A DNA stretch of 64,000 nucleotides from an uncultured delta proteobacterium (GCA_963755715.1 CAVWLW010000063.1:38914-102913), one strand, 5' to 3'. Counted from the first letter of the stretch, positions 1-64,000 are shown. Numbers and translations are program-made. Notes: a model not told the origin generated them from the sequence alone.

Positions 1-819
1 ATTTCAAAGCCGAGGGCCTTGACGTCCGGCTGGTTCAGATCAGAGCGGCCGTCGCCGTTGTTGCCATGCTGGCGTCCGAGGTGGAGGTGTTGGGCTCAAT
101 TTCAACCGCGATCAGTGCCGCTCAGAGAGGCGCGCCGATAAAGGTCCTGGCCGTCACTCTGCACCGGCCAGCTCTTCTGGTTAGTTGCCCGGCCGGAGTT
201 CAAGAACATTGCAGATCTGAAAGGTAAAGTTGTGGGGGTCGTCAGCATCGGCGGCGCGCAGCATACTGCGCTTAGGTACATGCTGCGCAAGGGCGGGCTC
301 AATCCCGATGTTGACGCTACGACAATCCTAGCGGGGGATGTTCCCGCTCAGCTGCAGGCTTTGGCGAGCAACGCGATACAGGCGGCCGCGCTCTCACCTC
401 CGATCGTGATTGTCGCTCGAGATCGCTTTAAGATGAACGTGCTGGCAAGCGTGCTGCAGGAATATCCCACGATTCAAAATGGGGTCGCCACTACGGAGCG
501 GACGTTCAAAGAGGAACCGAAGCTCATACGGGCTCTGCTGAGGGCCCGCGCGAGGGCAAGTCGGCAGTTTCATGAAAATCCGCCAGTTCCGATAGACGTG
601 ATCTCGAAGGTGTTGCACGTGGACAAGGAGACGGCGCGGGAGACGTATCTTTTGTCCAAGCTTGGCTTTACCCAAAATGGCATTGTTTCGGAAGGAGATG
701 CCCGGGAGTATCTCAAAGCGGATGCGGAGCGGCTGAAATTGAAAGAGCCCGCACCGGTCTCGCGAATATTTGATTTTTCTTTGCAGGAGCAGGTTAATGC
801 AGAACTAGGAGTCCGCTAA
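1..819 (+). CDS. NMT1/THI5/SsuA-like ABC substrate-binding protein, 5' partial, frameshifted
   Basis: FKAEGLDVRLVQI at the window start, DLKGKVVGV, QALASNAIQAAALSPP and C-terminal IFDFSL fit this family; ORF 232..819 is the 3' part. Confidence 0.8.
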
Positions 820-867
820 TCTCATAGTATACTTCGCGCCAACAGGGCGTCACGGAAAGGAACGTGC

Positions 868-1365
868 ATGGAAAGAGAGAAAGCGCAGCATAGTCGTCCA
901 AGGGAATGAAGGAGGCCGGCATCAACTTCGCTGTTGGGTTTGCCGGACTCTCAGTTTCATGAAGTTTACGAGATGATCACCAAGACCCGGGCTTCCAATA
1001 CGTGGGCGTTGGCAACGAAGGCGAGGGTGCTGCGAGTGGCGATGGGGGCGTGGTGCGGTGGGAAAAAAACCGCGTTGATCATTGCAACGTCCGGACTCCT
1101 GGTCGCGACATTCTCTCTCGCGCGGCTGCATCTAAAGGAAATACCGCTGGTGCTGATTGTCCCCTACCGTGGAGACTTGGGAGATCCGCGCTGGATGGGG
1201 ATTTATAAGAAATACACCGAGCCGATGCTGAACGTGATGGATATCCCCTACCGGGTAGTCACTCGTTCGGCAGAAACAAGGAGCGCGATTAAAGATTGTC
1301 AGGTGTGCACGGAAGCATGGCTCAAGCCGGCTGCTGTTTTATTGACCGGGGAGGCTCTATGGTAA
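868..1365 (+). CDS. ThDP-dependent decarboxylase alpha subunit, sulfopyruvate decarboxylase ComD-like, frameshifted
   Basis: ATG at 868; paralog of 5423..5920 (PDSQF, ATSGLLVA, PYRGDLGDPRWMG); indels near 890 and 1000-1040. Confidence 0.75.
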
Positions 1366-2010
1366 AGCGCTGTCGATCTTATAAAGGCTTTTGCATCGAT
1401 GGTTGGCGAGGAGACTCTCGTCGTAACCCCTATCGGCAGCACCACAGCTTACTGGGAGGAATTGGGGAAAGGGCCCACGAGTCTCACCTCAGTCAGCTTG
1501 GGAATGTGTACAGCCACTGCTTTGGGGGTGGCTCTTGCTTTGCCGCATCGCAAGGTGGTGGCGCTGGATTCGGACGGCAATCTTATTCTGAACCTGTGCA
1601 GCCTCGGAACTGTCGGGAATCAAAAACCCCGCAATCTGCTTATCGTCGTTTTCGACAATGGAAATTATTTATCTGGCGGTCCCGGTGGCGGCCAAGCCGG
1701 GAATGCCCACAGCAACCGGCGGGCGCCATGAATCTGGAGGCTGGTCGCCAGGGGATGCGGTATTGAGAAATCCTGCACGATCCGCAATGAGGAAGAGTTT
1801 CGAACGGCCGTAGCAGAAATATCTTGACGGAAGATGGACCCTGCGTTTGTGGCCGCCAAGATAGAACCGGTGGAGATGCACGCGAGAGAAAGGGAGGTCG
1901 CGGGCCGGGAGATGCCGGCCAAGACACCCGCGAGAACAAATACTCGTTTCGTGCATCATGTGGAACGCTTGGAAAACATAACGATCTTAAAGAAGGGAGG
2001 CGGCGGCTGA
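1359..2010 (+). CDS. ThDP-dependent decarboxylase beta subunit, ComE-like, frameshifted
   Basis: ThDP motif ALDSDGNLILN...FDNGNY; RENKYSF tail matches paralog 5914..6543; start overlaps the upstream stop. Confidence 0.75.
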
Positions 2011-2072
2011 GCCGAGCTTTCTTTAAGTTTTGTATAGGGGAGCATGTTGAACCCCAAAAGAGGTTACTCGAT

Positions 2073-3058
2073 ATGATTTCATGGCCTAAAAGCTGCGCAG
2101 GACTTTCGCTCTTTCTCGGTATGTTTGCCGTCCACGTTCCATCGATTCACGCCGAGAAGGCAATCTTCGGGTACCCTAGCCCCTCAACGAGCTTTTTGCC
2201 GCTGGTCGTTGCGCAAAAAAAGGGCTTTTTTGATGGCGAAAATCTTCAGGCGGAATTAGTGCAAATTCGGCCTGCGGTCGCCATTCCAGGGTTAACCAAT
2301 GGCAGTGTCGATTATGCGACGGTGCTAGGCAGCTCCATCGCGGCGCGGATGCGTGGTGCTCCACTCGTCATCATAGGTGTTTTCGCCAACAAGCCGATGG
2401 ATTTTCTGGTCGGCGGTAAGGGAATAACGTCAGCGAAAGAATTAAAAGGAAAGGTTGTTGGTATTAGCGCATTAGGGAGTACGACGCACTTTTTAACGGT
2501 CAGAGTTCTGCGGGCGATTGGGCTCGATCCTGACAAGGATGTGACTCTGCGAGCCGTGGGCGATGAGGGACTGCGGCTGCAGGCGCTAGGCACGGGCTTG
2601 GTGCAGGCTGCGCTATTGGGCTCTCAAGGTGTGATTCAAGGCGACAAGGAGGGACTTAAGGTGATTGTCGCTGCCGCGGACGTAATCGATAGTCTCGCAT
2701 TTGCCGGTCTCGCACGACCTTCGCGAAAATAAAGGATAACGCCCAGCAAGTTAGTAGAGTCATGCGCGCTGGCCTTAAAGGAATCCGCTACGTGCTAGAT
2801 AACAAAGCTGGAACGGTAGACCTACTCCAGAGTTGGTATCGATTGGATCAAGGAACGGCTGCGGCCAGCTACGACCTCGCAGTAAAATCCTATAGTCAAA
2901 ATGGCGAGGTTAGCGAGAAGGGCATCTCTCTAAGCATGGAGTTCGTGAGAATGGGCAGCAAAATCGAAAAAGAGATTACGCCTGCGGAGATGGTCGATTT
3001 CAAGCTGCTACGAGAAGCCAGGAAAGAACTTGGCTGGCCGTCAGGCGCTTTGAAATAA
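2073..3058 (+). CDS. NMT1/THI5-like ABC substrate-binding protein (frameshift ~2720)
   Basis: Signal peptide, YPSPSTSFLPLVVAQKKGFF, ELKGKVVGIS; close paralog of 17477..18442. Confidence 0.85.
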
Positions 3059-3219
3059 CTGTACCGAGGCTGTTGCGTTATGGCCGTGCGCGCGACGGCG
3101 ATGTTGCCAATGGACGACTCACAGGCGATGAGTTCCTTAACGCAATTGCCTGGCCTACCGGCGCGCGGATTAAAAGTCTGCAGCTAAGGCCGGACAAAGT
3201 AGGGCGCGAAGGAGTGCCA

Positions 3220-4277
3220 ATGAAACCGACAATCGAGAGATTTAAACTGATAGTTTTGAGCGGTGTATTCGTTCTCGTCGCTGCCGCAACGGCGTTCTCC
3301 CAGGCGACGTTTTATCAAGGAAAAACCATCACGATCATTCGCGGCAGCGCTCCCGGCGGCGTCGGCGAAATGCGCACAAGGGCGGTGGCAAACTATCTAA
3401 AGAAGCACGTCCCGGGAAATCCGACAGTCATAATCGAGTTCATGGCGGGCGCTGGCGGCACCAAGGCCGCTAACCATCTTTATCGCGGCGCGCGCGCCGA
3501 CGGCCTTATCATTGGCAGCGCGCCGAGCGGGATGGTGTCATCTGCGATCCTGGGAGAGGCGGGCGTTCAATACGATCTCGACAAGTTCATCTATCTCGGC
3601 TCGCCGAACAGCGAATCGCATTACGTGTTTTTCACCAATCGAAAACTCGGTTTGGGCAGCATGGAAAAATTGCGCGCTCACTCGGGATTGCGGATCGGTG
3701 CCCAGACTGTTGGCCACCCGATCTACCATACCGGTCGCCTGTTCGCTTTGATCCTGGGTTTGAAGGATCCAAAGTTTGTCGTCGGTTACTCTTCTCCGGA
3801 GCTGGATGTGCGCTGATGAGCGGGGAACTCGATGCAGTGCCGGGCGTCGCCAGCAATGTCGTTAAGCAGAACCCTGAGTTTCTGGACAAGGGTTTAGTGG
3901 ATTTCCAGGCCATCGTGGAGATTCCTCGAGGGGACAAGCATCCCCGCTTTGCCCGGCTGCCGGAACTGGATAGCTTCGTCAAGTCGGACAAGGAGCGCAA
4001 GCTGCTCGAGTTGCACCGCACCTTCAGGCTCGCCGGCTCACCCTTCGTACTGCCCCCCGGCACGCCGAAAGACCGGGCGGACATCTTGCGCGAGGCAATG
4101 CGAAAAATTTACGCGGATCGGGAATTTCTTGCGGAGTATCAGAAGATGACCGGCGAAGAGGCGTCGCCGCTTTTGCCGGACGCCAACGACAAGGCGATCA
4201 AAGAATTGCCCCGAGATCCTGAGGTGGTTGAATTCTACAAGCTGTTAGGGGGCACTCAACCGCTTCCAATGCGTTGA
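3220..4277 (+). CDS. TctC/Bug-family tripartite tricarboxylate transporter substrate-binding protein (frameshift ~3812)
   Basis: Signal peptide, FYQGKTITII, PGNPTVIIEFMAGAGG, PPGTPKDRADILREA. Confidence 0.85.
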
Positions 4278-4323
4278 AAGTTTGGCGGGCGAATAGACAA
4301 ATTCGAATAAAATAGGAGGAGGA

Positions 4324-5399
4324 ATGATCGGCAGCCTGGGAAAAACAGTAGATTATTTTTTCTCGTCGTTTCGTGCCTGGTCGTTTCGCCGCGGCAGTCG
4401 GTCAGCGCGACGGTCGAAGAAACGCTCGCCGCGCTGAATGCCAAGCCGGCGGAAGAGCGGCAAAAAATATTGGTTGAAAACGCCAGGAAAGAAGGCAGCG
4501 TCACCTTCTACGCGGCCACCAATATGCGCGATACGCAGGAAATTGTCGCGGGCTTCAATAAATTCTATCCGTTCGTCAAAGTCGGCATCACCAGTCTGGG
4601 CGGCCCCGGTGTTTTGAACAAAGTGACGACCGAAGAGCGCGCGGGGGTTGCGCTTGCCGACGTGGTGACCATGACCGGCGGCTATGTGCCGGAGCTGATT
4701 GAAAAGAAAATGTTGGCCAAGTATCGCAGCCCGATGGTGCCGTTTGTGCGAAAGGGCTTCGTCGACGCCGAAGGATACTGGCCGGGCGTTTACGCGATCG
4801 GCTACACGATTATTTACAATAACAAGCGCGTGTTGCAGAAAGATGCGCCCAAGCGATATGAAGATCTGCTGCAACCACGCTGGAAAAATAATCTCCTCAT
4901 GGACGCTGAAGCGCACGACCTGCTCGCTGGGCTGATCGATCTTTGGGGCGAAGCCAAAGCGACTACTTTTCTAAGGCAAATCGCGCAAGACCAAAAGGTC
5001 ACACTCTCGCGGCAATCGCACACATTTATGACCCAGTTGGTGGCCACGGGAGAGCACGACGTGATCGTCGACGGCTACGTTCACAACGCCGTGGCGCTGA
5101 AAGAAAAGGGCGCGCCCATCGATTACGTCGTCATGAACCCGACTATTGTAAGGCCGCCGTCGATCATCGCTATCCTCGCGCGAGCGCCCCATCCTTATGC
5201 TTCCGCTTTATTCCTGGATTACCATTTATCCAAAGAGGCGAGCGAAATCATGGTGAAAAGCCAGGGCCGCTGGGCGCCGCGCAAAGATGTGCCGTGGACT
5301 GTGGAACCGCAGGGCGATCTGCACGTTGTTCCAGCGTTGCAGTGGGGGCCGAACATGAGAAAGCTGGTGGCGCTGTTTAACAAAAGCATCGGTCAGTAA
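4324..5399 (+). CDS. Fe3+/AfuA-like extracellular solute-binding protein (indel in signal peptide)
   Basis: ARKEGSVTFY, PKRYEDLLQPRWK, APHPYASALFLDY; paralog of 9547..10620. Confidence 0.85.
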
Positions 5400-5422
5400 A
5401 ACTAAGATTACGGAGGACCAGG

Positions 5423-5920
5423 ATGAAACCGGAAAAAGCAAAACTGGTCGTCGACGGACTCAAGGAGGCGGGAGTGGATTTTACCGCCGGAGTGCCGGAC
5501 GCCCAGTTTATTCAAGTTTATAAGATGCTCGAAGAGGATCCCGACATTCGTTACGTCGGAACGGCCAACGAAGCCGAAGCCGCGGGCGTTGGTTATGGCG
5601 CATGGTTCGGCGGGAAAAAGCCGGCCTTGATGTTGGCTACGTCAGGCTTGTTGGTGGCGACCTATCATTTGGCGCGCATCAATATTCTCCATGAAGTGCC
5701 GCTGCTGATCGTGATTCCTTACCGCGGCGATATCGGCGATCCGCGCTGGATGGGACTTTATAAAAAAACCACCGAGCCGGGACTCAACGCCATGGACATT
5801 CCCTACCGAGTCGTGAGCCGGTCCAGCGACATTGTGCGCACGATCAAGGAGTGCAACGAGAGTGCCCGGGCCTGGCTCAGGTGCATCGCGGTGATTCTGA
5901 ATGAGGAGGCATTATGGTAG
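5423..5920 (+). CDS. ThDP-dependent decarboxylase alpha subunit, ComD-like
   Basis: LKEAGVDFTAGVPD, NEAEAAGV (conserved Glu), GKKPALMLATSG; 165 aa. Confidence 0.85.
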   Translation: MKPEKAKLVVDGLKEAGVDFTAGVPDAQFIQVYKMLEEDPDIRYVGTANEAEAAGVGYGAWFGGKKPALMLATSGLLVATYHLARINILHEVPLLIVIPYRGDIGDPRWMGLYKKTTEPGLNAMDIPYRVVSRSSDIVRTIKECNESARAWLRCIAVILNEEALW

Positions 5921-6543
5921 CTCGCTTGGCATTGATAAAAGAATTGGCTTCGATCGTGCCGCAAGAGGTCCTGGTTGTGACGAGTATCGGCAACAACAGC
6001 TACTTTTGGGCGGAGCTCACCGACAGGGAAGCAACGTTGTTTCATTCCACGCTCGGCATGTGCACTCCCGCGGCGTTCGGGCTGGCGATGGCTTTGCCGC
6101 GGCGCAAAGTGCTCGCGCTGGATTCCGACGGAAATCTGATCTTGAATCTCGGAGTTCTCGGTACCATCGCCAACGAAAATCCGACCAACCTCACCGTCCT
6201 GGTAATGGATAATGGCAATTATCTTGGCAGCCATAAAAAAGAACCGGGGATGCGCACCGCAACCGGCGGAAAGATGAAACTGCAAGAAGTGGCCAAAGGC
6301 TGCGGCATCGCGAGCGCGCACTCGATTCAGGACGTCGCGACGTTTCGCGAGAAAATTCAGATGGCGCTCAAAAGCGACGGGCCGCATTTTATTTGCGCAC
6401 AAGTCGAAGCGCTCGATCCTGAGAGACCGCCCAAGACCAAGCACGTGCTCGACCCGCGCGAGAACAAGTATCAATTCGCAAAATACATCGAGAGAACCGA
6501 AGGGGTGCAGATTCTTGGCGGCGGTTTGGGTAATTTCGGTTGA
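5914..6543 (+). CDS. ThDP-dependent decarboxylase beta subunit, ComE-like
   Basis: LGMCTPAAFGLAMALP, ALDSDGNLILN...MDNGNY; overlaps the alpha subunit stop. Confidence 0.85.
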   Translation: MVARLALIKELASIVPQEVLVVTSIGNNSYFWAELTDREATLFHSTLGMCTPAAFGLAMALPRRKVLALDSDGNLILNLGVLGTIANENPTNLTVLVMDNGNYLGSHKKEPGMRTATGGKMKLQEVAKGCGIASAHSIQDVATFREKIQMALKSDGPHFICAQVEALDPERPPKTKHVLDPRENKYQFAKYIERTEGVQILGGGLGNFG

Positions 6544-6568
6544 TTGCACTCGTGCGGAGGCGCGCTAG

Positions 6569-7544
6569 ATGAAACGGTTGGCGAAAACTCTGATCGTTGC
6601 TCTCGCGGTATTCAGTTGTGTCGTCGTCTCTCGCAGCTTTGCCGCGGAATCGAAGAAAATCGTCTTCGCCTATTCTTCCATCGGCTCCATGGCGACCGGA
6701 GTCTGGATGGCGAAGGATAGCGGGGCGTTCGACAAATACGGCATTCCCGCCGATATCATTTTTATTTCTTCCGGTCCGGTCGTGGTGCAGGCGCTGATCG
6801 GCGGCGACCTGCAGGGCGGCAGCGGCGCGAGCAATGCGGTGATCAACGCGGTTCTGAACGGCGCGCCGATCGTTGCCATCGGCGGCACGGCCAATCGTCC
6901 GTATCATCGGCTGTTCGTGCAGTCGGAGATCAACCGTATAGAGGACCTCAAGGGCAAAATCCTTGGGGTCACGCGGTTCGGCTCGATTACGGATAATCTG
7001 ACGCGCATTCTGCTGCGCAAGTACGGACTCGAGAATAGCGTCAACGTGCGCCAGATGGGCGGCACGCTTGAAGTCGCCGCGGCTTTCCAAAATCGCCAGA
7101 TCGCCGGCGCCGTTACCGGCGATCTACGCGTTACGCCACCGAGCCAACCGAAGATTCTCCTGCAGCTCGATCGATCTGGGCATTCCTTACTCGATGAACA
7201 TGCTCGCGGTTTCGCGCGAGATGTTGAAGCGCGATCCGGACACGGCCGAGAAAATCGTGCGCGCCTACTCGGAGGGCGTCGCATTCATGAACCAGAACAA
7301 AGAGCGCGCTCTAAAAATCATCGCGAAATATGCGCATATGACGGACCCCAAGCAGACGGAGGTTCATTATCGCGATTCGGTCACGTATTTAGACCGCATC
7401 CCCCGCGCCGAGCCGGAAGCGGTGCAAACGATTCTCGAGTTCATGGGCAAAAAGGGTGTCGCGCCGGAGACGTTTCAGGATAATTCGATCATCGATAAAC
7501 TCAACCGCGAGGGATTTTTCGACAAGCTTTATAAGAAATCGTAA
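6569..7544 (+). CDS. NMT1/THI5-like ABC substrate-binding protein (frameshift ~7170)
   Basis: Signal peptide, WMAKDSGAFDKYG, DLKGKILGVTRFGS; joins ORFs 6569 and 7068; paralog of 8569..9537. Confidence 0.85.
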
Positions 7545-7589
7545 CGGGCCACTACCTACGGCTCGATTCTGCGAGCAGGAGCGCAAACA

Positions 7590-8324
7590 ATGACAAGAAT
7601 CGTCACGCGCGGATTAAAAGAAGAGAAGGACGGCATTCAAGGTTTCATCGCCTACCCGGAGCGCGCCGAGAAAGGCCCCGGTCTTTTGCTCATTCATCAA
7701 CATTCGGGCCTGACGGGGTATTTGAAAACCGCTGCTTATAACTTCGCCCAGCTCGGTTATACGACGGTGGTTCCCAATCTCTATCACATGCTCGGCTATC
7801 CGGCCGAGACGCATATCGACAAGGGCACGGAGATTCAAAACAAAACGCCGGATCCGGATTTCGTTCGCGTGATCGATCGCGGCTGGCGCTATTGCCTGTC
7901 GCGGAATGACGTCGATGGCTCGCGCGTCGGCGTGGTTGGTTATTGCATGGGTGGGCGGCTGGGAATTCACTTCGTTGCCGCCACGCCCGCGGCGCGCGCA
8001 TTTGTCGCGTACTATCCCTCGGTGCGCGACGAACAACCGACGAAGATCCGCCCGCGCCATCCGTGCGACGCGGCGCGGGAAATCAAATGCCCTTCCATGA
8101 TCCTTTACGGCGGCCACGATCAGCACAGCACGTTTCCGGTGCAGCAGCGGGTGATGGAAAGCTTTCACTCGAATGGCCAGTCATTGGAGTGGCACTATTT
8201 TCATTTCGGTTATCATGGTTTCGCTTCCACCGAATCGGACGGCTACCAACCCTATCTCGCCGATCTCGTCTGGCCGTTGGTGACGGAGTTTTTGGGGCGC
8301 GAGTTGATTGGGCCGGCACTTTGA
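7590..8324 (+). CDS. Dienelactone hydrolase family protein
   Basis: GVVGYCMGG nucleophile elbow, YGGHD Asp, YHGF His. Confidence 0.9.
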   Translation: MTRIVTRGLKEEKDGIQGFIAYPERAEKGPGLLLIHQHSGLTGYLKTAAYNFAQLGYTTVVPNLYHMLGYPAETHIDKGTEIQNKTPDPDFVRVIDRGWRYCLSRNDVDGSRVGVVGYCMGGRLGIHFVAATPAARAFVAYYPSVRDEQPTKIRPRHPCDAAREIKCPSMILYGGHDQHSTFPVQQRVMESFHSNGQSLEWHYFHFGYHGFASTESDGYQPYLADLVWPLVTEFLGRELIGPAL

Positions 8325-8462
8325 ACTTCGGAGTTTTTTTCTTTGGCGAAATCTGAAGCGCCGTTGCCAAATGCTTGAGCATACCGTGACTCACTCATAG
8401 GCACTCGATCGCGTTGAGATTCGGAAACACACCTGAAGTCACGCTTTTTTTGCAAAAAACGG

Positions 8463-8477
8463 TGGCATGCGAGTTGC
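8463..8477 (+). promoter_or_regulatory. Putative sigma54 -24/-12 promoter
   Basis: TGGCATGCGAGTTGC (GG-N10-GC), ~90 bp upstream of 8569. Confidence 0.7.
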
Positions 8478-8568
8478 TCGATAAACAATCACCGTTTGTC
8501 GCCGCACGCCGGAGCCACCTTCGCTGCTGCGTTCAAAAATCAATTCAGCCCATTGGGAGTGTCACGAA

Positions 8569-9537
8569 ATGAAACAGTTCGTACGATCTTTGATCGTCTT
8601 TCTGCCGTTGATCTGCTTTACATCGGTCGGAGCAGCCGCCGAATTAAGAAAAGTCGTCTTCGGCTATTCAACCATCGGCGCCATGGCGGCGGGCGCCTGG
8701 ATGGCCAAAGAGATCGGCGCTTATGAAAAATACGGCATTGATACCGAGCTGATTTATATTTCCTCCGGACCGACCGTAGTACAAGCGCTGCTCGGCGGCG
8801 ACGTGACCGGTGGAATTGCCGCGACCAATGCCGTGATTGCCGCGGTGTTGCGCGGCGCGCCGTTGGTTTCTGTCATCAGCACAGCCAACCGTCCCTATCA
8901 CCGCTTCTGGGTGCGGCCGGAAATAGCCCGTATTGAAGATCTCAAGGGGAAAACCGTTGGCGTCACGCGCTTTGGTTCGGTGACCGATAACCTGACTCGA
9001 ATGGTGCTCAAAAAATATGGTTTGGAAAGCACGGTCAATGTGCGCCAGATGGGCGGGTCGGCGGAGGTCGGCGCGGCCTTTCAAAACAAACAGATCGCCG
9101 GCGCGGTCACTTCGAGTCTGCGCGTCGATGCCACCGTGCAGCCCAGGCTGCTGATGAAACTGGAAGATCTGGGATTTCAATATTCAATGGATGTGATCGC
9201 CTATTCGCGCGACGATATGAAGCGCGCGCCGCAGGTGGTCGAAGGCATGGTGCGCGCCTACACCGAAGGCGTGGCGGCGATTCATTCTCAAAAGGAAAAG
9301 GCTTATAAGGCGATCGCGAAATACGCGCGCCTTCGCGATCAAAAGAAGATCGATGAGATTTACCAAGATTCCATTCTCTATCTGGAGAAAACTCCACGGG
9401 TAGAGCCGGAGGCCATCAATTCGATTCTGGACTTCATGGGGAAAAAAGGCGTGCCAGTGGAAACCTTTGCCGACAATACGCTTGTCGACAAAATGGTGCA
9501 CGAGGGGTTCATCGATAAGCTCTATAAGAGGCCGTAG
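8569..9537 (+). CDS. NMT1/THI5-like ABC substrate-binding protein
   Basis: Signal peptide, WMAKEIGAYEKYG, DLKGKTVGVTRFGS. Confidence 0.9.
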   Translation: MKQFVRSLIVFLPLICFTSVGAAAELRKVVFGYSTIGAMAAGAWMAKEIGAYEKYGIDTELIYISSGPTVVQALLGGDVTGGIAATNAVIAAVLRGAPLVSVISTANRPYHRFWVRPEIARIEDLKGKTVGVTRFGSVTDNLTRMVLKKYGLESTVNVRQMGGSAEVGAAFQNKQIAGAVTSSLRVDATVQPRLLMKLEDLGFQYSMDVIAYSRDDMKRAPQVVEGMVRAYTEGVAAIHSQKEKAYKAIAKYARLRDQKKIDEIYQDSILYLEKTPRVEPEAINSILDFMGKKGVPVETFADNTLVDKMVHEGFIDKLYKRP

Positions 9538-9546
9538 GGAGAGACG

Positions 9547-10620
9547 ATGATTCGGTTACATGGTCGGAAGGCTTGTTTCTGCATCCTTGCCGTTATTTTT
9601 TATCTTGTTGTTCCTCTGACTGCCGCCGCCGCAGTCGAAGATATACTTGCCGAGCTCAATGCAAAATCACCGGAAGAGCGGCAGAAAGTAATTGTCGAGA
9701 ACGCAAAAAAAGAAGGCGAGGTAACCCTCTACACGGCGGTCAACATGCGCGACGCCCAAGAGCTGATCGCCGGTTTCAACAAGAGTTATCCCGGGATACG
9801 AGTAGCAGTTTCAAGCCTGGGCGGACCGGGCGTGCTCAACAAAGTCCTGACGGAGAACCGCGCCAACGCCTATCTCGCTGATGTCGTGGCGCTCAACGGG
9901 ATCAGCTCGGTGGAACTGATCGATAAAAAGATTGCGGCTCGATACAAAAGCCCCATGGTCGGTTTTCTGCGCAAGGGTTTCGTCGATGCGGAGGGCTACT
10001 GGCCCGGCCTCTACGCCATCGGCTACACGATTATTTACAATAACAAACGCGTCTCGCAAAAAGAGGCGCCTAAACGGTACGAAGACTTGCTCCAACCGCG
10101 CTGGAAAAATAATTTGGTCATGGACGCAGAGGACCACGATCTGCTCGCCGGCCTTATCGATCTTTGGGGCGAAGCCAAAGCGACTGGGTTTTTAAAGCAA
10201 ATCGCGCAAGACCAAAAGGTCACTTTCTCGCGCCAGTCGCACACATTTATGACCCAGTTGGTGGCCACCGGCGAGCACGACGTGATCGTCGACGGCTACG
10301 TTCATAATGCCGTGGCGTTGAAGGGAAAAAGTGCGCCCATCGATTACGTCATGACCAACCCAACCATCATCCGTCCGCCGACGACCATCGCCATCATGGC
10401 GCGGGCGCCCCATCCCTACGCCGCCGCTTTGCTCTTGGATTATCATTTGTCCAAACCGGTGAGTGAAATCATGGTGAACAGTCAGGGCCGCTGGGCGCCG
10501 CGCAAAGATGTGCCGTGGGCCGTAGAGCCTCCAGGCGAGTTGCATTCGATCAATATGCTCGAATGGGGGCGAAAATACCGTCAGTTGGTGGCGCTGTTCA
10601 ATAAGATGACGAGCCAGTGA
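9547..10620 (+). CDS. Fe3+/AfuA-like extracellular solute-binding protein
   Basis: Signal peptide, AKKEGEVTLY, PKRYEDLLQPRWK, APHPYAAALLLDY. Confidence 0.9.
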   Translation: MIRLHGRKACFCILAVIFYLVVPLTAAAAVEDILAELNAKSPEERQKVIVENAKKEGEVTLYTAVNMRDAQELIAGFNKSYPGIRVAVSSLGGPGVLNKVLTENRANAYLADVVALNGISSVELIDKKIAARYKSPMVGFLRKGFVDAEGYWPGLYAIGYTIIYNNKRVSQKEAPKRYEDLLQPRWKNNLVMDAEDHDLLAGLIDLWGEAKATGFLKQIAQDQKVTFSRQSHTFMTQLVATGEHDVIVDGYVHNAVALKGKSAPIDYVMTNPTIIRPPTTIAIMARAPHPYAAALLLDYHLSKPVSEIMVNSQGRWAPRKDVPWAVEPPGELHSINMLEWGRKYRQLVALFNKMTSQ

Positions 10621-10775
10621 TGATGCGGATATTCAAAACCTGCGGCGAGCTATAACCCATTCTCGCGAGTTGACATCGTTGGGCTCGCGCTTTTTTCCGC
10701 CGGTTGGCAGGAGACGGCAAATTCGATATATCAACGGCAGGGCGAGCGAATATTTTTGTTTCAGGAGACGCGGCG

Positions 10776-11490
10776 ATGCAAATTGCGGAATGGAGAAAGA
10801 CGATCGGTGAGATGGTGCGCGAGCATATGCGCTCGCCGGAGCTGGAGCATTATTTTTCGGTCAAGATGAACAAACCGCGGGCGCAGCTGATGATCACGCA
10901 GCTGGGACTTTACATTCGCCACCGGCGGGATTGTTGGGCGCTGGTGTCGGCCAATTGCCCGGTAATGGCGATCAAGCAAGCGATTTTGCAACACGAGTAC
11001 GGCGAAGTGATCAAAGATCAGTTTTCCGATTACGGTCATTTGCACTTGATTATTCGCCAGGCAGCGAAAACTGGGCTTGACCCCGCAAGAAGTGATCGGC
11101 ACCAAACCGATCGTCAGCACGACGGCGACGCTTTATGCTTGGGCCTGGCTCACGCACGCCAAGAGCTGGATCGAAGGGTTGTCCGCTCTGACGGTTACGG
11201 AGTGGACCAACGACGACCGGCTACTGAACGATATCGGCGGCGGCCATTCGAGCCGCATGGGCAAACGCTGGACAGAAGACATGGGAATTGCCTGGCGCGA
11301 CATGCCGAATTTCGTCGCGCATTCCCAGGCAGACGAAGAACACAGCGATATGTTTCTGCCATTTTTGGAGGAGTACGCGACGGGTGAAAAAGAAAAGATG
11401 GCGTTGGATGCCGTAAAGGAGTCCCTCGATCTTTTCGCGCTTTACCGTGAAGGTGTGGCGCGCGCAATGGAGAAAATTCCGTTGAACTGA
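10776..11490 (+). CDS. Heme-oxygenase-like (CADD/PqqC/TenA fold) iron-redox protein, copy 1 (frameshift ~11070)
   Basis: HRRDCW..ANCP, HEYGE..GH, TEW, AHSQADEEH; AGGAG upstream. Confidence 0.8.
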
Positions 11491-11499
11491 ACCCACAGT

Positions 11500-11583
11500 T
11501 GTCATTCCGAGGAGCGCAGCGACGAGGAATCTCGTCCGATGTCAAGAATTCGGTCGAGATCCTTCACTTCGTTCAGGATGACA
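11500..11583. repeat. Palindromic intergenic repeat (GTCATTCCGAG...GAATCTC / GAGATCCTTC...CAGGATGAC)
   Basis: Terminal inverted TGTCATTCCGA / TCAGGATGACA with internal hairpins, directly after a stop codon. Confidence 0.75.
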
Positions 11584-11662
11584 GCGCGGAAGAAGTCACG
11601 GTAAAAAAATGAGTAGTTGATCGGTCGTATTTTGTGATGACGTAAAAAATTAGGAGGCTAAC

Positions 11663-12001
11663 ATGGAAAAACCAAGAATCAGGCATATCGCAATCAACGT
11701 CGAAGATCTCGACAAGACCGCAGAGTACTACAAAAAAGTTTTCGGCATGGAAGAAAAACATCGGCGGCCTGGGGGAACTATTTATCTATCCGACGGCCAT
11801 CTCGATCTCGCGCTCATCCATACCGAGAAATATCCGTGGGGAATCCACCACTTTGGTTTCAAGGTCGATAGCGTCAAAGAAATCGAGAAAATTGCCGACA
11901 CGAAAGCCGAGGACAACACCTACGGAGCCATTGCGGAAAGTTGGATCAAAGACGCCGAAGGCAACCGCGTCGACGTGTCCGAGCACGGCTGGCCGATCTA
12001 G
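11663..12001 (+). CDS. VOC/glyoxalase family protein
   Basis: IRHIAINVEDL, GIHHFGFKV, KDAEGNRVDV; AGGAGG RBS. Confidence 0.9.
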   Translation: MEKPRIRHIAINVEDLDKTAEYYKKVFGMEEKHRRPGGTIYLSDGHLDLALIHTEKYPWGIHHFGFKVDSVKEIEKIADTKAEDNTYGAIAESWIKDAEGNRVDVSEHGWPI

Positions 12002-12130
12002 CAGCCCTGCTGAAAAAGACTCATATGCTTCGTTGCGCTCGATCGCCTCGCGTCAACGTACTGCCGATGTACGCCTCCGCTCGTCGATTTTTCGCGCGCC
12101 TCGCCTCTGAGATCTTTTTGAGCAGCCTGC
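12001..12130. mobile_element. MITE-like element with IS5/IS1182-style ends
   Basis: Left GCAGCCCTGCTGAAAAAGA and right TCTTTTTGAGCAGCCTGC are imperfect inverted repeats; left end overlaps CTAG containing the VOC stop. Confidence 0.6.
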
Positions 12131-12150
12131 AATCCAAGTTTTTCCGCACC

Positions 12151-13101
12151 CTAAGAGTCCGATTCCACGCCGCGTTAATTTTGTTCTTTCTGGTGCTGGT
12201 GCATGGGCTTGCAACGGCGCAGAGCCCGCCGAAGGTTAGCGTCGCTTATGCTGCCATTAGCCCCATATTCGCGGGGGTATGGATGGCGCAGGAGATCGGC
12301 GCCTTTGAAAAGCATGGGCTAAAATCGGAATTGGTCTACATAAGCTCCGGAAGCATCACCGTCCAGGCCATGGTCGGTGGCAATTTGGACATGAGCGTTG
12401 CCGCAAGCAACGCTGTGGTGAGCTCGATCTTGCGCGGAGCGCCGCTGGTGGCCGTCGGCAGTATCACCAACCGGCCCGCCATGAGTTTGTTCGTCCAATC
12501 GGAAATCTCCAGACCCGATCAGCTTCAAGGCAAAGCGCTCGCGATCACCCGGCACGGGTCATCGACACATTTTTTAACTCTCTTCGTCCTCGAAAAGCTC
12601 GGTCTGAAAGACAAGGTTAAGATTCAGCCCATGGGCGGCACGAGGGAAGTCGACGCGGCCGTCCGTACCGGCATGGTTGCGGGAGCCGTGCGCAGCATGA
12701 AGCCGGGTCCAAAGACGCACATGCTAGTCGACTTGCCGGATCTAGGAATTCCTTTCTCGATGGATCTCATCGCGGTGAAGCGGGATTTCTACAAGAACTC
12801 GCCGCGCACGGTAGAGGCGATGTTGAAAGCTTACATCGAAGGCGTCGCCGCGCTGAAAACCAGAAAAGAGCTAGCCTACAAAGTTCTGGGAAAATACCTG
12901 CTCGGCGCGAGTGATTCGCTGGACGAGGCCTACGAATACGCCATCAAATATCTCGATCGTCAAGCGAGGATAGATCCGGCGGTGATTCAAACGGTGCTCA
13001 ATTGGGAGAACAAAGGCGACACGCCGGTCAATGAGTTTTTCGACAATTCGGCTGTCGATCGGATTATCAAAGAGGGATTCGTCGAGCGGTTATACAAGTA
13101 G
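12151..13101 (+). CDS. NMT1/THI5-like ABC substrate-binding protein (start uncertain)
   Basis: Hydrophobic signal then AYAAISPIFAGVWMAQEIGAFEKHG; in-frame ATGs lie in the upstream element; paralog of 14774..15739. Confidence 0.85.
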   Translation, partial: LRVRFHAALILFFLVLVHGLATAQSPPKVSVAYAAISPIFAGVWMAQEIGAFEKHGLKSELVYISSGSITVQAMVGGNLDMSVAASNAVVSSILRGAPLVAVGSITNRPAMSLFVQSEISRPDQLQGKALAITRHGSSTHFLTLFVLEKLGLKDKVKIQPMGGTREVDAAVRTGMVAGAVRSMKPGPKTHMLVDLPDLGIPFSMDLIAVKRDFYKNSPRTVEAMLKAYIEGVAALKTRKELAYKVLGKYLLGASDSLDEAYEYAIKYLDRQARIDPAVIQTVLNWENKGDTPVNEFFDNSAVDRIIKEGFVERLYK

Positions 13102-13116
13102 CCGCTGGAGATCGTT

Positions 13117-13824
13117 ATGAAGCGAGCAGAGTGGAGAAAAGAGCTGGGAGAGCTGGTGCGTGACGCGATGCGCTCACCTGAGCTGGATCACTATTTCAAA
13201 GTGAAAATCACCAAGCCGGGCGCGCAGATCTTGATCACGCAGCTCGGTCTTTTTATTCATCACCGCCGTGACTGTTGGTCGCATGTGTCGGGCAACTGCC
13301 CGCATATGTCGGTGAAACAAAAAATTCTCCAGCATGAATACGGCGAAGTCATCAAGGACAATTACACCGAGCACGGCCACATGGAGCTGATCGTTCGGCA
13401 AGGCAAGGCGCTCGACCTGACTCCTGAGCAGGTGATGAATGTCGAGCCGCTGCCATCGACCATGGCCACGCTTTATGCCTGGGCTTGGATGACCCGCGAG
13501 AAGAGTTGGCTCGAAGGGCTCGCTTCTCTGACAATCACCGAGTGGGCCAACGATGACCGGTTGCTGCACGATGTCGGCGGCGGGCTGTCGAGCCGCATGG
13601 CCAAACGCTGGATGGACGATCTCGGCTTTGGCTGGGAGCAGATGCCGAACTTCAAAGTGCACAGCGAGGCAGACGAAGAGCACAGCGACATGTTTCTGGA
13701 GGATCTGGAAAAATTCGCCACGGGTGAGAAGGAGACGCAAGTCTACCAAGCAGCGAAGGAATCCATGGACCTGCTGAAAATATTTCGCGGCGGGATAGCG
13801 AAGGAAATGGAGAGATTCGGTTAG
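13117..13824 (+). CDS. Heme-oxygenase-like iron-redox protein, copy 2
   Basis: HRRDCW..GNCP, HEYGE..GH, TEW, VHSEADEEH; 235 aa intact. Confidence 0.85.
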   Translation: MKRAEWRKELGELVRDAMRSPELDHYFKVKITKPGAQILITQLGLFIHHRRDCWSHVSGNCPHMSVKQKILQHEYGEVIKDNYTEHGHMELIVRQGKALDLTPEQVMNVEPLPSTMATLYAWAWMTREKSWLEGLASLTITEWANDDRLLHDVGGGLSSRMAKRWMDDLGFGWEQMPNFKVHSEADEEHSDMFLEDLEKFATGEKETQVYQAAKESMDLLKIFRGGIAKEMERFG

Positions 13825-13869
13825 CGCGGTGATAAGGTGCCGCGTTTTCATCGGAGAAACCCCGCCAAA

Positions 13870-13949
13870 TTTGAAAAAGGGGGTAAGGGGGATTTGGCGC
13901 TGACGATGAAAAAGAAAATCCCCCTTCATCCCCCTTTTTCAAAGGGGGA
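13870..13949. repeat. CCCCCTTT/AAAGGGGG-type palindromic repeat
   Basis: TTTGAAAAAGGGGGTAAGGGGGATTT pairs with AAATCCCCCTTCATCCCCCTTTTTCAAA; related copy at 43898. Confidence 0.75.
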
Positions 13950-14037
13950 GTTTAGGAGCTCGAAGCTTTAGTTTTTGAGCCAGTAACAATGTCAAGCTGC
14001 TTCACCGGTGCATGAACATTAACTAGGAGTATTTAGG

Positions 14038-14744
14038 ATGAATGCGAACGAATGGTCCGCCGCTTTCGGCGAGTTGGCACGGCAAACAATGTCTTCGGCG
14101 GAACTGGAACGGTATTTTTCAATTCCAATTACTAAAGCCCGCGCGCAAATTATTCTGCAGCAACTTTCGCTTTACGTGCGCCACCGGCGCGATTGTTGGG
14201 CTTTTGTCTCGGGCAACTCGCCGGTCCTATCAGTGAAGCAAAAGATACTCGGCCACGAGTATGAAGAGGTGATTCGTGATCAACACTCGGAGCATGGCCA
14301 CTTGGATTTGATTTTTCGCCAAGGGAAATGCATCGGGCTCGGTGCCGACGACATCCTGAATACCAAGCCGATTCCCAGCACCACCGCGACGCTCTACTCT
14401 TGGGGCTGGATGTGCAAGAAAAAGAATTGGCTCGAAGGGCTGGCGGCGATGACGATGACCGAATGGAATCAGGACGATCGACTGCTGGGAGATTTGGGCG
14501 GTGGCCACGCCTTTCGCATGGGGCAGCGGTGGGTCGAGCACTGGGCATCACGTGGGACGATCTGCCGAATTGGAAAGCGCACCGCGAGGCCGACAAGGGC
14601 CATGTCGATATGTTTCTTCCCGTCTGGGAGGAATTCGGCAAAGGCGAAAACGAAAAAATGATCTTGCAGGCGGCGAAAGAGTCGGAAGAATTATACCGCG
14701 TCTATCAAGCAGGTCTTGCCGATGCCATGGAACGACTGGTTTGA
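14038..14744 (+). CDS. Heme-oxygenase-like iron-redox protein, copy 3 (frameshift ~14540)
   Basis: HRRDCW..GNSP, HEYEE..GH, TEW, AHREADKGH. Confidence 0.8.
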
Positions 14745-14773
14745 TCGATTGAAGACTTCCTGAGGTTTTACGG

Positions 14774-15739
14774 ATGCGGATTTTTCGACTCGCAATACTG
14801 CCTTTGATTCTTCTTGCTACAACTCAAACCGTTCGCTCCGCTGAAATTGCCAAAGAAAAAATCACGTTCGCTTACGCCTCCATCAGTCCGAGTATGTCGG
14901 CCGTCTGGATGGCGAAAGAGATTGGCGCGTTCGAAAGAAACGGGTTGAATGCCGAGCTGGTTTACATCAGCTCGGGCGCCACGACGATCCAGGCGTTGGT
15001 GGGCGGCAGCGTTCAAGCCGCGCTGGGCGCGAGCAACGCGGTGGTCGCTGCCACCCTCAAGGGCGCGCCGATCATCGCCGTCGGGGGCAACAGCAGCCGC
15101 CCCGGCATGCAGCTTTGGGTGCAGCCGGAGATTCAGCGCGCGGAACAATTACAGGGAAAGACGCTTGCCATCACCCGTTTTGGCTCGACGAGCGACTTCG
15201 TGACTCGGCTGATTCTGCGAAAACTGAATCTCGAAGGAAAGACGGAACTGCGCCAGTTCGGCGGCGTGGTGGAAGCCGATATGGGGTTTCGTGCGCGTCA
15301 GGCAGAAGGGCGAGTCTCATCTCAGGCGCCGGGGCCGAAGGCAAGAATGCTGGTGGACGCCGCGGAACTCGGCATTCCTTTTTCAATGAATCTGTTGGCC
15401 GTGAGCAACGATTATTTACAAAAATCGCCGAAGTCGGTGGACGCGATCGTCAGAGCTTATATCGAAGGAATCGCAGCGCTGAAGACGCGAAAAGCGCAAG
15501 CGCTCAAGTTGTTCGAGAAATACATGGGGCAGCGCGGCGGCAGCGCCGAGATGCACCATGATTTTGTCATGAGATATTTGGATTCTGTTCCGCGCATCGA
15601 TCCGGCGGCGGTGGATACGGTGCTCGAAATGGTCGGCGCCAAAGGCGCGCCCAAAGACAGGCTTTACGATAACACCATCATCGATCGGCTGATTCACGAA
15701 GGTTTCACCGACAAGCTTTACAAAGGAGCAAAGCCATGA
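14774..15739 (+). CDS. NMT1/THI5-like ABC substrate-binding protein
   Basis: Signal peptide, WMAKEIGAFERNG, LQGKTLAITRFGS. Confidence 0.9.
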   Translation: MRIFRLAILPLILLATTQTVRSAEIAKEKITFAYASISPSMSAVWMAKEIGAFERNGLNAELVYISSGATTIQALVGGSVQAALGASNAVVAATLKGAPIIAVGGNSSRPGMQLWVQPEIQRAEQLQGKTLAITRFGSTSDFVTRLILRKLNLEGKTELRQFGGVVEADMGFRARQAEGRVSSQAPGPKARMLVDAAELGIPFSMNLLAVSNDYLQKSPKSVDAIVRAYIEGIAALKTRKAQALKLFEKYMGQRGGSAEMHHDFVMRYLDSVPRIDPAAVDTVLEMVGAKGAPKDRLYDNTIIDRLIHEGFTDKLYKGAKP

Positions 15740-16446
15740 CGGAAAAACAGTGGCACGAGTGTCTAGGGGAATTGGTGCGCGACTATATTCGTTCGCCCGA
15801 GCTGGAATTTTATTTTTCGATCAAGATGAACAAGCCCCGGGCCGCCGTCATGGTGAAACAGCAGAGCTTGTTTGTGCGCCATCGGCGCGACTGCTGGGCA
15901 CATGTGTCGGCCAATTGCCCGGTGCTGGGCGTCAAGCAGCGCATCTTGGAGCATGAATACGAGGAAATTATCCGCGACGATTTTTCCGACTACGGCCATC
16001 TTCATCTCATTATTCGGCAAGGAAAATCAGTCGGTCTCGAGCCCGAGGAAATTATCCGTGCGGAACCTTTGCCGGAAACTCTTGCGACGCTTTATGCCTG
16101 GTCGTGGATGACCAGCGAGATGCCTTGGACCGAGTCGCTTGCCGGCATGACGATCACCGAATGGTGCAACGATGACCGGCTGCTCGGCGATTTAGGCGGC
16201 GGGCAGTCGACGCGCATGGCAAAAAAATGGATGGAGGACATGGGCTTTACCTGGAAAGAGATTCCCAACCTGCAGGCGCACAGCCAGGCGGACGAGAAGC
16301 ACAGCGATATGTTTTTGCCGTTTCTCGCCGAATACGCCACCGGCAATAAAGAAGCGCCGGCGATTCAAGCCGCGAAAGACTCTTTGGCGTTTAATGCGAT
16401 GTATCGCAAGGGTATCGCGCTGGCGCAGGAAAAGATTCCGCTGTGA
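15736..16446 (+). CDS. Heme-oxygenase-like iron-redox protein, copy 4
   Basis: HRRDCW..ANCP, HEYEE..GH, TEW, AHSQADEKH; ATGA overlap with the upstream SBP. Confidence 0.85.
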   Translation: MTEKQWHECLGELVRDYIRSPELEFYFSIKMNKPRAAVMVKQQSLFVRHRRDCWAHVSANCPVLGVKQRILEHEYEEIIRDDFSDYGHLHLIIRQGKSVGLEPEEIIRAEPLPETLATLYAWSWMTSEMPWTESLAGMTITEWCNDDRLLGDLGGGQSTRMAKKWMEDMGFTWKEIPNLQAHSQADEKHSDMFLPFLAEYATGNKEAPAIQAAKDSLAFNAMYRKGIALAQEKIPL

Positions 16447-17480
16447 TATCTTTTCAAAAGTTTCATTTTTCAAGAATAATTGCCGCGCTCTTTGTGTCGC
16501 TCGCACTGCTCGGAGCGTTGCCTTGCAGCGCTTTCGCCGCGGACGCGAAAATCATCGAAGCAGCCAAGAAGGAAGGCGAGCTCGCTTGGTGGAGCACCAT
16601 CGCCCAGGATCAGTCGCAGAAAATCGTCGACGAGTTCATGAAACTCTATCCGTTCATCAAAGCGAGCTATTGGCGCAGCGGCAGCGTAGGATTGCACAAC
16701 AAGATCTTGATCGAAGCTCGGGCAGGTCGTTCGAGTTGGGATGTGGTATCGCAGACCACGCCGGAATTTATTTTCGATCTTAAACAGAAAAAATTGATCG
16801 CGCCTTACAATTCTCCGGAGCGCGGCCAGTTCAGCGCGGATCTAAAAGATCGAGAGGGCTATTGGACGGGAACCTATGCGTTACCAACGGGCCTGGGCTT
16901 CAATACTCAACAGGTGAAGAAGGAAGACGCGCCCAAGAGTTACAAAGACCTGCTCGACGGCAAGTGGAAGGGCGGCAAGATTTCTATCGATGATGAAAAC
17001 TACGAGCTTTTGGTCGGCCTCGAGCAAGCGTGGGGGAAAAAGCCCGCCGTAGAATATTTGAAAGCTTTAGCGGCGCAAGCGCCGACGATAGGGCGAGGAG
17101 CGACTCAACGAACCCAGCTCTTGGCGGTCGGTGAATTTCCGCTGGCGATTTCCTATACGCACACGGTCGAGTGGTCTAAGTCTCAAGGCACCTCGGTCGA
17201 TTGGGTCAACTTGGAGCCGGTGGTGATCAAGTTTGACGGCATCATGCTCGGCGCCAAGGCGGCGCATCCGAACGCCGCGAAACTATTTATCGACTTTGTC
17301 CTGTCGCAAGCCGGGCAGGAACTATTACAGAGTTTTAGCCGGGTCACGCTCCGCAACGGCGTGGAGCCCAATCCGCCGCGATTGATAAAAGGGTTCAAAC
17401 GCGTTGTCCTTCATCCGGAAAAAGCCCAGGATGCCCAAGAGAGCCTGAAGCTTTATCGGGAAATATTTGGTCTGCCATGA
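16443..17480 (+). CDS. Fe3+/AfuA-like extracellular solute-binding protein
   Basis: Signal peptide, AAKKEGELAWW, PKSYKDLLDGKWKG, AAHPNAAKLFIDF. Confidence 0.9.
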   Translation: MISFQKFHFSRIIAALFVSLALLGALPCSAFAADAKIIEAAKKEGELAWWSTIAQDQSQKIVDEFMKLYPFIKASYWRSGSVGLHNKILIEARAGRSSWDVVSQTTPEFIFDLKQKKLIAPYNSPERGQFSADLKDREGYWTGTYALPTGLGFNTQQVKKEDAPKSYKDLLDGKWKGGKISIDDENYELLVGLEQAWGKKPAVEYLKALAAQAPTIGRGATQRTQLLAVGEFPLAISYTHTVEWSKSQGTSVDWVNLEPVVIKFDGIMLGAKAAHPNAAKLFIDFVLSQAGQELLQSFSRVTLRNGVEPNPPRLIKGFKRVVLHPEKAQDAQESLKLYREIFGLP

Positions 17481-18442
17481 GCGCGCTGCGCACTTATCTA
17501 ATTGCGCTGGTCATCAGCCTATGGGTTTCCGGGGCCGGCTTGGTCCGCGCCGAAAAAATCATCTTTGCCTATCCAAGTCCTTCGACGAGTTTTTTGCCTT
17601 TGGTCGTGGCGCAAAAGAAGGGTTTCTTCGATCCGGAAAACCTGCAACCGGAATTGGTGCAGATTCGCCCCGCGGTCGCCATTCCCGGCCTAACCCTTGG
17701 CAGCGTCGATTACACCACGGTGCTCGGCAGCACGATCGCGGCGCGCATGCGTGGCGTGCCCCTCGTCATCACCGGCGTGTTCGCCGACAAGCCGATGGAC
17801 TTTTTGGTCGGAGCGAAAGGAATCGCGTCACCAAAAGATCTCAAGGGCAAAATTATCGGGATCAGCGCTTTGGGCACCGCCACACACTTCTTGACGGTAA
17901 GAGTTCTTAAAGCGGTCGGCCTCGACCCGGAAAAAGATGTGACCCTGCGCGCGGTGGGCGACGAGGGACTACGCTTGCAAGCGCTGAGCACGGGGTTGGT
18001 GCAGGCTTCACTATTAGGCTCGCAAGGCGTGATCGAAGGTGAAAAAGCCGGCCTTAAAGTGATCGTCGCAGCAGCGGACGTGATTGAGAGTCTTCCTTTC
18101 GCCGGCGTCACAACCACTCTGGCCAAACTCAAAGAAAATCCCCAGCAGATCAAAAGAGTCTTGCGCGCGGGACTGCGCGGCCTTCGGTATGTTCAAGATA
18201 ATAAAGCCGGAACGGTCGACGTGATTCAGAGCTGGTATCGAGTCGAACGCGAAATCGCCGCGTCGACCTACGATCTGGCCCGCAAGTCTTTTAGTGCGAA
18301 CGGAGAGGTAAACGAGAAAGGGATCTTGCTCAGCATGGAATTTGCGCGCACGAGCGGGAAGTTTGAGAAAGAAATTTCTCCCTTGGAAATCATTGATTTC
18401 AACCTGTTGCGCGAGGTGAAAAAGGAGCTCGGGTGGCGCTGA
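17477..18442 (+). CDS. NMT1/THI5-like ABC substrate-binding protein
   Basis: Signal peptide, YPSPSTSFLPLVVAQKKGFF; paralog of 2073..3058. Confidence 0.9.
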   Translation: MSALRTYLIALVISLWVSGAGLVRAEKIIFAYPSPSTSFLPLVVAQKKGFFDPENLQPELVQIRPAVAIPGLTLGSVDYTTVLGSTIAARMRGVPLVITGVFADKPMDFLVGAKGIASPKDLKGKIIGISALGTATHFLTVRVLKAVGLDPEKDVTLRAVGDEGLRLQALSTGLVQASLLGSQGVIEGEKAGLKVIVAAADVIESLPFAGVTTTLAKLKENPQQIKRVLRAGLRGLRYVQDNKAGTVDVIQSWYRVEREIAASTYDLARKSFSANGEVNEKGILLSMEFARTSGKFEKEISPLEIIDFNLLREVKKELGWR

Positions 18443-18526
18443 CCGTGCTTTTGCAGAAGCGCGAAGATGAAGGTATGGTGGACACACTGATAATTTTTTT
18501 GAAAGAGCAACAAAGGGGAGGTCACT

Positions 18527-19225
18527 ATGAGTCTCTGGCCAAAAGTGCGCGAAGAACTGAACACGATTGTGAACCGTCATTTTGAAACGCCGGAGTACCG
18601 GCAGTTGTTTGCGGTGAAACTGACTCCCGCGCGGCAAGCGATCTGGGATGTGCATTATCCGCACTACATCAAGAGCCGGCGCGATTGCTGGGGCGCGGCA
18701 GCGGTGAAGGCGCCGCTCGATGTGAAGCGCGCGATCTGGGAGCACGAGAAAGACGAGTTGATTTATGACGCACGGATGGGATCGGCGCACTTGACCGACC
18801 AGCAGATGGCCGAAGCCGCCGCGGAAGCGAATTTACTTCCCGGCGTGCGCGCGGCGCTCATGGCTTGGATGTATTTGTCGACGACGAGCCCGTGGATCGA
18901 AGCCTTGACGGTCAATCACATTACCGAGCGCAAGAACAACCCGGCGATCGTCAAAGGCGGCGGTTTCACGGCGCGCTTTGCGCACAAGCGAGTCGCCGAT
19001 CAGGGCGGCACGATCGAGGGTCTCGACATCAACACCAAAGTTCACATGGTGGCGGATGAAGATCATTCCGACATGTTCGAGCCGATCTACGATCGCCACA
19101 TTACCGATGAGCGGACAGCGCAGGCAGTGATTCGCTCGGCGCTCGACAGTCTCGCCGTCGATCGCGCTTATCGCAGTGCGTTAGCCACCGCGATGGCTCA
19201 GATCGAGGAATCGGCGGCGGCGTGA
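18527..19225 (+). CDS. Heme-oxygenase-like iron-redox protein, divergent copy 5
   Basis: SRRDCWG, WEHEKDE...SAH, ITER, VHMVADEDH; GGAGG RBS. Confidence 0.75.
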   Translation: MSLWPKVREELNTIVNRHFETPEYRQLFAVKLTPARQAIWDVHYPHYIKSRRDCWGAAAVKAPLDVKRAIWEHEKDELIYDARMGSAHLTDQQMAEAAAEANLLPGVRAALMAWMYLSTTSPWIEALTVNHITERKNNPAIVKGGGFTARFAHKRVADQGGTIEGLDINTKVHMVADEDHSDMFEPIYDRHITDERTAQAVIRSALDSLAVDRAYRSALATAMAQIEESAAA

Positions 19226-19314
19226 AGGATCAGTTTCGAGTTTCAAGAACCACAAGAAACTGAATGGAGGCCGGGCGACGGTTGCCTCTGATGTCATCCA
19301 CGATGGGAACGATC

Positions 19315-19352
19315 GAGAAGGGGGTGCCGCTTGCTTGGGCACCCCCTCTTTT
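19315..19352 (+). terminator. Putative intrinsic terminator
   Basis: GGGGGTGCC-loop-GGCACCCCC hairpin followed by TCTTTT. Confidence 0.6.
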
Positions 19353-19443
19353 GTCTTCAAGATGAAATCGCCCGGGGCGTAACGGCAACCAGGCGGCGCG
19401 CGCTGGTCATCTTGTGCGGCGTTAACAATTTTCAGAAATCGCT

Positions 19444-20586
19444 ATGGAAATAAAATTCGGTCTGATCAGTTCCGATTCGCACGGCCAGCTTGGCAAGGAC
19501 GCCTATACAAGCCGCATGTCCGAGCAAAAGTGGGGAGAAAAAATCCCGCACTTGGTCGAGGTTCGGGAAGACAAGTTTCCTTTTCCCGTCGAGCGCTGGA
19601 TGGTCAACGGCGAGATTCAAGGCGGCAACGTTTGTAATTGTCCGACGGCGATGAAACAGCGGAGCTACTATCCACAGCGCTGGGAGGAAGTTCCTCTCGA
19701 AGTCTACGATCCCGCGCGTCGCCTCGAAGCGCTGGACAGAGACCGGGTCGATGGCGAAGTTTTGTTTCCCAACGGACCGGGTGGCACTTTCTTCTACGGC
19801 GACCCGGAGTTCGAGCTTGACTGCGTCAGGGCCTATAACGACGCGCTCGCCGAATTTCGCCGGGTGAGCGACCGCTTCATTCCGCTTGCCGCGGTGCCTT
19901 ACATGAGTTCCATCGAAACGATCGTCGGCGAGGTGGAGCGCGCCGTTCAAACCGGCCACATGGGCATCAACATGTTGGCGGATCCGAGCGTCGCGGTGCA
20001 AGGTCTCAAAAATCTCAGCGATCCTTTTTGGCATCCGCTGTGGAATATTTGCCAGGAGCTTGGCGTCGGCGTCCATTTACATGCGTCTGCCGGGCTCGCT
20101 GGAAAGTTGTCATTGCCCCAATGGAAAGGCTACACGCGGCGACAGTCGCATTGCGTCTCGACGCTGCGCAATTTCTGCACGGCTACGCAGTTCGTGCCGT
20201 ATTTGATTTTTTCCGGCATGCTCGACAAATTTCCTCGGCTCAACTGGGTCTTTGCTGAAACGGGGCTAGGCTGGGTGAGCTCGGTTCTGGAGGCTTGCGA
20301 TTGCGAATGGGAAAAGCGCCACCTTTGGACCGAAGGGATTCTTACTCGGCCCAGCGAGCTGTTTCGGCGCCAGATCTACGTCGATTTCTGGTTCGAAACG
20401 GTCGGCATCCAACTGCGTGATTGCATCGGCGTCGACAATATTCTTTGGGAATCCGACTTTCCGCACATCACTTCCACATATCCGAACTCCTGGAACGCCG
20501 TCGAGCATTCGCTGGCAGGTGTTTCAGCCGCCGATCGCGAAAAAGTGTTGTTTCGCAACGCCGCGCGGTTGTATCGATTGACGTAG
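19444..20586 (+). CDS. Amidohydrolase_2 family protein
   Basis: ISSDSH, DRVDGEVLFP, AYND, HLH, FAETG, ILWESDFPH, NAARLY. Confidence 0.9.
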   Translation: MEIKFGLISSDSHGQLGKDAYTSRMSEQKWGEKIPHLVEVREDKFPFPVERWMVNGEIQGGNVCNCPTAMKQRSYYPQRWEEVPLEVYDPARRLEALDRDRVDGEVLFPNGPGGTFFYGDPEFELDCVRAYNDALAEFRRVSDRFIPLAAVPYMSSIETIVGEVERAVQTGHMGINMLADPSVAVQGLKNLSDPFWHPLWNICQELGVGVHLHASAGLAGKLSLPQWKGYTRRQSHCVSTLRNFCTATQFVPYLIFSGMLDKFPRLNWVFAETGLGWVSSVLEACDCEWEKRHLWTEGILTRPSELFRRQIYVDFWFETVGIQLRDCIGVDNILWESDFPHITSTYPNSWNAVEHSLAGVSAADREKVLFRNAARLYRLT

Positions 20587-20613
20587 CTAGTCTACCAACG
20601 GCAAAAGTTAAAC

Positions 20614-21745
20614 ATGGAATTTAAACACGGTCTGATCAGCGCGGACGATCATGTGCAGGAACATCCTGAGGTTTGGACTGCGCGCCTGTCGCGGGAAAAA
20701 TGGCGCGACAGGATTCCCCACGTGGCGCGCATGGCCGATGGCAGCGACGCTTGGATCGTCGACGGTCAACGCCTGTCCTTGCCTGGCGTCGCGATAGCCG
20801 GCGCGGCTATGGCAGATCGCGGCCAGGAGGTGAGGTGCTGGGACGATGTGCCGCCGATGGTATTTAGCGCGCGCGAACGATTGAAAGCGATGGACGTGGA
20901 CGGCGTCGACTGCGCGATACTGTATCCCAGCGTAAGCGGTTTGGCGGCGGAAACTTTCGGCAAGCTCGACGATTCGGATTTGGAGCTCGCTTGCGTGCAG
21001 GCTTACAACGATTGGTTGATCGACGAGTGGGCCGACGTCAGCCCGCGGTTCGTGCCGCAATGCATCGTGCCGATCTGGCCGATGGAGCGGACGGTGGCGG
21101 AGATCGAGCGCGCCGTTGCCAAGGGTCATAAGGGTGTCATCTATCCGGCGTCGCCGATGGAGCTTCGCGCCGTGCCGCATATCAACGAGCCGGCTTACGA
21201 TCCGCTCTGGGCCACTTGCCAAGAGCTCGGCGTGCCGCTTTGCTTCCACGCGGGCGGGTCGCCCAAGATTCAGATGCGGCCGGGCGATGCATTCTCACCG
21301 GCGGTGGCCGCGGCATTCAGCGGTGTGGTGCGCTCGGTGAGCTCGATTGCGGTGGTGGCGAATTTTCTGCTTTCGCGCATCCTCGACCGCTTTCCCAAGC
21401 TGAAAATCGTGTTCGCCGAAAGTTCGCTCGGCTGGGGCGCCTACGAAATCGAGTATGCGGACTATCAGTCGGAGGCCGACGGTTTGCCGTCGGAAGGCTA
21501 TACTTCGAAGCCGTCGGAACTGTTCCAGCGCCAATGTTATTTTACTTGCTGGTACGATCACATGAGTCTTCGGGTGCGGCGCTATCTCGGCAGCGCAAAT
21601 ATTTTGTGGTCGAGCCATTTTCCGCTGGCGACCTCGAGTTGGCCCAATACCAAGCAGCGCGACTGAGCGGAGTTTTGCCGAGGTGCCGGATCAGGAGAAG
21701 CGGCAAATTCAATGGGAAAACGCCGCGAAGCTGTATTCGCTTTGA
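20614..21745 (+). CDS. Amidohydrolase_2 family protein (frameshift ~21660)
   Basis: ISADDH, DGVDCAILYP, AYND, CFH, FAES, ILWSSHFP; ENAAKLYSL in a shifted frame. Confidence 0.85.
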
Positions 21746-21777
21746 GCAAATCGAATCAACGAGCAGGAGGTAAAAAC

Positions 21778-22131
21778 ATGAGACCTAAAGTTCGACATGT
21801 GGCCGTGATGACGAAAAATCGCGAGAAGATGGTGGAGTTCTATCAGAAAATATTCGGCCTGGAGCCGAAACGCGGATTCGGCGGGGCGATTTATATGTCC
21901 GACGGCGACGTCAACATCGCGCTCATCGAAGCCAAACGCGACGACCAAAAAGAGGGCATCAACCATTTCGGCTTCGAGGTCGACGATCTCGACGACATCA
22001 AGCGACGATTGAAGGAAGCAGGATTTAACGCCGAGATCGATTCGAAGTCGGATAAAGACTCGGACCATCGAATCCAGGATCCCGATGGCCATTGGGTCGA
22101 TATGGCGGTCGATCGCCGCTGGCCGAAATAA
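21778..22131 (+). CDS. VOC/glyoxalase family protein
   Basis: VRHVAVM, GINHFGFEV, QDPDGHWVD; AGGAGG RBS; paralog of 11663. Confidence 0.9.
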   Translation: MRPKVRHVAVMTKNREKMVEFYQKIFGLEPKRGFGGAIYMSDGDVNIALIEAKRDDQKEGINHFGFEVDDLDDIKRRLKEAGFNAEIDSKSDKDSDHRIQDPDGHWVDMAVDRRWPK

Positions 22132-22174
22132 ATTTCAATTAAAAGTAAGTGCAAGCGATTACGAGGAAGGTTCG

Positions 22175-23194
22175 ATGAGTTTGGTTCGGCGAAAGCTTTG
22201 CCTCGCTTGGTGTATCGTCGCTTCATTCGCGATTTCCGCGTATGCGCAAGACGGGTCGGACCCGAAAGTAGTCCAGGCGGCGCGCAAGGAAGGCGAGATC
22301 GTTTGGTACACGACGATGAGCTCGGATCAGAGCAACGCTTTCATGGCGCGTTTCCAACAGAAATATTCCTTCCTGAAGCCCTCCGTCATTCGTTTAGGCG
22401 GGAGCGCGTTGCTGAATCGAGTTCTAACCGAGGCAAAAGCCGGGAAAAACTTTTTTGACGTCGTGCACGGCACCGGCGAGATCGTTTTGCCGCTCATGGA
22501 TATGGGACTATTGGCGCCTTACATGTCGCCCGAGCGCAAAATGGTTGCCGATGACTTGAAAGATAGAAAGGGCTTCTGGACATCGGTTTACGTCAACTCG
22601 GTGGTGCTCGGCTACAATACCAATCTGCTCAAAGGACAAGTCGTGCCGCGCAGTTACAACGATCTTTTACAGCCGAGATGGAAAGGGCGAAAAATTTCCG
22701 TCGACGATACGTACGCGACCTTTCTGCAAGGGCTGATTGCCGTTTGGGGCAAAGACAAAGCGCTCGATTATCTGAAAAAATTGGCGGAACAAGAGCCGGT
22801 GGTCATGCGCGGCAGCACCGTGCGCGTTCAGTTGGCCGCCGCCGGCGAATTTCCCCTGGTGATCGCCTATGCCAACATCATTCAATACCTCGCCGAGAAA
22901 GGGGCGCCGATTGATTGGGTGCCTCTTGAGCCCGCGGTGATCTCGGTCAACACCGTGATGGCGGGAGCCAAGGCGAGCCATCCGAACGCGGCGAAGCTGT
23001 TTATCGATTTTACACTTTCGAAAGAAGGCCAGGAAAAACTTTGGGATTTCCAACGGATCCCATCGCGGAGCGACGTCGAACCCAAACCGGCAAGACTGTT
23101 TCGCGGCTACAAGCGTTACGTGGTGCACCCCGAGGAAATGCAAAATCTCGACGAGACGGCCAAGCTCTACTCGCAGATTCTCAAAACGCGCTAG
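22175..23194 (+). CDS. Fe3+/AfuA-like extracellular solute-binding protein
   Basis: Signal peptide, AARKEGEIVWY, PRSYNDLLQPRWKG, HPNAAKLFIDF. Confidence 0.9.
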   Translation: MSLVRRKLCLAWCIVASFAISAYAQDGSDPKVVQAARKEGEIVWYTTMSSDQSNAFMARFQQKYSFLKPSVIRLGGSALLNRVLTEAKAGKNFFDVVHGTGEIVLPLMDMGLLAPYMSPERKMVADDLKDRKGFWTSVYVNSVVLGYNTNLLKGQVVPRSYNDLLQPRWKGRKISVDDTYATFLQGLIAVWGKDKALDYLKKLAEQEPVVMRGSTVRVQLAAAGEFPLVIAYANIIQYLAEKGAPIDWVPLEPAVISVNTVMAGAKASHPNAAKLFIDFTLSKEGQEKLWDFQRIPSRSDVEPKPARLFRGYKRYVVHPEEMQNLDETAKLYSQILKTR

Positions 23195-23241
23195 GCGGCG
23201 CCAGTCATCGAAGGCGCGCCGCGCATTCACGGCAGGAATCT

Positions 23242-24817
23242 ATGGCAAAAGAATTTTCCACGATCGCGAAAAACGGCATGGTCGCCTCGAGCCAGCCGCT
23301 GGCGACGTTGGCGGGCGTGCAGATTCTCATGAGCGGCGGTAACGCCATCGACGCGGCGATCGCAACCGCAGCTGTGTTGGGGGTCGTGGAAGCTTCATCC
23401 ATCGGCATCGGCAGTGATGCGTTTTGCCTTTTTTATTCGGCCAAAGAAAAGAAGATTAGGGCGCTGGACGCCAGTGGCCGATCGCCTTACGCGGCGAGCC
23501 TCGACTTCTGCCGCAAGAGCGCTTTCAAAGAAATGCCGCAGCGCGGCATTCACTCCGTCACCGTTCCCGGCGCCGTCCATGGTTGGGCGACCCTGCTGAA
23601 TTCCTACGGGAAGAAAAAGCTGGGGGATGTGTTGCAAGCAGCGATCCGTCACGCGGAAGAAGGCTTCCCGGTGGCGGAGTTGACGGCGGAACAGTGGAAA
23701 GAGTCTGAAGCGAGACTGAAAGCGGATGAAGGTGCGGCGATCAATTATCTCATCGATGGTCGCACACCCAAGGCCGGCGAGGTTTTCCGAAACCCCCGAA
23801 TGGCGGCAACGCTGAAGCAGATTGCCGCGGAAGGCGCCGATTATTTTTACAAAGGCGAAATCGCAAAAAAGATTGTGCGCTGCTCCGAAAAGCTCGGCGG
23901 ACTTTTTGCGGTCAAAGATTTTGCCGATCATTGTTCGGATTGGGTGGAGCCCATCACCGCCAATTATCGTGGCTTTGATATTTACGAGATGCCGCCGACC
24001 ACGCAGGGTTTCGTGGCGTTGGAGATGCTGAAGATTCTCGAAGGCTTTGATCTGAAGAACGCGGGACCGCAGAGCGCCGATGCGCTGCATTGGATGATCG
24101 AGGCGAAGAAACTCGCGTTCGCCGACCGCGACCGGCACTTGGCCGACCGCGATTTCATGAAAGTGCCGGTGCGAGATCTTTACGCGACAAAGCGTGTGGA
24201 AAAGATGCGGTCGCAAATTCGCCTGGATCGAGGCTGCGAGTGAATACGAGAACGTGCCCACCGGAACGGATACCGAATACGTCGCAGCCGCCGACAGCGA
24301 AGGCAATCTGGTTTCTTTCATTCAAAGCAACTTCATGGGCTTCGGCTCGGGCGTGGTCGAGCCCGAGACCGGAATCATTTTGCAGAACCGCGGCCATCTC
24401 TTTTCGTTGGATGAAAATCATCCCAACTGCATCGGGCCGCACAAGCGCTGCGTGCATACGTTGATGCCAGGGCTGATTTTCAAAAATGGCAAACCTTATG
24501 CCGCGCTCGGGTTGAAAGGCGGCCACGTGCAGCCGCAAGTGCAGGTGCAGATCATTTCGAATCTCATCGATTTCGGCATGACGCCGCAGGAGGCGATCTC
24601 GGCGCCGCGGTTTAATCATATCGAAGGAGCAAAAGTCGGATTGGAGCCGGATATCGCTCAATCGGTCAAAGACGAACTAACCCGCCGCGGCCACCAAGTC
24701 GTTGGCGGCAATCCGGAAAGCTTCGGCGGCGCGCACGCGATCATGATTCACCCCGAATCAGGAGCCTTCGTCGGCGGCTCCGACCCGCGCAAAGGCGGCT
24801 GCGCGCTGGGATTCTAA
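23242..24817 (+). CDS. ggt: Gamma-glutamyltransferase (frameshift ~24220)
   Basis: GMVASSQPLA, GGNAIDAAIA, SVTVPGAV, D-T-EY nucleophile, QNRG, GSDPRKGG; no signal peptide. Confidence 0.9.
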
Positions 24818-24825
24818 GATTCAGT

Positions 24826-24918
24826 CCCGGATTCCGCAGCGCTGCATCCGGGCTACAGAGTTCAGGACGCAGTTCGAAGGGCTAGTCGTAGCCCGGATGA
24901 AGTGAAACGAAATCCGGG
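24826..24918. repeat. Two inverted GTAG-type REP copies upstream of RAYT
   Basis: CCCGGATT..CATCCGGGCTAC (24826-24856) and GTAGCCCGGATG..AATCCGGG (24888-24918). Confidence 0.85.
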
Positions 24919-24962
24919 GTCTTTGAGTTGGACAAGATGAGTCTTCCGTCGTACAACTCCTC

Positions 24963-25490
24963 ATGGTTTTCTACCGCCGCAATTTCGTTGCGGGTGGAAC
25001 TTACTTTTTCACGGCAGCGCTGACTGACCGCAAGTGCGATTGGCTCGTGAGGCATGTCGATTTACTCCGCGTGGCTTTTCGTCACGCGCGGCGTGAACGA
25101 CCCTTCACGATAGATGCGATCGTTGTCTTGCCCGAACATTTGCATTGTGTCTGGACTCTGCCGCCGGGCGACGCGGATTATTCGCACCGCTGGCGTTTGA
25201 TCAAAGCGCGATTTTCGAAAGACCTACTGCTGGCGGGCGCTCCGATCCATCAAAGTGCCAAGGGAGAATACAACGTATGGCAACGGCGGTTTTGGGAACA
25301 TACGGTGCGCGATGAAGCTGATTTGCTTGCGCACGTGGATTACATCCATTACAACCCGGTCAAGCATGGTCTCGTCACACGTGTCGGCGACTGGCCATAT
25401 TCTTCTTTTCATCGGTTTGTTCGGATGGGTTGGCTGAGTGCCGATTGGGCCGATGATCCGAATTTATCCGAAGGTATGACGGGAGAGTGA
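24963..25490 (+). mobile_element. rayT: REP-associated tyrosine transposase (RAYT, Y1 HUH)
   Basis: GGTYFFT, VLPEHLH, WQRRFWEH, YIHYNPVKHG, DWPYSSF; flanked by REPs. Confidence 0.92.
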
Positions 25491-25499
25491 TTTCGGAGT

Positions 25500-25530
25500 C
25501 CCGGATTTCGCTGTGCTCCATCCGGGCTAC
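25500..25530 (-). repeat. GTAG-type REP downstream of RAYT
   Basis: CCCGGATTTCGCTGTGCTCCATCCGGGCTAC. Confidence 0.85.
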
Positions 25531-25677
25531 GATAGAGAAATTCACGAATCTCAAATATCAGTGTGCAGTTACCATCCGGAATATAGTCCACACATCGGTT
25601 CTTCGGCTCACTGGCAGTTCCCGCTACCGAAAATCAAATATCACCATTGACGATATTTTCGTTAAGGAGATTCGGTC

Positions 25678-27276
25678 ATGGGTTATTTCAAGGATTTGCG
25701 AGAGCATATCGCGGCGCTGGATCAGGCGGGTTTGCTGGTCAAGATCGACGAGCAGATCAACAAAGACACGGAGCTGATGCCGCTGGTGCGCTGGCAGTTT
25801 CGCGGGCTTTCGGAAGAAGAGCGCCGCGCATTCATGTTTACCAATGTGGTCGATGCAAAGGGACGCAAGTACGACATTCCCGTCGTGGTCGGCACATTGG
25901 CGGCGTCGCGCCAAATTTACGGCTTTGGTCTCCAATGCAAACCCGAAGAGATCGTCGATCGCTGGAATAAGGCGCAGAGTAATCCGATTCCGCCGAAAAT
26001 CGTCGATCATGCGCCGGTGCATGAAGTCGTTTACACGGGATCGAATCGCTAATGGAGAAAGGCGGTCTCGGAGAATTTCCGATTCCGATCTCAACTCCTG
26101 GCTACGATTGCGCGCCGTTTACCACGGCGTCGCACTGGTTCACGCAAGGATCCCGAGACCGGCAACATCAATATCGGCAACTACCGCGGCCATATCAAAA
26201 GCCCGACGCGGACCGGAGTTTTTCTGAGCTCGAGCAATCATGGCGGCTATCACTGGCGCAAGTGCCAAGAACGCGGCATCCCGCTGCAAGCCGCGCTGGT
26301 GATCGGCGCGCCGCCCTGCGTCGCCTACACCGCGCCGTCGCGGATTCCTTTTAACGTGAGCGAGCTCGACGTCGCCGGCGGGCTCGCCGGCGCGCCGATC
26401 GAGGTCGTCAAGTGCAGAACCAACGACGTGCTGGTGCCCGCCAACGCGGAGATCGTGATCGAGGGCGAAATCTCGACCGAGTTTTTGGAACCCGAAGCGC
26501 CGTTCGGCGAATCCACCGGCTATATCGCCGAGCGCTTGCTCAATCCATTCTTCGAAGTGAAATGCATCACCCATCGTAAGAATCCAATCCTGGCGACGAT
26601 CATCAGCCAGATGCCGCCGAGCGAGTCGAGCGTGATGCGTCAGGTATCAGCCGAAGGAAACTATCTGCGTTTCCTGCGCGATCAGTGCAACATTCCGGGC
26701 ATCATCGAAGTGGCTTTTCATAGCATCGCGGTGCGCCAGATCTGTGTCATCAAAATGAAAAAGCTCAACCAGGCGCATGTCTGGCAGGCGCTGCACAGCA
26801 TGGTCGGCTACAATCCCGCCACCGGCAAGATGGTCATCGCCGTCGACGAAGACATCGATCCGCGCAATTTAGACTCGCTCTTTTGGGCCATGGCGTTTCG
26901 CATGCAGCCGCACCGCGACGTGCTGATCATTCGCAATCGCACGCCGCAGATGGACCCGTCGGTATTCCCGCCGGGACAGGAGGCGGGAAACTCTCTCGAC
27001 GAAATTGCCGGAAGCTCGGCGATGTTGATCGACGCCACGCGCAAATGGGATTATCCGCCGGTGTCGCTGCCAAAAAGAGAATATATGGAACGCGCGAAAC
27101 AACTTTGGGAGCGCTTGGAACTGCCGAAATTGAAGCCGCAGGAGCCGTGGTTTGGTTACAATCTGGGATTATGGTCGGAAGAAGACGAAGCGGAAGCGGC
27201 GCTCGCGGTGCAAGGCGAACATTACCAGACCGGTGAAAAGCGCTTGCAACAACGGGTGCGCGTGAAAAAACTTTAG
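25678..27276 (+). CDS. UbiD-family (prFMN) decarboxylase, frameshifted ~26050-26150
   Basis: YFKDLREHI, DPETGNINIGNYR, EIVIEGEI, EAPFGESTGY, VDEDIDP, MLIDATRK. Confidence 0.9.
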
Positions 27277-27325
27277 CTGCAGAAACGGCCGCAACGGCCC
27301 CGACGTTATTGTCGGCCGGCCGGAT

Positions 27326-28300
27326 TTATTTACCGCCCAATTCCTTCAACGCTTCTTCCACTAACGATGCGTCGACGACCATTTTGGGTGTGACAGTGGT
27401 TGGAATCAGCTTCTGGTCCTTTTCGATCTGGAGCAGGATGTCGACGCCGTCGAGCGGCACGCGGCCGTCGCGGCTGAAAGCGTCGACAACGACATCGTAG
27501 GATTCCTGCGCCGTCTTGTCGTCCATGCTAAAACGTTTGCGGATCACCTCGACCGTTCCTGCGGGATTGTCGCGCAGGTAGCGCAGCGCTTCGATTTCCG
27601 CCTTCAGCAATTTTTTGATCTGCGCGCGGTTGCTTTTGATTCGGTCGAGCGTGGTGCCGAGACCGGAAAACGGGATCGTTACGTATTGGGCAGTATTGGC
27701 CAGGATGGGGAAGCCTTCCCGCTTGAGCTGAATCGAATAAGGCGGCGCCAGGACGACGGCGTCGGTGCGGCCGATTTTAAACGCGTCGTATATCAGCTTC
27801 TCGTCGCCAATGGCGATCAGCTTCACATCTTTTTCGGGGTCCAGACCGAACTCCTTCAAGGTCAACCGAGTGCTGATATGATTCGTCCCGCCGATGGACG
27901 CGATGCCGATGGTTGCGCCTTTGAGATCCTTCACGCTTTTGAACTTGTTTTGCGCGATAACGCTGAAAAACGGCGACTTGATGCTGGTGGAGATGGCCCG
28001 GATCGGCAGCCCGCGGGCAGCGGAACGGATCGCGGAGCCGATCAGTTCGATATAGTCGATGTCGCCGCTCAGCAGCGCGGCGACGGCGATGTTGGGGCGC
28101 ATCTGAATAAGCTCGACCTCGGCGCCCTGCTTCAGATAAAAGCCGCGATCTTTGGCGATAAACGGCACGAGAAAGGCCATCGAGCTTGTCGCCACGGCGA
28201 CCCGCGCTTTTTCCGGCTTCTCCTGCGCCGGCGCGGGCAAAGCCAAGATGCCGATCATCAGCAGAGACCACGCGCCAAAACGCCAAGCGAGTTTTTTCAT
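27326..28300 (-). CDS. NMT1/THI5-like ABC substrate-binding protein
   Basis: Signal peptide, IAKDRGFY, DLKGATIGIASIG, GLDPEKDV. Confidence 0.9.
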   Translation of the reverse strand: MKKLAWRFGAWSLLMIGILALPAPAQEKPEKARVAVATSSMAFLVPFIAKDRGFYLKQGAEVELIQMRPNIAVAALLSGDIDYIELIGSAIRSAARGLPIRAISTSIKSPFFSVIAQNKFKSVKDLKGATIGIASIGGTNHISTRLTLKEFGLDPEKDVKLIAIGDEKLIYDAFKIGRTDAVVLAPPYSIQLKREGFPILANTAQYVTIPFSGLGTTLDRIKSNRAQIKKLLKAEIEALRYLRDNPAGTVEVIRKRFSMDDKTAQESYDVVVDAFSRDGRVPLDGVDILLQIEKDQKLIPTTVTPKMVVDASLVEEALKELGGK

Positions 28301-28446
28301 GCCTGTTCCGCGTCCTTCTTCGTTGAATCACGATTGGCGGCAATTGTATGTATTGGCGGCCGTTAGTCAATCGGTTTTCTTGTGCGGCGCGTCTTTGGCC
28401 GATGAACGTTTTTGCTAGGGTGAGCCAAGCCCACTGGAGGAACGTC

Positions 28447-28620
28447 ATGAAGATCGATGCCGCTTTGCTCGTTCACGATTTGAATCAAATGCCCGCCGTG
28501 GCGCGCTTTGCCGACGATGCCGGATTCGACGGCATCTGGACATTCGAAACCTCGCATGAATTTCTGCCGCTGGTGCTTCGCGCCGAACACATTACTGCAT
28601 GAGTTTGGGGACGAGTATCA
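28447..28620 (+). pseudogene. N-terminal fragment of an LLM-class (F420/flavin) oxidoreductase
   Basis: GGAGG RBS, ARFADDAGFDGIWTFETSH, then SLGTSI in a shifted frame; homology ends after about 60 codons. Confidence 0.65.
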
Positions 28621-28956
28621 GCTCGTCGCGTTCAGAAATCAAGGAATGTGATACGCCGCCGTCAGCGCAGGTATCTGATCGAAGGTTCGGCGATGCTGGC
28701 GAATCCCGACTCAATGTTGGCAGAGCTTTCCTGATCGCCGAATGCTTCCCTGGCGTAAGCTCTGATCGCTCGCCGCATCACCTTTGCGCGCAGTGCCGAC
28801 CTGCGGGTTTTTCAGCTGAATTGCCCAATCCGGCTGCGGAAGATCGATCTGTGCCTCTGGCTGCAGAAGCAGCGCTGGCGCAACTGGTTCAAGAAGTACG
28901 CGACGCGTTTCAAGAAGAGAGTTTTTTGTTCAAAGAAGCATAGCAGGCATTCACTT

Positions 28957-29847
28957 CTACGCGATCCCCATCAGCCGCGCCGGATTGATCGACGCGACTT
29001 GATTGACTTCACCTCTGCTTAATCCGCCTTCGTGCAACATTCCCAAGTACATGCGGAAAAGTTCCGCCGGGTTGGGGCTATAGGGACGGAAGTAGTCGGT
29101 GCTGGCGATGAATTGCCGCAAGCCGACTTCGCGGAATTGCTTGACGAGGTCGGGCGAGTCCATTCTGCCGGGCGCAAGCGCATTCCAACAAGCTTCGAGG
29201 AACGCGCCCATTTCAGCCGCGCGCTTCATCGCGTCCACGGGCATGCCGATGATGTGGCTCTGCACGTGGTTCACGACGATTCTATGGCTGTAACCGAGGT
29301 CGCGCGCCGCTTCGATGAAAGCCAAAGACTCTTGCCACGAGACATGGCCCATCCCCAAGGTTAGATCGTGTGCCTTACAGGCCTCGATGATTTCATAACC
29401 GCGCGGGACGAGTTTTCCGCTGTCGTCGAGAAAATAATAATTCGGGTTCTCTAATTTAGCGTGGCTCTTGTAGTACGATTTGATTCGGCTGCTGAAGCCT
29501 TTGCGCTCGACGTCGTTGCGCGCGCTCCAGGTCGGCAGAAAAACCATCTTGCCGCCAAGCTCGGCGCAGGCTTCAATGACGCAAGGATTCGGCCCGCCGG
29601 CGGTGCTGTTGAGCGCGACACTCGACCACAGCTCGACCTTGGTTTCGACGGAAGCGAGAATGTAGGGAACTACATTGATCGTCGGCCACCAATGCGATTT
29701 CAGCACGACGCCGCGCACGCCCATCGCCTCGGCTTTAGGCAGCCAGAGGAACTCCGGCTCGCGCTTGCGCTCTTTGGCGGAAAATTCGAAATCGATATGG
29801 CAGTGGACGTCGATGACGCCTGCCATCATGTCGTCATACAAAGTCAT
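28957..29847 (-). CDS. Metal-dependent TIM-barrel hydrolase-like protein (DUF6282-like)
   Basis: VIDVHCH, GVVLKSH, MVFLPT, LGMGH, VVNH, ASTD, NPARLMG. Confidence 0.75.
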   Translation of the reverse strand: MTLYDDMMAGVIDVHCHIDFEFSAKERKREPEFLWLPKAEAMGVRGVVLKSHWWPTINVVPYILASVETKVELWSSVALNSTAGGPNPCVIEACAELGGKMVFLPTWSARNDVERKGFSSRIKSYYKSHAKLENPNYYFLDDSGKLVPRGYEIIEACKAHDLTLGMGHVSWQESLAFIEAARDLGYSHRIVVNHVQSHIIGMPVDAMKRAAEMGAFLEACWNALAPGRMDSPDLVKQFREVGLRQFIASTDYFRPYSPNPAELFRMYLGMLHEGGLSRGEVNQVASINPARLMGIA

Positions 29848-29937
29848 GAGTATTCCTTCGGTGAATTCGGCTTGTAAGAATTAACCACAAAGAGCCCAAC
29901 GCGACAAAGCTACAACCAAAGCAGGGAACCGGAGTTT

Positions 29938-30023
29938 ACCACGAAGGTCACGAAGAGCACGAAGTTGGAAAGTTTTAAAATATCAAGATCCTAACCCTTC
30001 GTGGTCTTCGTGTGCTTCGTGGT
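29938..30023. repeat. Inverted repeat with 9-bp-period CACGAAG units
   Basis: ACCACGAAGGTCACGAAGAGCACGAAG ... CTTCGTGGTCTTCGTGTGCTTCGTGGT. Confidence 0.8.
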
Positions 30024-30198
30024 GACATGGTATTTACTCATTATTCAGCAACTTAGCAGCAGTGCCTCAGAGAATTTACACTCGCCGCGAAAACTTTCAA
30101 GCATAGTAGTACAAAGGTCACAAACATCGAGTAGTCGTGACCGCCCGCTTAAGATCGAGTAATCGGATCACGAGCACGAGACACGAACACGATTTGCG

Positions 30199-31557
30199 CT
30201 ATGCAGCCGGGCGGGCACCGCCGCAGCAACGCTTATATTTCTTGCCGCTGCCACAGGGGCAGGGATCGTTGCGGCCGGCCTGTCGCACCGACGACTTCGC
30301 GTCAGCGGCGCGGACGATCTCCATCAGCTTTTCACCAGGCTCGCCGGCTTCCACCAACTCGGCGAATTTTTGGAAGTAGGGTTTGCTGTGGGTGAAGAAG
30401 CCTTTCAATCCGGCGCATAGATAATTGAGACCTTCTTCGCCGTCCGGCGTTTTGATGATGCGGTCTTTGGGACAGCCGCCGTTGCACATGCTGAGCACTT
30501 CGCACTCGCGGCAGTACTTCGGCAGGCTGGTCCATTTCTTCTGGCCGAATTCGCGCTGCTTCGGATCCTCGACCATCTCGGCGAGCGGGCGGTCGTGGAT
30601 GTTGCCGATTTTATATTCCGGCAAAACATAGTGGTCGCACGAATAAAAGTCTCCATTGTGCTCGACCACGGGCACGTCGCCGCAGGTTTCGCGGTAAATG
30701 CACAGCGCGTGCTCCATGCCGAGAAACGGCCGCACGGATTCGTCGAAGAGCTGAATGAAAATCTTGCCGATATCGTGGCGCATCCATTCGTCGAAGATCG
30801 TGTTGAGGAATTTGCCATAGGCCGCCGCCGGCACCGAGCGCTTATGCACCGGACTATTCGGATCGCCGGTTTTCTCGACCAGCGGCAAAAACTGTAAGTA
30901 CTGCCCGCCGATCTCTTTGAAGTAACGGTAGACCTGGGTCGGATATTTTACGTTGACATCATGGACGACGCAGAGCAGATCGACGTGCACCTTGGCCTTG
31001 CGCAGCATCTGGAACGCCTGCACAACTTGTTTGTGCGTCGGCTTTTGTCCTTTGGTGACGCGGTAGTGATCGTGCAACTCTCTCGGCCCGTCGAGACTGA
31101 GGCCGATGTAAAAATTCTCCTTGGCGAGGAACTCGCACCACTCGTCATCGATCGTCGTGCCGTTGGTTTGAATGCCATTGATGACTTTCTTGTCCGGCGG
31201 CAGGTGCTTTTTCTGAAATTCGACGGCTTTGCGGAAAAACTCCACGCCGAGCAGCGTCGGCTCGCCGCCGTGCCATGAAAAACTGACGATCTGGCCCGGC
31301 GTTGCCTGGATATGTTGTTGGATGTAGCGCTCGAGAGTCTCGTCGTTGAGACGAAAATTGGAGCCCTTCGGATAGAGATCCTCTTTCTCCAAGTAATAGC
31401 AATAATGACAATCGAGGTTACAGATCGCCCCGATCGTTTTCACCATGATTTGAAATTCGCGCGCCGCGGTTTCCAAGCGATTTTCCTCCAATGTCGGAAC
31501 AATGCCGGCCGTAGTCCTGAACTGGACTCTACTCAAAAAAGGCATGGATGTCACCAC
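30199..31557 (-). CDS. Anaerobic sulfatase-maturase-like radical SAM/SPASM protein with C-terminal SEC-C motif
   Basis: CNLDCHYC, WHGGEPTL, QTNG, YSCDH, CRECEVLSMCNGGCPK, GRNDPCPCGSGKKYKRCC; the true start may be further in. Confidence 0.9.
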   Translation of the reverse strand: MVTSMPFLSRVQFRTTAGIVPTLEENRLETAAREFQIMVKTIGAICNLDCHYCYYLEKEDLYPKGSNFRLNDETLERYIQQHIQATPGQIVSFSWHGGEPTLLGVEFFRKAVEFQKKHLPPDKKVINGIQTNGTTIDDEWCEFLAKENFYIGLSLDGPRELHDHYRVTKGQKPTHKQVVQAFQMLRKAKVHVDLLCVVHDVNVKYPTQVYRYFKEIGGQYLQFLPLVEKTGDPNSPVHKRSVPAAAYGKFLNTIFDEWMRHDIGKIFIQLFDESVRPFLGMEHALCIYRETCGDVPVVEHNGDFYSCDHYVLPEYKIGNIHDRPLAEMVEDPKQREFGQKKWTSLPKYCRECEVLSMCNGGCPKDRIIKTPDGEEGLNYLCAGLKGFFTHSKPYFQKFAELVEAGEPGEKLMEIVRAADAKSSVRQAGRNDPCPCGSGKKYKRCCGGARPAA

Positions 31558-31663
31558 CCGGTGTGCCGAGGAGCCGGGGCGTATCGGACGATGAGAATCG
31601 AGTCAGGTGAGCTTGACAGACGGTCGGCAAGTCGTGAGAATTGTCAATTTTAACGGTACTCCA

Positions 31664-32515
31664 ATGGACGCGTTAAGTTATCCGTGGGCAGTTTACTTTC
31701 CGAAGGCGCAGCAGTGGGTGGGTCTCGAGCGCTCCAAAACACCGCCACCAGACGCGCAGTTTGTTCGCCTCGACACAAAGCTTACAGCCGTAAGTGTGCT
31801 TGAAGAGTTTACCAATCTAAAAGGCGTGTCGATCGGTCATGCAACGCAAGGTGACTTGGAGGTCATCACGACAATTCGCTGCGCTCACATGCGTACGTTT
31901 GGTGATGCCACGGATCACGTCGCTCGCGCCGCTACGCGCGCTTGCACATTTGGCGGCGCTCGAATTGGACGACCCGCCAACTCTGGCGGGGCTCGATCAA
32001 CTCGTGGAGCTCAAGTGCTTGGTGCTGCGACACATCCGGCGAATCAAAAGTCTTGCGCCGGTTGGCGAATTAGACGGACTGCGCGCGATCTCGATTTCGA
32101 CGATCCCCAGCTGGGACGCGTCGCGCCGTTGTCTTGAAGTGGAGTCGCTCGAGCCATTGAGCCACCTTCGAGAATTGGAATCGCTTTCTCTGATGGGTGT
32201 AAAGCCGCTCGACGCCCGGCTTGATCCGTTGCAGCTTCTTTCTAACTTGAAGTACTTGCACGTATCCACGAGTTTCAGTTTCAGCTCGAAGACTACGCGG
32301 CCTTGGCGCGCGCCCTGCCGAATACGACGGGCCATTGTCTGCTGCCGTATTACGTGATTCCGCAATTGTCGCTGCGCTGCAAACGGTGCGGCGGAGATAT
32401 TGTTTTTTTGACCGGCCCGCGGCCGCGCACGCGTCGGCAACTCTGCCCCATCTGTGATGAGCAAAAGTTGGCAGAGCATGAGCGGCAGTGGAACGACGCC
32501 ATGAAGCGGCATTAA
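31664..32515 (+). CDS. Leucine-rich-repeat protein with C-terminal Zn-ribbon, frameshifted
   Basis: LxxLxxLxL repeats (LDQLVELKCLVL, LSHLRELESLSL, LSNLKYLHV) across three ORFs; CKRC..CPIC at the end. Confidence 0.6.
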
Positions 32516-32747
32516 GCTCGTAGTTCGGCATTCGCCGGTTGTAGACCAACCTTGACAGCTGACGATATAAAAAAGAAACTCCTCGCTATCAGACAGATTA
32601 GTTATTGAGGCAGCTTGGTTCAGTCTAATCCATTCCGCTTGCAGGCAGATTCCGTTCCCGACTGTGGAACACTACCAACATGTCATGGGTGAATCCGTCT
32701 GACATGGCGTATCAGAGGGATAAATACTATCCTGGAAAAAAACTGCC

Positions 32748-33206
32748 ATGAAACTCCTTGTTCTCGACGACTTTCCCTTGTGGACGACTTATGTGCTCGG
32801 GTTTGTCGTCCTGTGTGGGTTTTTGTTTGCTCTGACAATGGTGCTTCGCTCGTTGTGGATTACTAAAAGCCATGCGCGCGCGGCTCGGCCCGGGCGCCAA
32901 GCGTGGTTTTTCGTGATTGCCGGAGCCTTGGCTGTCTGGTTCTTGGGCTCTTCGATGTATCTGCGCTTTCACGCGATCGGTATCGGACCGCGAGAGATCG
33001 AGCTGATATTTTTCTGGCCCCGACCGCCGGTGAGTATCGGAGCCGATGACTTGGTCGATGTGAAGCTTCTGCGGACCTATCGCACCTGCGGTCATATGGA
33101 AATCACGACCCGGCAAGAACTCTTTCGCAGCGTCAACTTCAAAAAATGCGAAGGCGCTGAAGAGGCTCTCAAAGAGATTTCACCACGGATTCACGCCAAC
33201 TCTTAG
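32748..33206 (+). CDS. Hypothetical membrane protein (2 TM)
   Basis: Two hydrophobic segments followed by a beta-rich soluble tail. Confidence 0.6.
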   Translation: MKLLVLDDFPLWTTYVLGFVVLCGFLFALTMVLRSLWITKSHARAARPGRQAWFFVIAGALAVWFLGSSMYLRFHAIGIGPREIELIFFWPRPPVSIGADDLVDVKLLRTYRTCGHMEITTRQELFRSVNFKKCEGAEEALKEISPRIHANS

Positions 33207-33274
33207 AATTGTCGCCTAGAAACGGCCGCCGGGAGGCGCGGACCGCAAACGAATATTAGGCGTGGGAAGAGGCT

Positions 33275-33865
33275 ATGGTTGATGCCCTGCAAAATTTGCT
33301 GGCCGAGCTCGAGCAGTTCGGGCGCGACAACGACAGCGCAACCGCCGAGCGGCCGCGCAAGATGCTCAATATTACGCGCGACACCGGCGAGTTTCTCGCG
33401 GTCCTGGTCAGAGCTGCCTTTGCGCGCCGGGTGCTGGAGATCGGCACGTCGAATGGCTATTCGACGCTCTGGCTCGCGAGCGCGGCGCAGGACATCGGCG
33501 GATCGGTGACCACGGTAGAAAAGTCTCAATATAAGATCGATCTTGCGGCAACGAACTTCGCACGCTCCGGTTTGGCTTCTTCGATCGCGCAAGTTCACGA
33601 CGACGCGGGCCGCTTGCTCGAGCGCTCCGCCGATGGCGCCTTTGATTTAATCTTCCTGGATTCCGAGCGGCCGGAATATTCCGGTTGGTGGCCGCATCTG
33701 CGGCGCGTGCTCCGTCGGGGTGGCTTGCTCGTTGTCGACAACGCCACCTCCCATCCTGCTGAGATCGCGCCGTTCGTAGCTTTGGTGAAGGCCGACGCCG
33801 AATTCATTACGAGTTTGGTGCCGGTCGGTAACGGCGAGTTTCTTGCCGCGCGATCCGTGACGTAA
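33275..33865 (+). CDS. Class I SAM-dependent O-methyltransferase
   Basis: VLEIGTSNGYSTLWLA, FDLIFLD, GGLLVVDN. Confidence 0.9.
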   Translation: MVDALQNLLAELEQFGRDNDSATAERPRKMLNITRDTGEFLAVLVRAAFARRVLEIGTSNGYSTLWLASAAQDIGGSVTTVEKSQYKIDLAATNFARSGLASSIAQVHDDAGRLLERSADGAFDLIFLDSERPEYSGWWPHLRRVLRRGGLLVVDNATSHPAEIAPFVALVKADAEFITSLVPVGNGEFLAARSVT

Positions 33866-33927
33866 TTGTCTAGCTTATGCTAGGGTGGCGGAACCAAAGT
33901 CCGTTGAGTAAATCACAGCCACCATCC

Positions 33928-34015
33928 CGTCATGCCGTGAAAACCGGCATCCAGATGTCTTTGAAACTCTGGATTCCGGGTCGCGCTAGCTATCGCCAGC
34001 TTGCCCGGAATGACG
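33928..34015. repeat. Palindromic repeat (CGTCAT..GCATCCAG / CTGGATTCC..GGAATGACG)
   Basis: Terminal CGTCAT/ATGACG inversion with internal ATCCAG/CTGGAT arms. Confidence 0.7.
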
Positions 34016-34106
34016 ATTCAATTTTGGTGCGAACTTCGGTTCCATGACACTAATTTGGTTTCTATTCCGCACGGAGGCACGCTACGAGCCGAAGGAGGAT
34101 CGAGCG

Positions 34107-35112
34107 ATGTCGTCACGGCATTTAATCATTTTAGCGACACGGCTTGCGATTACGCTGGCAATAATTCATTCGCTCGGCTTCGCCGCGCACGGCAGCGACG
34201 CCGAACAGAAAACTGTCACTGGTTTTTGCCGATTTCAGCGAGCGAGCGGGTCTTTTATTCGTTGCGAAGGATCAACACTTCTTCGAAGAACAGGGCGTAG
34301 ATGTCGATGTCGTCCAGGTGCGCAACGGCCCGGTGGCGATCGCCGCGGTCGCGGCGGGTGAGGCGCAGTTCTACAGCGTGTCGGCGACGGGTGCATCGCT
34401 GGGAGCGATGGCCGGCGGCCTCGATATTGTTTTTGTCGCCGGGTTTATCAACCGGCTGGACGGTTATTTCGCCGTCTCGACGAAGGTGCGCGCGCCGGAG
34501 GATTTAAAAGGGAAGACTCTCGGTGTCCAAAGCATCGGCGGTGGCATCTGGATGTTTACGCAAATCTTGCTCGATCACTGGGGCCTGAATACCGAACGTG
34601 ACAAAATTCAGATCCGCGCTATCGGCGACGATTCGGTCCTGGCGCAGGCGGTGATGACGGGTGTCATCGACGGCGCGGTGCTGGGTTATACCTATAGCCG
34701 GGTCATTTCACAAAAGGGCGGCCGTATCCTGGTCGAGCTGCCGACCCTCAACATCAAGTATCAAGGCACGGGGTTGGTGGCGTCGCGCCGTTTTCTCGAT
34801 AGTTCGCCCGACGCCGTGGAGAAGACTCTCAGAGCGCTGATCCGAGCGAATCGATTCATTCAGGATAAGAACAATCAGCCGGCAGTTATCCGCAGCTTAA
34901 GGAAATGGTTGCGGCTGGCGCCGACGGACAACGGCGAAGATCTGTACAACCGGATACGGCTACTCTACGATCGGAGCATTGTGCCGACGAAAGAGGGGAT
35001 CCAAAGCGCGCTCCAACTTCTCGCCAAGAGCGATGCAAAGTTTGCCAAACTCAAAGCCGATGATCTCGTCGACGACCGTATCGCGCGGAAGTTGGAGAAG
35101 GAAGGATTGTGA
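34107..35112 (+). CDS. NMT1/THI5-like ABC substrate-binding protein, frameshifted near 34230
   Basis: AGGAGG RBS, signal peptide, DLKGKTLGVQSIGGGIW; paralog of the next gene. Confidence 0.85.
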
Positions 35113-35141
35113 ACCACGCCGGTTCATGAGAAAGAAATAGA

Positions 35142-36191
35142 TTGTTACGAACGAAGGCAAATGGTGCTGCAAAGATTATTTATCTGGAGAATCCATTGAA
35201 GAAGTTACCATCGGTGGTCTGTGTGGGTCTGTTGCTGCTTGTTGCGTGGGCCGGAGTTTCTCGTGCGGCGACGTCCGCGAACAGGATTGTGATCGCATAT
35301 TCATCTCTCAACGAGCGCGGGGCGGGAGCCCTGCTCGTCGCCCGGGATCAGGGATTTTTCCGTAAGTACGATCTTGACGTCCAGTTGATCTTCATGCGCA
35401 ACGCTGCGGTGGCATTGTCGGCTTTGTCGGCGGGCGAGGCGCAGTTTTATTCCGGCTCTGCCAATGGTTCCGCACTCGGCGCGATGGCGGGTGGACTCGA
35501 CCTGGTTTTCGTCGCCGGTTTGGCGAACCAGCTCAACGGCACCATGGTCGCGGCGCCGGCGATTCATTCGCCCGCCGATCTCAAGGGCAAAAATATCGGC
35601 ATCCAAAGTATCGGCGGCGGCGTCTGGATGATTACCCAACTGGTTCTTGAACATTGGGGCCTGGAACCCAAACGGGATCGGATCAACTTGCGCATCGTCG
35701 GCGATGAGTCGGTGATGGTCCAATCCTTGGTACTCGGAACCGTGGATGCAACCTACGCCGGATACGCCTACGCCACGATGCTCAAGAAGCAGGGCTTCCG
35801 GGTGCTCGCGGACCTGACCAAGCTCGGCGTGCCGTTTCAGAGCACGGCGATTTTGGCGCGGCGGAGCTATTTGAGCTCCTCGTCCGCGACGGCGGAGAAA
35901 GTCGTCCGCGCCTTGGTCGAGTCGATCGGATTTATTCAGCGGCCGGCAAACAAAGCGGCGGTGGTTGCGACGTTGACGAAAGGTTTGCAGATCGTCCGTC
36001 CTGAGGATGCGGAAGAAGGTTACGAGGTCATAAAGAACGTTTACGAGCGGCGCGTCTATCCCAATATCGACGGGATCAACAATGCGATTCGCCTGCTCGG
36101 CCTCAGCAACGAAAAAATTCGTCAACTCAAAGGCGCGAATCTGGTCGACGATAGCATCGTCAGGAAATTAGAAAAGGAAGGGTTGTTTTAA
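35142..36191 (+). CDS. NMT1/THI5-like ABC substrate-binding protein (start probably ~35196)
   Basis: Signal peptide, ARDQGFFRKY, DLKGKNIGIQSIGGG. Confidence 0.9.
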   Translation: MLRTKANGAAKIIYLENPLKKLPSVVCVGLLLLVAWAGVSRAATSANRIVIAYSSLNERGAGALLVARDQGFFRKYDLDVQLIFMRNAAVALSALSAGEAQFYSGSANGSALGAMAGGLDLVFVAGLANQLNGTMVAAPAIHSPADLKGKNIGIQSIGGGVWMITQLVLEHWGLEPKRDRINLRIVGDESVMVQSLVLGTVDATYAGYAYATMLKKQGFRVLADLTKLGVPFQSTAILARRSYLSSSSATAEKVVRALVESIGFIQRPANKAAVVATLTKGLQIVRPEDAEEGYEVIKNVYERRVYPNIDGINNAIRLLGLSNEKIRQLKGANLVDDSIVRKLEKEGLF

Positions 36192-36292
36192 TTTAGAAGG
36201 ATTTCCGTTCGAAATCGTTCAATCAAAGTTCAAACCGTTTCAATCATGAACCCATTCAAATAATGATGATCGCATGATCACTAGGGAAACCT

Positions 36293-37600
36293 ATGCAACT
36301 CGATTTGGCGGATTTTCCGGTGCGCGAGATTCGTTTCGGCAAATCTTATCGTTATCAAAGCGGAACATTAGAACTGGATCGCGAAGATCTCGCGCGACTT
36401 GTCCTGCAAGATGAACGTATAGAGGAAGCGAGATTCGAAACTGTTTCGCCGGGTGAGCATGCGCGCATTACCGGCATTCGCGATATCGTCGAACCGAGAG
36501 CTAAGTTCGCCGGTGATGGTCAAGTATTTCCGGGAACAATCGGGCCGGTCGAGAGTGTCGGCGGCGGCTTGACGAGTCGCTTATCCGGGATGACTGTCAT
36601 CGCCACGGCCGCCTACGAAGGGACGATTCGCGCGGGCACAGGCGTCGAGCGTAGCGCGATGCTCGATATGTGGGGACCGGGGGCCGCAGCTTCACGCTTC
36701 AGCAAGTTTGTTCACCTGGTTCTGATTATGCGACTCAAGGAAGGTTTGGGCGAGTTCGAAGCGCATACCGCGATTCAAAGAGCCGAATTCGAAGTGGCAA
36801 AAAAATTGGCGCAAGTCCCTCAAGGGCTTACGTCGGAACACATTGAGCGATTCGCACTCCATGAAAACAAGCCCGGCTTGCCGCGCGTCGTCTTGATCCA
36901 AGGCTGCATCACCAACGGTGGGCAGCCGCATTCCGGAGTGAGTTATTACGGCCTGCCGATACGTGAATCGCTGGCGACGCTCATTCATCCTAACGAGTTA
37001 CTGGACGGCGCGGTGACGACCAATACAACGCGCGGGATTGGTTACTACCCAACGACGTGGGACTGGCAGAATCATCCACTCGCTTTGGAATTGTATCGCG
37101 AGCAAGCTGCGGGCCGGTTGAGTTTCGCAGGCGTAATTCTCGAGCGCATTTCCTACGACACGATTCACGGCAAGGAGGTCGTCGCGCACAATACCGCCCA
37201 GCTCGCGGCGCAGATCGGCGCCGACGCCGCGCTGATCACCTGGCTCGGCTCGGGAAATGCTTTTGTCGACGTCATGTTCACCCTGCGCGCTTGTGAGCGG
37301 CGCGGCATCAAGACGACCCTCGTCACCTACGAATACGGCGGCAAAGACGGCGTGGATTCGCCGTTGCTTTATTACGTGGCGGAAGCGAATGCGGTGGTGA
37401 GCACCGGCAGCCGCGACCGCTGGATCGAGCTGCCGGCGGCGGAAAAGATCGTCGGACCTTACCAGGAAATTCGCGTGTTGAGCTATCCCGGCGCGCCGGC
37501 AACGCCGGCCCGCGCCGCCTTGACGCTCGATGCCCGCGATATGGTCATCGGCGGCGTCGACATCTGGGGCGCGGACACTTCGATTTGCAAGCTCTACTGA
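36293..37600 (+). CDS. Glycine/sarcosine/betaine reductase component B proprotein-like (GrdE family)
   Basis: DIVEPRAK, VFPG, LDMWGPGA..SRFS, IHPNELLDGA, QNHP, GNAFVD, GIKT, ANAVVSTG. Confidence 0.8.
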   Translation: MQLDLADFPVREIRFGKSYRYQSGTLELDREDLARLVLQDERIEEARFETVSPGEHARITGIRDIVEPRAKFAGDGQVFPGTIGPVESVGGGLTSRLSGMTVIATAAYEGTIRAGTGVERSAMLDMWGPGAAASRFSKFVHLVLIMRLKEGLGEFEAHTAIQRAEFEVAKKLAQVPQGLTSEHIERFALHENKPGLPRVVLIQGCITNGGQPHSGVSYYGLPIRESLATLIHPNELLDGAVTTNTTRGIGYYPTTWDWQNHPLALELYREQAAGRLSFAGVILERISYDTIHGKEVVAHNTAQLAAQIGADAALITWLGSGNAFVDVMFTLRACERRGIKTTLVTYEYGGKDGVDSPLLYYVAEANAVVSTGSRDRWIELPAAEKIVGPYQEIRVLSYPGAPATPARAALTLDARDMVIGGVDIWGADTSICKLY

Positions 37601-37663
37601 AGATCGTTCGTCGCGCGGGCGAAGAGCGGCGAGTTTTCATTATCCTGCTGTCTTATCCGGGAA

Positions 37664-37689
37664 GGGCGGACACACAGGTCCGCCCCTAC
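37664..37689 (-). repeat. GTAG-type REP palindrome
   Basis: Reverse complement GTAGGGGCGGACCTGTGTGTCCGCCC. Confidence 0.7.
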
Positions 37690-37869
37690 ATCAGGACATA
37701 GCGAATTCAAGCCGTGCCATTATCTAAAATCAGTACCCGTAAACCTCGCGCTTCATTTATAATAGGTCGTCGGAGCGGAGCCGCTTCTTAGCGCATTTGA
37801 ATTTGAATCATGCCTGAATACGCGGCTGCAATGCACAACCTCTAGCGCGCCGACACTCAGGAGATTTTT

Positions 37870-40800
37870 ATGGCGGAGAATATTTCTCTGAAGCTCACGG
37901 GCGCGCCGATCGCCCATCCCAACCTGCCGAACGTTTTGCGTTCAGCGCTGCGCGGCGTCGACGGCGCGCGGGTCGATGAGTTTATTCCTGAGGGTTACTT
38001 GAAAATCTCCGCGGCTTTCGAAGTCGGCCGGCGCGCTCGCTCGACGCCCGAAGGCGTCGTTGAGAAAACGCTGCAAGCGGCCGACGACGAGATCATCGTG
38101 CTCGAAATGGCCGACGGCGTAACCGTCATCACCAGCGCGATCAAGCTTAGGGAAACGTTGAAGCGGGTCAAGCCCAAGGCGGTTGAGGCCGATGGGACGA
38201 TAAGGCTCGATGCGCTGCATGATCGCGGCGAGGATCCCGCGGCGTCATTGGTGACTGCGGCGAGCGATCTCGTCTCGCGGATATTCACGCTCACAGTGGG
38301 TGAGGTTGCGGACCCGATCATCGATGCGGCGAAGCGCGAAGCCGCAAAATGGTTCGGGGTGAATGCGCGAGGACAAGATCCGAGATTATGCCGAACTCGG
38401 TGTCACCTGGCTCGGCACCAAAGCGCTCATGTGGGCGATCGAAAATCGGCTCGATCCAAAGCCGGGCCTCTACCGCTGGCCTCGCGGTATGGGCCAAGCG
38501 GTCGATCTTGTGAATCTTGATGACGAAGTGCTTACGAATGATGCAAAGGCAGGTCCGCTGCTTGTGTTTATTCACGGCACCGCATCGTCGAGCACAGGCA
38601 GTTTCGGCGATCTGCAAAAAATTGGCAACGACGACTGGCAATCGCTCGGGAACAAATTCGGCGAGCGCATCTACGCCTTTGAGCATCGCACGTTCTCGGA
38701 GAGCCCGATCGAAAATGCCATCGAGCTGGCGGCCAAGTTGCCCAAAGGCGCGCAAATCAACCTGGTCACACATTCGCGCGGCGGCTTGGTCGGCGACCTA
38801 TTGTGCCTGGAGAAGTTTTCAGACGAGCTGATCGAAAGCTTTAGGGCGGAATTGCCGGAGCCCGGCGATGTATCCGAAGAGGAGCGGGAACGCATAAAGA
38901 GCGAAGTCGCCAATGCTCACGCCGAACACCGGGCAAGGCTGCGCGATTTGCGCGCTCTCCTGCAGGAGAAGCAATTCTCCATACAACGTTACGTGCGCGT
39001 CGCTTGCCCTGCGCGCGGCACGCTGCTGGCTTCGGGAAATTTGGATATTTTTCTCTCGGCCTTGCTCACTTTGATCGGCCGCGTGCCCTTATCTTTACGG
39101 CAACCCGCTTTACTACGCCTTCAAGCGTATCGTTATTGAGATCGCTAAAAATCGCACCGACGCCAAGCTGATTCCGGGTATCGAGGCGATGCTGCCGGAT
39201 TCGCCGATGGCGCGCTTTTTAGCCGTTGCCAAACCGCAAGAGTCCACGCAAATGGCGGTTATCGCCGGCGACATCGAAGGCGGCGGTCTGCTCAAAAGGT
39301 TGGGGGTGTGTTTACCGACTATGCGTTTTTCAGCGGCATCGACAACGATCTGGTCGTCGATACCGATTCGATGTATGCCGGCATTGCGCGTCAGGCTGGC
39401 GGGCGCGCGCTGTTCGATCAAGGACCGGCGACGTCGCATTTTCATTATTTTCAAAATGATGGCACGCGTGCGGCGTTGCGCGAATGGCTGCTTTCGGACG
39501 CGGTCGAGCACCTAGAGCTTTTCAAAGCCTTGCCCGGCGATCTGCAAGAACCGAGTCTGGCCGAAGAAATCAGCCGGACCGCGGCTCTGCGCCGAAGCCG
39601 CGGCGGCGAAGCGGCCGAGGCCACACTGCCCATCGTTGTCGTGTTGCCGGAATCATGGGCTCCCATCTGTGGAAAAATAACAGTGACCGCATCTGGTTCG
39701 ACGTTCCCGATATCGCGACCGCAGGCTCGACGATCTGCGCTGGACGGCCGTTACAGGATCGGCGGCGGGAGACGGCATCACGGCGGAAAAGCTCTTCGAT
39801 ATTTCGTCGGTGACTTGTACAAGCTTCTCATGGATTCGCACCGAGTCGAACGGTTCCCTTACGATTGGCGTCTGCCGCTCGATATTCTGGCCGATAGTCT
39901 GGAGGAATTTTTACGCAAGCTGTTCAATGACACGAAGAATCCCGAGCGCCCGATTCGGATCCTCGCGCATAGCATGGGCGGTTTGGTGGTGCGTTCGCTC
40001 ATTCACAAAAATACTCAGCTCTGGGATCAACTCGATGGCGCGCGACGGCGCGCGCTTCATCATGCTCGGCACGCCGAACCAGGGCGCGCACTCGATGGTC
40101 GAAGCACTGATCGGCAAGTCCGACACGCTGCGCACACTCGCCCGCCTCGATCTCGCCAATGATCTGCAAACCATTCTCGACGTCATCGGCGAGTTCCGCG
40201 GCGCTTTGCAGCTGTTGCCGAAGCCGGGTTTTAAGGACATCGGCGGCGCGCAATTCGATGATTATTTTAGCGCCGGGCGATGGCGCGCGTTCAAAGCGGA
40301 GATGAAGGACTCTGGTTCGGCGACAAGGTAGCGGCGTTGCCGAGCGATGCAGCGCTCAATCAAGGCAAATGGCTGTGGGAACGCGATGGTGACTGACGCC
40401 GGGTTTGCCGGAATAGCACGAAAGACAAAACCATTTACGTGCATGGCTGCGCACCGAACCGCTTGCGGCGTCGAAAAAGTCGGCGGCCGATGGAAAATGA
40501 TCGGTACGTCGAAGGCGACGGCACGGTCACTTGGAAGTCGGGTGCGATCGGCGGCATCGGCCGGCGTTATTACATGCCCGCAGTGCCCGGCGATCTGGCC
40601 AACACGAAGGAATATTTCAGCGCCGTGACCGAAGTGCTCCGCAGCGGCGCGACTGGCGCTTTGACGGATACAGCCGCCGGCGAAACGTGACGTGAGAAAC
40701 CGCGAAGCCCGATGCCCTACGAGGCCGGGCCGCCACGCTAACCGATGCCCGAAGAGGCCGCCATCGCGCTCATGGGCAAATCGAAGCGCAAACGCATGAA

Positions 40801-43800
40801 GTCGCGACAGGTGGCGACGCTGAGGGTCAAGGTCAAGGCGATGGATCTTCGTTTCGTGACCCAGCCGATCATGGTCGGCCACTATGAACAGGACGCGATT
40901 TCCGGCGCGGAATCGATGATCGATCGCGACGTCGTCGACCGCGCTTTGAGCGAGCGCTACAACATGGGCCTTTAGGCTGGCACGGTCGGCAGCGCAGTGG
41001 TCGTGTTGCGCTTGCCCAACAGACGCCAGCGGTTGCGCGGGAGTTTTTGCGGGGCGGTGGTCACGGGATTAGGGCAGTACGATGGCACGTTCACAGCGAA
41101 CCCATTGACCGAAGCGGTGCGGACAGGCGCCGTTCGCTATCTTCTTCAATACGCCGACTGCAGCGGCGGACGCAGCGGTGAAATCGCTCTGTCCACTTTA
41201 TATTGGGCTATAATTCCACGGCGAACCGTGTACATCGCTGCCTCCGTTGAAGCGCTGATCCGCGGCGTCGTCGAGGCCAATCTTAAATTCAGCGAGGTAC
41301 TGGCGGTTCTTTGAGGATATCCTCATTGGAAATCGTCGAGTTGTGTCTCGATAGCGCAATTTCGGCGATGCGCTCATTGACGGATTTCGCGGCCAAGATC
41401 AACGCGGATATCAGCCAGCTCGGCGTTCGTCTGGAAGTGCCAGAAGGGCTGGATCGAGGCATCGGTGTTCGGCAACGACTCGACGATAAGCGGGCCGTCG
41501 CATACTGGCCGCGCATGATCATCACCAACGCGGATAGCCATGAAAGCGATTCTCCCCAACCGACTGCCGACGAATCGCCGCAAGCCGAAGGTGATCGATC
41601 GAAGCAACCGATGAAGATCGCCGAGCGGTTGCGCTTCGTACACGTCGGCCAGCGCGCGCGCGCTGAAACCATCGTACAGCAGCGCCAGCCCGGTTTGGTG
41701 GAGTCGCTGATAGCGCAACAGATTCGGGTGCACAGCTATCAACCGGAGTTTTGCCGGACGCTGTTTCAACTGATGGTGCCGCAGGATTTTAAGACGCGGC
41801 GCGCCAGCTCGACCGCATCGTGCTCGTGCTCGACGGCTACAGCGCTAATTTGCCTTGGGAGCTGATGCTCGCGGATCAGGAACCGCTCGCCGTGCGCGCG
41901 CACATGATCAGGCAACTCTCGTCAAGCCGGTTTCGGCGCCAAGTGCGCGAGTCGCTGCAGCCGCTCGCCTACGTGATCGGTAACCCGTCAACGGAAAACT
42001 TCTTCAAGATGTTTCCGTTTCCCGATCGACAACCCGCCGAGGGATTGGACTCGTTGACCGGCGCGGAAGAAGAGGCGGGCGCGGTCGTGGAAGCTTTGAA
42101 TCGTCACGGTTATCAGGTCGAGTCATCGATCGGCCAAGGGCGCAAGGCGCTGGACGTGATCACGCCACTTTACCAAAAACCGTATCGTATCGTGCACATC
42201 GCGGCGCACGGGCTTTTCGAGCAGCCGGCGGCAGACGGCGTAACTCGCACCGGCGTCGTGCTGTCCGATGGATTGTTGCTGGGAGCCCGCGGAGATCGGC
42301 CAGATGGAGATCGTCCCGGACCTGGTATTTCTCAATTGCTGTCACCTGGCAAAAGCGAATCCCACGCCCATCGCATACAATCGTTTGGCTTACAGCATCT
42401 CGCGCGAGTTGATCGAGATCGGCGTGCGCTGTGTGATCGCCGCAGGATGGGCGGTCGACGACGACGCTGCGCTCACCTTCGCCGATGCTTTTTATCGCTG
42501 CATTCTGCAGGACAAATTGCAGTTCGGCGACGCCGTATTCGAAGCTCGCAGAGAGACTTATCGCAAACACGGCAGCAGCATCACGTGGGGCGCCTATCAA
42601 GCCTACGGCGATCCGGGTTGGCGCGTGGATCCGCGCGCCGAGTCCAACAGCCGTGGCGAGGACGTCGGTAGATTTATCGCGCCGGAAGAATTGATCGATC
42701 AAATCGAACGGATGCGCATTCACATCTACCGGCGCCGCGAGTCGATGACCCTCTCGGACGCCAAGAGCATCGGCGCGGAACTTAAACAACTGCTCAGCCG
42801 TTGCCCAAGAAATTGGCTGGGCAAACCGGCCGTGAATTTCGAGCTGGCGCAAACCTACGCTTTGCTCGGCGTCGAATATTTTGAAGATGCGCGCAAGTTC
42901 TATATCGCTGCCATCGCCGCGGAGGACAAGACCGGGCGCGTGCCGATCGCCGCCATCGAGCAATTGGCCAATCTGGAATCGCGGCTCGCGGAGAGTAGGG
43001 GAGATGCGGAATTGGCGGAGCGCGCGCTCGCGCGCCTGAAAAATCTAGATCAGATGGCCGCCGGGCCGGCGGATGATGGCGTCGCAAGAACGGACAAGCC
43101 AGGTTCGTCGGCGAACGTCGAGCGCGCGTCCGTTATCGGCAGCGGTAACAAACGCAAAGCGGCAATCTTTGCAAACAGGATCATCGCCGGCGATACCGCC
43201 GCAGCCACGGTGAAAGAGTTCAACAGCGCGGTGCGGGAGAGCATTGCGGCCTACGAGATCGGGTCGGGGAAAGCGACCGACGAGCGATTCGATCCTTATC
43301 CGGCGCTCAACGGGTTGGCACTGAAGGCGCTTGAAGGAACGTATAAAGAGGGCGTTTCGGAGTGTGTCGCGTGCGCGGCCAAAGCGAACGACAGATTCAA
43401 GCAGTCACCCGATGTTTGGAGCGCGGTCATGGCGGCAGACGCGTATCTAGTCGAATCGTTGTGTTCCGGCGCTTTAGGCGACGAGGATGAGAAAAGCGAG
43501 AAAGCGTTCGAGCAAGTGAGTCAACGCTATAGGGATGCGCTGACCCATATTCAAATCGCGCCCAAGGATCTCGACTCCGTCACTCAGCAGTTGTGTCTGC
43601 TGGCCCTTTTATTCGATGCTAAAGCTGCGACTCGAATCGGGACAAGCCGCGGGAAGGCGGATACGGCGATCGCGCAACGATTGCGCCGGCTGGCGGACAC
43701 GATTCGACCGGGAAGTTGCACGGCGACGAATAATTCGAGACCAAAAGCAGCGGAAGAGAAAGCGCCGTCGAAGAAATCAACAACTTCTGGCCGTCGTGGC

Positions 43801-43818
43801 AAACGCCGCCGGCGATAG
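37870..43818 (+). CDS. Very large multidomain protein: two alpha/beta-hydrolase (lipase/LCAT-like) domains, CHAT caspase-like protease and helical repeat C-terminus; many frameshifts
   Basis: FIHGT/THSRGG/DNDLVV/HFHYF; LPGIMGS/PYDWR/AHSMGG/LGTPNQG/GDGTV; LPWEL, VIGNP, HIAAHG, FLNCCH, AGWAVDD, TWGAYQAYGDP; fragments abut with no intergenic gaps. Confidence 0.75.
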
Positions 43819-43897
43819 ATTGTTTTCTGTTGATACAGGAAACCATGTACTAGTTCCTGTCTCAGAAGTTTTCGCATAATCCACGTCATACCGTCCG

Positions 43898-43986
43898 AAA
43901 ATCTCCCCCTTCCCTCTTTTCCAAAGAGGGGTTAGAATTCCACGGAAAAAAATCCCCCTTTGAAAAAGGGGGACAAAGGGGGATTT
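43898..43986. repeat. CCCCCTTT/AAAGGGGG-type palindromic repeat
   Basis: CCCTCTTTTCCAAAGAGGG and CCCCCTTTGAAAAAGGGGG hairpins; same family as 13870. Confidence 0.75.
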
Positions 43987-44178
43987 GAATTCGACTTTGC
44001 CTGCATCGCTATGACTTTCTAAATGAACTTCCGTAAAACAAATTGCCGTCTGGACCCTCACCATTCCCTCTGCCAGGGGGCGAGGGTTTGGGGATGCGTT
44101 TGGTCGATTAAATACTCTTGTGTTGATGACAACACTGCTTTATCTTCGCCCATCATCAACGCATATACAGGCAGTAAG

Positions 44179-44898
44179 ATGGCCGGCAAGACTCGACAGA
44201 TCATTCCCATCGGCGGCGGCGGATTTTATCGCGACCCGGAAAATCTCGAGCTGGAAAAATACGTGATTCGCCAAAGCGGCGCGGAGAATGCGCGGGTTGC
44301 CTTCGTGCCGACCGCGAGCGGCGAGCCCGATCACTACGTTGCGAGTTTTTATGCGGCGTTTCTAAAGCTCGGCTGCCGCCCGTCGGTGCTGACGTTTTTC
44401 AAGCGCACGCCGGAGCTGCGCTCGTTTCTGCTCGATCAGGACGTGATCTACGTCGGCGGCGGCAACACCAAAAGTTTGCTCGCTCTGTGGCGCGATTGGG
44501 GCGTGGTCGAAATTCTCCGCGAGGCGTGGCAGTCGGGCATTGTTCTAACCGGCGTGAGCGCCGGGGCGATTTGCTGGTTCGAGCAGGGATTGACCGATTC
44601 TTTTTCCGACGGGCTCCGGCCGCTGGATTGCCTGGGCTTTTTGCCGGGAAGCTGCTGCCCGCATTACGACGGCGAAGCCCAGCGCCGGCCCTCTTATCAT
44701 CGGCTCTTGACGGCGGGAGAGATCTCAGCCGGTGTCGCCATCGAAGACTGGACCGGCGTGCATTACATCGGCACGGAGATTCATAAAGTCATCACTTCCA
44801 AGCGCGGCTCGCGCGCTTACAGCATGCGCGCAGTATACGGTTCGATCCAGGAAGTGCCGTTGCAGACGGATTATCTGGGATCTTTGGAGGTTAGCTGA
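44179..44898 (+). CDS. pepE: Peptidase E / S51 family
   Basis: FVPTASG, IYVGGGNT, GVSAGA nucleophile, CPHYD. Confidence 0.88.
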   Translation: MAGKTRQIIPIGGGGFYRDPENLELEKYVIRQSGAENARVAFVPTASGEPDHYVASFYAAFLKLGCRPSVLTFFKRTPELRSFLLDQDVIYVGGGNTKSLLALWRDWGVVEILREAWQSGIVLTGVSAGAICWFEQGLTDSFSDGLRPLDCLGFLPGSCCPHYDGEAQRRPSYHRLLTAGEISAGVAIEDWTGVHYIGTEIHKVITSKRGSRAYSMRAVYGSIQEVPLQTDYLGSLEVS

Positions 44899-45007
44899 GA
44901 TCTGCCGAAAAATTTGTCCAAACTGCATCCTATCCGCCGCTATCGCTATATTTTGCTACCGAATCGTGCGCCAAAGTAGCGAACAAGCTAGTCGAGTCCG
45001 GGCGCCT

Positions 45008-45027
45008 TTTTCTCACAGGTGGGAAAA
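45008..45027. promoter_or_regulatory. Palindromic operator/UAS-like site
   Basis: TTTTCTCACAGGTGGGAAAA; near-identical site at 47880. Confidence 0.5.
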
Positions 45028-45154
45028 GCAACTAGGGCCTCTTCCGATGATCGCGAAAATTTGATTGTTGCCGCTCCCAAGCAACTTGGAATTCGCGCCA
45101 TTTTCTCTGGCATAACCGTTGCTTTTCAACCTAAGAAAAGAACGGAGAAAAGCC

Positions 45155-45661
45155 ATGGAAGAATTTGCCGACTTGAACGCGATTCTGAATTTGACGAAAA
45201 CACCGGAGGAAATATCGCCGGTGGAAAGGTTGCTCAACGAGTTTGAAACGCACGAAGCTAGAGAAGCCGACTCCATCGATTACTACAAAAAGACCCTGAG
45301 CCGCATGCCCAACTCGGTTACGCGCTTCTTGATGCAGCTGATCGTTTCGGATGAGGAGAAACATCGCGCGGTCATTCATGCGATGGTTGCGACATTGCAG
45401 GGAAGCCTGACGTGGACAAAACCCCCGGACAGTCTGGAAGGAGCGGGTGACGTCACAGAGATCCGTGGAAAATTAAGCGGGGTTACGGACGAACTCATTC
45501 GTCTTGAAAAATCGGGTATTAGAGATTACAAACTCCTCAGCAAAGAGGGCAGCGGCTATTATCACGGACTGTTCAAGATTCTCCTGGACTCGATGATCCG
45601 GGACTCTGAAAAGCATGTCGAGCTGCTCGAGTTTCTCAAGGAAAATTTAAAAAACGCATGA
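45155..45661 (+). CDS. Ferritin/rubrerythrin-like four-helix protein
   Basis: E..E-Y, DEEKH, LEKSGIRDY, DSEKH. Confidence 0.7.
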   Translation: MEEFADLNAILNLTKTPEEISPVERLLNEFETHEAREADSIDYYKKTLSRMPNSVTRFLMQLIVSDEEKHRAVIHAMVATLQGSLTWTKPPDSLEGAGDVTEIRGKLSGVTDELIRLEKSGIRDYKLLSKEGSGYYHGLFKILLDSMIRDSEKHVELLEFLKENLKNA

Positions 45662-46161
45662 GCCAGCCCGAGCCGTTCGATCCTCTGCTGCGCTTTGCCG
45701 AAATCGAACGCCTAGTTGCGAAAATCTACTACCGATTCTCCCACCTCTTTCTCGATCAGCCGGAACTGCGAGATTTTTGGTGGGAGATGGCGCGTGACGA
45801 AGAGCAGCACGCCGCCATTCTGTTCGCCTGTAAAGCGCTGATCGATAACTACGACGACGAAAGGCTCGATCCGGAAATCAGCCGCGCCAAGGCCGATGAG
45901 CTCAAAGAGAAGCTGCTCAGATATCTCAGCCACGGCACGGCCAAATTACAGATCGAAGACGCTTTTCGCATCGCCGTGCAAATCGAAGGCTCCGAGATCG
46001 ACGCCATCTACAGCAAGTTGCTGCAGCTGGGCGGGCCCCACATCGCGAAAACGATGCAGAATCTGGGTGTGCCGGCAAGCGTTCAAAGGCAGAAAATAAA
46101 GTCCGCGCTGCGCCGCTTCTGCAACGATCCCGCGATTCTCACCGAAGCCGACCGACTCTAG
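45658..46161 (+). CDS. Ferritin/rubrerythrin-like protein
   Basis: IERLVAKIY, MARDEEQH, QIEGSE; second ExxH absent; ATGA overlap. Confidence 0.7.
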   Translation: MSQPEPFDPLLRFAEIERLVAKIYYRFSHLFLDQPELRDFWWEMARDEEQHAAILFACKALIDNYDDERLDPEISRAKADELKEKLLRYLSHGTAKLQIEDAFRIAVQIEGSEIDAIYSKLLQLGGPHIAKTMQNLGVPASVQRQKIKSALRRFCNDPAILTEADRL

Positions 46162-46285
46162 CGATCTACTTGAATTCCGTTCACGCGATGGCCGCGACTC
46201 GATCGACAAGGCTTGTGAGCATGGCGGCCGTGTTGTAAAAACGAGCGGATGCAATCGTAGCCGTGTTCATGGAACGTAAGCGCGC

Positions 46286-47230
46286 GTGGATTACCAATTC
46301 AACAACATCATCGGTAAGAGCAAGGCGATTCGCGACGTTTTGGAGTTGGTCAAGAAAGTCGCTAACACCCAAGCGACTGTGCTGATCACCGGCGACAGCG
46401 GCACCGGCAAGGAACTGATCGCGCTGGCGCTCCATTCTCACAGCGATCGCAAGGACAAGCTGTTCTTGCCGGTCAATTGCGGCGCGTTGCCCGAGACGTT
46501 GCTGGAAAGCTTGCTCTTCGGTCATATTAAAGGCTCTTTCACCGGAGCCTTCGCCAATCAGGAAGGGCTGTTTGAAAAAGCCGGAGGCGGCACGATCTTC
46601 CTCGACGAGATCGGCGAGATTCCGCAGCACCTTCAAGTCAAACTGCTCCGAGCCTTAGAGGCAAAGGAGATCCTGTCCATCGGCAGCACGACACCGCGCC
46701 GCATCGACGTCCGCGTGCTCGCGGCGACCAATCGAAATCTCGCGAAAGAGGTCGAGGCGGGACGCTTTCGTGAGGATCTGTACTACCGCCTCAACGTCAT
46801 GGAAATTCATATTCCGCCCTTGAAGGAGCGGCCGGAAGACATTCCGCTCTTGGTCGATCATTTTATCCAGCGTCATAACCCGGAGCTGAAAAAGTCTTTT
46901 CAGGGCATCGAGGAAGACGCAGTTCGAGTCTTGATATCGCTGCCGTGGAAAGGCAACGTGCGCGAGCTCGACAACGTGATTGAGCACACCATGATCCTCG
47001 CCGAAAGCGAGCGCATCATGCTGAAGGACCTTCCCGCAGCGATCGTCGCCAGCAGCCAACAGAATCCCGCGTTTACCTTCAATCTTAAAGACGCGCTGCG
47101 ACAATTTGAGAAGCAGCATATTTTGCGCGCCCTCGAGCAGGCAGGGCAGGACCGCAAAGAGGCCGCCAAGCTTTTAGACATCAGCTTGTCCTCGCTCTAT
47201 CGCAAGATCGAAGAATTAGAGCTCGCCTAG
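46286..47230 (+). CDS. Sigma54-dependent activator (AAA+ and Fis HTH) lacking an N-terminal sensor domain
   Basis: [44 protein letters not shown]-terminal HTH. Confidence 0.92.
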
Positions 47231-47368
47231 CCTTCCCCATTTGATTCGATCCGACCGGACCGACTCCGAAAGATTTCTGCGGTCGCGGCTGATATGAGAA
47301 TGCCGACTTGCCACTCTGACAAAGACAACTTATCTACGCAGGGATGAAACTCTACCGAGTCGAAGGAC

Positions 47369-47704
47369 TTAGCCGGTTCCGAGCCTCTCGCGGTCTTGTT
47401 GACAGTCGAAACAAAGCTCGGTCTCGGGGCAAAACCGCATACGTTCGGCTTCGATAGGCTCGTGACAAGCGAGGCACAGGCCGTAGCGTCCTTGATCGTC
47501 CCACCTGAGCGCATCGTCGATCCGAGCTGTTTCCTCTCGGTACCAGTCGGTCAAATAGTCGAGCAGATCGATTCTTGATTCGTAGGCAGCTCCGGCCCGC
47601 TCGCGGTTAGATTCGACCGTTCGTCTTTCATTCTCAACATGGCGGAGAGTCTTTTCGACTTCGGTTCTGCGACCGCGCAGGCGGTCAAAATAGGTTTTGT
47701 CCAT
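47369..47704 (-). CDS. TraR/DksA C4 zinc-finger protein
   Basis: Coiled coil then YGLCLACHEPIEAER..PETELCFDCQ. Confidence 0.85.
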   Translation of the reverse strand: MDKTYFDRLRGRRTEVEKTLRHVENERRTVESNRERAGAAYESRIDLLDYLTDWYREETARIDDALRWDDQGRYGLCLACHEPIEAERMRFCPETELCFDCQQDRERLGTG

Positions 47705-47766
47705 GACCGATCCTTATTATCGTTCCGGCATTTTGGGTACTACCGGCATTCAATGAATTAATGGGA

Positions 47767-47781
47767 GCAAGAACAAGACCA
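47767..47781 (-). promoter_or_regulatory. Putative sigma54 promoter for the DksA-like gene
   Basis: Minus strand TGGTCTTGTTCTTGC (GG-N10-GC), ~60 bp upstream of the start. Confidence 0.5.
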
Positions 47782-47879
47782 CTGCCGTTTCCCAAACTGC
47801 GCGAATCTTAACGCCTCCTCTGGGCCCCGCTATAAAGTGAGGATCATTCGATATCGGCGCAGCGAGCCGCACGGTTTTC

Positions 47880-47897
47880 TTTTCACCGGTGGGAAAA
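47880..47897. promoter_or_regulatory. Palindromic UAS-like site
   Basis: TTTTCACCGGTGGGAAAA, between two divergent sigma54 motifs. Confidence 0.5.
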
Positions 47898-48144
47898 AAT
47901 CAATGCAAAATCATCAGCACTGCGAAACTTTGGGCATTGCGCAGATTCGTTCGCTGCATCCGTTGTGGCGGACTTGAACAGACCAAGGAGTCTGTCATTC
48001 GCAAACGCAGCCGGCGCGGCTAGACGTGGGGTTCGAACAATCCGCTAACATCGAATTTCAAACCCAATCGTGAGAATAAAACTACGGATTTTCCTACAAG
48101 CGAGAAAGGAAGGGCGAAATTAGTATTGTTTCCGTGAAACCGGT

Positions 48145-48159
48145 TGGCACTTCTATTGC
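48145..48159 (+). promoter_or_regulatory. Sigma54 -24/-12 promoter
   Basis: TGGCACTTCTATTGC, consensus TGGCAC-N5-TTGC, 60 bp upstream of 48219. Confidence 0.8.
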
Positions 48160-48218
48160 GGTTTAGTCAATCGACAAGGTTCTCTGGAAACAAATGAAAT
48201 ACGCAAGGGAGGCGAGGA

Positions 48219-48935
48219 ATGTTTACCGATAAGATCGAGCTCAAGGATTTTGACAAGATGGACCCCGAATATAAGGAGCTTCTCGGACGGGTCCTGACGA
48301 TTCAGGCCGACTGCGAAATCGGCGGACCCCATCTTTACATAGAGAAGATGCTGCCGGCTGCGCCGACAAAGCTGGATCAACTCATCGTCGCACGCACCGC
48401 CGCGGAGGAGATCGACCATTTTCGCAAAGTGGCGCGCTTGGCCGGCGATATGGGTACTGACGTTACCTTCGTGCTGAGCCAACCCAATGAAAAGCGTTTC
48501 GTCGATGCGTTTCGCGGTCTGATCACGACCTGGGAGGACAATGCCGTCTTCGGTTTCTTGATCGATCGAATCGGCCGATACCAGTTGGAAGAATTTTACG
48601 ACTGCAGTTATCTGCCATTGCAGCGCATTCTGCCGGACATCGTGACCGAGGAGCTCGGCCATATCGAATATGGCTATAACAAAACGCTGGAGCTGTTGTC
48701 GAAAGGCGACCAGCAAAGGGAGCGGGTGCAGAAGGCGATCGATTATTGGTACGTGCGAGCGCTGGATATGTTCGGTCGAAGCGGTTCAACACGCGCCGAG
48801 CGTTATCGCTACTGGGGTCTCAAACGACGCTCCAACGAGCAAGCGCGCGAGGACTACATCAAAGAGGTCAATCCGATTCTGGAAAGCATGGGGCTCAAAA
48901 TTCCCGACCCGCTCAAAGGTCGTCGCTACATCTAA
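48219..48935 (+). CDS. PaaA/BoxB-like ferritin-fold diiron protein
   Basis: QADCE, APT, EEIDH, LIDRIG, EELGH, QKAIDYW, LDMFG, WGLK.RSNEQ.R. Confidence 0.8.
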   Translation: MFTDKIELKDFDKMDPEYKELLGRVLTIQADCEIGGPHLYIEKMLPAAPTKLDQLIVARTAAEEIDHFRKVARLAGDMGTDVTFVLSQPNEKRFVDAFRGLITTWEDNAVFGFLIDRIGRYQLEEFYDCSYLPLQRILPDIVTEELGHIEYGYNKTLELLSKGDQQRERVQKAIDYWYVRALDMFGRSGSTRAERYRYWGLKRRSNEQAREDYIKEVNPILESMGLKIPDPLKGRRYI

Positions 48936-48951
48936 CTGGCACGGAGGTCAT

Positions 48952-49143
48952 ATGCCGCAAGCAGCACCCAATACTGAAAAACTCGATGAGCATCTGCAGG
49001 AGGTGGTACGCGCCCTGCGCGGTGCGGTTAAACAGGGCGTATCGCACTCGAACGACGCGAAGACCGTCGATAACGCGATCGAGGACTGTAAAGAGATCCT
49101 CGATGTCATCATGGCGGGAAACGTGGCGGAGTGGTTGAACTGA
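48952..49143 (+). CDS. Small hypothetical helical protein (63 aa)
   Basis: GGAGG RBS, starts 17 bp after the PaaA-like stop. Confidence 0.6.
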   Translation: MPQAAPNTEKLDEHLQEVVRALRGAVKQGVSHSNDAKTVDNAIEDCKEILDVIMAGNVAEWLN

Positions 49144-49440
49144 GTCCGTAAGATAACGAACAGTAGCCGGGATTATTTGCGGCGGAGCACGACGGTGACA
49201 TCATCGGCTTTTATGGGTCATGTGATGAGGACCCTCTTGGGAAGGAGCAAGTCTAAGAGCAGAAACTGAGCTCTGCCAAACGGTGAATGAGGGCGGGTGT
49301 TCCCTCCTCAATACCGCAAGACAAACATTGATAGCGGCTGCATTCTTGTGTCACAGAATTGTCCCGCCGACACACTTGGATTACCGCCGCGGGTTGTGCT
49401 TGGGCAAGAACGTTCAGAATCTGGAAAAACAGGACGAGCT

Positions 49441-49833
49441 ATGCGAGATGTCAGTTCCAACACTCCGGTAGTCTCCATTGTGGACGATGACGAGTCGGTC
49501 CGCGAGGCTCTCAAGGGTTTCATACATTCCATCGGCTTCAGAGCCGAGATCTTTCCGTCGGCCGAGGATTTCCTGGCTTCGAATAATCTCGACAAGACGA
49601 GTTGCATAATCGTTGATGTTCATATGCCGGTCATGACTGGATTGGAGCTTCAGTGCCGATTAGACAGCAGCCGTTTTCGAATTCCGATGATCTTCGTCAC
49701 CGCCCACGACGATCCGGCAGTGCGAGTTCAGGCTCTGAAAGGCGGAGCCGTAGACTTCCTGAGCAAACCGTTCAACGCGGATGTTCTGTTAAGCGCTATT
49801 CACGCGGCTCTCGATCGAAAGGAAGACGCCTAA
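49441..49833 (+). CDS. Single-domain response regulator receiver (FixJ-like)
   Basis: IVDDD, IVDVHMP, FVTAH, FLSKPF. Confidence 0.9.
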   Translation: MRDVSSNTPVVSIVDDDESVREALKGFIHSIGFRAEIFPSAEDFLASNNLDKTSCIIVDVHMPVMTGLELQCRLDSSRFRIPMIFVTAHDDPAVRVQALKGGAVDFLSKPFNADVLLSAIHAALDRKEDA

Positions 49834-50471
49834 CCGGCGGCTTATTTGTCCTTCAATTGGCAGACAAATCCGAATCGAAGATTTTTCGTCCCGGCCTCGT
49901 ACCGGAATCTAGACACAAGACGATATATCGAACTGAGCTTTCATCACGAGTCAAATAAATTGTGCCGCGTCTTATCCTAGAATCTTTTATCTCCGTCAGT
50001 CGCACTCGTTCATAGAATCGTTAAGGACGCTGGCATCATTGCGTTACCTCCTTCAAATCTAAAACCAGGCTGTGATCTTCTCCCTCTAATGAGCCTCTCA
50101 TAGCGGTTTTGCCGAGAAACTACTCGCGATCACGAGTTCCGCGTTGCGTTTTTCTGGGTCATGCCGCGACTAAATTATCGGTGCTGATTAAAATTCCGTT
50201 CGGCTACCCCGCCGACTGGTAGAATGACATAGTGGAGGTAGCCTTATTCGGACCCGTGCGACTCGTCAGGATTTTTCCTTCACCCGCATTTACGATCCAG
50301 CCATTCATTCCTGACCAGATCATTTGCGCAGGCCGCGCAAATTTTGAACGATATCCGCAGGGTAATAATTTCAACCATATCGGCTGGCATGCTGAGTTGC
50401 GCAAATTAGGACAGGGTGTAGGTTAAGTATACGAGAGATCAACTACGGACGCAGAAGACCAGGAGGGGCCT

Positions 50472-51378
50472 ATGTATACAAAGATACTGATACCCCTAGA
50501 CGGTTCGAAGACGGCGGAAAAAGTTCTGCCCTACGCTCGCTATCTGGCGGGCAAGCTGAAGCTCCCCATCGAGCTGTTGGCCGTGATCGACATGGCCGAG
50601 ATGGCAAGCTCATATACCGGCCGAAAAGGCCCGCTTCTTCGATTCGATGATCGAAGAGGGCGTGAAGAAGAGCGCGAGTTATTTGCGCGGAGTCGCCGGC
50701 ACGTTCGGCGACGCCAATGTGAAATGCACGGTCGAAAAAGGCCGAGCAGACGAGGTGATCGTCGAGAAGGGCGAGACGGACACCGGCATGCTGATCTGCA
50801 TGGCGACCCATGGTCGCTCCGGACTCGACCGCTTCCTGTTGGGTAGCGTGACGGAAAAAGTCTTGCGGGCCGCGGCGAATCCATTGCTGTTAGTTCGGGC
50901 GACGGAGGAAGCAAAGTCGGACGGGACCGCGGTGCTAAAGTCGATCGTCGTACCTTTGGATGGATCGGAGTTGGCTGAGAGCATCATCCCGACGGTAGCC
51001 GAAAAGGCGAAGGAATTGGGGTTGGAAGTGGTATTGTTCCGCGCCTATCACCTCCCCACCTCCGCTTATGCGAGTGACGAGATGTACTCTGCGGTCGACT
51101 ACGACGAACTGATCGCCGGCGTGCGCGACGAGGCCACCCAATATCTTGAAAAAAAGGCGGCCGAGGTGAAGAAGCTCGGCGTCGAGAAGGTGTCCGTTGT
51201 ATCCAAAGAAGGTTTCGCCGCCGACGAGATCATCGCCTTGGCTCGTAAGAACCCGGACACATTGATCGCCATGTGTTCCCACGGCCGCACCGGCGTGAAA
51301 CGCTGGATGCTCGGCAGCGTAACGGAGGCCGTGGTGCGCCACTCCGGCGATCCGGTATTAGTGATGCGGGCGAAGTGA
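50472..51378 (+). CDS. Tandem-domain universal stress protein (frameshift ~50610)
   Basis: ILIPLDGS and IVVPLDGS; MATHGRSG..LGSVTE and MCSHGRTG..LGSVTE. Confidence 0.9.
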
Positions 51379-51435
51379 CCCAACGACGATTACGTGTGAG
51401 CGAGAGAGGCTCAGGAAGATTCGAAGGAGGATCCG

Positions 51436-51909
51436 ATGCGCAAAACAATAACCCAACCCGTCTCCAAAGATACTTCGCGTTCGAGTGAAAGTTGGTTGGA
51501 CCTCGATCACCTGGCACAAGTCGAGGTTACCTCCGAAGAGGCAGCGAACCCGGTCGAGTCGGCGCTGATTCCAGGCCCTGGCTCAGGCTGGCGGGCCGAG
51601 CAACCCGGTGAGCAGAGTATCCAGCTTATTTTTGACCAGCCTTTGAGCCTCGGGCGTATCCATCTGCGGTTCGACGAACGCGAACGAGCGCGCACGCAGC
51701 AATTCGTATTGCGCTGGTTGCCGAGCGGCGAGGAGCATTCCCGAGAAATAGTGCGCCAGCAGTACACGTTCAGTCCGCCTGATACGATCGAGGAGATTGA
51801 GGACTACCGCGTCGATCTGAAGAACGTCGCCGGGATCGAATTAAAAATCGTTCCGGACATAAGCGGCGGCACCGCGCGCGCCTCGCTGGCGCAATTAAGT
51901 CTGGCGTAA
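51436..51909 (+). CDS. Hypothetical galactose-binding/discoidin-like fold protein
   Basis: VTSE..PVESAL..GWRA..PGEQSIQLIFD beta-sandwich pattern; AGGAGG RBS. Confidence 0.6.
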   Translation: MRKTITQPVSKDTSRSSESWLDLDHLAQVEVTSEEAANPVESALIPGPGSGWRAEQPGEQSIQLIFDQPLSLGRIHLRFDERERARTQQFVLRWLPSGEEHSREIVRQQYTFSPPDTIEEIEDYRVDLKNVAGIELKIVPDISGGTARASLAQLSLA

Positions 51910-52037
51910 ACCGGTTCCCGGCGGCGGATCGAACGTGATTCTGGCAACGCGTTCAGCGTTACCGGGTTGGCGCTTCGACTACGTATCCGTCAAAGTGTTC
52001 GTGTCCTGCGCAAATTTCGGCGGCTAGACTAATGGAT

Positions 52038-52153
52038 CAACCAAGAAGAAAACTCACCGCGGAGGCACAGAGGACGCCGAGAATGAGAGTAAAAAATCCT
52101 CTGTGATCTCTGCGCCTCTGTGGTGAATTATCCTTACAAAACGTTGTTGGTTG
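52038..52153. repeat. Nested inverted repeat with 9-bp-period CAC(A/G)GAG units
   Basis: TCACCGCGGAGGCACAGAG ... CTCTGCGCCTCTGTGGTGA with outer CAACCAA/TTGGTTG; same architecture as 29938. Confidence 0.75.
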
Positions 52154-52192
52154 CAGCTCGGCCGCACTGGGGGCCCTCGCAGTCCCGGCGGC

Positions 52193-52459
52193 TTATTCGA
52201 TATCGGCGACTTTCCTGACCCCGTCGCCCCAGTCTTCGATTTTGAAGTCTTTGAACGGCACCGCGATCGGTTCCTTCTCCTCGATCGTGATCATGCGGTT
52301 CTTGTATTCCAGTAGGAAAGATATTTTTAGCAATAACGAGTCGTCCTGAACTTCGAGAAGCTCGACCTTTTGCTCCAGGTAGGAGTATTGCTTCTCGCGG
52401 AATATTTCTTTCACCCGCTCACGGGTAAGCGTCTCGTTTGGTCCTGAAAGGTCGCTCAT
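52193..52459 (-). CDS. Hypothetical protein
   Basis: GGAGG RBS before MSDLSG; plausible acidic alpha/beta protein. Confidence 0.55.
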   Translation of the reverse strand: MSDLSGPNETLTRERVKEIFREKQYSYLEQKVELLEVQDDSLLLKISFLLEYKNRMITIEEKEPIAVPFKDFKIEDWGDGVRKVADIE

Positions 52460-52729
52460 ATTTTCCTCCCCTTTTTTGGCCGCCGGCGTATCTCTCAAGC
52501 CTCACGCCTCTTTTTATCTTCCATCCTTTTTGACCTTATCCTTTCATAACGCTCTTGTCACAAAGCCGCAAAATCCAGTAGACTGCGACGAAATTTCGGC
52601 AAGTTAGACCGACGTCAACGGAGAGTGCCGCCCGCCTGCCCGAGATTGTTTCGACGAGCTCTCATTCCAGCGTCTTTTAAAGGCAATAAATCTTTGCATT
52701 GTGATTAGGAAGAACAACTAAAAACATTC

Positions 52730-54291
52730 ATGCTCACCAACGAAATTCGTAACCAAATCGACCAGATCTGGAACGCCTTCTGGTCCGGCGGCATCTCCAA
52801 TCCGCTGGAGGTCATCGAGCAGATCACTTACCTGCTGTTCCTCAAGCGGCTCGACGACCTGCACACGCTCGAGGAGAACAAAGCCGACTCGGCTGAAGAA
52901 GCCGATCGAGCGGCGCGTCTTTCCCGAGGGCGACGATGACCACGAAGGGCCGCGCCCTACGAGGATCTCCGCTGGTCGCGCTTCAAGCACTTCGCGCCCG
53001 CCGAGATGTACGACGGTGGTCGGCGAGCACGTCTTCCCGTTCCTGCGCACGCTGGGCGGCGACGACTCCACCTACGCGCACCACATGAAGGACGCGCGCT
53101 TCACCATCCCCACGCCGGCGCTGCTGGCCAAGGTCGTGGACATGCTCGACCAGGTGCCGATGGAGGACCGCGACACCAAGGGCGACCTCTACGAGTACAT
53201 GCTCGGCAAGATCGCCACGCGCCGGGCAGAACGGCCAGTTCCGCACGCCGCGCCACATCATCCGGCTGATGGTCGAGATGACCGCGCCGACAGCCGACCG
53301 ACGTGATCTGCGATCCGGCCTGCGGCACGGCGGGTTTCCTCGTCGCGGCGGGCGAGTACCTGCGCGAGCACCACCCGGAGATTCTGCGCGACGCGAAGCT
53401 GCGCGAGCACTTCCACCACGAGCTGTTCCACGGCTTCGACTTCGACAACACCATGCTGCGCATCGGCAGCATGAACATGCTGCTGCACGGCGTGGAGAAC
53501 CCCGACATCCGCTACCGCGACTCGCTCGCGCAGGACCACGCGGGCGAGGAGGAGAAATACACGCTGGTCCTGGCCAATCCGCCGTTCGCCGGCATCCTCG
53601 ACTACGAGAACACCGCCAAGGACCTCCAGCAGATCGTCAAGACGAAGAAGACCGAGCTGCTCTTCCTCGCGCTCTTCCTGCGCCTGCTCAAGCCCGGCGG
53701 ACGCGCCGCCGTCATCGTGCCCGACGGCGTGCTCTTCGGCTCGTCCAACGCGCACAAGGACGCTGCGCAGGATTCTCGTCGAGGACCAGAAGCTCGACGC
53801 CGTCATCTCGCTGCCCGGCGGCGTGTTCAAGCCCTACGCCGGCGTCTCCACCGCCATCCTGCTCTTCACCAAGACCAACTCCGGCGGCACGGACCACGTC
53901 TGGTTCTACGACGTGGACGCCGACGGCATGTCGCTCGACGACAAACGCACGCGACTGTTGCCGGAGGAAAAGCTCGGCCCAGTGCCGCAAGATCGCGCTC
54001 ACCGCCGACGAACACGCGAAGAACAATCTGCCCGACGTGCTCGCGCGCTGGCGCAGACGCAGACGGGAAGCGCGAGCGAACGCAAGAACGCGCCCGCGCA
54101 CCGCGCAGAGCTTCTGCGTGCCCAAGGCCGACATCGCCGCGCAGGGCTACGACCTCTCGCTCAACCGCTACAAGGAAGTCGTCCACGAAGAAGTCGCGCA
54201 CCGCCCGCCGGGCGAAATCCTCGCCAACCTCGGCAAACTGGAGGCGGAGATTCAGCAGGGCATGAAGGAACTGGAGGGGATGCTGAAGTGA
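52730..54291 (+). CDS. hsdM: Type I RM methyltransferase subunit, multiple frameshifts
   Basis: [71 protein letters not shown]. Confidence 0.92.
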
Positions 54292-55521
54292 ACGCCGGAT
54301 TCGCGCGAAGCTGATTGCCGACTGGAAAGCCGTCGCGCTCGATGAAGTCGGCACGATCGATCGAGACGACAGCGTCGCTGATGCGAATCTTCAGACGAAG
54401 ACGATCTGACCGTCAGTGTAACGTTGATCGCAGAAGCGAGATTTCAGGACAGATCGAGCACGACTTTCGTGACGACGAACTGCGCGACGTCTGCTCGTGA
54501 AGTTCGACACGGCGACGTTCTCGTTCGGCGATCACGCTTGCTGAGTACAAATTGCGGTAGGCGCATACTATCGTGAGCGCACCGGACTTGCGCTCACGAA
54601 TGTTGACATCCTTCGCCGCGGCATACGAGCATATTCGATGACGTATCGTTTCATCATCTACTGCGGCGAGCTCCGATCTTCGATGTGTCGGAGCGTTCGT
54701 CGAACATGCTGGCGCAGTCAACCGTACCCGAACGTTGATTCTTGAGCGTATGAAATCCCTCTGCCGCCGCTGGCGGAGCAGCGGCGGATTGCGGAGGTGC
54801 TGGACCGGGCGGAGGCGTTGCGGGCCAAGCGCCGCGCCGCCCTCGCCCAACTCGACTCCCTCACCCAATCCCTCTTCCTCGACCTCTTCGGCGACCCGGC
54901 TACAAATCCGAAACGCTCGTCCGACAAATCGCGCTGATTGACTCATCGTCGCAGCGGCGCGATCAGCTACGGAATCGCTCATGCCTGCGGCTGGACCATG
55001 CCAGTCCGGCAAATACATTCGTCGTCGTTGGACATGAATGACGGTGGCATCGAGCTCTCACGATATTCGAGAAGTCGATCGGACGTCGATCACGAACGAC
55101 TTTACAAGCGCTACGCTGCTCGAAGTCGGCGACATTCTGTACGTCAATCGGCGGCCGACGTTCGGACGACTCGCAGTCGTTGCAGTCGGAATTGGAGGTT
55201 TGAACATTCAGCCTCATTCAGATACCGCTCGGCTCGCGATTCGTACTCGATCCTGACATCTTCGTTCGCGACTGTCTGCGTTCAGACGATTCCAACGCTG
55301 ATGGCACGCACATCAACAGGCAGCTAGCCGTCTCAAACGATATCAATCTTCGGAGATGTCGAGTTCGTGCCGATTCTGTTCCCCCCATCGAATTGCAGCG
55401 CGAATTCGCCCGCCGAGTTCGTGCGGTGGAGAAGCTGAAGACGGCGCAGCGCGCGTCGCTGGCGGAGCTGGACGCGCTCTTCGCCTCGCTCCAGCACCGC
55501 GCCTTTCGAGGGGAGCTGTAG
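54288..55521 (+). CDS. hsdS: Type I RM specificity subunit; both TRDs unreadable
   Basis: Clean [32 protein letters not shown] (~54755-54910) and [20 protein letters not shown]; GTGA overlap with hsdM. Confidence 0.85.
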
Positions 55522-56579
55522 TGAACACGCTGCGGCGATTTAGCGCGGGACAACATTCGATTCCCAGCGGGACGAGTTGGTATCTCGCGGATCTTGGCGA
55601 GTTTCGCGGCAAGCAGGAGCTGTATACTCGTCAGTCGCCGCAGCGTCTCAAGGCTCTGCGCGAGCATGCGCTCATCGAAAGCGCAGTATCGAGCAATCGA
55701 CTCGAGGGCGTGGAAGTGGATCCGAAGCGGTTGCATGACGTGCTGGTCAAGCCAAAGCCGTTGTTTCGCGATCGTGACGAAGAGGAAGTGCGCGGCTACC
55801 GGGAGGCGTTGAGCCTGATTCACGACGATTTCGCCGCTATCAAGATCTCCGAGGCGACGGTGCGCCGGCTGCATCGGCTGACCCGAGGCGAGATTTGGGA
55901 CGCCGGCAAATATAAGGAAAGCGAAAGCGACATTGTCGAGCGCCTCCCCGACGGACGGCGGCGCGTGCGGTTTCGCACGGTGCCCGCAAGCGAGACCGCA
56001 CGGCATATGACGGCGTTGGTGTCCGACTGGCAGCGTTGCCTCAAAGAACGCTGGGTGCATCCGCTGGTGGCGCTGGCTTGTTTCAATCTCGACTTTCTTT
56101 GTATTCATCCGTTTCGCGACGGCAATGGGCGCGTATCGCGGCTGCTGTTGCTCCTTCAGTGCTACCATCTTGGCTATGAAGTCGGGCGGTACATCAGCTT
56201 GGAGCGGCTGATCGAGCAGAACAAGGAGCGCTACTACGAGACGCTGGAGCAGAGCTCGCAGCAGTGGCATGAGGGTGACCACGATCCATGGCCTTATGTG
56301 AACTTCCTACTGTTCATTCTCAAGACCGCTTACGGGGAACTGGTGGACAGAGTCGGCGATATAAAAGCGCCGCGCGGCTCGAAGACTGAAATGATCCTCG
56401 CTGCGATCGAGCGGCTGCCTCGCGAATTTACCGTCGTGCAATTGGAAAAGACATGCCCAGGTGTGAGCCGGGAAATGGTGCGCCGCGTGCTAGGCAGTCA
56501 AAAAGGCAAACGCGTGAAATGCATCGGCCGCGGGCCCGGCGCTCGTTGGACCAAGATCGGCTCAGGCAAGAAAGGGTAA
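55521..56579 (+). CDS. Fic family protein
   Basis: HPFRDGNGRVSR motif, IESAVSSNRLEG, C-terminal HTH-like region. Confidence 0.92.
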   Translation: MNTLRRFSAGQHSIPSGTSWYLADLGEFRGKQELYTRQSPQRLKALREHALIESAVSSNRLEGVEVDPKRLHDVLVKPKPLFRDRDEEEVRGYREALSLIHDDFAAIKISEATVRRLHRLTRGEIWDAGKYKESESDIVERLPDGRRRVRFRTVPASETARHMTALVSDWQRCLKERWVHPLVALACFNLDFLCIHPFRDGNGRVSRLLLLLQCYHLGYEVGRYISLERLIEQNKERYYETLEQSSQQWHEGDHDPWPYVNFLLFILKTAYGELVDRVGDIKAPRGSKTEMILAAIERLPREFTVVQLEKTCPGVSREMVRRVLGSQKGKRVKCIGRGPGARWTKIGSGKKG

Positions 56580-59500
56580 TGTCCTTAAAAGAGGGTAATA
56601 AAGAGGGTAGCGACTTGAGCCAGTTCGTTTTCCTCTCGCAAGAATGGCCTGCTGTATTCGAGCCGGCGGCGAAGGCGGAGTCGCTGGTCTATCCGGACTC
56701 GCGCAGCTCGTGCTTCCACGCGCGCCGGGCGTTGGAGCTGGCGGTTCATTGGCTCTATAAACACGACTCGACGTTACGACTTCCCTATCAAGATCACCTG
56801 AGCGCGCTGGTTCACGAGCCTACTTTTCGGCGCGCCGTCGGGCCGGCGGTCTTTGCCAAGATCAAAGTTATTAAAGACCTCGGCAATCTCGCCGTCCACA
56901 GCCACAAGCCGGTGCGGCAACTCGATGCGCTGACGGCGACGAAAGAACTTTTCCACTTCATGTTCTGGCTGGCGCGCACCTATGCGCGTGGAGCGAAGCC
57001 GGCGGACGATCTTTCATTCAATCCGGATTTGCTTCCTAAGAGCGGCGCCGTCCCGGCGCAGACGCTGGAACAACTGCAGAAGTTGGAGAGCCAGCTTCGC
57101 GAGCGCGATGAAAAGCTCTCCGAACTGCTGTCCGGCAAGAAGGCGCTGGATGACGAACTGGAGCGGCTGCGCATCGAAGTTGCTGAGGCGAAGAAGCAGA
57201 ACGCCGCGCGGCCCGACGATCACAACTACTCGGAAGCCGAGACGCGCGACTACTTCATCGACTTGTTGCTGAAGGAAGCGGGATGGGCGCTCGCCAATCC
57301 ACAGGACCGGGAGTTTCCCGTTACCGGCATGCCCAACAACGCGGGCGAAGGCTTTGTCGATTACGTGCTGTGGGGCGACGACGGCAAACCGCTCGGGCTC
57401 GTCGAGGCAAAGCGGACGAAGCGCGACTCGCGGGTCGGCCAGCAGCAAGCGAAGTTGTACGCCGATTGTCTGGAGAAACAGTTTGGCCAGCGGCCGATAA
57501 TCTTCTACTCCAACGGCTACGACCACTGGATGTGGGACGACGCGAGCTATCCGCCGCGGCCGGTGCAAGGTTTTTACAAGAAAGCCGAGTTGGAACTGCT
57601 CATTCAACGACGCGACAGCTCGGAAGACTCTCGCCGACGCTAAAATCAACGAGTCCATTGTTGAACGCTACTATCAATCGCGGTCGATACGGCGAGTGGG
57701 TGAAGCATTCGAGCGCGACCTGGACCGCAAGGCGTTGCTGACGATGGCGACCGGCGCAGGGAAGACTCGGACGGTGATCGCGCTCTGCGAACTGTTGATG
57801 CGCTGCAACTGGGCGAAGCGAGTGCTGTTTCTCGCTGACCGCGTGGCGCTGGTGCGACAGGCCGTCAACGCTTTCAAGAGGTTTCTTCCCGACACCTCGC
57901 CCGTGAATCTGGTTACGGAGAAGGATGCCGAGGGCCGGGTTTTTGTATCGACTTATCCGACGATGATGGGGCTGATCGACGAGGCGGACGACGGCCAGCG
58001 CCGGTTCGGCGTCGGCCACTTCGATCTGGTCATCATCGACGAAGCGCATCGGTCGGTTTACCAAAAGTACGGCGCGATCTTTGAGTATTTCGATTCCCTG
58101 CTGGTCGGGCTCACCGCGACACCGAAGGACGAAGTCGATCGAAACACTTATCGATTGTTTAACCTTGAAAACGGCGTGCCGACCGATAACTACACGCTCG
58201 ACGAAGCGGTCAGGGACGGCTTCCTCGTGCCGCCGAAAGCTGTTTCCGTGCCTTTACGATTCCAGCGCGAAGGGATTTCCTACGACCAACTGTCCGAAGA
58301 AGAAAAAGAAGAGTGGGATGCGCTGGAATGGAGCGACGACGGTACGATACCGAATCGCGTGGAAGCTCAGGCGGTAAACCGCTGGCTGTTCAACAAAGAT
58401 ACCGTGGACAAGGTGCTGGAGCACCTGATGACGCGCGGCCTTAAAGTGGCCGGCGGGGATCGCTTGGGCAAGACCATCGTCTTCGCCAAAAATCACGACC
58501 ATGCGCAGTTCATCGCGGAGCGGTTCAATATCAATTACCCGCACTACAAAGGAGAGTTTGCGCGGGTCATCGACTTTGAGACGGAGTATGTTCAGAGCCT
58601 GATCGATAATTTCTCCATTGTGACCAAAGACCCGCACATCGCGATTTCCGTGGATATGCTCGACACCGGCATCGATATCCCGGAGGTCGTCAATCTGGTT
58701 TTCTTCAAGCTCGTGCGCTCAAAGACGAAATTTTGGCAGATGCTCGGGCGAGGAACGCGGCTTTGTCCCGACCTGTTCGGGCCGGGCAAGGACAAAGAGT
58801 TTTTCTATGTTTTCGATTACTGCCAGAACCTCGAATTTTTCAGCCAGCAACTGCCGGCCACGGAAGGCGCTACCAGCGAGTCTCTCGCCAAGCGGTTATT
58901 TAACGCCCGTCTGGAATTGATCGGGGAGTTGGACAAGAAGGCTTCGGTTGAGCACGCGGCATGATGGCGGCGGACACAGCGGCGAGGCTGCCGACACCTT
59001 TGGATCAGGATCGAGCGACGACGAGGTGAGGCGAGCCACGGCGGAAATTGCTGCGGATCGAAGTGGCGGCGATGAACGTCAATAACTTCGTCGTCCGGCC
59101 GAAACGGCGCTTTGTCGAGAAATACGCTTCGACAACTGCGTGGAGTCAGCTAGACGATGTTGCGTATGCCGAACTCTCGCACGAAGTCGCGGGCCTGCCG
59201 ACGGAACTAGATCCGGAAGATGAAGAAGCGAAGCGTTTCGACCTGCTGATTCTGAATCTGCAGCTCGCAGTCTTGCGCCACGAACCTTCCTTTGCGCGCC
59301 TGCGCGATCAGGTAAAAGGCATTGCAGGTCTGCTCCAAGATAAAGCCAGCATCCCGATGATCCAGGCCGAGTTGCCGCTGATTTTAGATTTACAGACCGA
59401 TGAGTGGTGGCAGGACGTCACCGTGCCGATATTGGAAAACGTCAGGAGACGATTGCGCTCGCTGGTGAAGTTGATCGAGAAAAAACAGCGCCAGCCCATT

Positions 59501-60040
59501 TACACCGACTTCGAAGACTTGATGGGCAGTGAAAGGGAATTCACCCTGCCTGGGTTTTCGGCGCCGAGTGATTTCGAACGATTCCGAGCCAAAGCGCGCC
59601 AGTTTCTCAAAGCAAATGAGAATCACATCTCCGTGTATAAACTCCGGATGAATGAACCGCTGACCCCGACTGATTTGGCCGAGTTAGAGCGGATGCTCTC
59701 AGAAAGCGGAATCGGCAACGCCGAAGATTTACAAAAAGCTAAAGACACGAACGAGGGGTTAGGTTTGTTCGTGCGTTCATTGGTCGGACTGGAGCGCGAC
59801 GCTGCGAAAAAAGCTTTGGGCGGCTTTCTTACCGGAAAAACTTTGCGCGCCAACCAAATCGAGTTTTTGAATTTGATCATCGACCATTTAACCGAGCACG
59901 GTTCGATGGATGCGCGACTGCTCTACGATTCACCCTACACCGACTTTAGCCCGCGCGGTGTTGACGGGGTGTTCGAGTCCAAAGAAGTTGATGAGCTGGT
60001 CTCAATTCTCGATGATGTGCGGAAGAGGGCTGTGGGATAG
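56579..60040 (+). CDS. hsdR: Type I RM restriction subunit (EcoEI-like, DUF4145-like N-terminus); frameshifts ~57615 and ~58960-59050
   Basis: EAETR..IDLLL..AGW, VDYVL..VEAK, QAKLY, MATGAGKT, DEAH, GLTATP, QMLGRGTR, LYDSPYTD. Confidence 0.93.
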
Positions 60041-60247
60041 TGTTAGCGATGGCCTAAACTTCAATTCCCCATGAAATTCGCCTGCGGATATGGGTGGCAT
60101 CACTTTCTCAGTCAACTCCCTGCTCTCGAAACGCCAGCGCCCCCTCAAACACTCACTAAAAATAAGCTACACTGAAAAAAATGGCGCGCTGATCATCAGC
60201 GCCGCCCCGCGCAATATAGCCAGCGGTTTTCCAATAATCAGACAGCG

Positions 60248-60570
60248 ATGAAAGTTCTGGTCCTCAATTGCGGCAGCTCGACGGTAAAGTTTCAGGTCAT
60301 CGAGACCGCCGAAACGTCGACACCGACGCATCAGGATCACAAACTCGTTTCAGGTTTGGTCGATCACCTCGGCGGTCAGGCGACCTTTAAGCTTACACGT
60401 GCCGGAAGCACGGCGGGCACCGAAGAAAATCTCACCTTAGCGAATCACGAAGAAGCCGTGCGCGTGATCATCGAACGCCTCGGCTCTTCAGCGCCGGACG
60501 GCGCCCTTCAGCCTGAGGCTGTGGGCCACCGCGTGGTTCATGGCGGCGGTCTCTTTAGCGAGGCGGCAAA
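60248..60570 (+). pseudogene. ackA: Acetate kinase N-terminal fragment
   Basis: MKVLVLNCGSSTVKF and VGHRVVHGG, then homology stops. Confidence 0.8.
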
Positions 60571-60593
60571 CGATATTGGAGGGATAAAAACCC

Positions 60594-60875
60594 ATGAGAA
60601 TTGAATACGACACGGCCCGCGATCTTCTGAACATCGAATTCTTGCCCAATGTTCCCATCGACGACTCCATCGAGCTGGACGGTGTAGTCATCGACTACGC
60701 GAAAGACAAGCGAATCGTCTCTATCGAAGTGCTCGATGCCAGCAAACGAACCACGCGCAATCCTTTGGATCTCACAAAGCTTGCGGTTGTAAAATCTTCC
60801 GACACGGGCGCCGTGCGGGAGAGCGGCGAGAAATACCGAAAACGGCAAGGCAGGAAAATCGCTCCTCGACGGTGA
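60594..60875 (+). CDS. DUF2283-like protein
   Basis: MRIEYD..DLLNIEF..SIE..GVVIDY..IVSIEVLDASK. Confidence 0.75.
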   Translation: MRIEYDTARDLLNIEFLPNVPIDDSIELDGVVIDYAKDKRIVSIEVLDASKRTTRNPLDLTKLAVVKSSDTGAVRESGEKYRKRQGRKIAPRR

Positions 60876-61061
60876 CACATGTCATGAACCAGTTGGCGTG
60901 AACGACTCGACCGACTACACGCAAGGATTATATCCGCGAACGCTTTGACTGGCTTGAAGCGATGGAGTGACTTGAACGTCTGGAACTGACCGGTCCCCCA
61001 ATGAACGGAGCGAAGCTGTTGAACATTTTTAACGGTTCAGTGACGAAACGGAGGACTCGCA

Positions 61062-62420
61062 GTGAGTGTCGTGGGTCGTAACGACCCTTGTCCATGCGGC
61101 AGTGGACGCAAATTTAAAAGGTGCTGCATGAACAAGAGCGCTGCGGTTGCGCAGTCCTACCGTCCGGCGGAGCGAAGCAGCGCTTTGGCTAAGCTTATGG
61201 GCTTCGCTGCTCGGCCGAAATACCAGGAACTGCACCGTGCGGCACTCGCGCTGTTCTGGGGCGACTGGCTTTCCGAAAAACCGGATCATCAGCTCGAAGA
61301 AGTGATGACTTCAGAGCAGGTCGAGATCGCCTACAACAGTTGGCTCGCCTTTGATTTCGACTGCGGCGGCGGTCGGAGGATGCTGGATGACTATCTCGAA
61401 ACCGAAGGAAACAAATTAAGCTCCGGAGAATTGAATTATTTGAACGGCCTACGAGGAAGCCATCTACGGTTGTATGAGATCCTCGAAGTGAAACCCGATC
61501 AAGGCTTCGAAGTGCGCGACTTGTGGGACGACCGACGCTTGTATGTGCGCGAGCGCGCCGCGACACGGCAGATTGTGGCGTGGGACTTGATTGTCGCGCG
61601 GATCGGGCCAGGGGGAGACGGCGAGACGGTTTTTGAAACGATCCCCTATTTATTCCGGGCGGCGGACAAAGATGGTCTACTGAAGGGCCTCAGGAAGGCG
61701 CACCAAGTCTTCACGCATGAGTTTCCGAATGAAGAGATCTCCGACTTCTTCAAAAGGATGGCGCCAGTCTTCCATAAGCTCTGGTTGGAACGCGTCGCGC
61801 TGCCGCCCCATCCTAAGATCATCACTGGTGACGGAGAGCCGTTTATATTCGCTAAAGTGTTATTCGATCTGGCGGACCGCGACGCGGTGATCCGCTCATT
61901 GGCGGATCGCGACGATATCGTCGATCAGGACGATGGCAGCTACGTTTGGCTCGAACCGGCCGGCGATTTTCAGCGCAGTGTCGGCACGATCATCATCGAA
62001 GCAAAACGCGTCGTGCTCGAAACCACTTCTCAGAAACGCGCCGAGAAAGCGCGGGACGAGTTGGCGAATTTATTCGCCGGCGCGGCACGATTTCGCGCCA
62101 TCAGCTACGAAGACGTCGAGCAAGCGCTCAAGCGCGCGCCGCAAACAAGCAAACCGAAAGAACCGGATATTCCCATCGAAGAACAGCGCAAAGTTCTCGG
62201 CGAGTACTACGAGAATCATTACCGCAAGTGGCTCGACGAGCCGGTGCCGGCTCTCGGCAACCGCACGCCGCGCCACGCTGCGCGCTTGAAAACGGTGCGT
62301 CCCAAACTGGTCGCGCTGCTCAAGGATTTTGAGAGCCACTCGGAACGCCAGCGCCGGTCCGGCGAGATCGCCTATGATTTTAGTTGGATGTGGGAGGAAC
62401 TGGGATTGAATCGGGAATGA
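61062..62420 (+). CDS. SEC-C motif protein with C-terminal Xre/MbcA/ParS-like motif
   Basis: GRNDPCPCGSGRKFKRCC; WLDEPVPALGNRTP; GGAGG RBS. Confidence 0.8.
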   Translation: MSVVGRNDPCPCGSGRKFKRCCMNKSAAVAQSYRPAERSSALAKLMGFAARPKYQELHRAALALFWGDWLSEKPDHQLEEVMTSEQVEIAYNSWLAFDFDCGGGRRMLDDYLETEGNKLSSGELNYLNGLRGSHLRLYEILEVKPDQGFEVRDLWDDRRLYVRERAATRQIVAWDLIVARIGPGGDGETVFETIPYLFRAADKDGLLKGLRKAHQVFTHEFPNEEISDFFKRMAPVFHKLWLERVALPPHPKIITGDGEPFIFAKVLFDLADRDAVIRSLADRDDIVDQDDGSYVWLEPAGDFQRSVGTIIIEAKRVVLETTSQKRAEKARDELANLFAGAARFRAISYEDVEQALKRAPQTSKPKEPDIPIEEQRKVLGEYYENHYRKWLDEPVPALGNRTPRHAARLKTVRPKLVALLKDFESHSERQRRSGEIAYDFSWMWEELGLNRE

Positions 62421-62716
62421 GATCATAAACATGGAACGGAGCGAAGCGCTTGAACGGTTTGAACTGCTTGAACCAAGGGTGGGCTCTGGGGGAGCCGGAG
62501 GATGATCAATGTTCTCGAACCGGCTTCTTTGGTCAACGGTTTGAATAAATCCAACGCACTGCCTGCTCTTGTTAGATAGGGCATCACGACGGAAATTTAT
62601 ACGCACGTGGCAATTCGGAAAGTAAAGACCAGTGCACGGAAAAGACCCTTGAGGGTCAGGTCTTGCGCTGCGACACCGGTTCTTACGTCGGCCGGCGCTT
62701 AAGACTGGGCGCCTAC

Positions 62717-62944
62717 TCACAGCTCCTTTAACAACCATTTTTCGACCTCGTCAAAGTCGGCTTTGGGAATGCCACAGGCATATAGAACACGCTGTAGTCT
62801 ACTGGACCTAGTAATAACAAAACCGCGTCTGGTCTCTGCTCGTATCAGGCGACAGATCATCCCGCATATTTTAAGGGCATCTCTGTTGTCCCCCGACTTC
62901 GGGTAATATTCCGCCCAAATCCGCCCTATCTCGTTGTCATCCAT
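62717..62944 (-). CDS. Hypothetical protein
   Basis: 75 aa ORF in a lower-GC segment; no recognisable motif. Confidence 0.35.
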   Translation of the reverse strand: MDDNEIGRIWAEYYPKSGDNRDALKICGMICRLIRAETRRGFVITRSSRLQRVLYACGIPKADFDEVEKWLLKEL

Positions 62945-63088
62945 GTTGCCCTGTGGTTCGCGGATCAGGATCTCGGCTCAGCCGGGCGCACCTACCCGCT
63001 TTGGTTCACCTGCCCGACGAACTGTACGTGCAAGAAGACGCGGAGGATATGAAAGACCCTGCACTAGCCCTGGAGTCGACTCCAGCAT

Positions 63089-63686
63089 TCAGGAACGCGG
63101 ATTCTGATCTTTGACCCTTTGGAGCAGCTCCTGAAGTGACGATTTGGCAACTACGCGTTCAAATTGAGCGTTAACATTCTTGGTGATATCCACATGATCG
63201 ATCACCATATTGAACACTTTCCACTGCCCGTTGACATTATGCAGCCAGTAGTCAATCGGTAAATCATCACTGTAGCGGCGGACGACCTTGGTCTCGACGC
63301 TCACATCGTTGCCATCCTGAAGTTCACGGTTGAATTGAACTTCATCCCCTCGCGCGGAGCGCACGATTCTGCCATAAGAAATCAATTGCCATTGTGTAAA
63401 GGCGTCGACAAATTGCTTCTGTCACTAGGTTCAGCAACTTGCAGTGCTGACCCAACGAGCGCTTCGTCATCTCAGAAAAATCGAAACGAGCGAGCACCAG
63501 TTTACGCGCGCTCTCAGGCATCCCATTTGTCTGCAATTCTTCGCGCGGGGTGTTGCTGATGATTGGTACAAAACCATCAATCGTCGTACTTAGTTGTTTG
63601 GTGGCGTCGCCTGCTCTGAGAAGCGAAGGCAATAAAGACAAAAAGGCAAAAATCCATATACCAAGTCCAAATCTGAAGATTTTCAT
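63089..63686 (-). CDS. mlaC: MlaC/Ttg2D phospholipid-binding protein, frameshifted
   Basis: Signal peptide, FDFSEMTKRSLGQH, PIDYWL...WKVFNMVI, FERVVAKSS. Confidence 0.8.
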
Positions 63687-64000
63687 AAGTCTTCCCCTTT
63701 CTTATGGTCCGTGATCTAGGCACAAACACAAGATCGAGCCATGAACGCTGGCATTCAAATACGGGGAGTTAACACTGGAGGGCTTTGCCTACGGTTCGAA
63801 GATAGTAAGGTAATAGCTGCAAGGGCCATACCTCTACGGAGATAAAACGGGGTCAAGAGCAATTTTAGCTTCACAACAGGAAACAAACGACAGGAAACTC
63901 GATTCTAGCAAACGCCGCATAGCCGTTGATCTCGTTGAAAACATGAGCGGCTGTCCGGGGGTCGAAAATTCGGGATAAAGAAAATCATTAACACGCGAAA

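Follow-up and report, generated by a model that had tools for sequence, protein, structure and literature searches.

Genes at the locus and their integrity

The window analysed, a stretch of 64,000 nucleotides, comes from an uncultured soil bacterium of the Binatia, and all features described below are on its plus strand. ORF lists and translations revealed five homologous genes at 10776-19225, each coding for a heme-oxygenase-like domain oxidase (HDO) of about 235 aa and interleaved with genes for solute-binding proteins (SBPs). HDO1 (10776-11490), HDO2 (13117-13824; intact, 235 aa), HDO3 (14038-14744) and HDO4 (15736-16446; intact, 236 aa) are of type A; HDO5 (18527-19225; intact, 232 aa) is of type B and is 34% identical to HDO4. 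RRDCW, HE..E followed by a His, TE(W/R) and H..AD..H were found in the translations of all five. A reading made earlier from the sequence alone (the sequence-only reading) had listed five proteins of this size, and the homology and the motifs were as it described; in the window neither HDO1 nor HDO3 is a single ORF.

HDO1 lies in two frames, split near 11066 by a surplus base at 11066/11067, and HDO3 is split near 14541, behind which a base is missing; both defects are seen in this assembly only. In three soil DNA runs (3/3, from three studies, at full depth) all contigs lacked the base at 11066/11067 and carried an extra T behind 14541. Since neither indel is present in these runs, the breaks are errors of assembly or changes peculiar to this one assembly, and all five HDO genes are intact in nature. 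Intact orthologs of 225-250 aa were also present in other MAGs (HDO1, n=20; HDO3, n=25). Many further genes of the window are split (GGT, UbiD, CHAT, hsdR and several SBP genes).

The proposed coupling of the genes in 14774-18442 was confirmed as 4-base overlaps at 15736 (ATGA), 16443 (GTGA) and 17477 (ATGA). In comparison with a locus that is 93-94% identical in DNA, dN/dS was 0.019 for HDO4, 0.019 for HDO5 and 0.048 for the SBP gene at 14774. These genes are thus under purifying selection and are not chance finds.

Fold, metal ligands and family membership

In an HMM search, as the sequence-only reading had suggested, HDO2 and HDO4 exceeded the Pfam cut-offs of PF14518 (28.9 bits; scores of 44.3 and 50.4 bits, respectively) and PF03070 (22 bits; 36.4 and 23.8 bits). 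Of HDO1 and HDO3 only the separate fragments went into the scan; the leading fragment of HDO3 matched PF03070 alone, and that of HDO1, like the intact HDO5, gave no Pfam match. AF2 models of HDO4 (pLDDT 97.1, pTM 0.92) and HDO5 (pLDDT 93.9, pTM 0.90), compared by Foldseek, have the seven-helix heme-oxygenase-like fold. The HDO4 model matched 4lqx (rank 1), CtCADD and PqqC (TMq 0.81), and the HDO5 model matched CtCADD, PqqC and 4lqx. Over the two models CtCADD gave TM values of 0.75-0.83, BesC, HrmI, FlcD, UndA and PolF were also matched, and TenA structures ranked below CADD and PqqC. A family profile matched 4lqx (8e-31), NePabS (8e-24) and CtCADD (1.5e-15). The best match by profile and by Foldseek is therefore SSO2700 of Sulfolobus solfataricus (PDB 4LQX), a TENA/THI-4 domain protein that differs from the array HDOs in being archaeal, 322 aa long and extended by an N-terminal part; as it has no assigned function, no function can be transferred from it.

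HDOs are defined by three His and three carboxylate primary ligands on core helices (PMC13108848). The corresponding residues of the array proteins are E77, H88, E142, H182, D186 and H189 (HDO4 numbering), with which E81, H88, E142, H174, D178 and H181 of CADD align in a profile alignment. Among 32 diverse sequences E77, H88, E142, D186 and H189 were invariant and H182 was at least 90% conserved; within each orthogroup all six were 100% conserved (HDO1, n=22; HDO2, n=17; HDO3, n=28; HDO4, n=37; HDO5, n=34). The proteins are probably two-metal, O2-using enzymes.

The closest characterised relatives are the HDO-type p-aminobenzoate synthases CtCADD (CT610; PDB 1RCW, 8VA9) and NePabS (9PJ4), which share the seven-helix fold, the six aligned ligands and a similar length with the array HDOs at 13-14% identity. 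By analogy, the array proteins could be self-sacrificing, single-turnover synthases that make p-aminobenzoate or another metabolite from their own side chains, the number of copies compensating for the single turnover. In favour of such a role, no PabB match in the genome exceeded the curated cut-off (one hit, 297.9 against 328.4 bits; the genome is 93.6% complete). We nevertheless consider it quite improbable. On the CADD-type model TIGR04305 HDO2 reached 38 bits, over its C-terminal 50 residues only, against a cut-off of 200; HDO4 and HDO5 gave no match, and other HO-fold genes of the genome scored higher (90 bits). The sacrificial residues of CADD are Tyr27 and Lys152 (PMC13108848); the profile sequence alignment places them opposite L23 and M161 of HDO4, and they are not conserved, position 161 being M or F across the groups. 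HDO1-4 retain a Tyr at position 26 that HDO5 does not, and no Tyr or Lys is invariant in the family alignment. Unlike the two synthases, moreover, the array HDOs form multi-paralog arrays with binding proteins and do not stand beside folate genes, and their operon partners, among them exported binding proteins, oxygenases and the GGT homolog, indicate that the substrate comes from outside.

Many members of the family are labelled PqqC by JGI, and the match to PF03070 together with the fold similarity to PqqC (PDB 1OTW and others) would suit PqqC- or TenA-like enzymes that use no metal and are active in cofactor biosynthesis or pyrimidine salvage on a precursor brought in by an NMT1-type SBP. 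In ThiY/TenA thiamine salvage the precursor is delivered by an NMT1-type binding protein, and an NMT1/THI5-like SBP beside a TENA/THI-4 fold echoes that arrangement. The catalytic site of TenA, as thiaminase II, consists of Cys, Asp and Glu. The invariant three-His/three-carboxylate set would be needless in a metal-free enzyme, the PF03070 match is weaker than that to PF14518 and spans only about 80-105 residues, and the PqqC model TIGR02111 gave 16.1 bits against a cut-off of 240, with no match above cut-off in the whole genome. Among the 57 ORFs of the window that were scanned, no pqq, folate or thiamine genes were found, which bears out the sequence-only reading as to pqq and folate. PqqC is described as metal-independent (PMC13108848), and an enzyme of this kind is very unlikely here.

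Fold, ligand set and scores below the CADD and PqqC cut-offs all agree, and together they support the assignment of HDO1-5 to an uncharacterised HDO subfamily. The RRDCW motif, which had been offered as the signature of that subfamily, marks only part of the clade.

Binding proteins

Four SBPs form one array subfamily of the NMT1 type (PF09084). They are encoded at 6569-7483 (frame-broken in this assembly, the translation degenerating after about 190 aa; nearest paralog 8569), 8569-9537 (81.2 bits), 11941-13101 and 14774-15739, whose stop overlaps the HDO4 start (ATGA). For the 11941 gene a true start near 12220 is likely, since a dispersed repeat occupies 12002-12140. Within a set of about 418 NMT1 loci these four proteins are mutual nearest paralogs, and a fifth member of the subfamily adjoins a type-A HDO on contig C18. 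The NMT1-type SBP at 17477-18442, joined to the preceding gene by the second ATGA, belongs to a different subfamily, with its nearest paralog at 2103-2753. Three SBPs are of other types: SBP_bac_6/8/1 at 9547-10620 (Pfam), and SBP_bac_6 at 16443-17480, joined to HDO4 by the GTGA overlap, and at 22085-23194 (Pfam and synteny). The genes at 16443 and 17477 are variable inserts, and that at 9547 has no counterpart at its position in those related loci where SBP 8569 adjoins HDO1. Inspection by eye showed hydrophobic N-terminal leaders in SBPs 8569, 14774, 16443 and 17477.

Compared with SBP-dependent ABC import systems of the NitT/TauT-like or Fe3+/AEP-like kind, the window has no cognate permease or ATPase gene; none of the 113 BPD_transp_1 matches lies inside it, and the nearest ones on the contig are upstream of the window. 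Scores on the models of such binding proteins also fall far short of the cut-offs (SBP 8569, 85 bits for SsuA_fam against 163.5; SBP 9547, 74 bits for phnS2 against 392.75).

SBP genes make up about 7% of the genome, so some SBP-HDO adjacency is background. Only one of the nine other HDO paralogs of the genome has an SBP gene at a distance of 200 nt or less (random segments, 4.7%), and in a sister family's array no SBP genes are interleaved between the HDO genes. SBP linkage is therefore not a clade-wide property of HDOs.

Neighbouring genes

Upstream of the array, a two-subunit TPP-dependent enzyme is encoded at 5423-5917 (alpha, 87% identical to the L048 ortholog with which tblastn detected it) and 5914-6543 (beta, PF02775); both subunits also lie upstream in related loci (beta, n=5; alpha, n=4). 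The dienelactone-hydrolase-family protein at 7590-8324 (PF01738, 112.9 bits) is a conserved upstream neighbour, its orthologs holding the same position in related loci at 85-94% identity. A VOC (glyoxalase/dioxygenase-fold) protein of 112 aa is encoded at 11663-12001 (PF00903, 44.3 bits) and has orthologs of 67-98% identity in 33 of 51 loci, among them loci of the sister families f87 and f86; it is an order-wide conserved partner of HDOs. A second VOC-fold protein, of 139 aa, is encoded at 21712-22131 (PF00903, 56.5 bits), with orthologs in nine related loci (76-95% identity).

Two PF04909 proteins are encoded at 19444-20586 and 20614-21666. Their best PDB matches were PtmU3 (3.8e-33) and DitZ (1.2e-32), decarboxylases following at about 1e-8, and by sequence the pair most resembles the amidohydrolase-related dinuclear oxygenases PtmU3, DitZ, AibH2 and SfbO (PMC10811679). 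The ORFs scanned in the window include no Rieske partner for the pair. Where VOC, amidohydrolase and decarboxylase neighbours had been proposed, the VOC proteins are present, and the supposed amidohydrolases are nearest to dinuclear oxygenases, not to hydrolases or decarboxylases.

The gamma-glutamyltranspeptidase (GGT) homolog at 23041-24817 is read as two ORFs in this assembly (PF01019, 324 and 179 bits) and has no evident leader. It is intact and HDO-flanked in all four sister-family loci (4/4) and is likewise an order-wide conserved partner. The 112-aa VOC protein and the GGT homolog are the oldest HDO partners. Other HDO paralogs of the genome are set among cupin (4/9), PF04909, VOC, SDR, 3-HAO, UbiD and MR/MLE genes, surroundings of a catabolic character.

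Synteny and distribution in the Binatia

Neighbourhood conservation was examined in 46 related loci from Binatia, selected on their similarity to HDO4, and the gene order of the array is conserved among them. Upstream of HDO2, SBP 11941 was present in 11 of 14 loci. HDO3 came after HDO2 in 15 of 19 and was itself followed by SBP 14774 in 26 of 29. The ortholog of SBP 14774 stands before HDO4 in 36 of 41 loci, and all 35 loci examined for the 4-base overlap (ATGA/GTGA) have it at the HDO4 start. HDO5 directly follows HDO4 in 24 of 36 loci, SBP 16443 lies between them in 8 of 36, and the NMT1 gene at 17477 is rare at its position. The SBP-plus-oxidase modules of the sequence-only reading thus hold for SBP 14774 with HDO4 and for the dedicated NMT1 subfamily; they are not general, given the single case among nine other paralogs, the sister array without SBPs and the variable genes at 16443 and 17477.

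All 61 of the 61 genomes examined from the order (G205 and G235 unpublished) carry the HDO clade, with 3-27 matches per genome; of 200 genomes from elsewhere in the phylum, 4 carry it. The tree shows one type-A copy in sister families and four in the host's family; the clade is much multiplied in this lineage, a lineage-specific expansion. The older core is a small VOC protein, an HDO and a GGT homolog, without binding proteins, and only in the host's bacterial family does one HDO type occur fourfold beside one dedicated NMT1-type SBP subfamily.

The conserved order of the five genes and the adjacency of HDO2 with HDO3 and of HDO4 with HDO5 would also be expected if the paralogs were not independent enzymes but parts of a single hetero-oligomeric oxidase, in which type A might pair with type B, or HDO2 with HDO3; in sister family f87 clades B, A and C are united in one operon, A and C being a few bases apart. 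This arrangement is unlikely. Some genomes lack HDO2, or HDO2 and HDO3, and retain the rest, every paralog has a full ligand set of its own, and HDO2 and HDO3 are parted here by repeat elements and spacers of about 200 nt. A heteromeric HDO is also absent from the available part of PMC13108848. That source describes more than one HDO in a single gene cluster for FlcD and FlcE of fluopsin C biosynthesis, two paralogs acting in sequence in one pathway. FlcD, one of the fold matches, is longer (about 350 aa) and mononuclear, and its cluster is biosynthetic; the array differs in having five paralogs and exported binding proteins and no biosynthetic scaffold genes.

Proposed role

The whole is best explained, with a probability of roughly 55%, as an uptake-and-oxidation island made of di-metal HDO paralogs and dedicated SBPs. 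Each HDO would bind two metal ions (Fe2 or Mn/Fe), activate O2 and oxidise a small molecule. An ancestral core of a small VOC protein, a type-B HDO, a GGT homolog and a type-A HDO would have been built upon later, the type-A gene being multiplied to four copies (HDO1-4) in the host's bacterial family, with each copy or pair placed behind a periplasmic binding protein of the one dedicated NMT1 subfamily. These binding proteins may hand over a set of related compounds to ABC translocators that they share and whose genes lie elsewhere. The first oxidative step would fall to the matching HDO paralogs, and the products would go on to the VOC proteins, the GGT homolog and the PtmU3/DitZ-like dinuclear oxygenases for processing. 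It speaks against one substrate per paralog that only three alignment columns cleanly separate HDO1-4, which lends different substrates little support.

The characterised HDOs are all biosynthetic in the account available from PMC13108848, so a catabolic role would, on that account, be without precedent. We put forward only tentatively, as a possibility on the doubtful side, that these are the first HDOs for nutrient catabolism, each SBP-HDO pair capturing and oxidatively opening a different member of one compound class. In view of the conserved GGT and VOC partners, gamma-glutamyl or amino-acid-derived compounds would be candidates for that class.

New here are the array order in 46 Binatia loci, the distribution of the clade, the core of VOC protein, HDO and GGT homolog, the family-specific expansion of type-A HDOs with NMT1-type SBPs, and the resemblance of the neighbouring 'amidohydrolases' to the dinuclear oxygenases PtmU3 and DitZ. 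If the tentative reading as HDOs for nutrient catabolism is correct, genomes of one order of the Binatia would each have acquired a tool-kit of 10-27 HDO genes, and in one of its families tandem-duplicated type-A HDOs would have become coupled to a co-diversifying subfamily of periplasmic SBPs.

Integrity of the five HDO genes

ORF lists and translations confirmed five homologous genes between positions 10776 and 19225 of the + strand, each about 235 codons long and encoding a heme-oxygenase-like domain oxidase (HDO): HDO1 (10776-11490), HDO2 (13117-13824), HDO3 (14038-14744), HDO4 (15736-16446) and HDO5 (18527-19225). As the sequence-only reading had described, RRDCW, HE..E followed by a His, TE(W/R) and H..AD..H are common to all five, and stop/start overlaps are present at 15736 (ATGA), 16443 (GTGA) and 17477 (ATGA). 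In the assembly the reading frame changes near 11066 in HDO1 and near 14541 in HDO3. Both breaks were checked over 10700-14800 with Logan contigs from three soil DNA runs belonging to three studies; in each run every covering contig had, at full depth, one base fewer at 11066/11067 and an extra T behind 14541. Other metagenome-assembled genomes (MAGs) carry intact orthologs of HDO1 and HDO3. Since the independent contigs and these orthologs are free of breaks, the breaks were read as indel errors; HDO1 and HDO3 are broken in this assembly only, all five genes are intact, and the three soil runs rule out pseudogenes.

Split genes were also seen across the window. They include those of the gamma-glutamyltranspeptidase homolog (GGT, 23041-24817), of UbiD, of several binding proteins and of a CHAT protein, and that of a type I restriction R subunit, which is broken into three (further examples at 25678-27276, 41820-43818, 56453-60040, 6569-7483 and 1824-2732). 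The many split genes and the absence of the two checked breaks from independent contigs mark the assembly as indel-prone.

Against a related locus of 93-94% DNA identity, dN/dS was 0.019 for HDO4, 0.019 for HDO5 and 0.048 for the solute-binding protein (SBP) gene starting at 14774; in more distant pairs synonymous sites were saturated. In one public RNA run (X15) short contigs reach only 10 of 30 bins, a weak hint, not proof, that the array is transcribed. Promoter and terminator sites over 8300-22200 were no commoner than in shuffled sequence (7 versus 7.1; 24 versus 18.2), so operon borders were not drawn.

Near-identical strains are widespread in soils: at least half of the words sampled from 10700-14800 occur in each of 14 soil or rhizosphere metagenome DNA runs, which come from nine studies. 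Short dispersed repeats occupy array spacers at 11530-11590, 12002-12140 and 13905-13965, with about 10, 20 and 11 genome copies and raised depth in the soil runs. On one contig of run X5, 13811-14033 is replaced by 40 other bases, so this spacer element varies between strains.

Family assignment

Pfam assigns HDO2 and HDO4 to PF14518 (iron-containing redox enzyme); both also match PF03070, less strongly and only in part, and HDO5 had no Pfam match. A phmmer search of 1.84 billion cluster representatives returned only 261 at E <= 0.001, and a word-indexed search 621 clusters at 90% identity. The matches are named 'iron-containing redox enzyme family protein' (NCBI) or PqqC (JGI), and those in the ESM Atlas are only clusters that are unnamed or called 'iron-containing redox enzyme'. 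Among 32 diverse aligned members P62, E77, H88, W131, E142, D186 and H189 were invariant, and D81, P113 and H182 nearly so. RRDCW, proposed as the signature of the subfamily, holds for the five window genes; across the wider clade other members have FPRW in its place.

The best matches of the family profile among PDB sequences were SSO2700/4LQX (8e-31), the p-aminobenzoate synthases NePabS/9PJ4 (8e-24) and CtCADD (1.5e-15), followed by PqqC (2e-11) and BesC (2e-8). In the profile alignment six conserved residues fall on E81, H88, E142, H174, D178 and H181 of CADD. AlphaFold2 models of HDO4 (pLDDT 97.1, pTM 0.92) and HDO5 (pLDDT 93.9, pTM 0.90) were matched by Foldseek to SSO2700, to CtCADD (TM 0.75-0.83), and to PqqC (0.81), BesC, TenA, HamA, HrmI, FlcD and UndA. 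A 2026 review defines an HDO by the fold together with a 3-His/3-carboxylate set (PMC13108848). By its predicted fold and its aligned 3-His/3-carboxylate residues, the clade of HDO1 to HDO5 is an HDO clade.

Two characterised relatives were rejected as identities: CADD (TIGR04305, 38 bits against a cut-off of 200) and PqqC (TIGR02111, 16 bits against 240). A self-sacrificing synthase that merely resembles CADD might be thought to suit this genome, which has no PabB match over the cut-off (one chorismate-enzyme match reaches 297.9 bits against 328.4); it is an improbable reading all the same, given the TIGR04305 score and a sequence alignment in which the sacrificial Tyr27 and Lys152 of CADD fall on L23 and M161. 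Still less credible is a metal-free enzyme of the PqqC/TenA type, which shares the fold: besides the low TIGR02111 score, Pfam found no pqq or thiamine genes among the 57 window ORFs scanned. Folate genes were likewise lacking there, as had been noted for pqq and folate from the sequence.

We favour instead, at a probability of roughly 0.55, a reading in which the five members of this uncharacterised HDO clade act independently of one another as cytoplasmic dimetal enzymes that activate O2, within an uptake-and-oxidation island; metal binding, chemistry and substrates are what we infer here. That the five proteins are subunits of a hetero-oligomer is unlikely in our judgement. Only three specificity-determining columns (positions 144, 157 and 217) were found among HDO1 to HDO4, a number that makes no case for distinct pockets.

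The heme-oxygenase fold superfamily is expanded in this genome beyond the RRDCW clade, since the CADD model gives 26 matches under its cut-off and the PqqC model seven (for example contig C45:61021-61662, C10:11848-12444 and C33:173426-174070).

Conservation of the array

All 61 genomes examined in the order, the unpublished G205 and G235 among them, carry the HDO clade at 3-27 matches per genome, an order-wide expansion; of 200 genomes sampled elsewhere in the phylum, only four do. Three old clades, A, B and C, were resolved in the HDO tree. Type A is single-copy in sister families and fourfold, as HDO1 to HDO4, in the family of the window; HDO5 is of type B, and type C is absent from the window array. 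In a sister family, the homologous cluster of four complete genomes runs VOC (112 aa), type-B HDO, GGT, type-A HDO, type-C HDO, VOC, with no binding protein between the genes; the VOC, HDO and GGT genes are taken for the older core of the array. At one locus of a third family a type-A HDO is followed by the same small VOC. In the window this 112-aa VOC protein is encoded at 11663-12001; orthologs of 67-98% identity occur in 33 of 51 loci, the remainder being mostly truncated contigs. Its PDB sequence matches were weak and generic (catechol dioxygenase N-domain, 1e-6).

Scanning one genome per species gave 46 loci, and almost all of them come from MAGs whose titles read Binatia or 'Deltaproteobacteria'; as they were chosen by similarity to HDO4, independent evidence comes only from the neighbours. 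By best-hit mapping and a tree, the HDO genes in these loci fall into five orthogroups in the constant order 1-2-3-4-5, with the six ligands 100% conserved in each (n = 22, 17, 28, 37 and 34 for HDO1 to HDO5). The SBP gene at 11941 is followed by HDO2 in 11/14 loci, HDO2 by HDO3 in 15/19, HDO3 by SBP 14774 in 26/29 and SBP 14774 by HDO4 in 36/41; between HDO4 and HDO5 there is no gene in 24/36 and the SBP_bac_6-type gene at 16443 in 8/36. After HDO5 come a pair of PF04909 genes (10 loci), GGT (eight) or something else or nothing (10). Of the 46 loci, 35 have a full HDO4 ortholog; in every one of them its start overlaps a TGA (ATGA/GTGA), and in 27 the frame ending there has at least 250 codons. 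Two related loci (L048:6503-7039, and L038) have a gene for a ferritin-like protein (PF00210) within the array, where it separates the small VOC from HDO1.

Solute-binding proteins

The genes interleaved with the HDOs encode exported-looking SBPs of two kinds by Pfam, NMT1/THI5-like (starting at 6569, 8569, 11941, 14774 and 17477) and SBP_bac_6/8/1 (9547, 16443 and 22085). All scored far under the curated cut-offs of sulfonate, taurine and aminoethylphosphonate binding-protein models. PDB sequence matches of SBP 14774 were weak and generic (best a putative exported protein, 9e-5; taurine SBP, 0.003), so that no ligand can be inferred for it or, on like grounds, for the small VOC.

Such genes are abundant in this genome, with about 418 NMT1-type loci (5.3% of the DNA) and 160 of SBP_bac_6 type (2.1%), together 7.4%; ABC permease-domain hits number 113, of which none is in the window. 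An SBP gene lies within 200 nt of 5/5 window HDOs, against 1/9 other HDO paralogs of the genome and 4.7% of random segments. The link is therefore a property of the window array and not of the clade, and the proposed SBP plus oxidase modules stand for the array only. SBPs 6569, 8569, 11941 and 14774 are mutual nearest paralogs genome-wide, and their subfamily has two further members in the genome, one adjoining a type-A HDO on contig C18; the NMT1-type protein at 17477 is of a different subfamily, and the gene at 16443 is a variable insert. Pure chance as the source of the adjacency was ruled out by the neighbour counts, the subfamily kinship and the 35/35 overlap at HDO4. In the favoured reading the type-A HDO copies are paired with one dedicated binding-protein subfamily, an SBP-HDO duplication specific to the family of the window.

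Neighbouring genes

The PF04909 pair after HDO5 (19444-21666) had been taken for amidohydrolases. The best PDB matches are PtmU3 (3.8e-33) and DitZ (1.2e-32), with decarboxylases at about 1e-8, so the pair is closest to these dinuclear oxygenases and not to decarboxylases; amidohydrolase-related dinuclear oxygenases are treated in PMC10811679. About 112 PF04909 loci were counted in the genome. The nine other HDO paralogs of the genome adjoin cupin genes of about 370 aa (4/9), PF04909, VOC, SDR, 3-hydroxyanthranilate dioxygenase, UbiD and MR/MLE genes.

Elsewhere in the window, a 175-aa ORF after GGT (24963-25490) is weakly similar to IS200/Y1 transposases (E 0.0035, under the cut-off). A radical SAM/SPASM protein with a SEC-C motif at its end is encoded at 30199-31557 (-), and a protein with that motif at its start at 61062-62420 (+). 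A glycine/sarcosine/betaine reductase component B homolog (36293-37600; PF09338, 291 bits) adjoins NMT1-type binding proteins. A TPP-dependent enzyme split into alpha and beta parts occurs twice (937-1986 and 5423-6543), in a layout that we take to resemble sulfopyruvate/phosphonopyruvate decarboxylase.

Significance

According to the review, about a dozen of more than 10,000 predicted HDOs have been characterised, all of them biosynthetic (PMC13108848). In the literature on the HDO superfamily, CADD/NePabS, PF14518 and Binatota/Binatia we found no paper on this clade, which the SznF network (PMC7848743) may already contain as an unnamed cluster; neither heme-oxygenase-like proteins nor binding proteins are discussed in the Binatota genome paper. 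The clade is under strong purifying selection and is linked to binding proteins, GGT and other, putative dinuclear oxygenases. With its many copies per genome it would broaden the known roles of the superfamily, and the interest lies chiefly in a catabolic, multi-copy use of HDOs, which would be new. In practice the substrates could be approached through the binding proteins encoded alongside, and the array would hint at the diet of abundant, uncultured soil Binatia.
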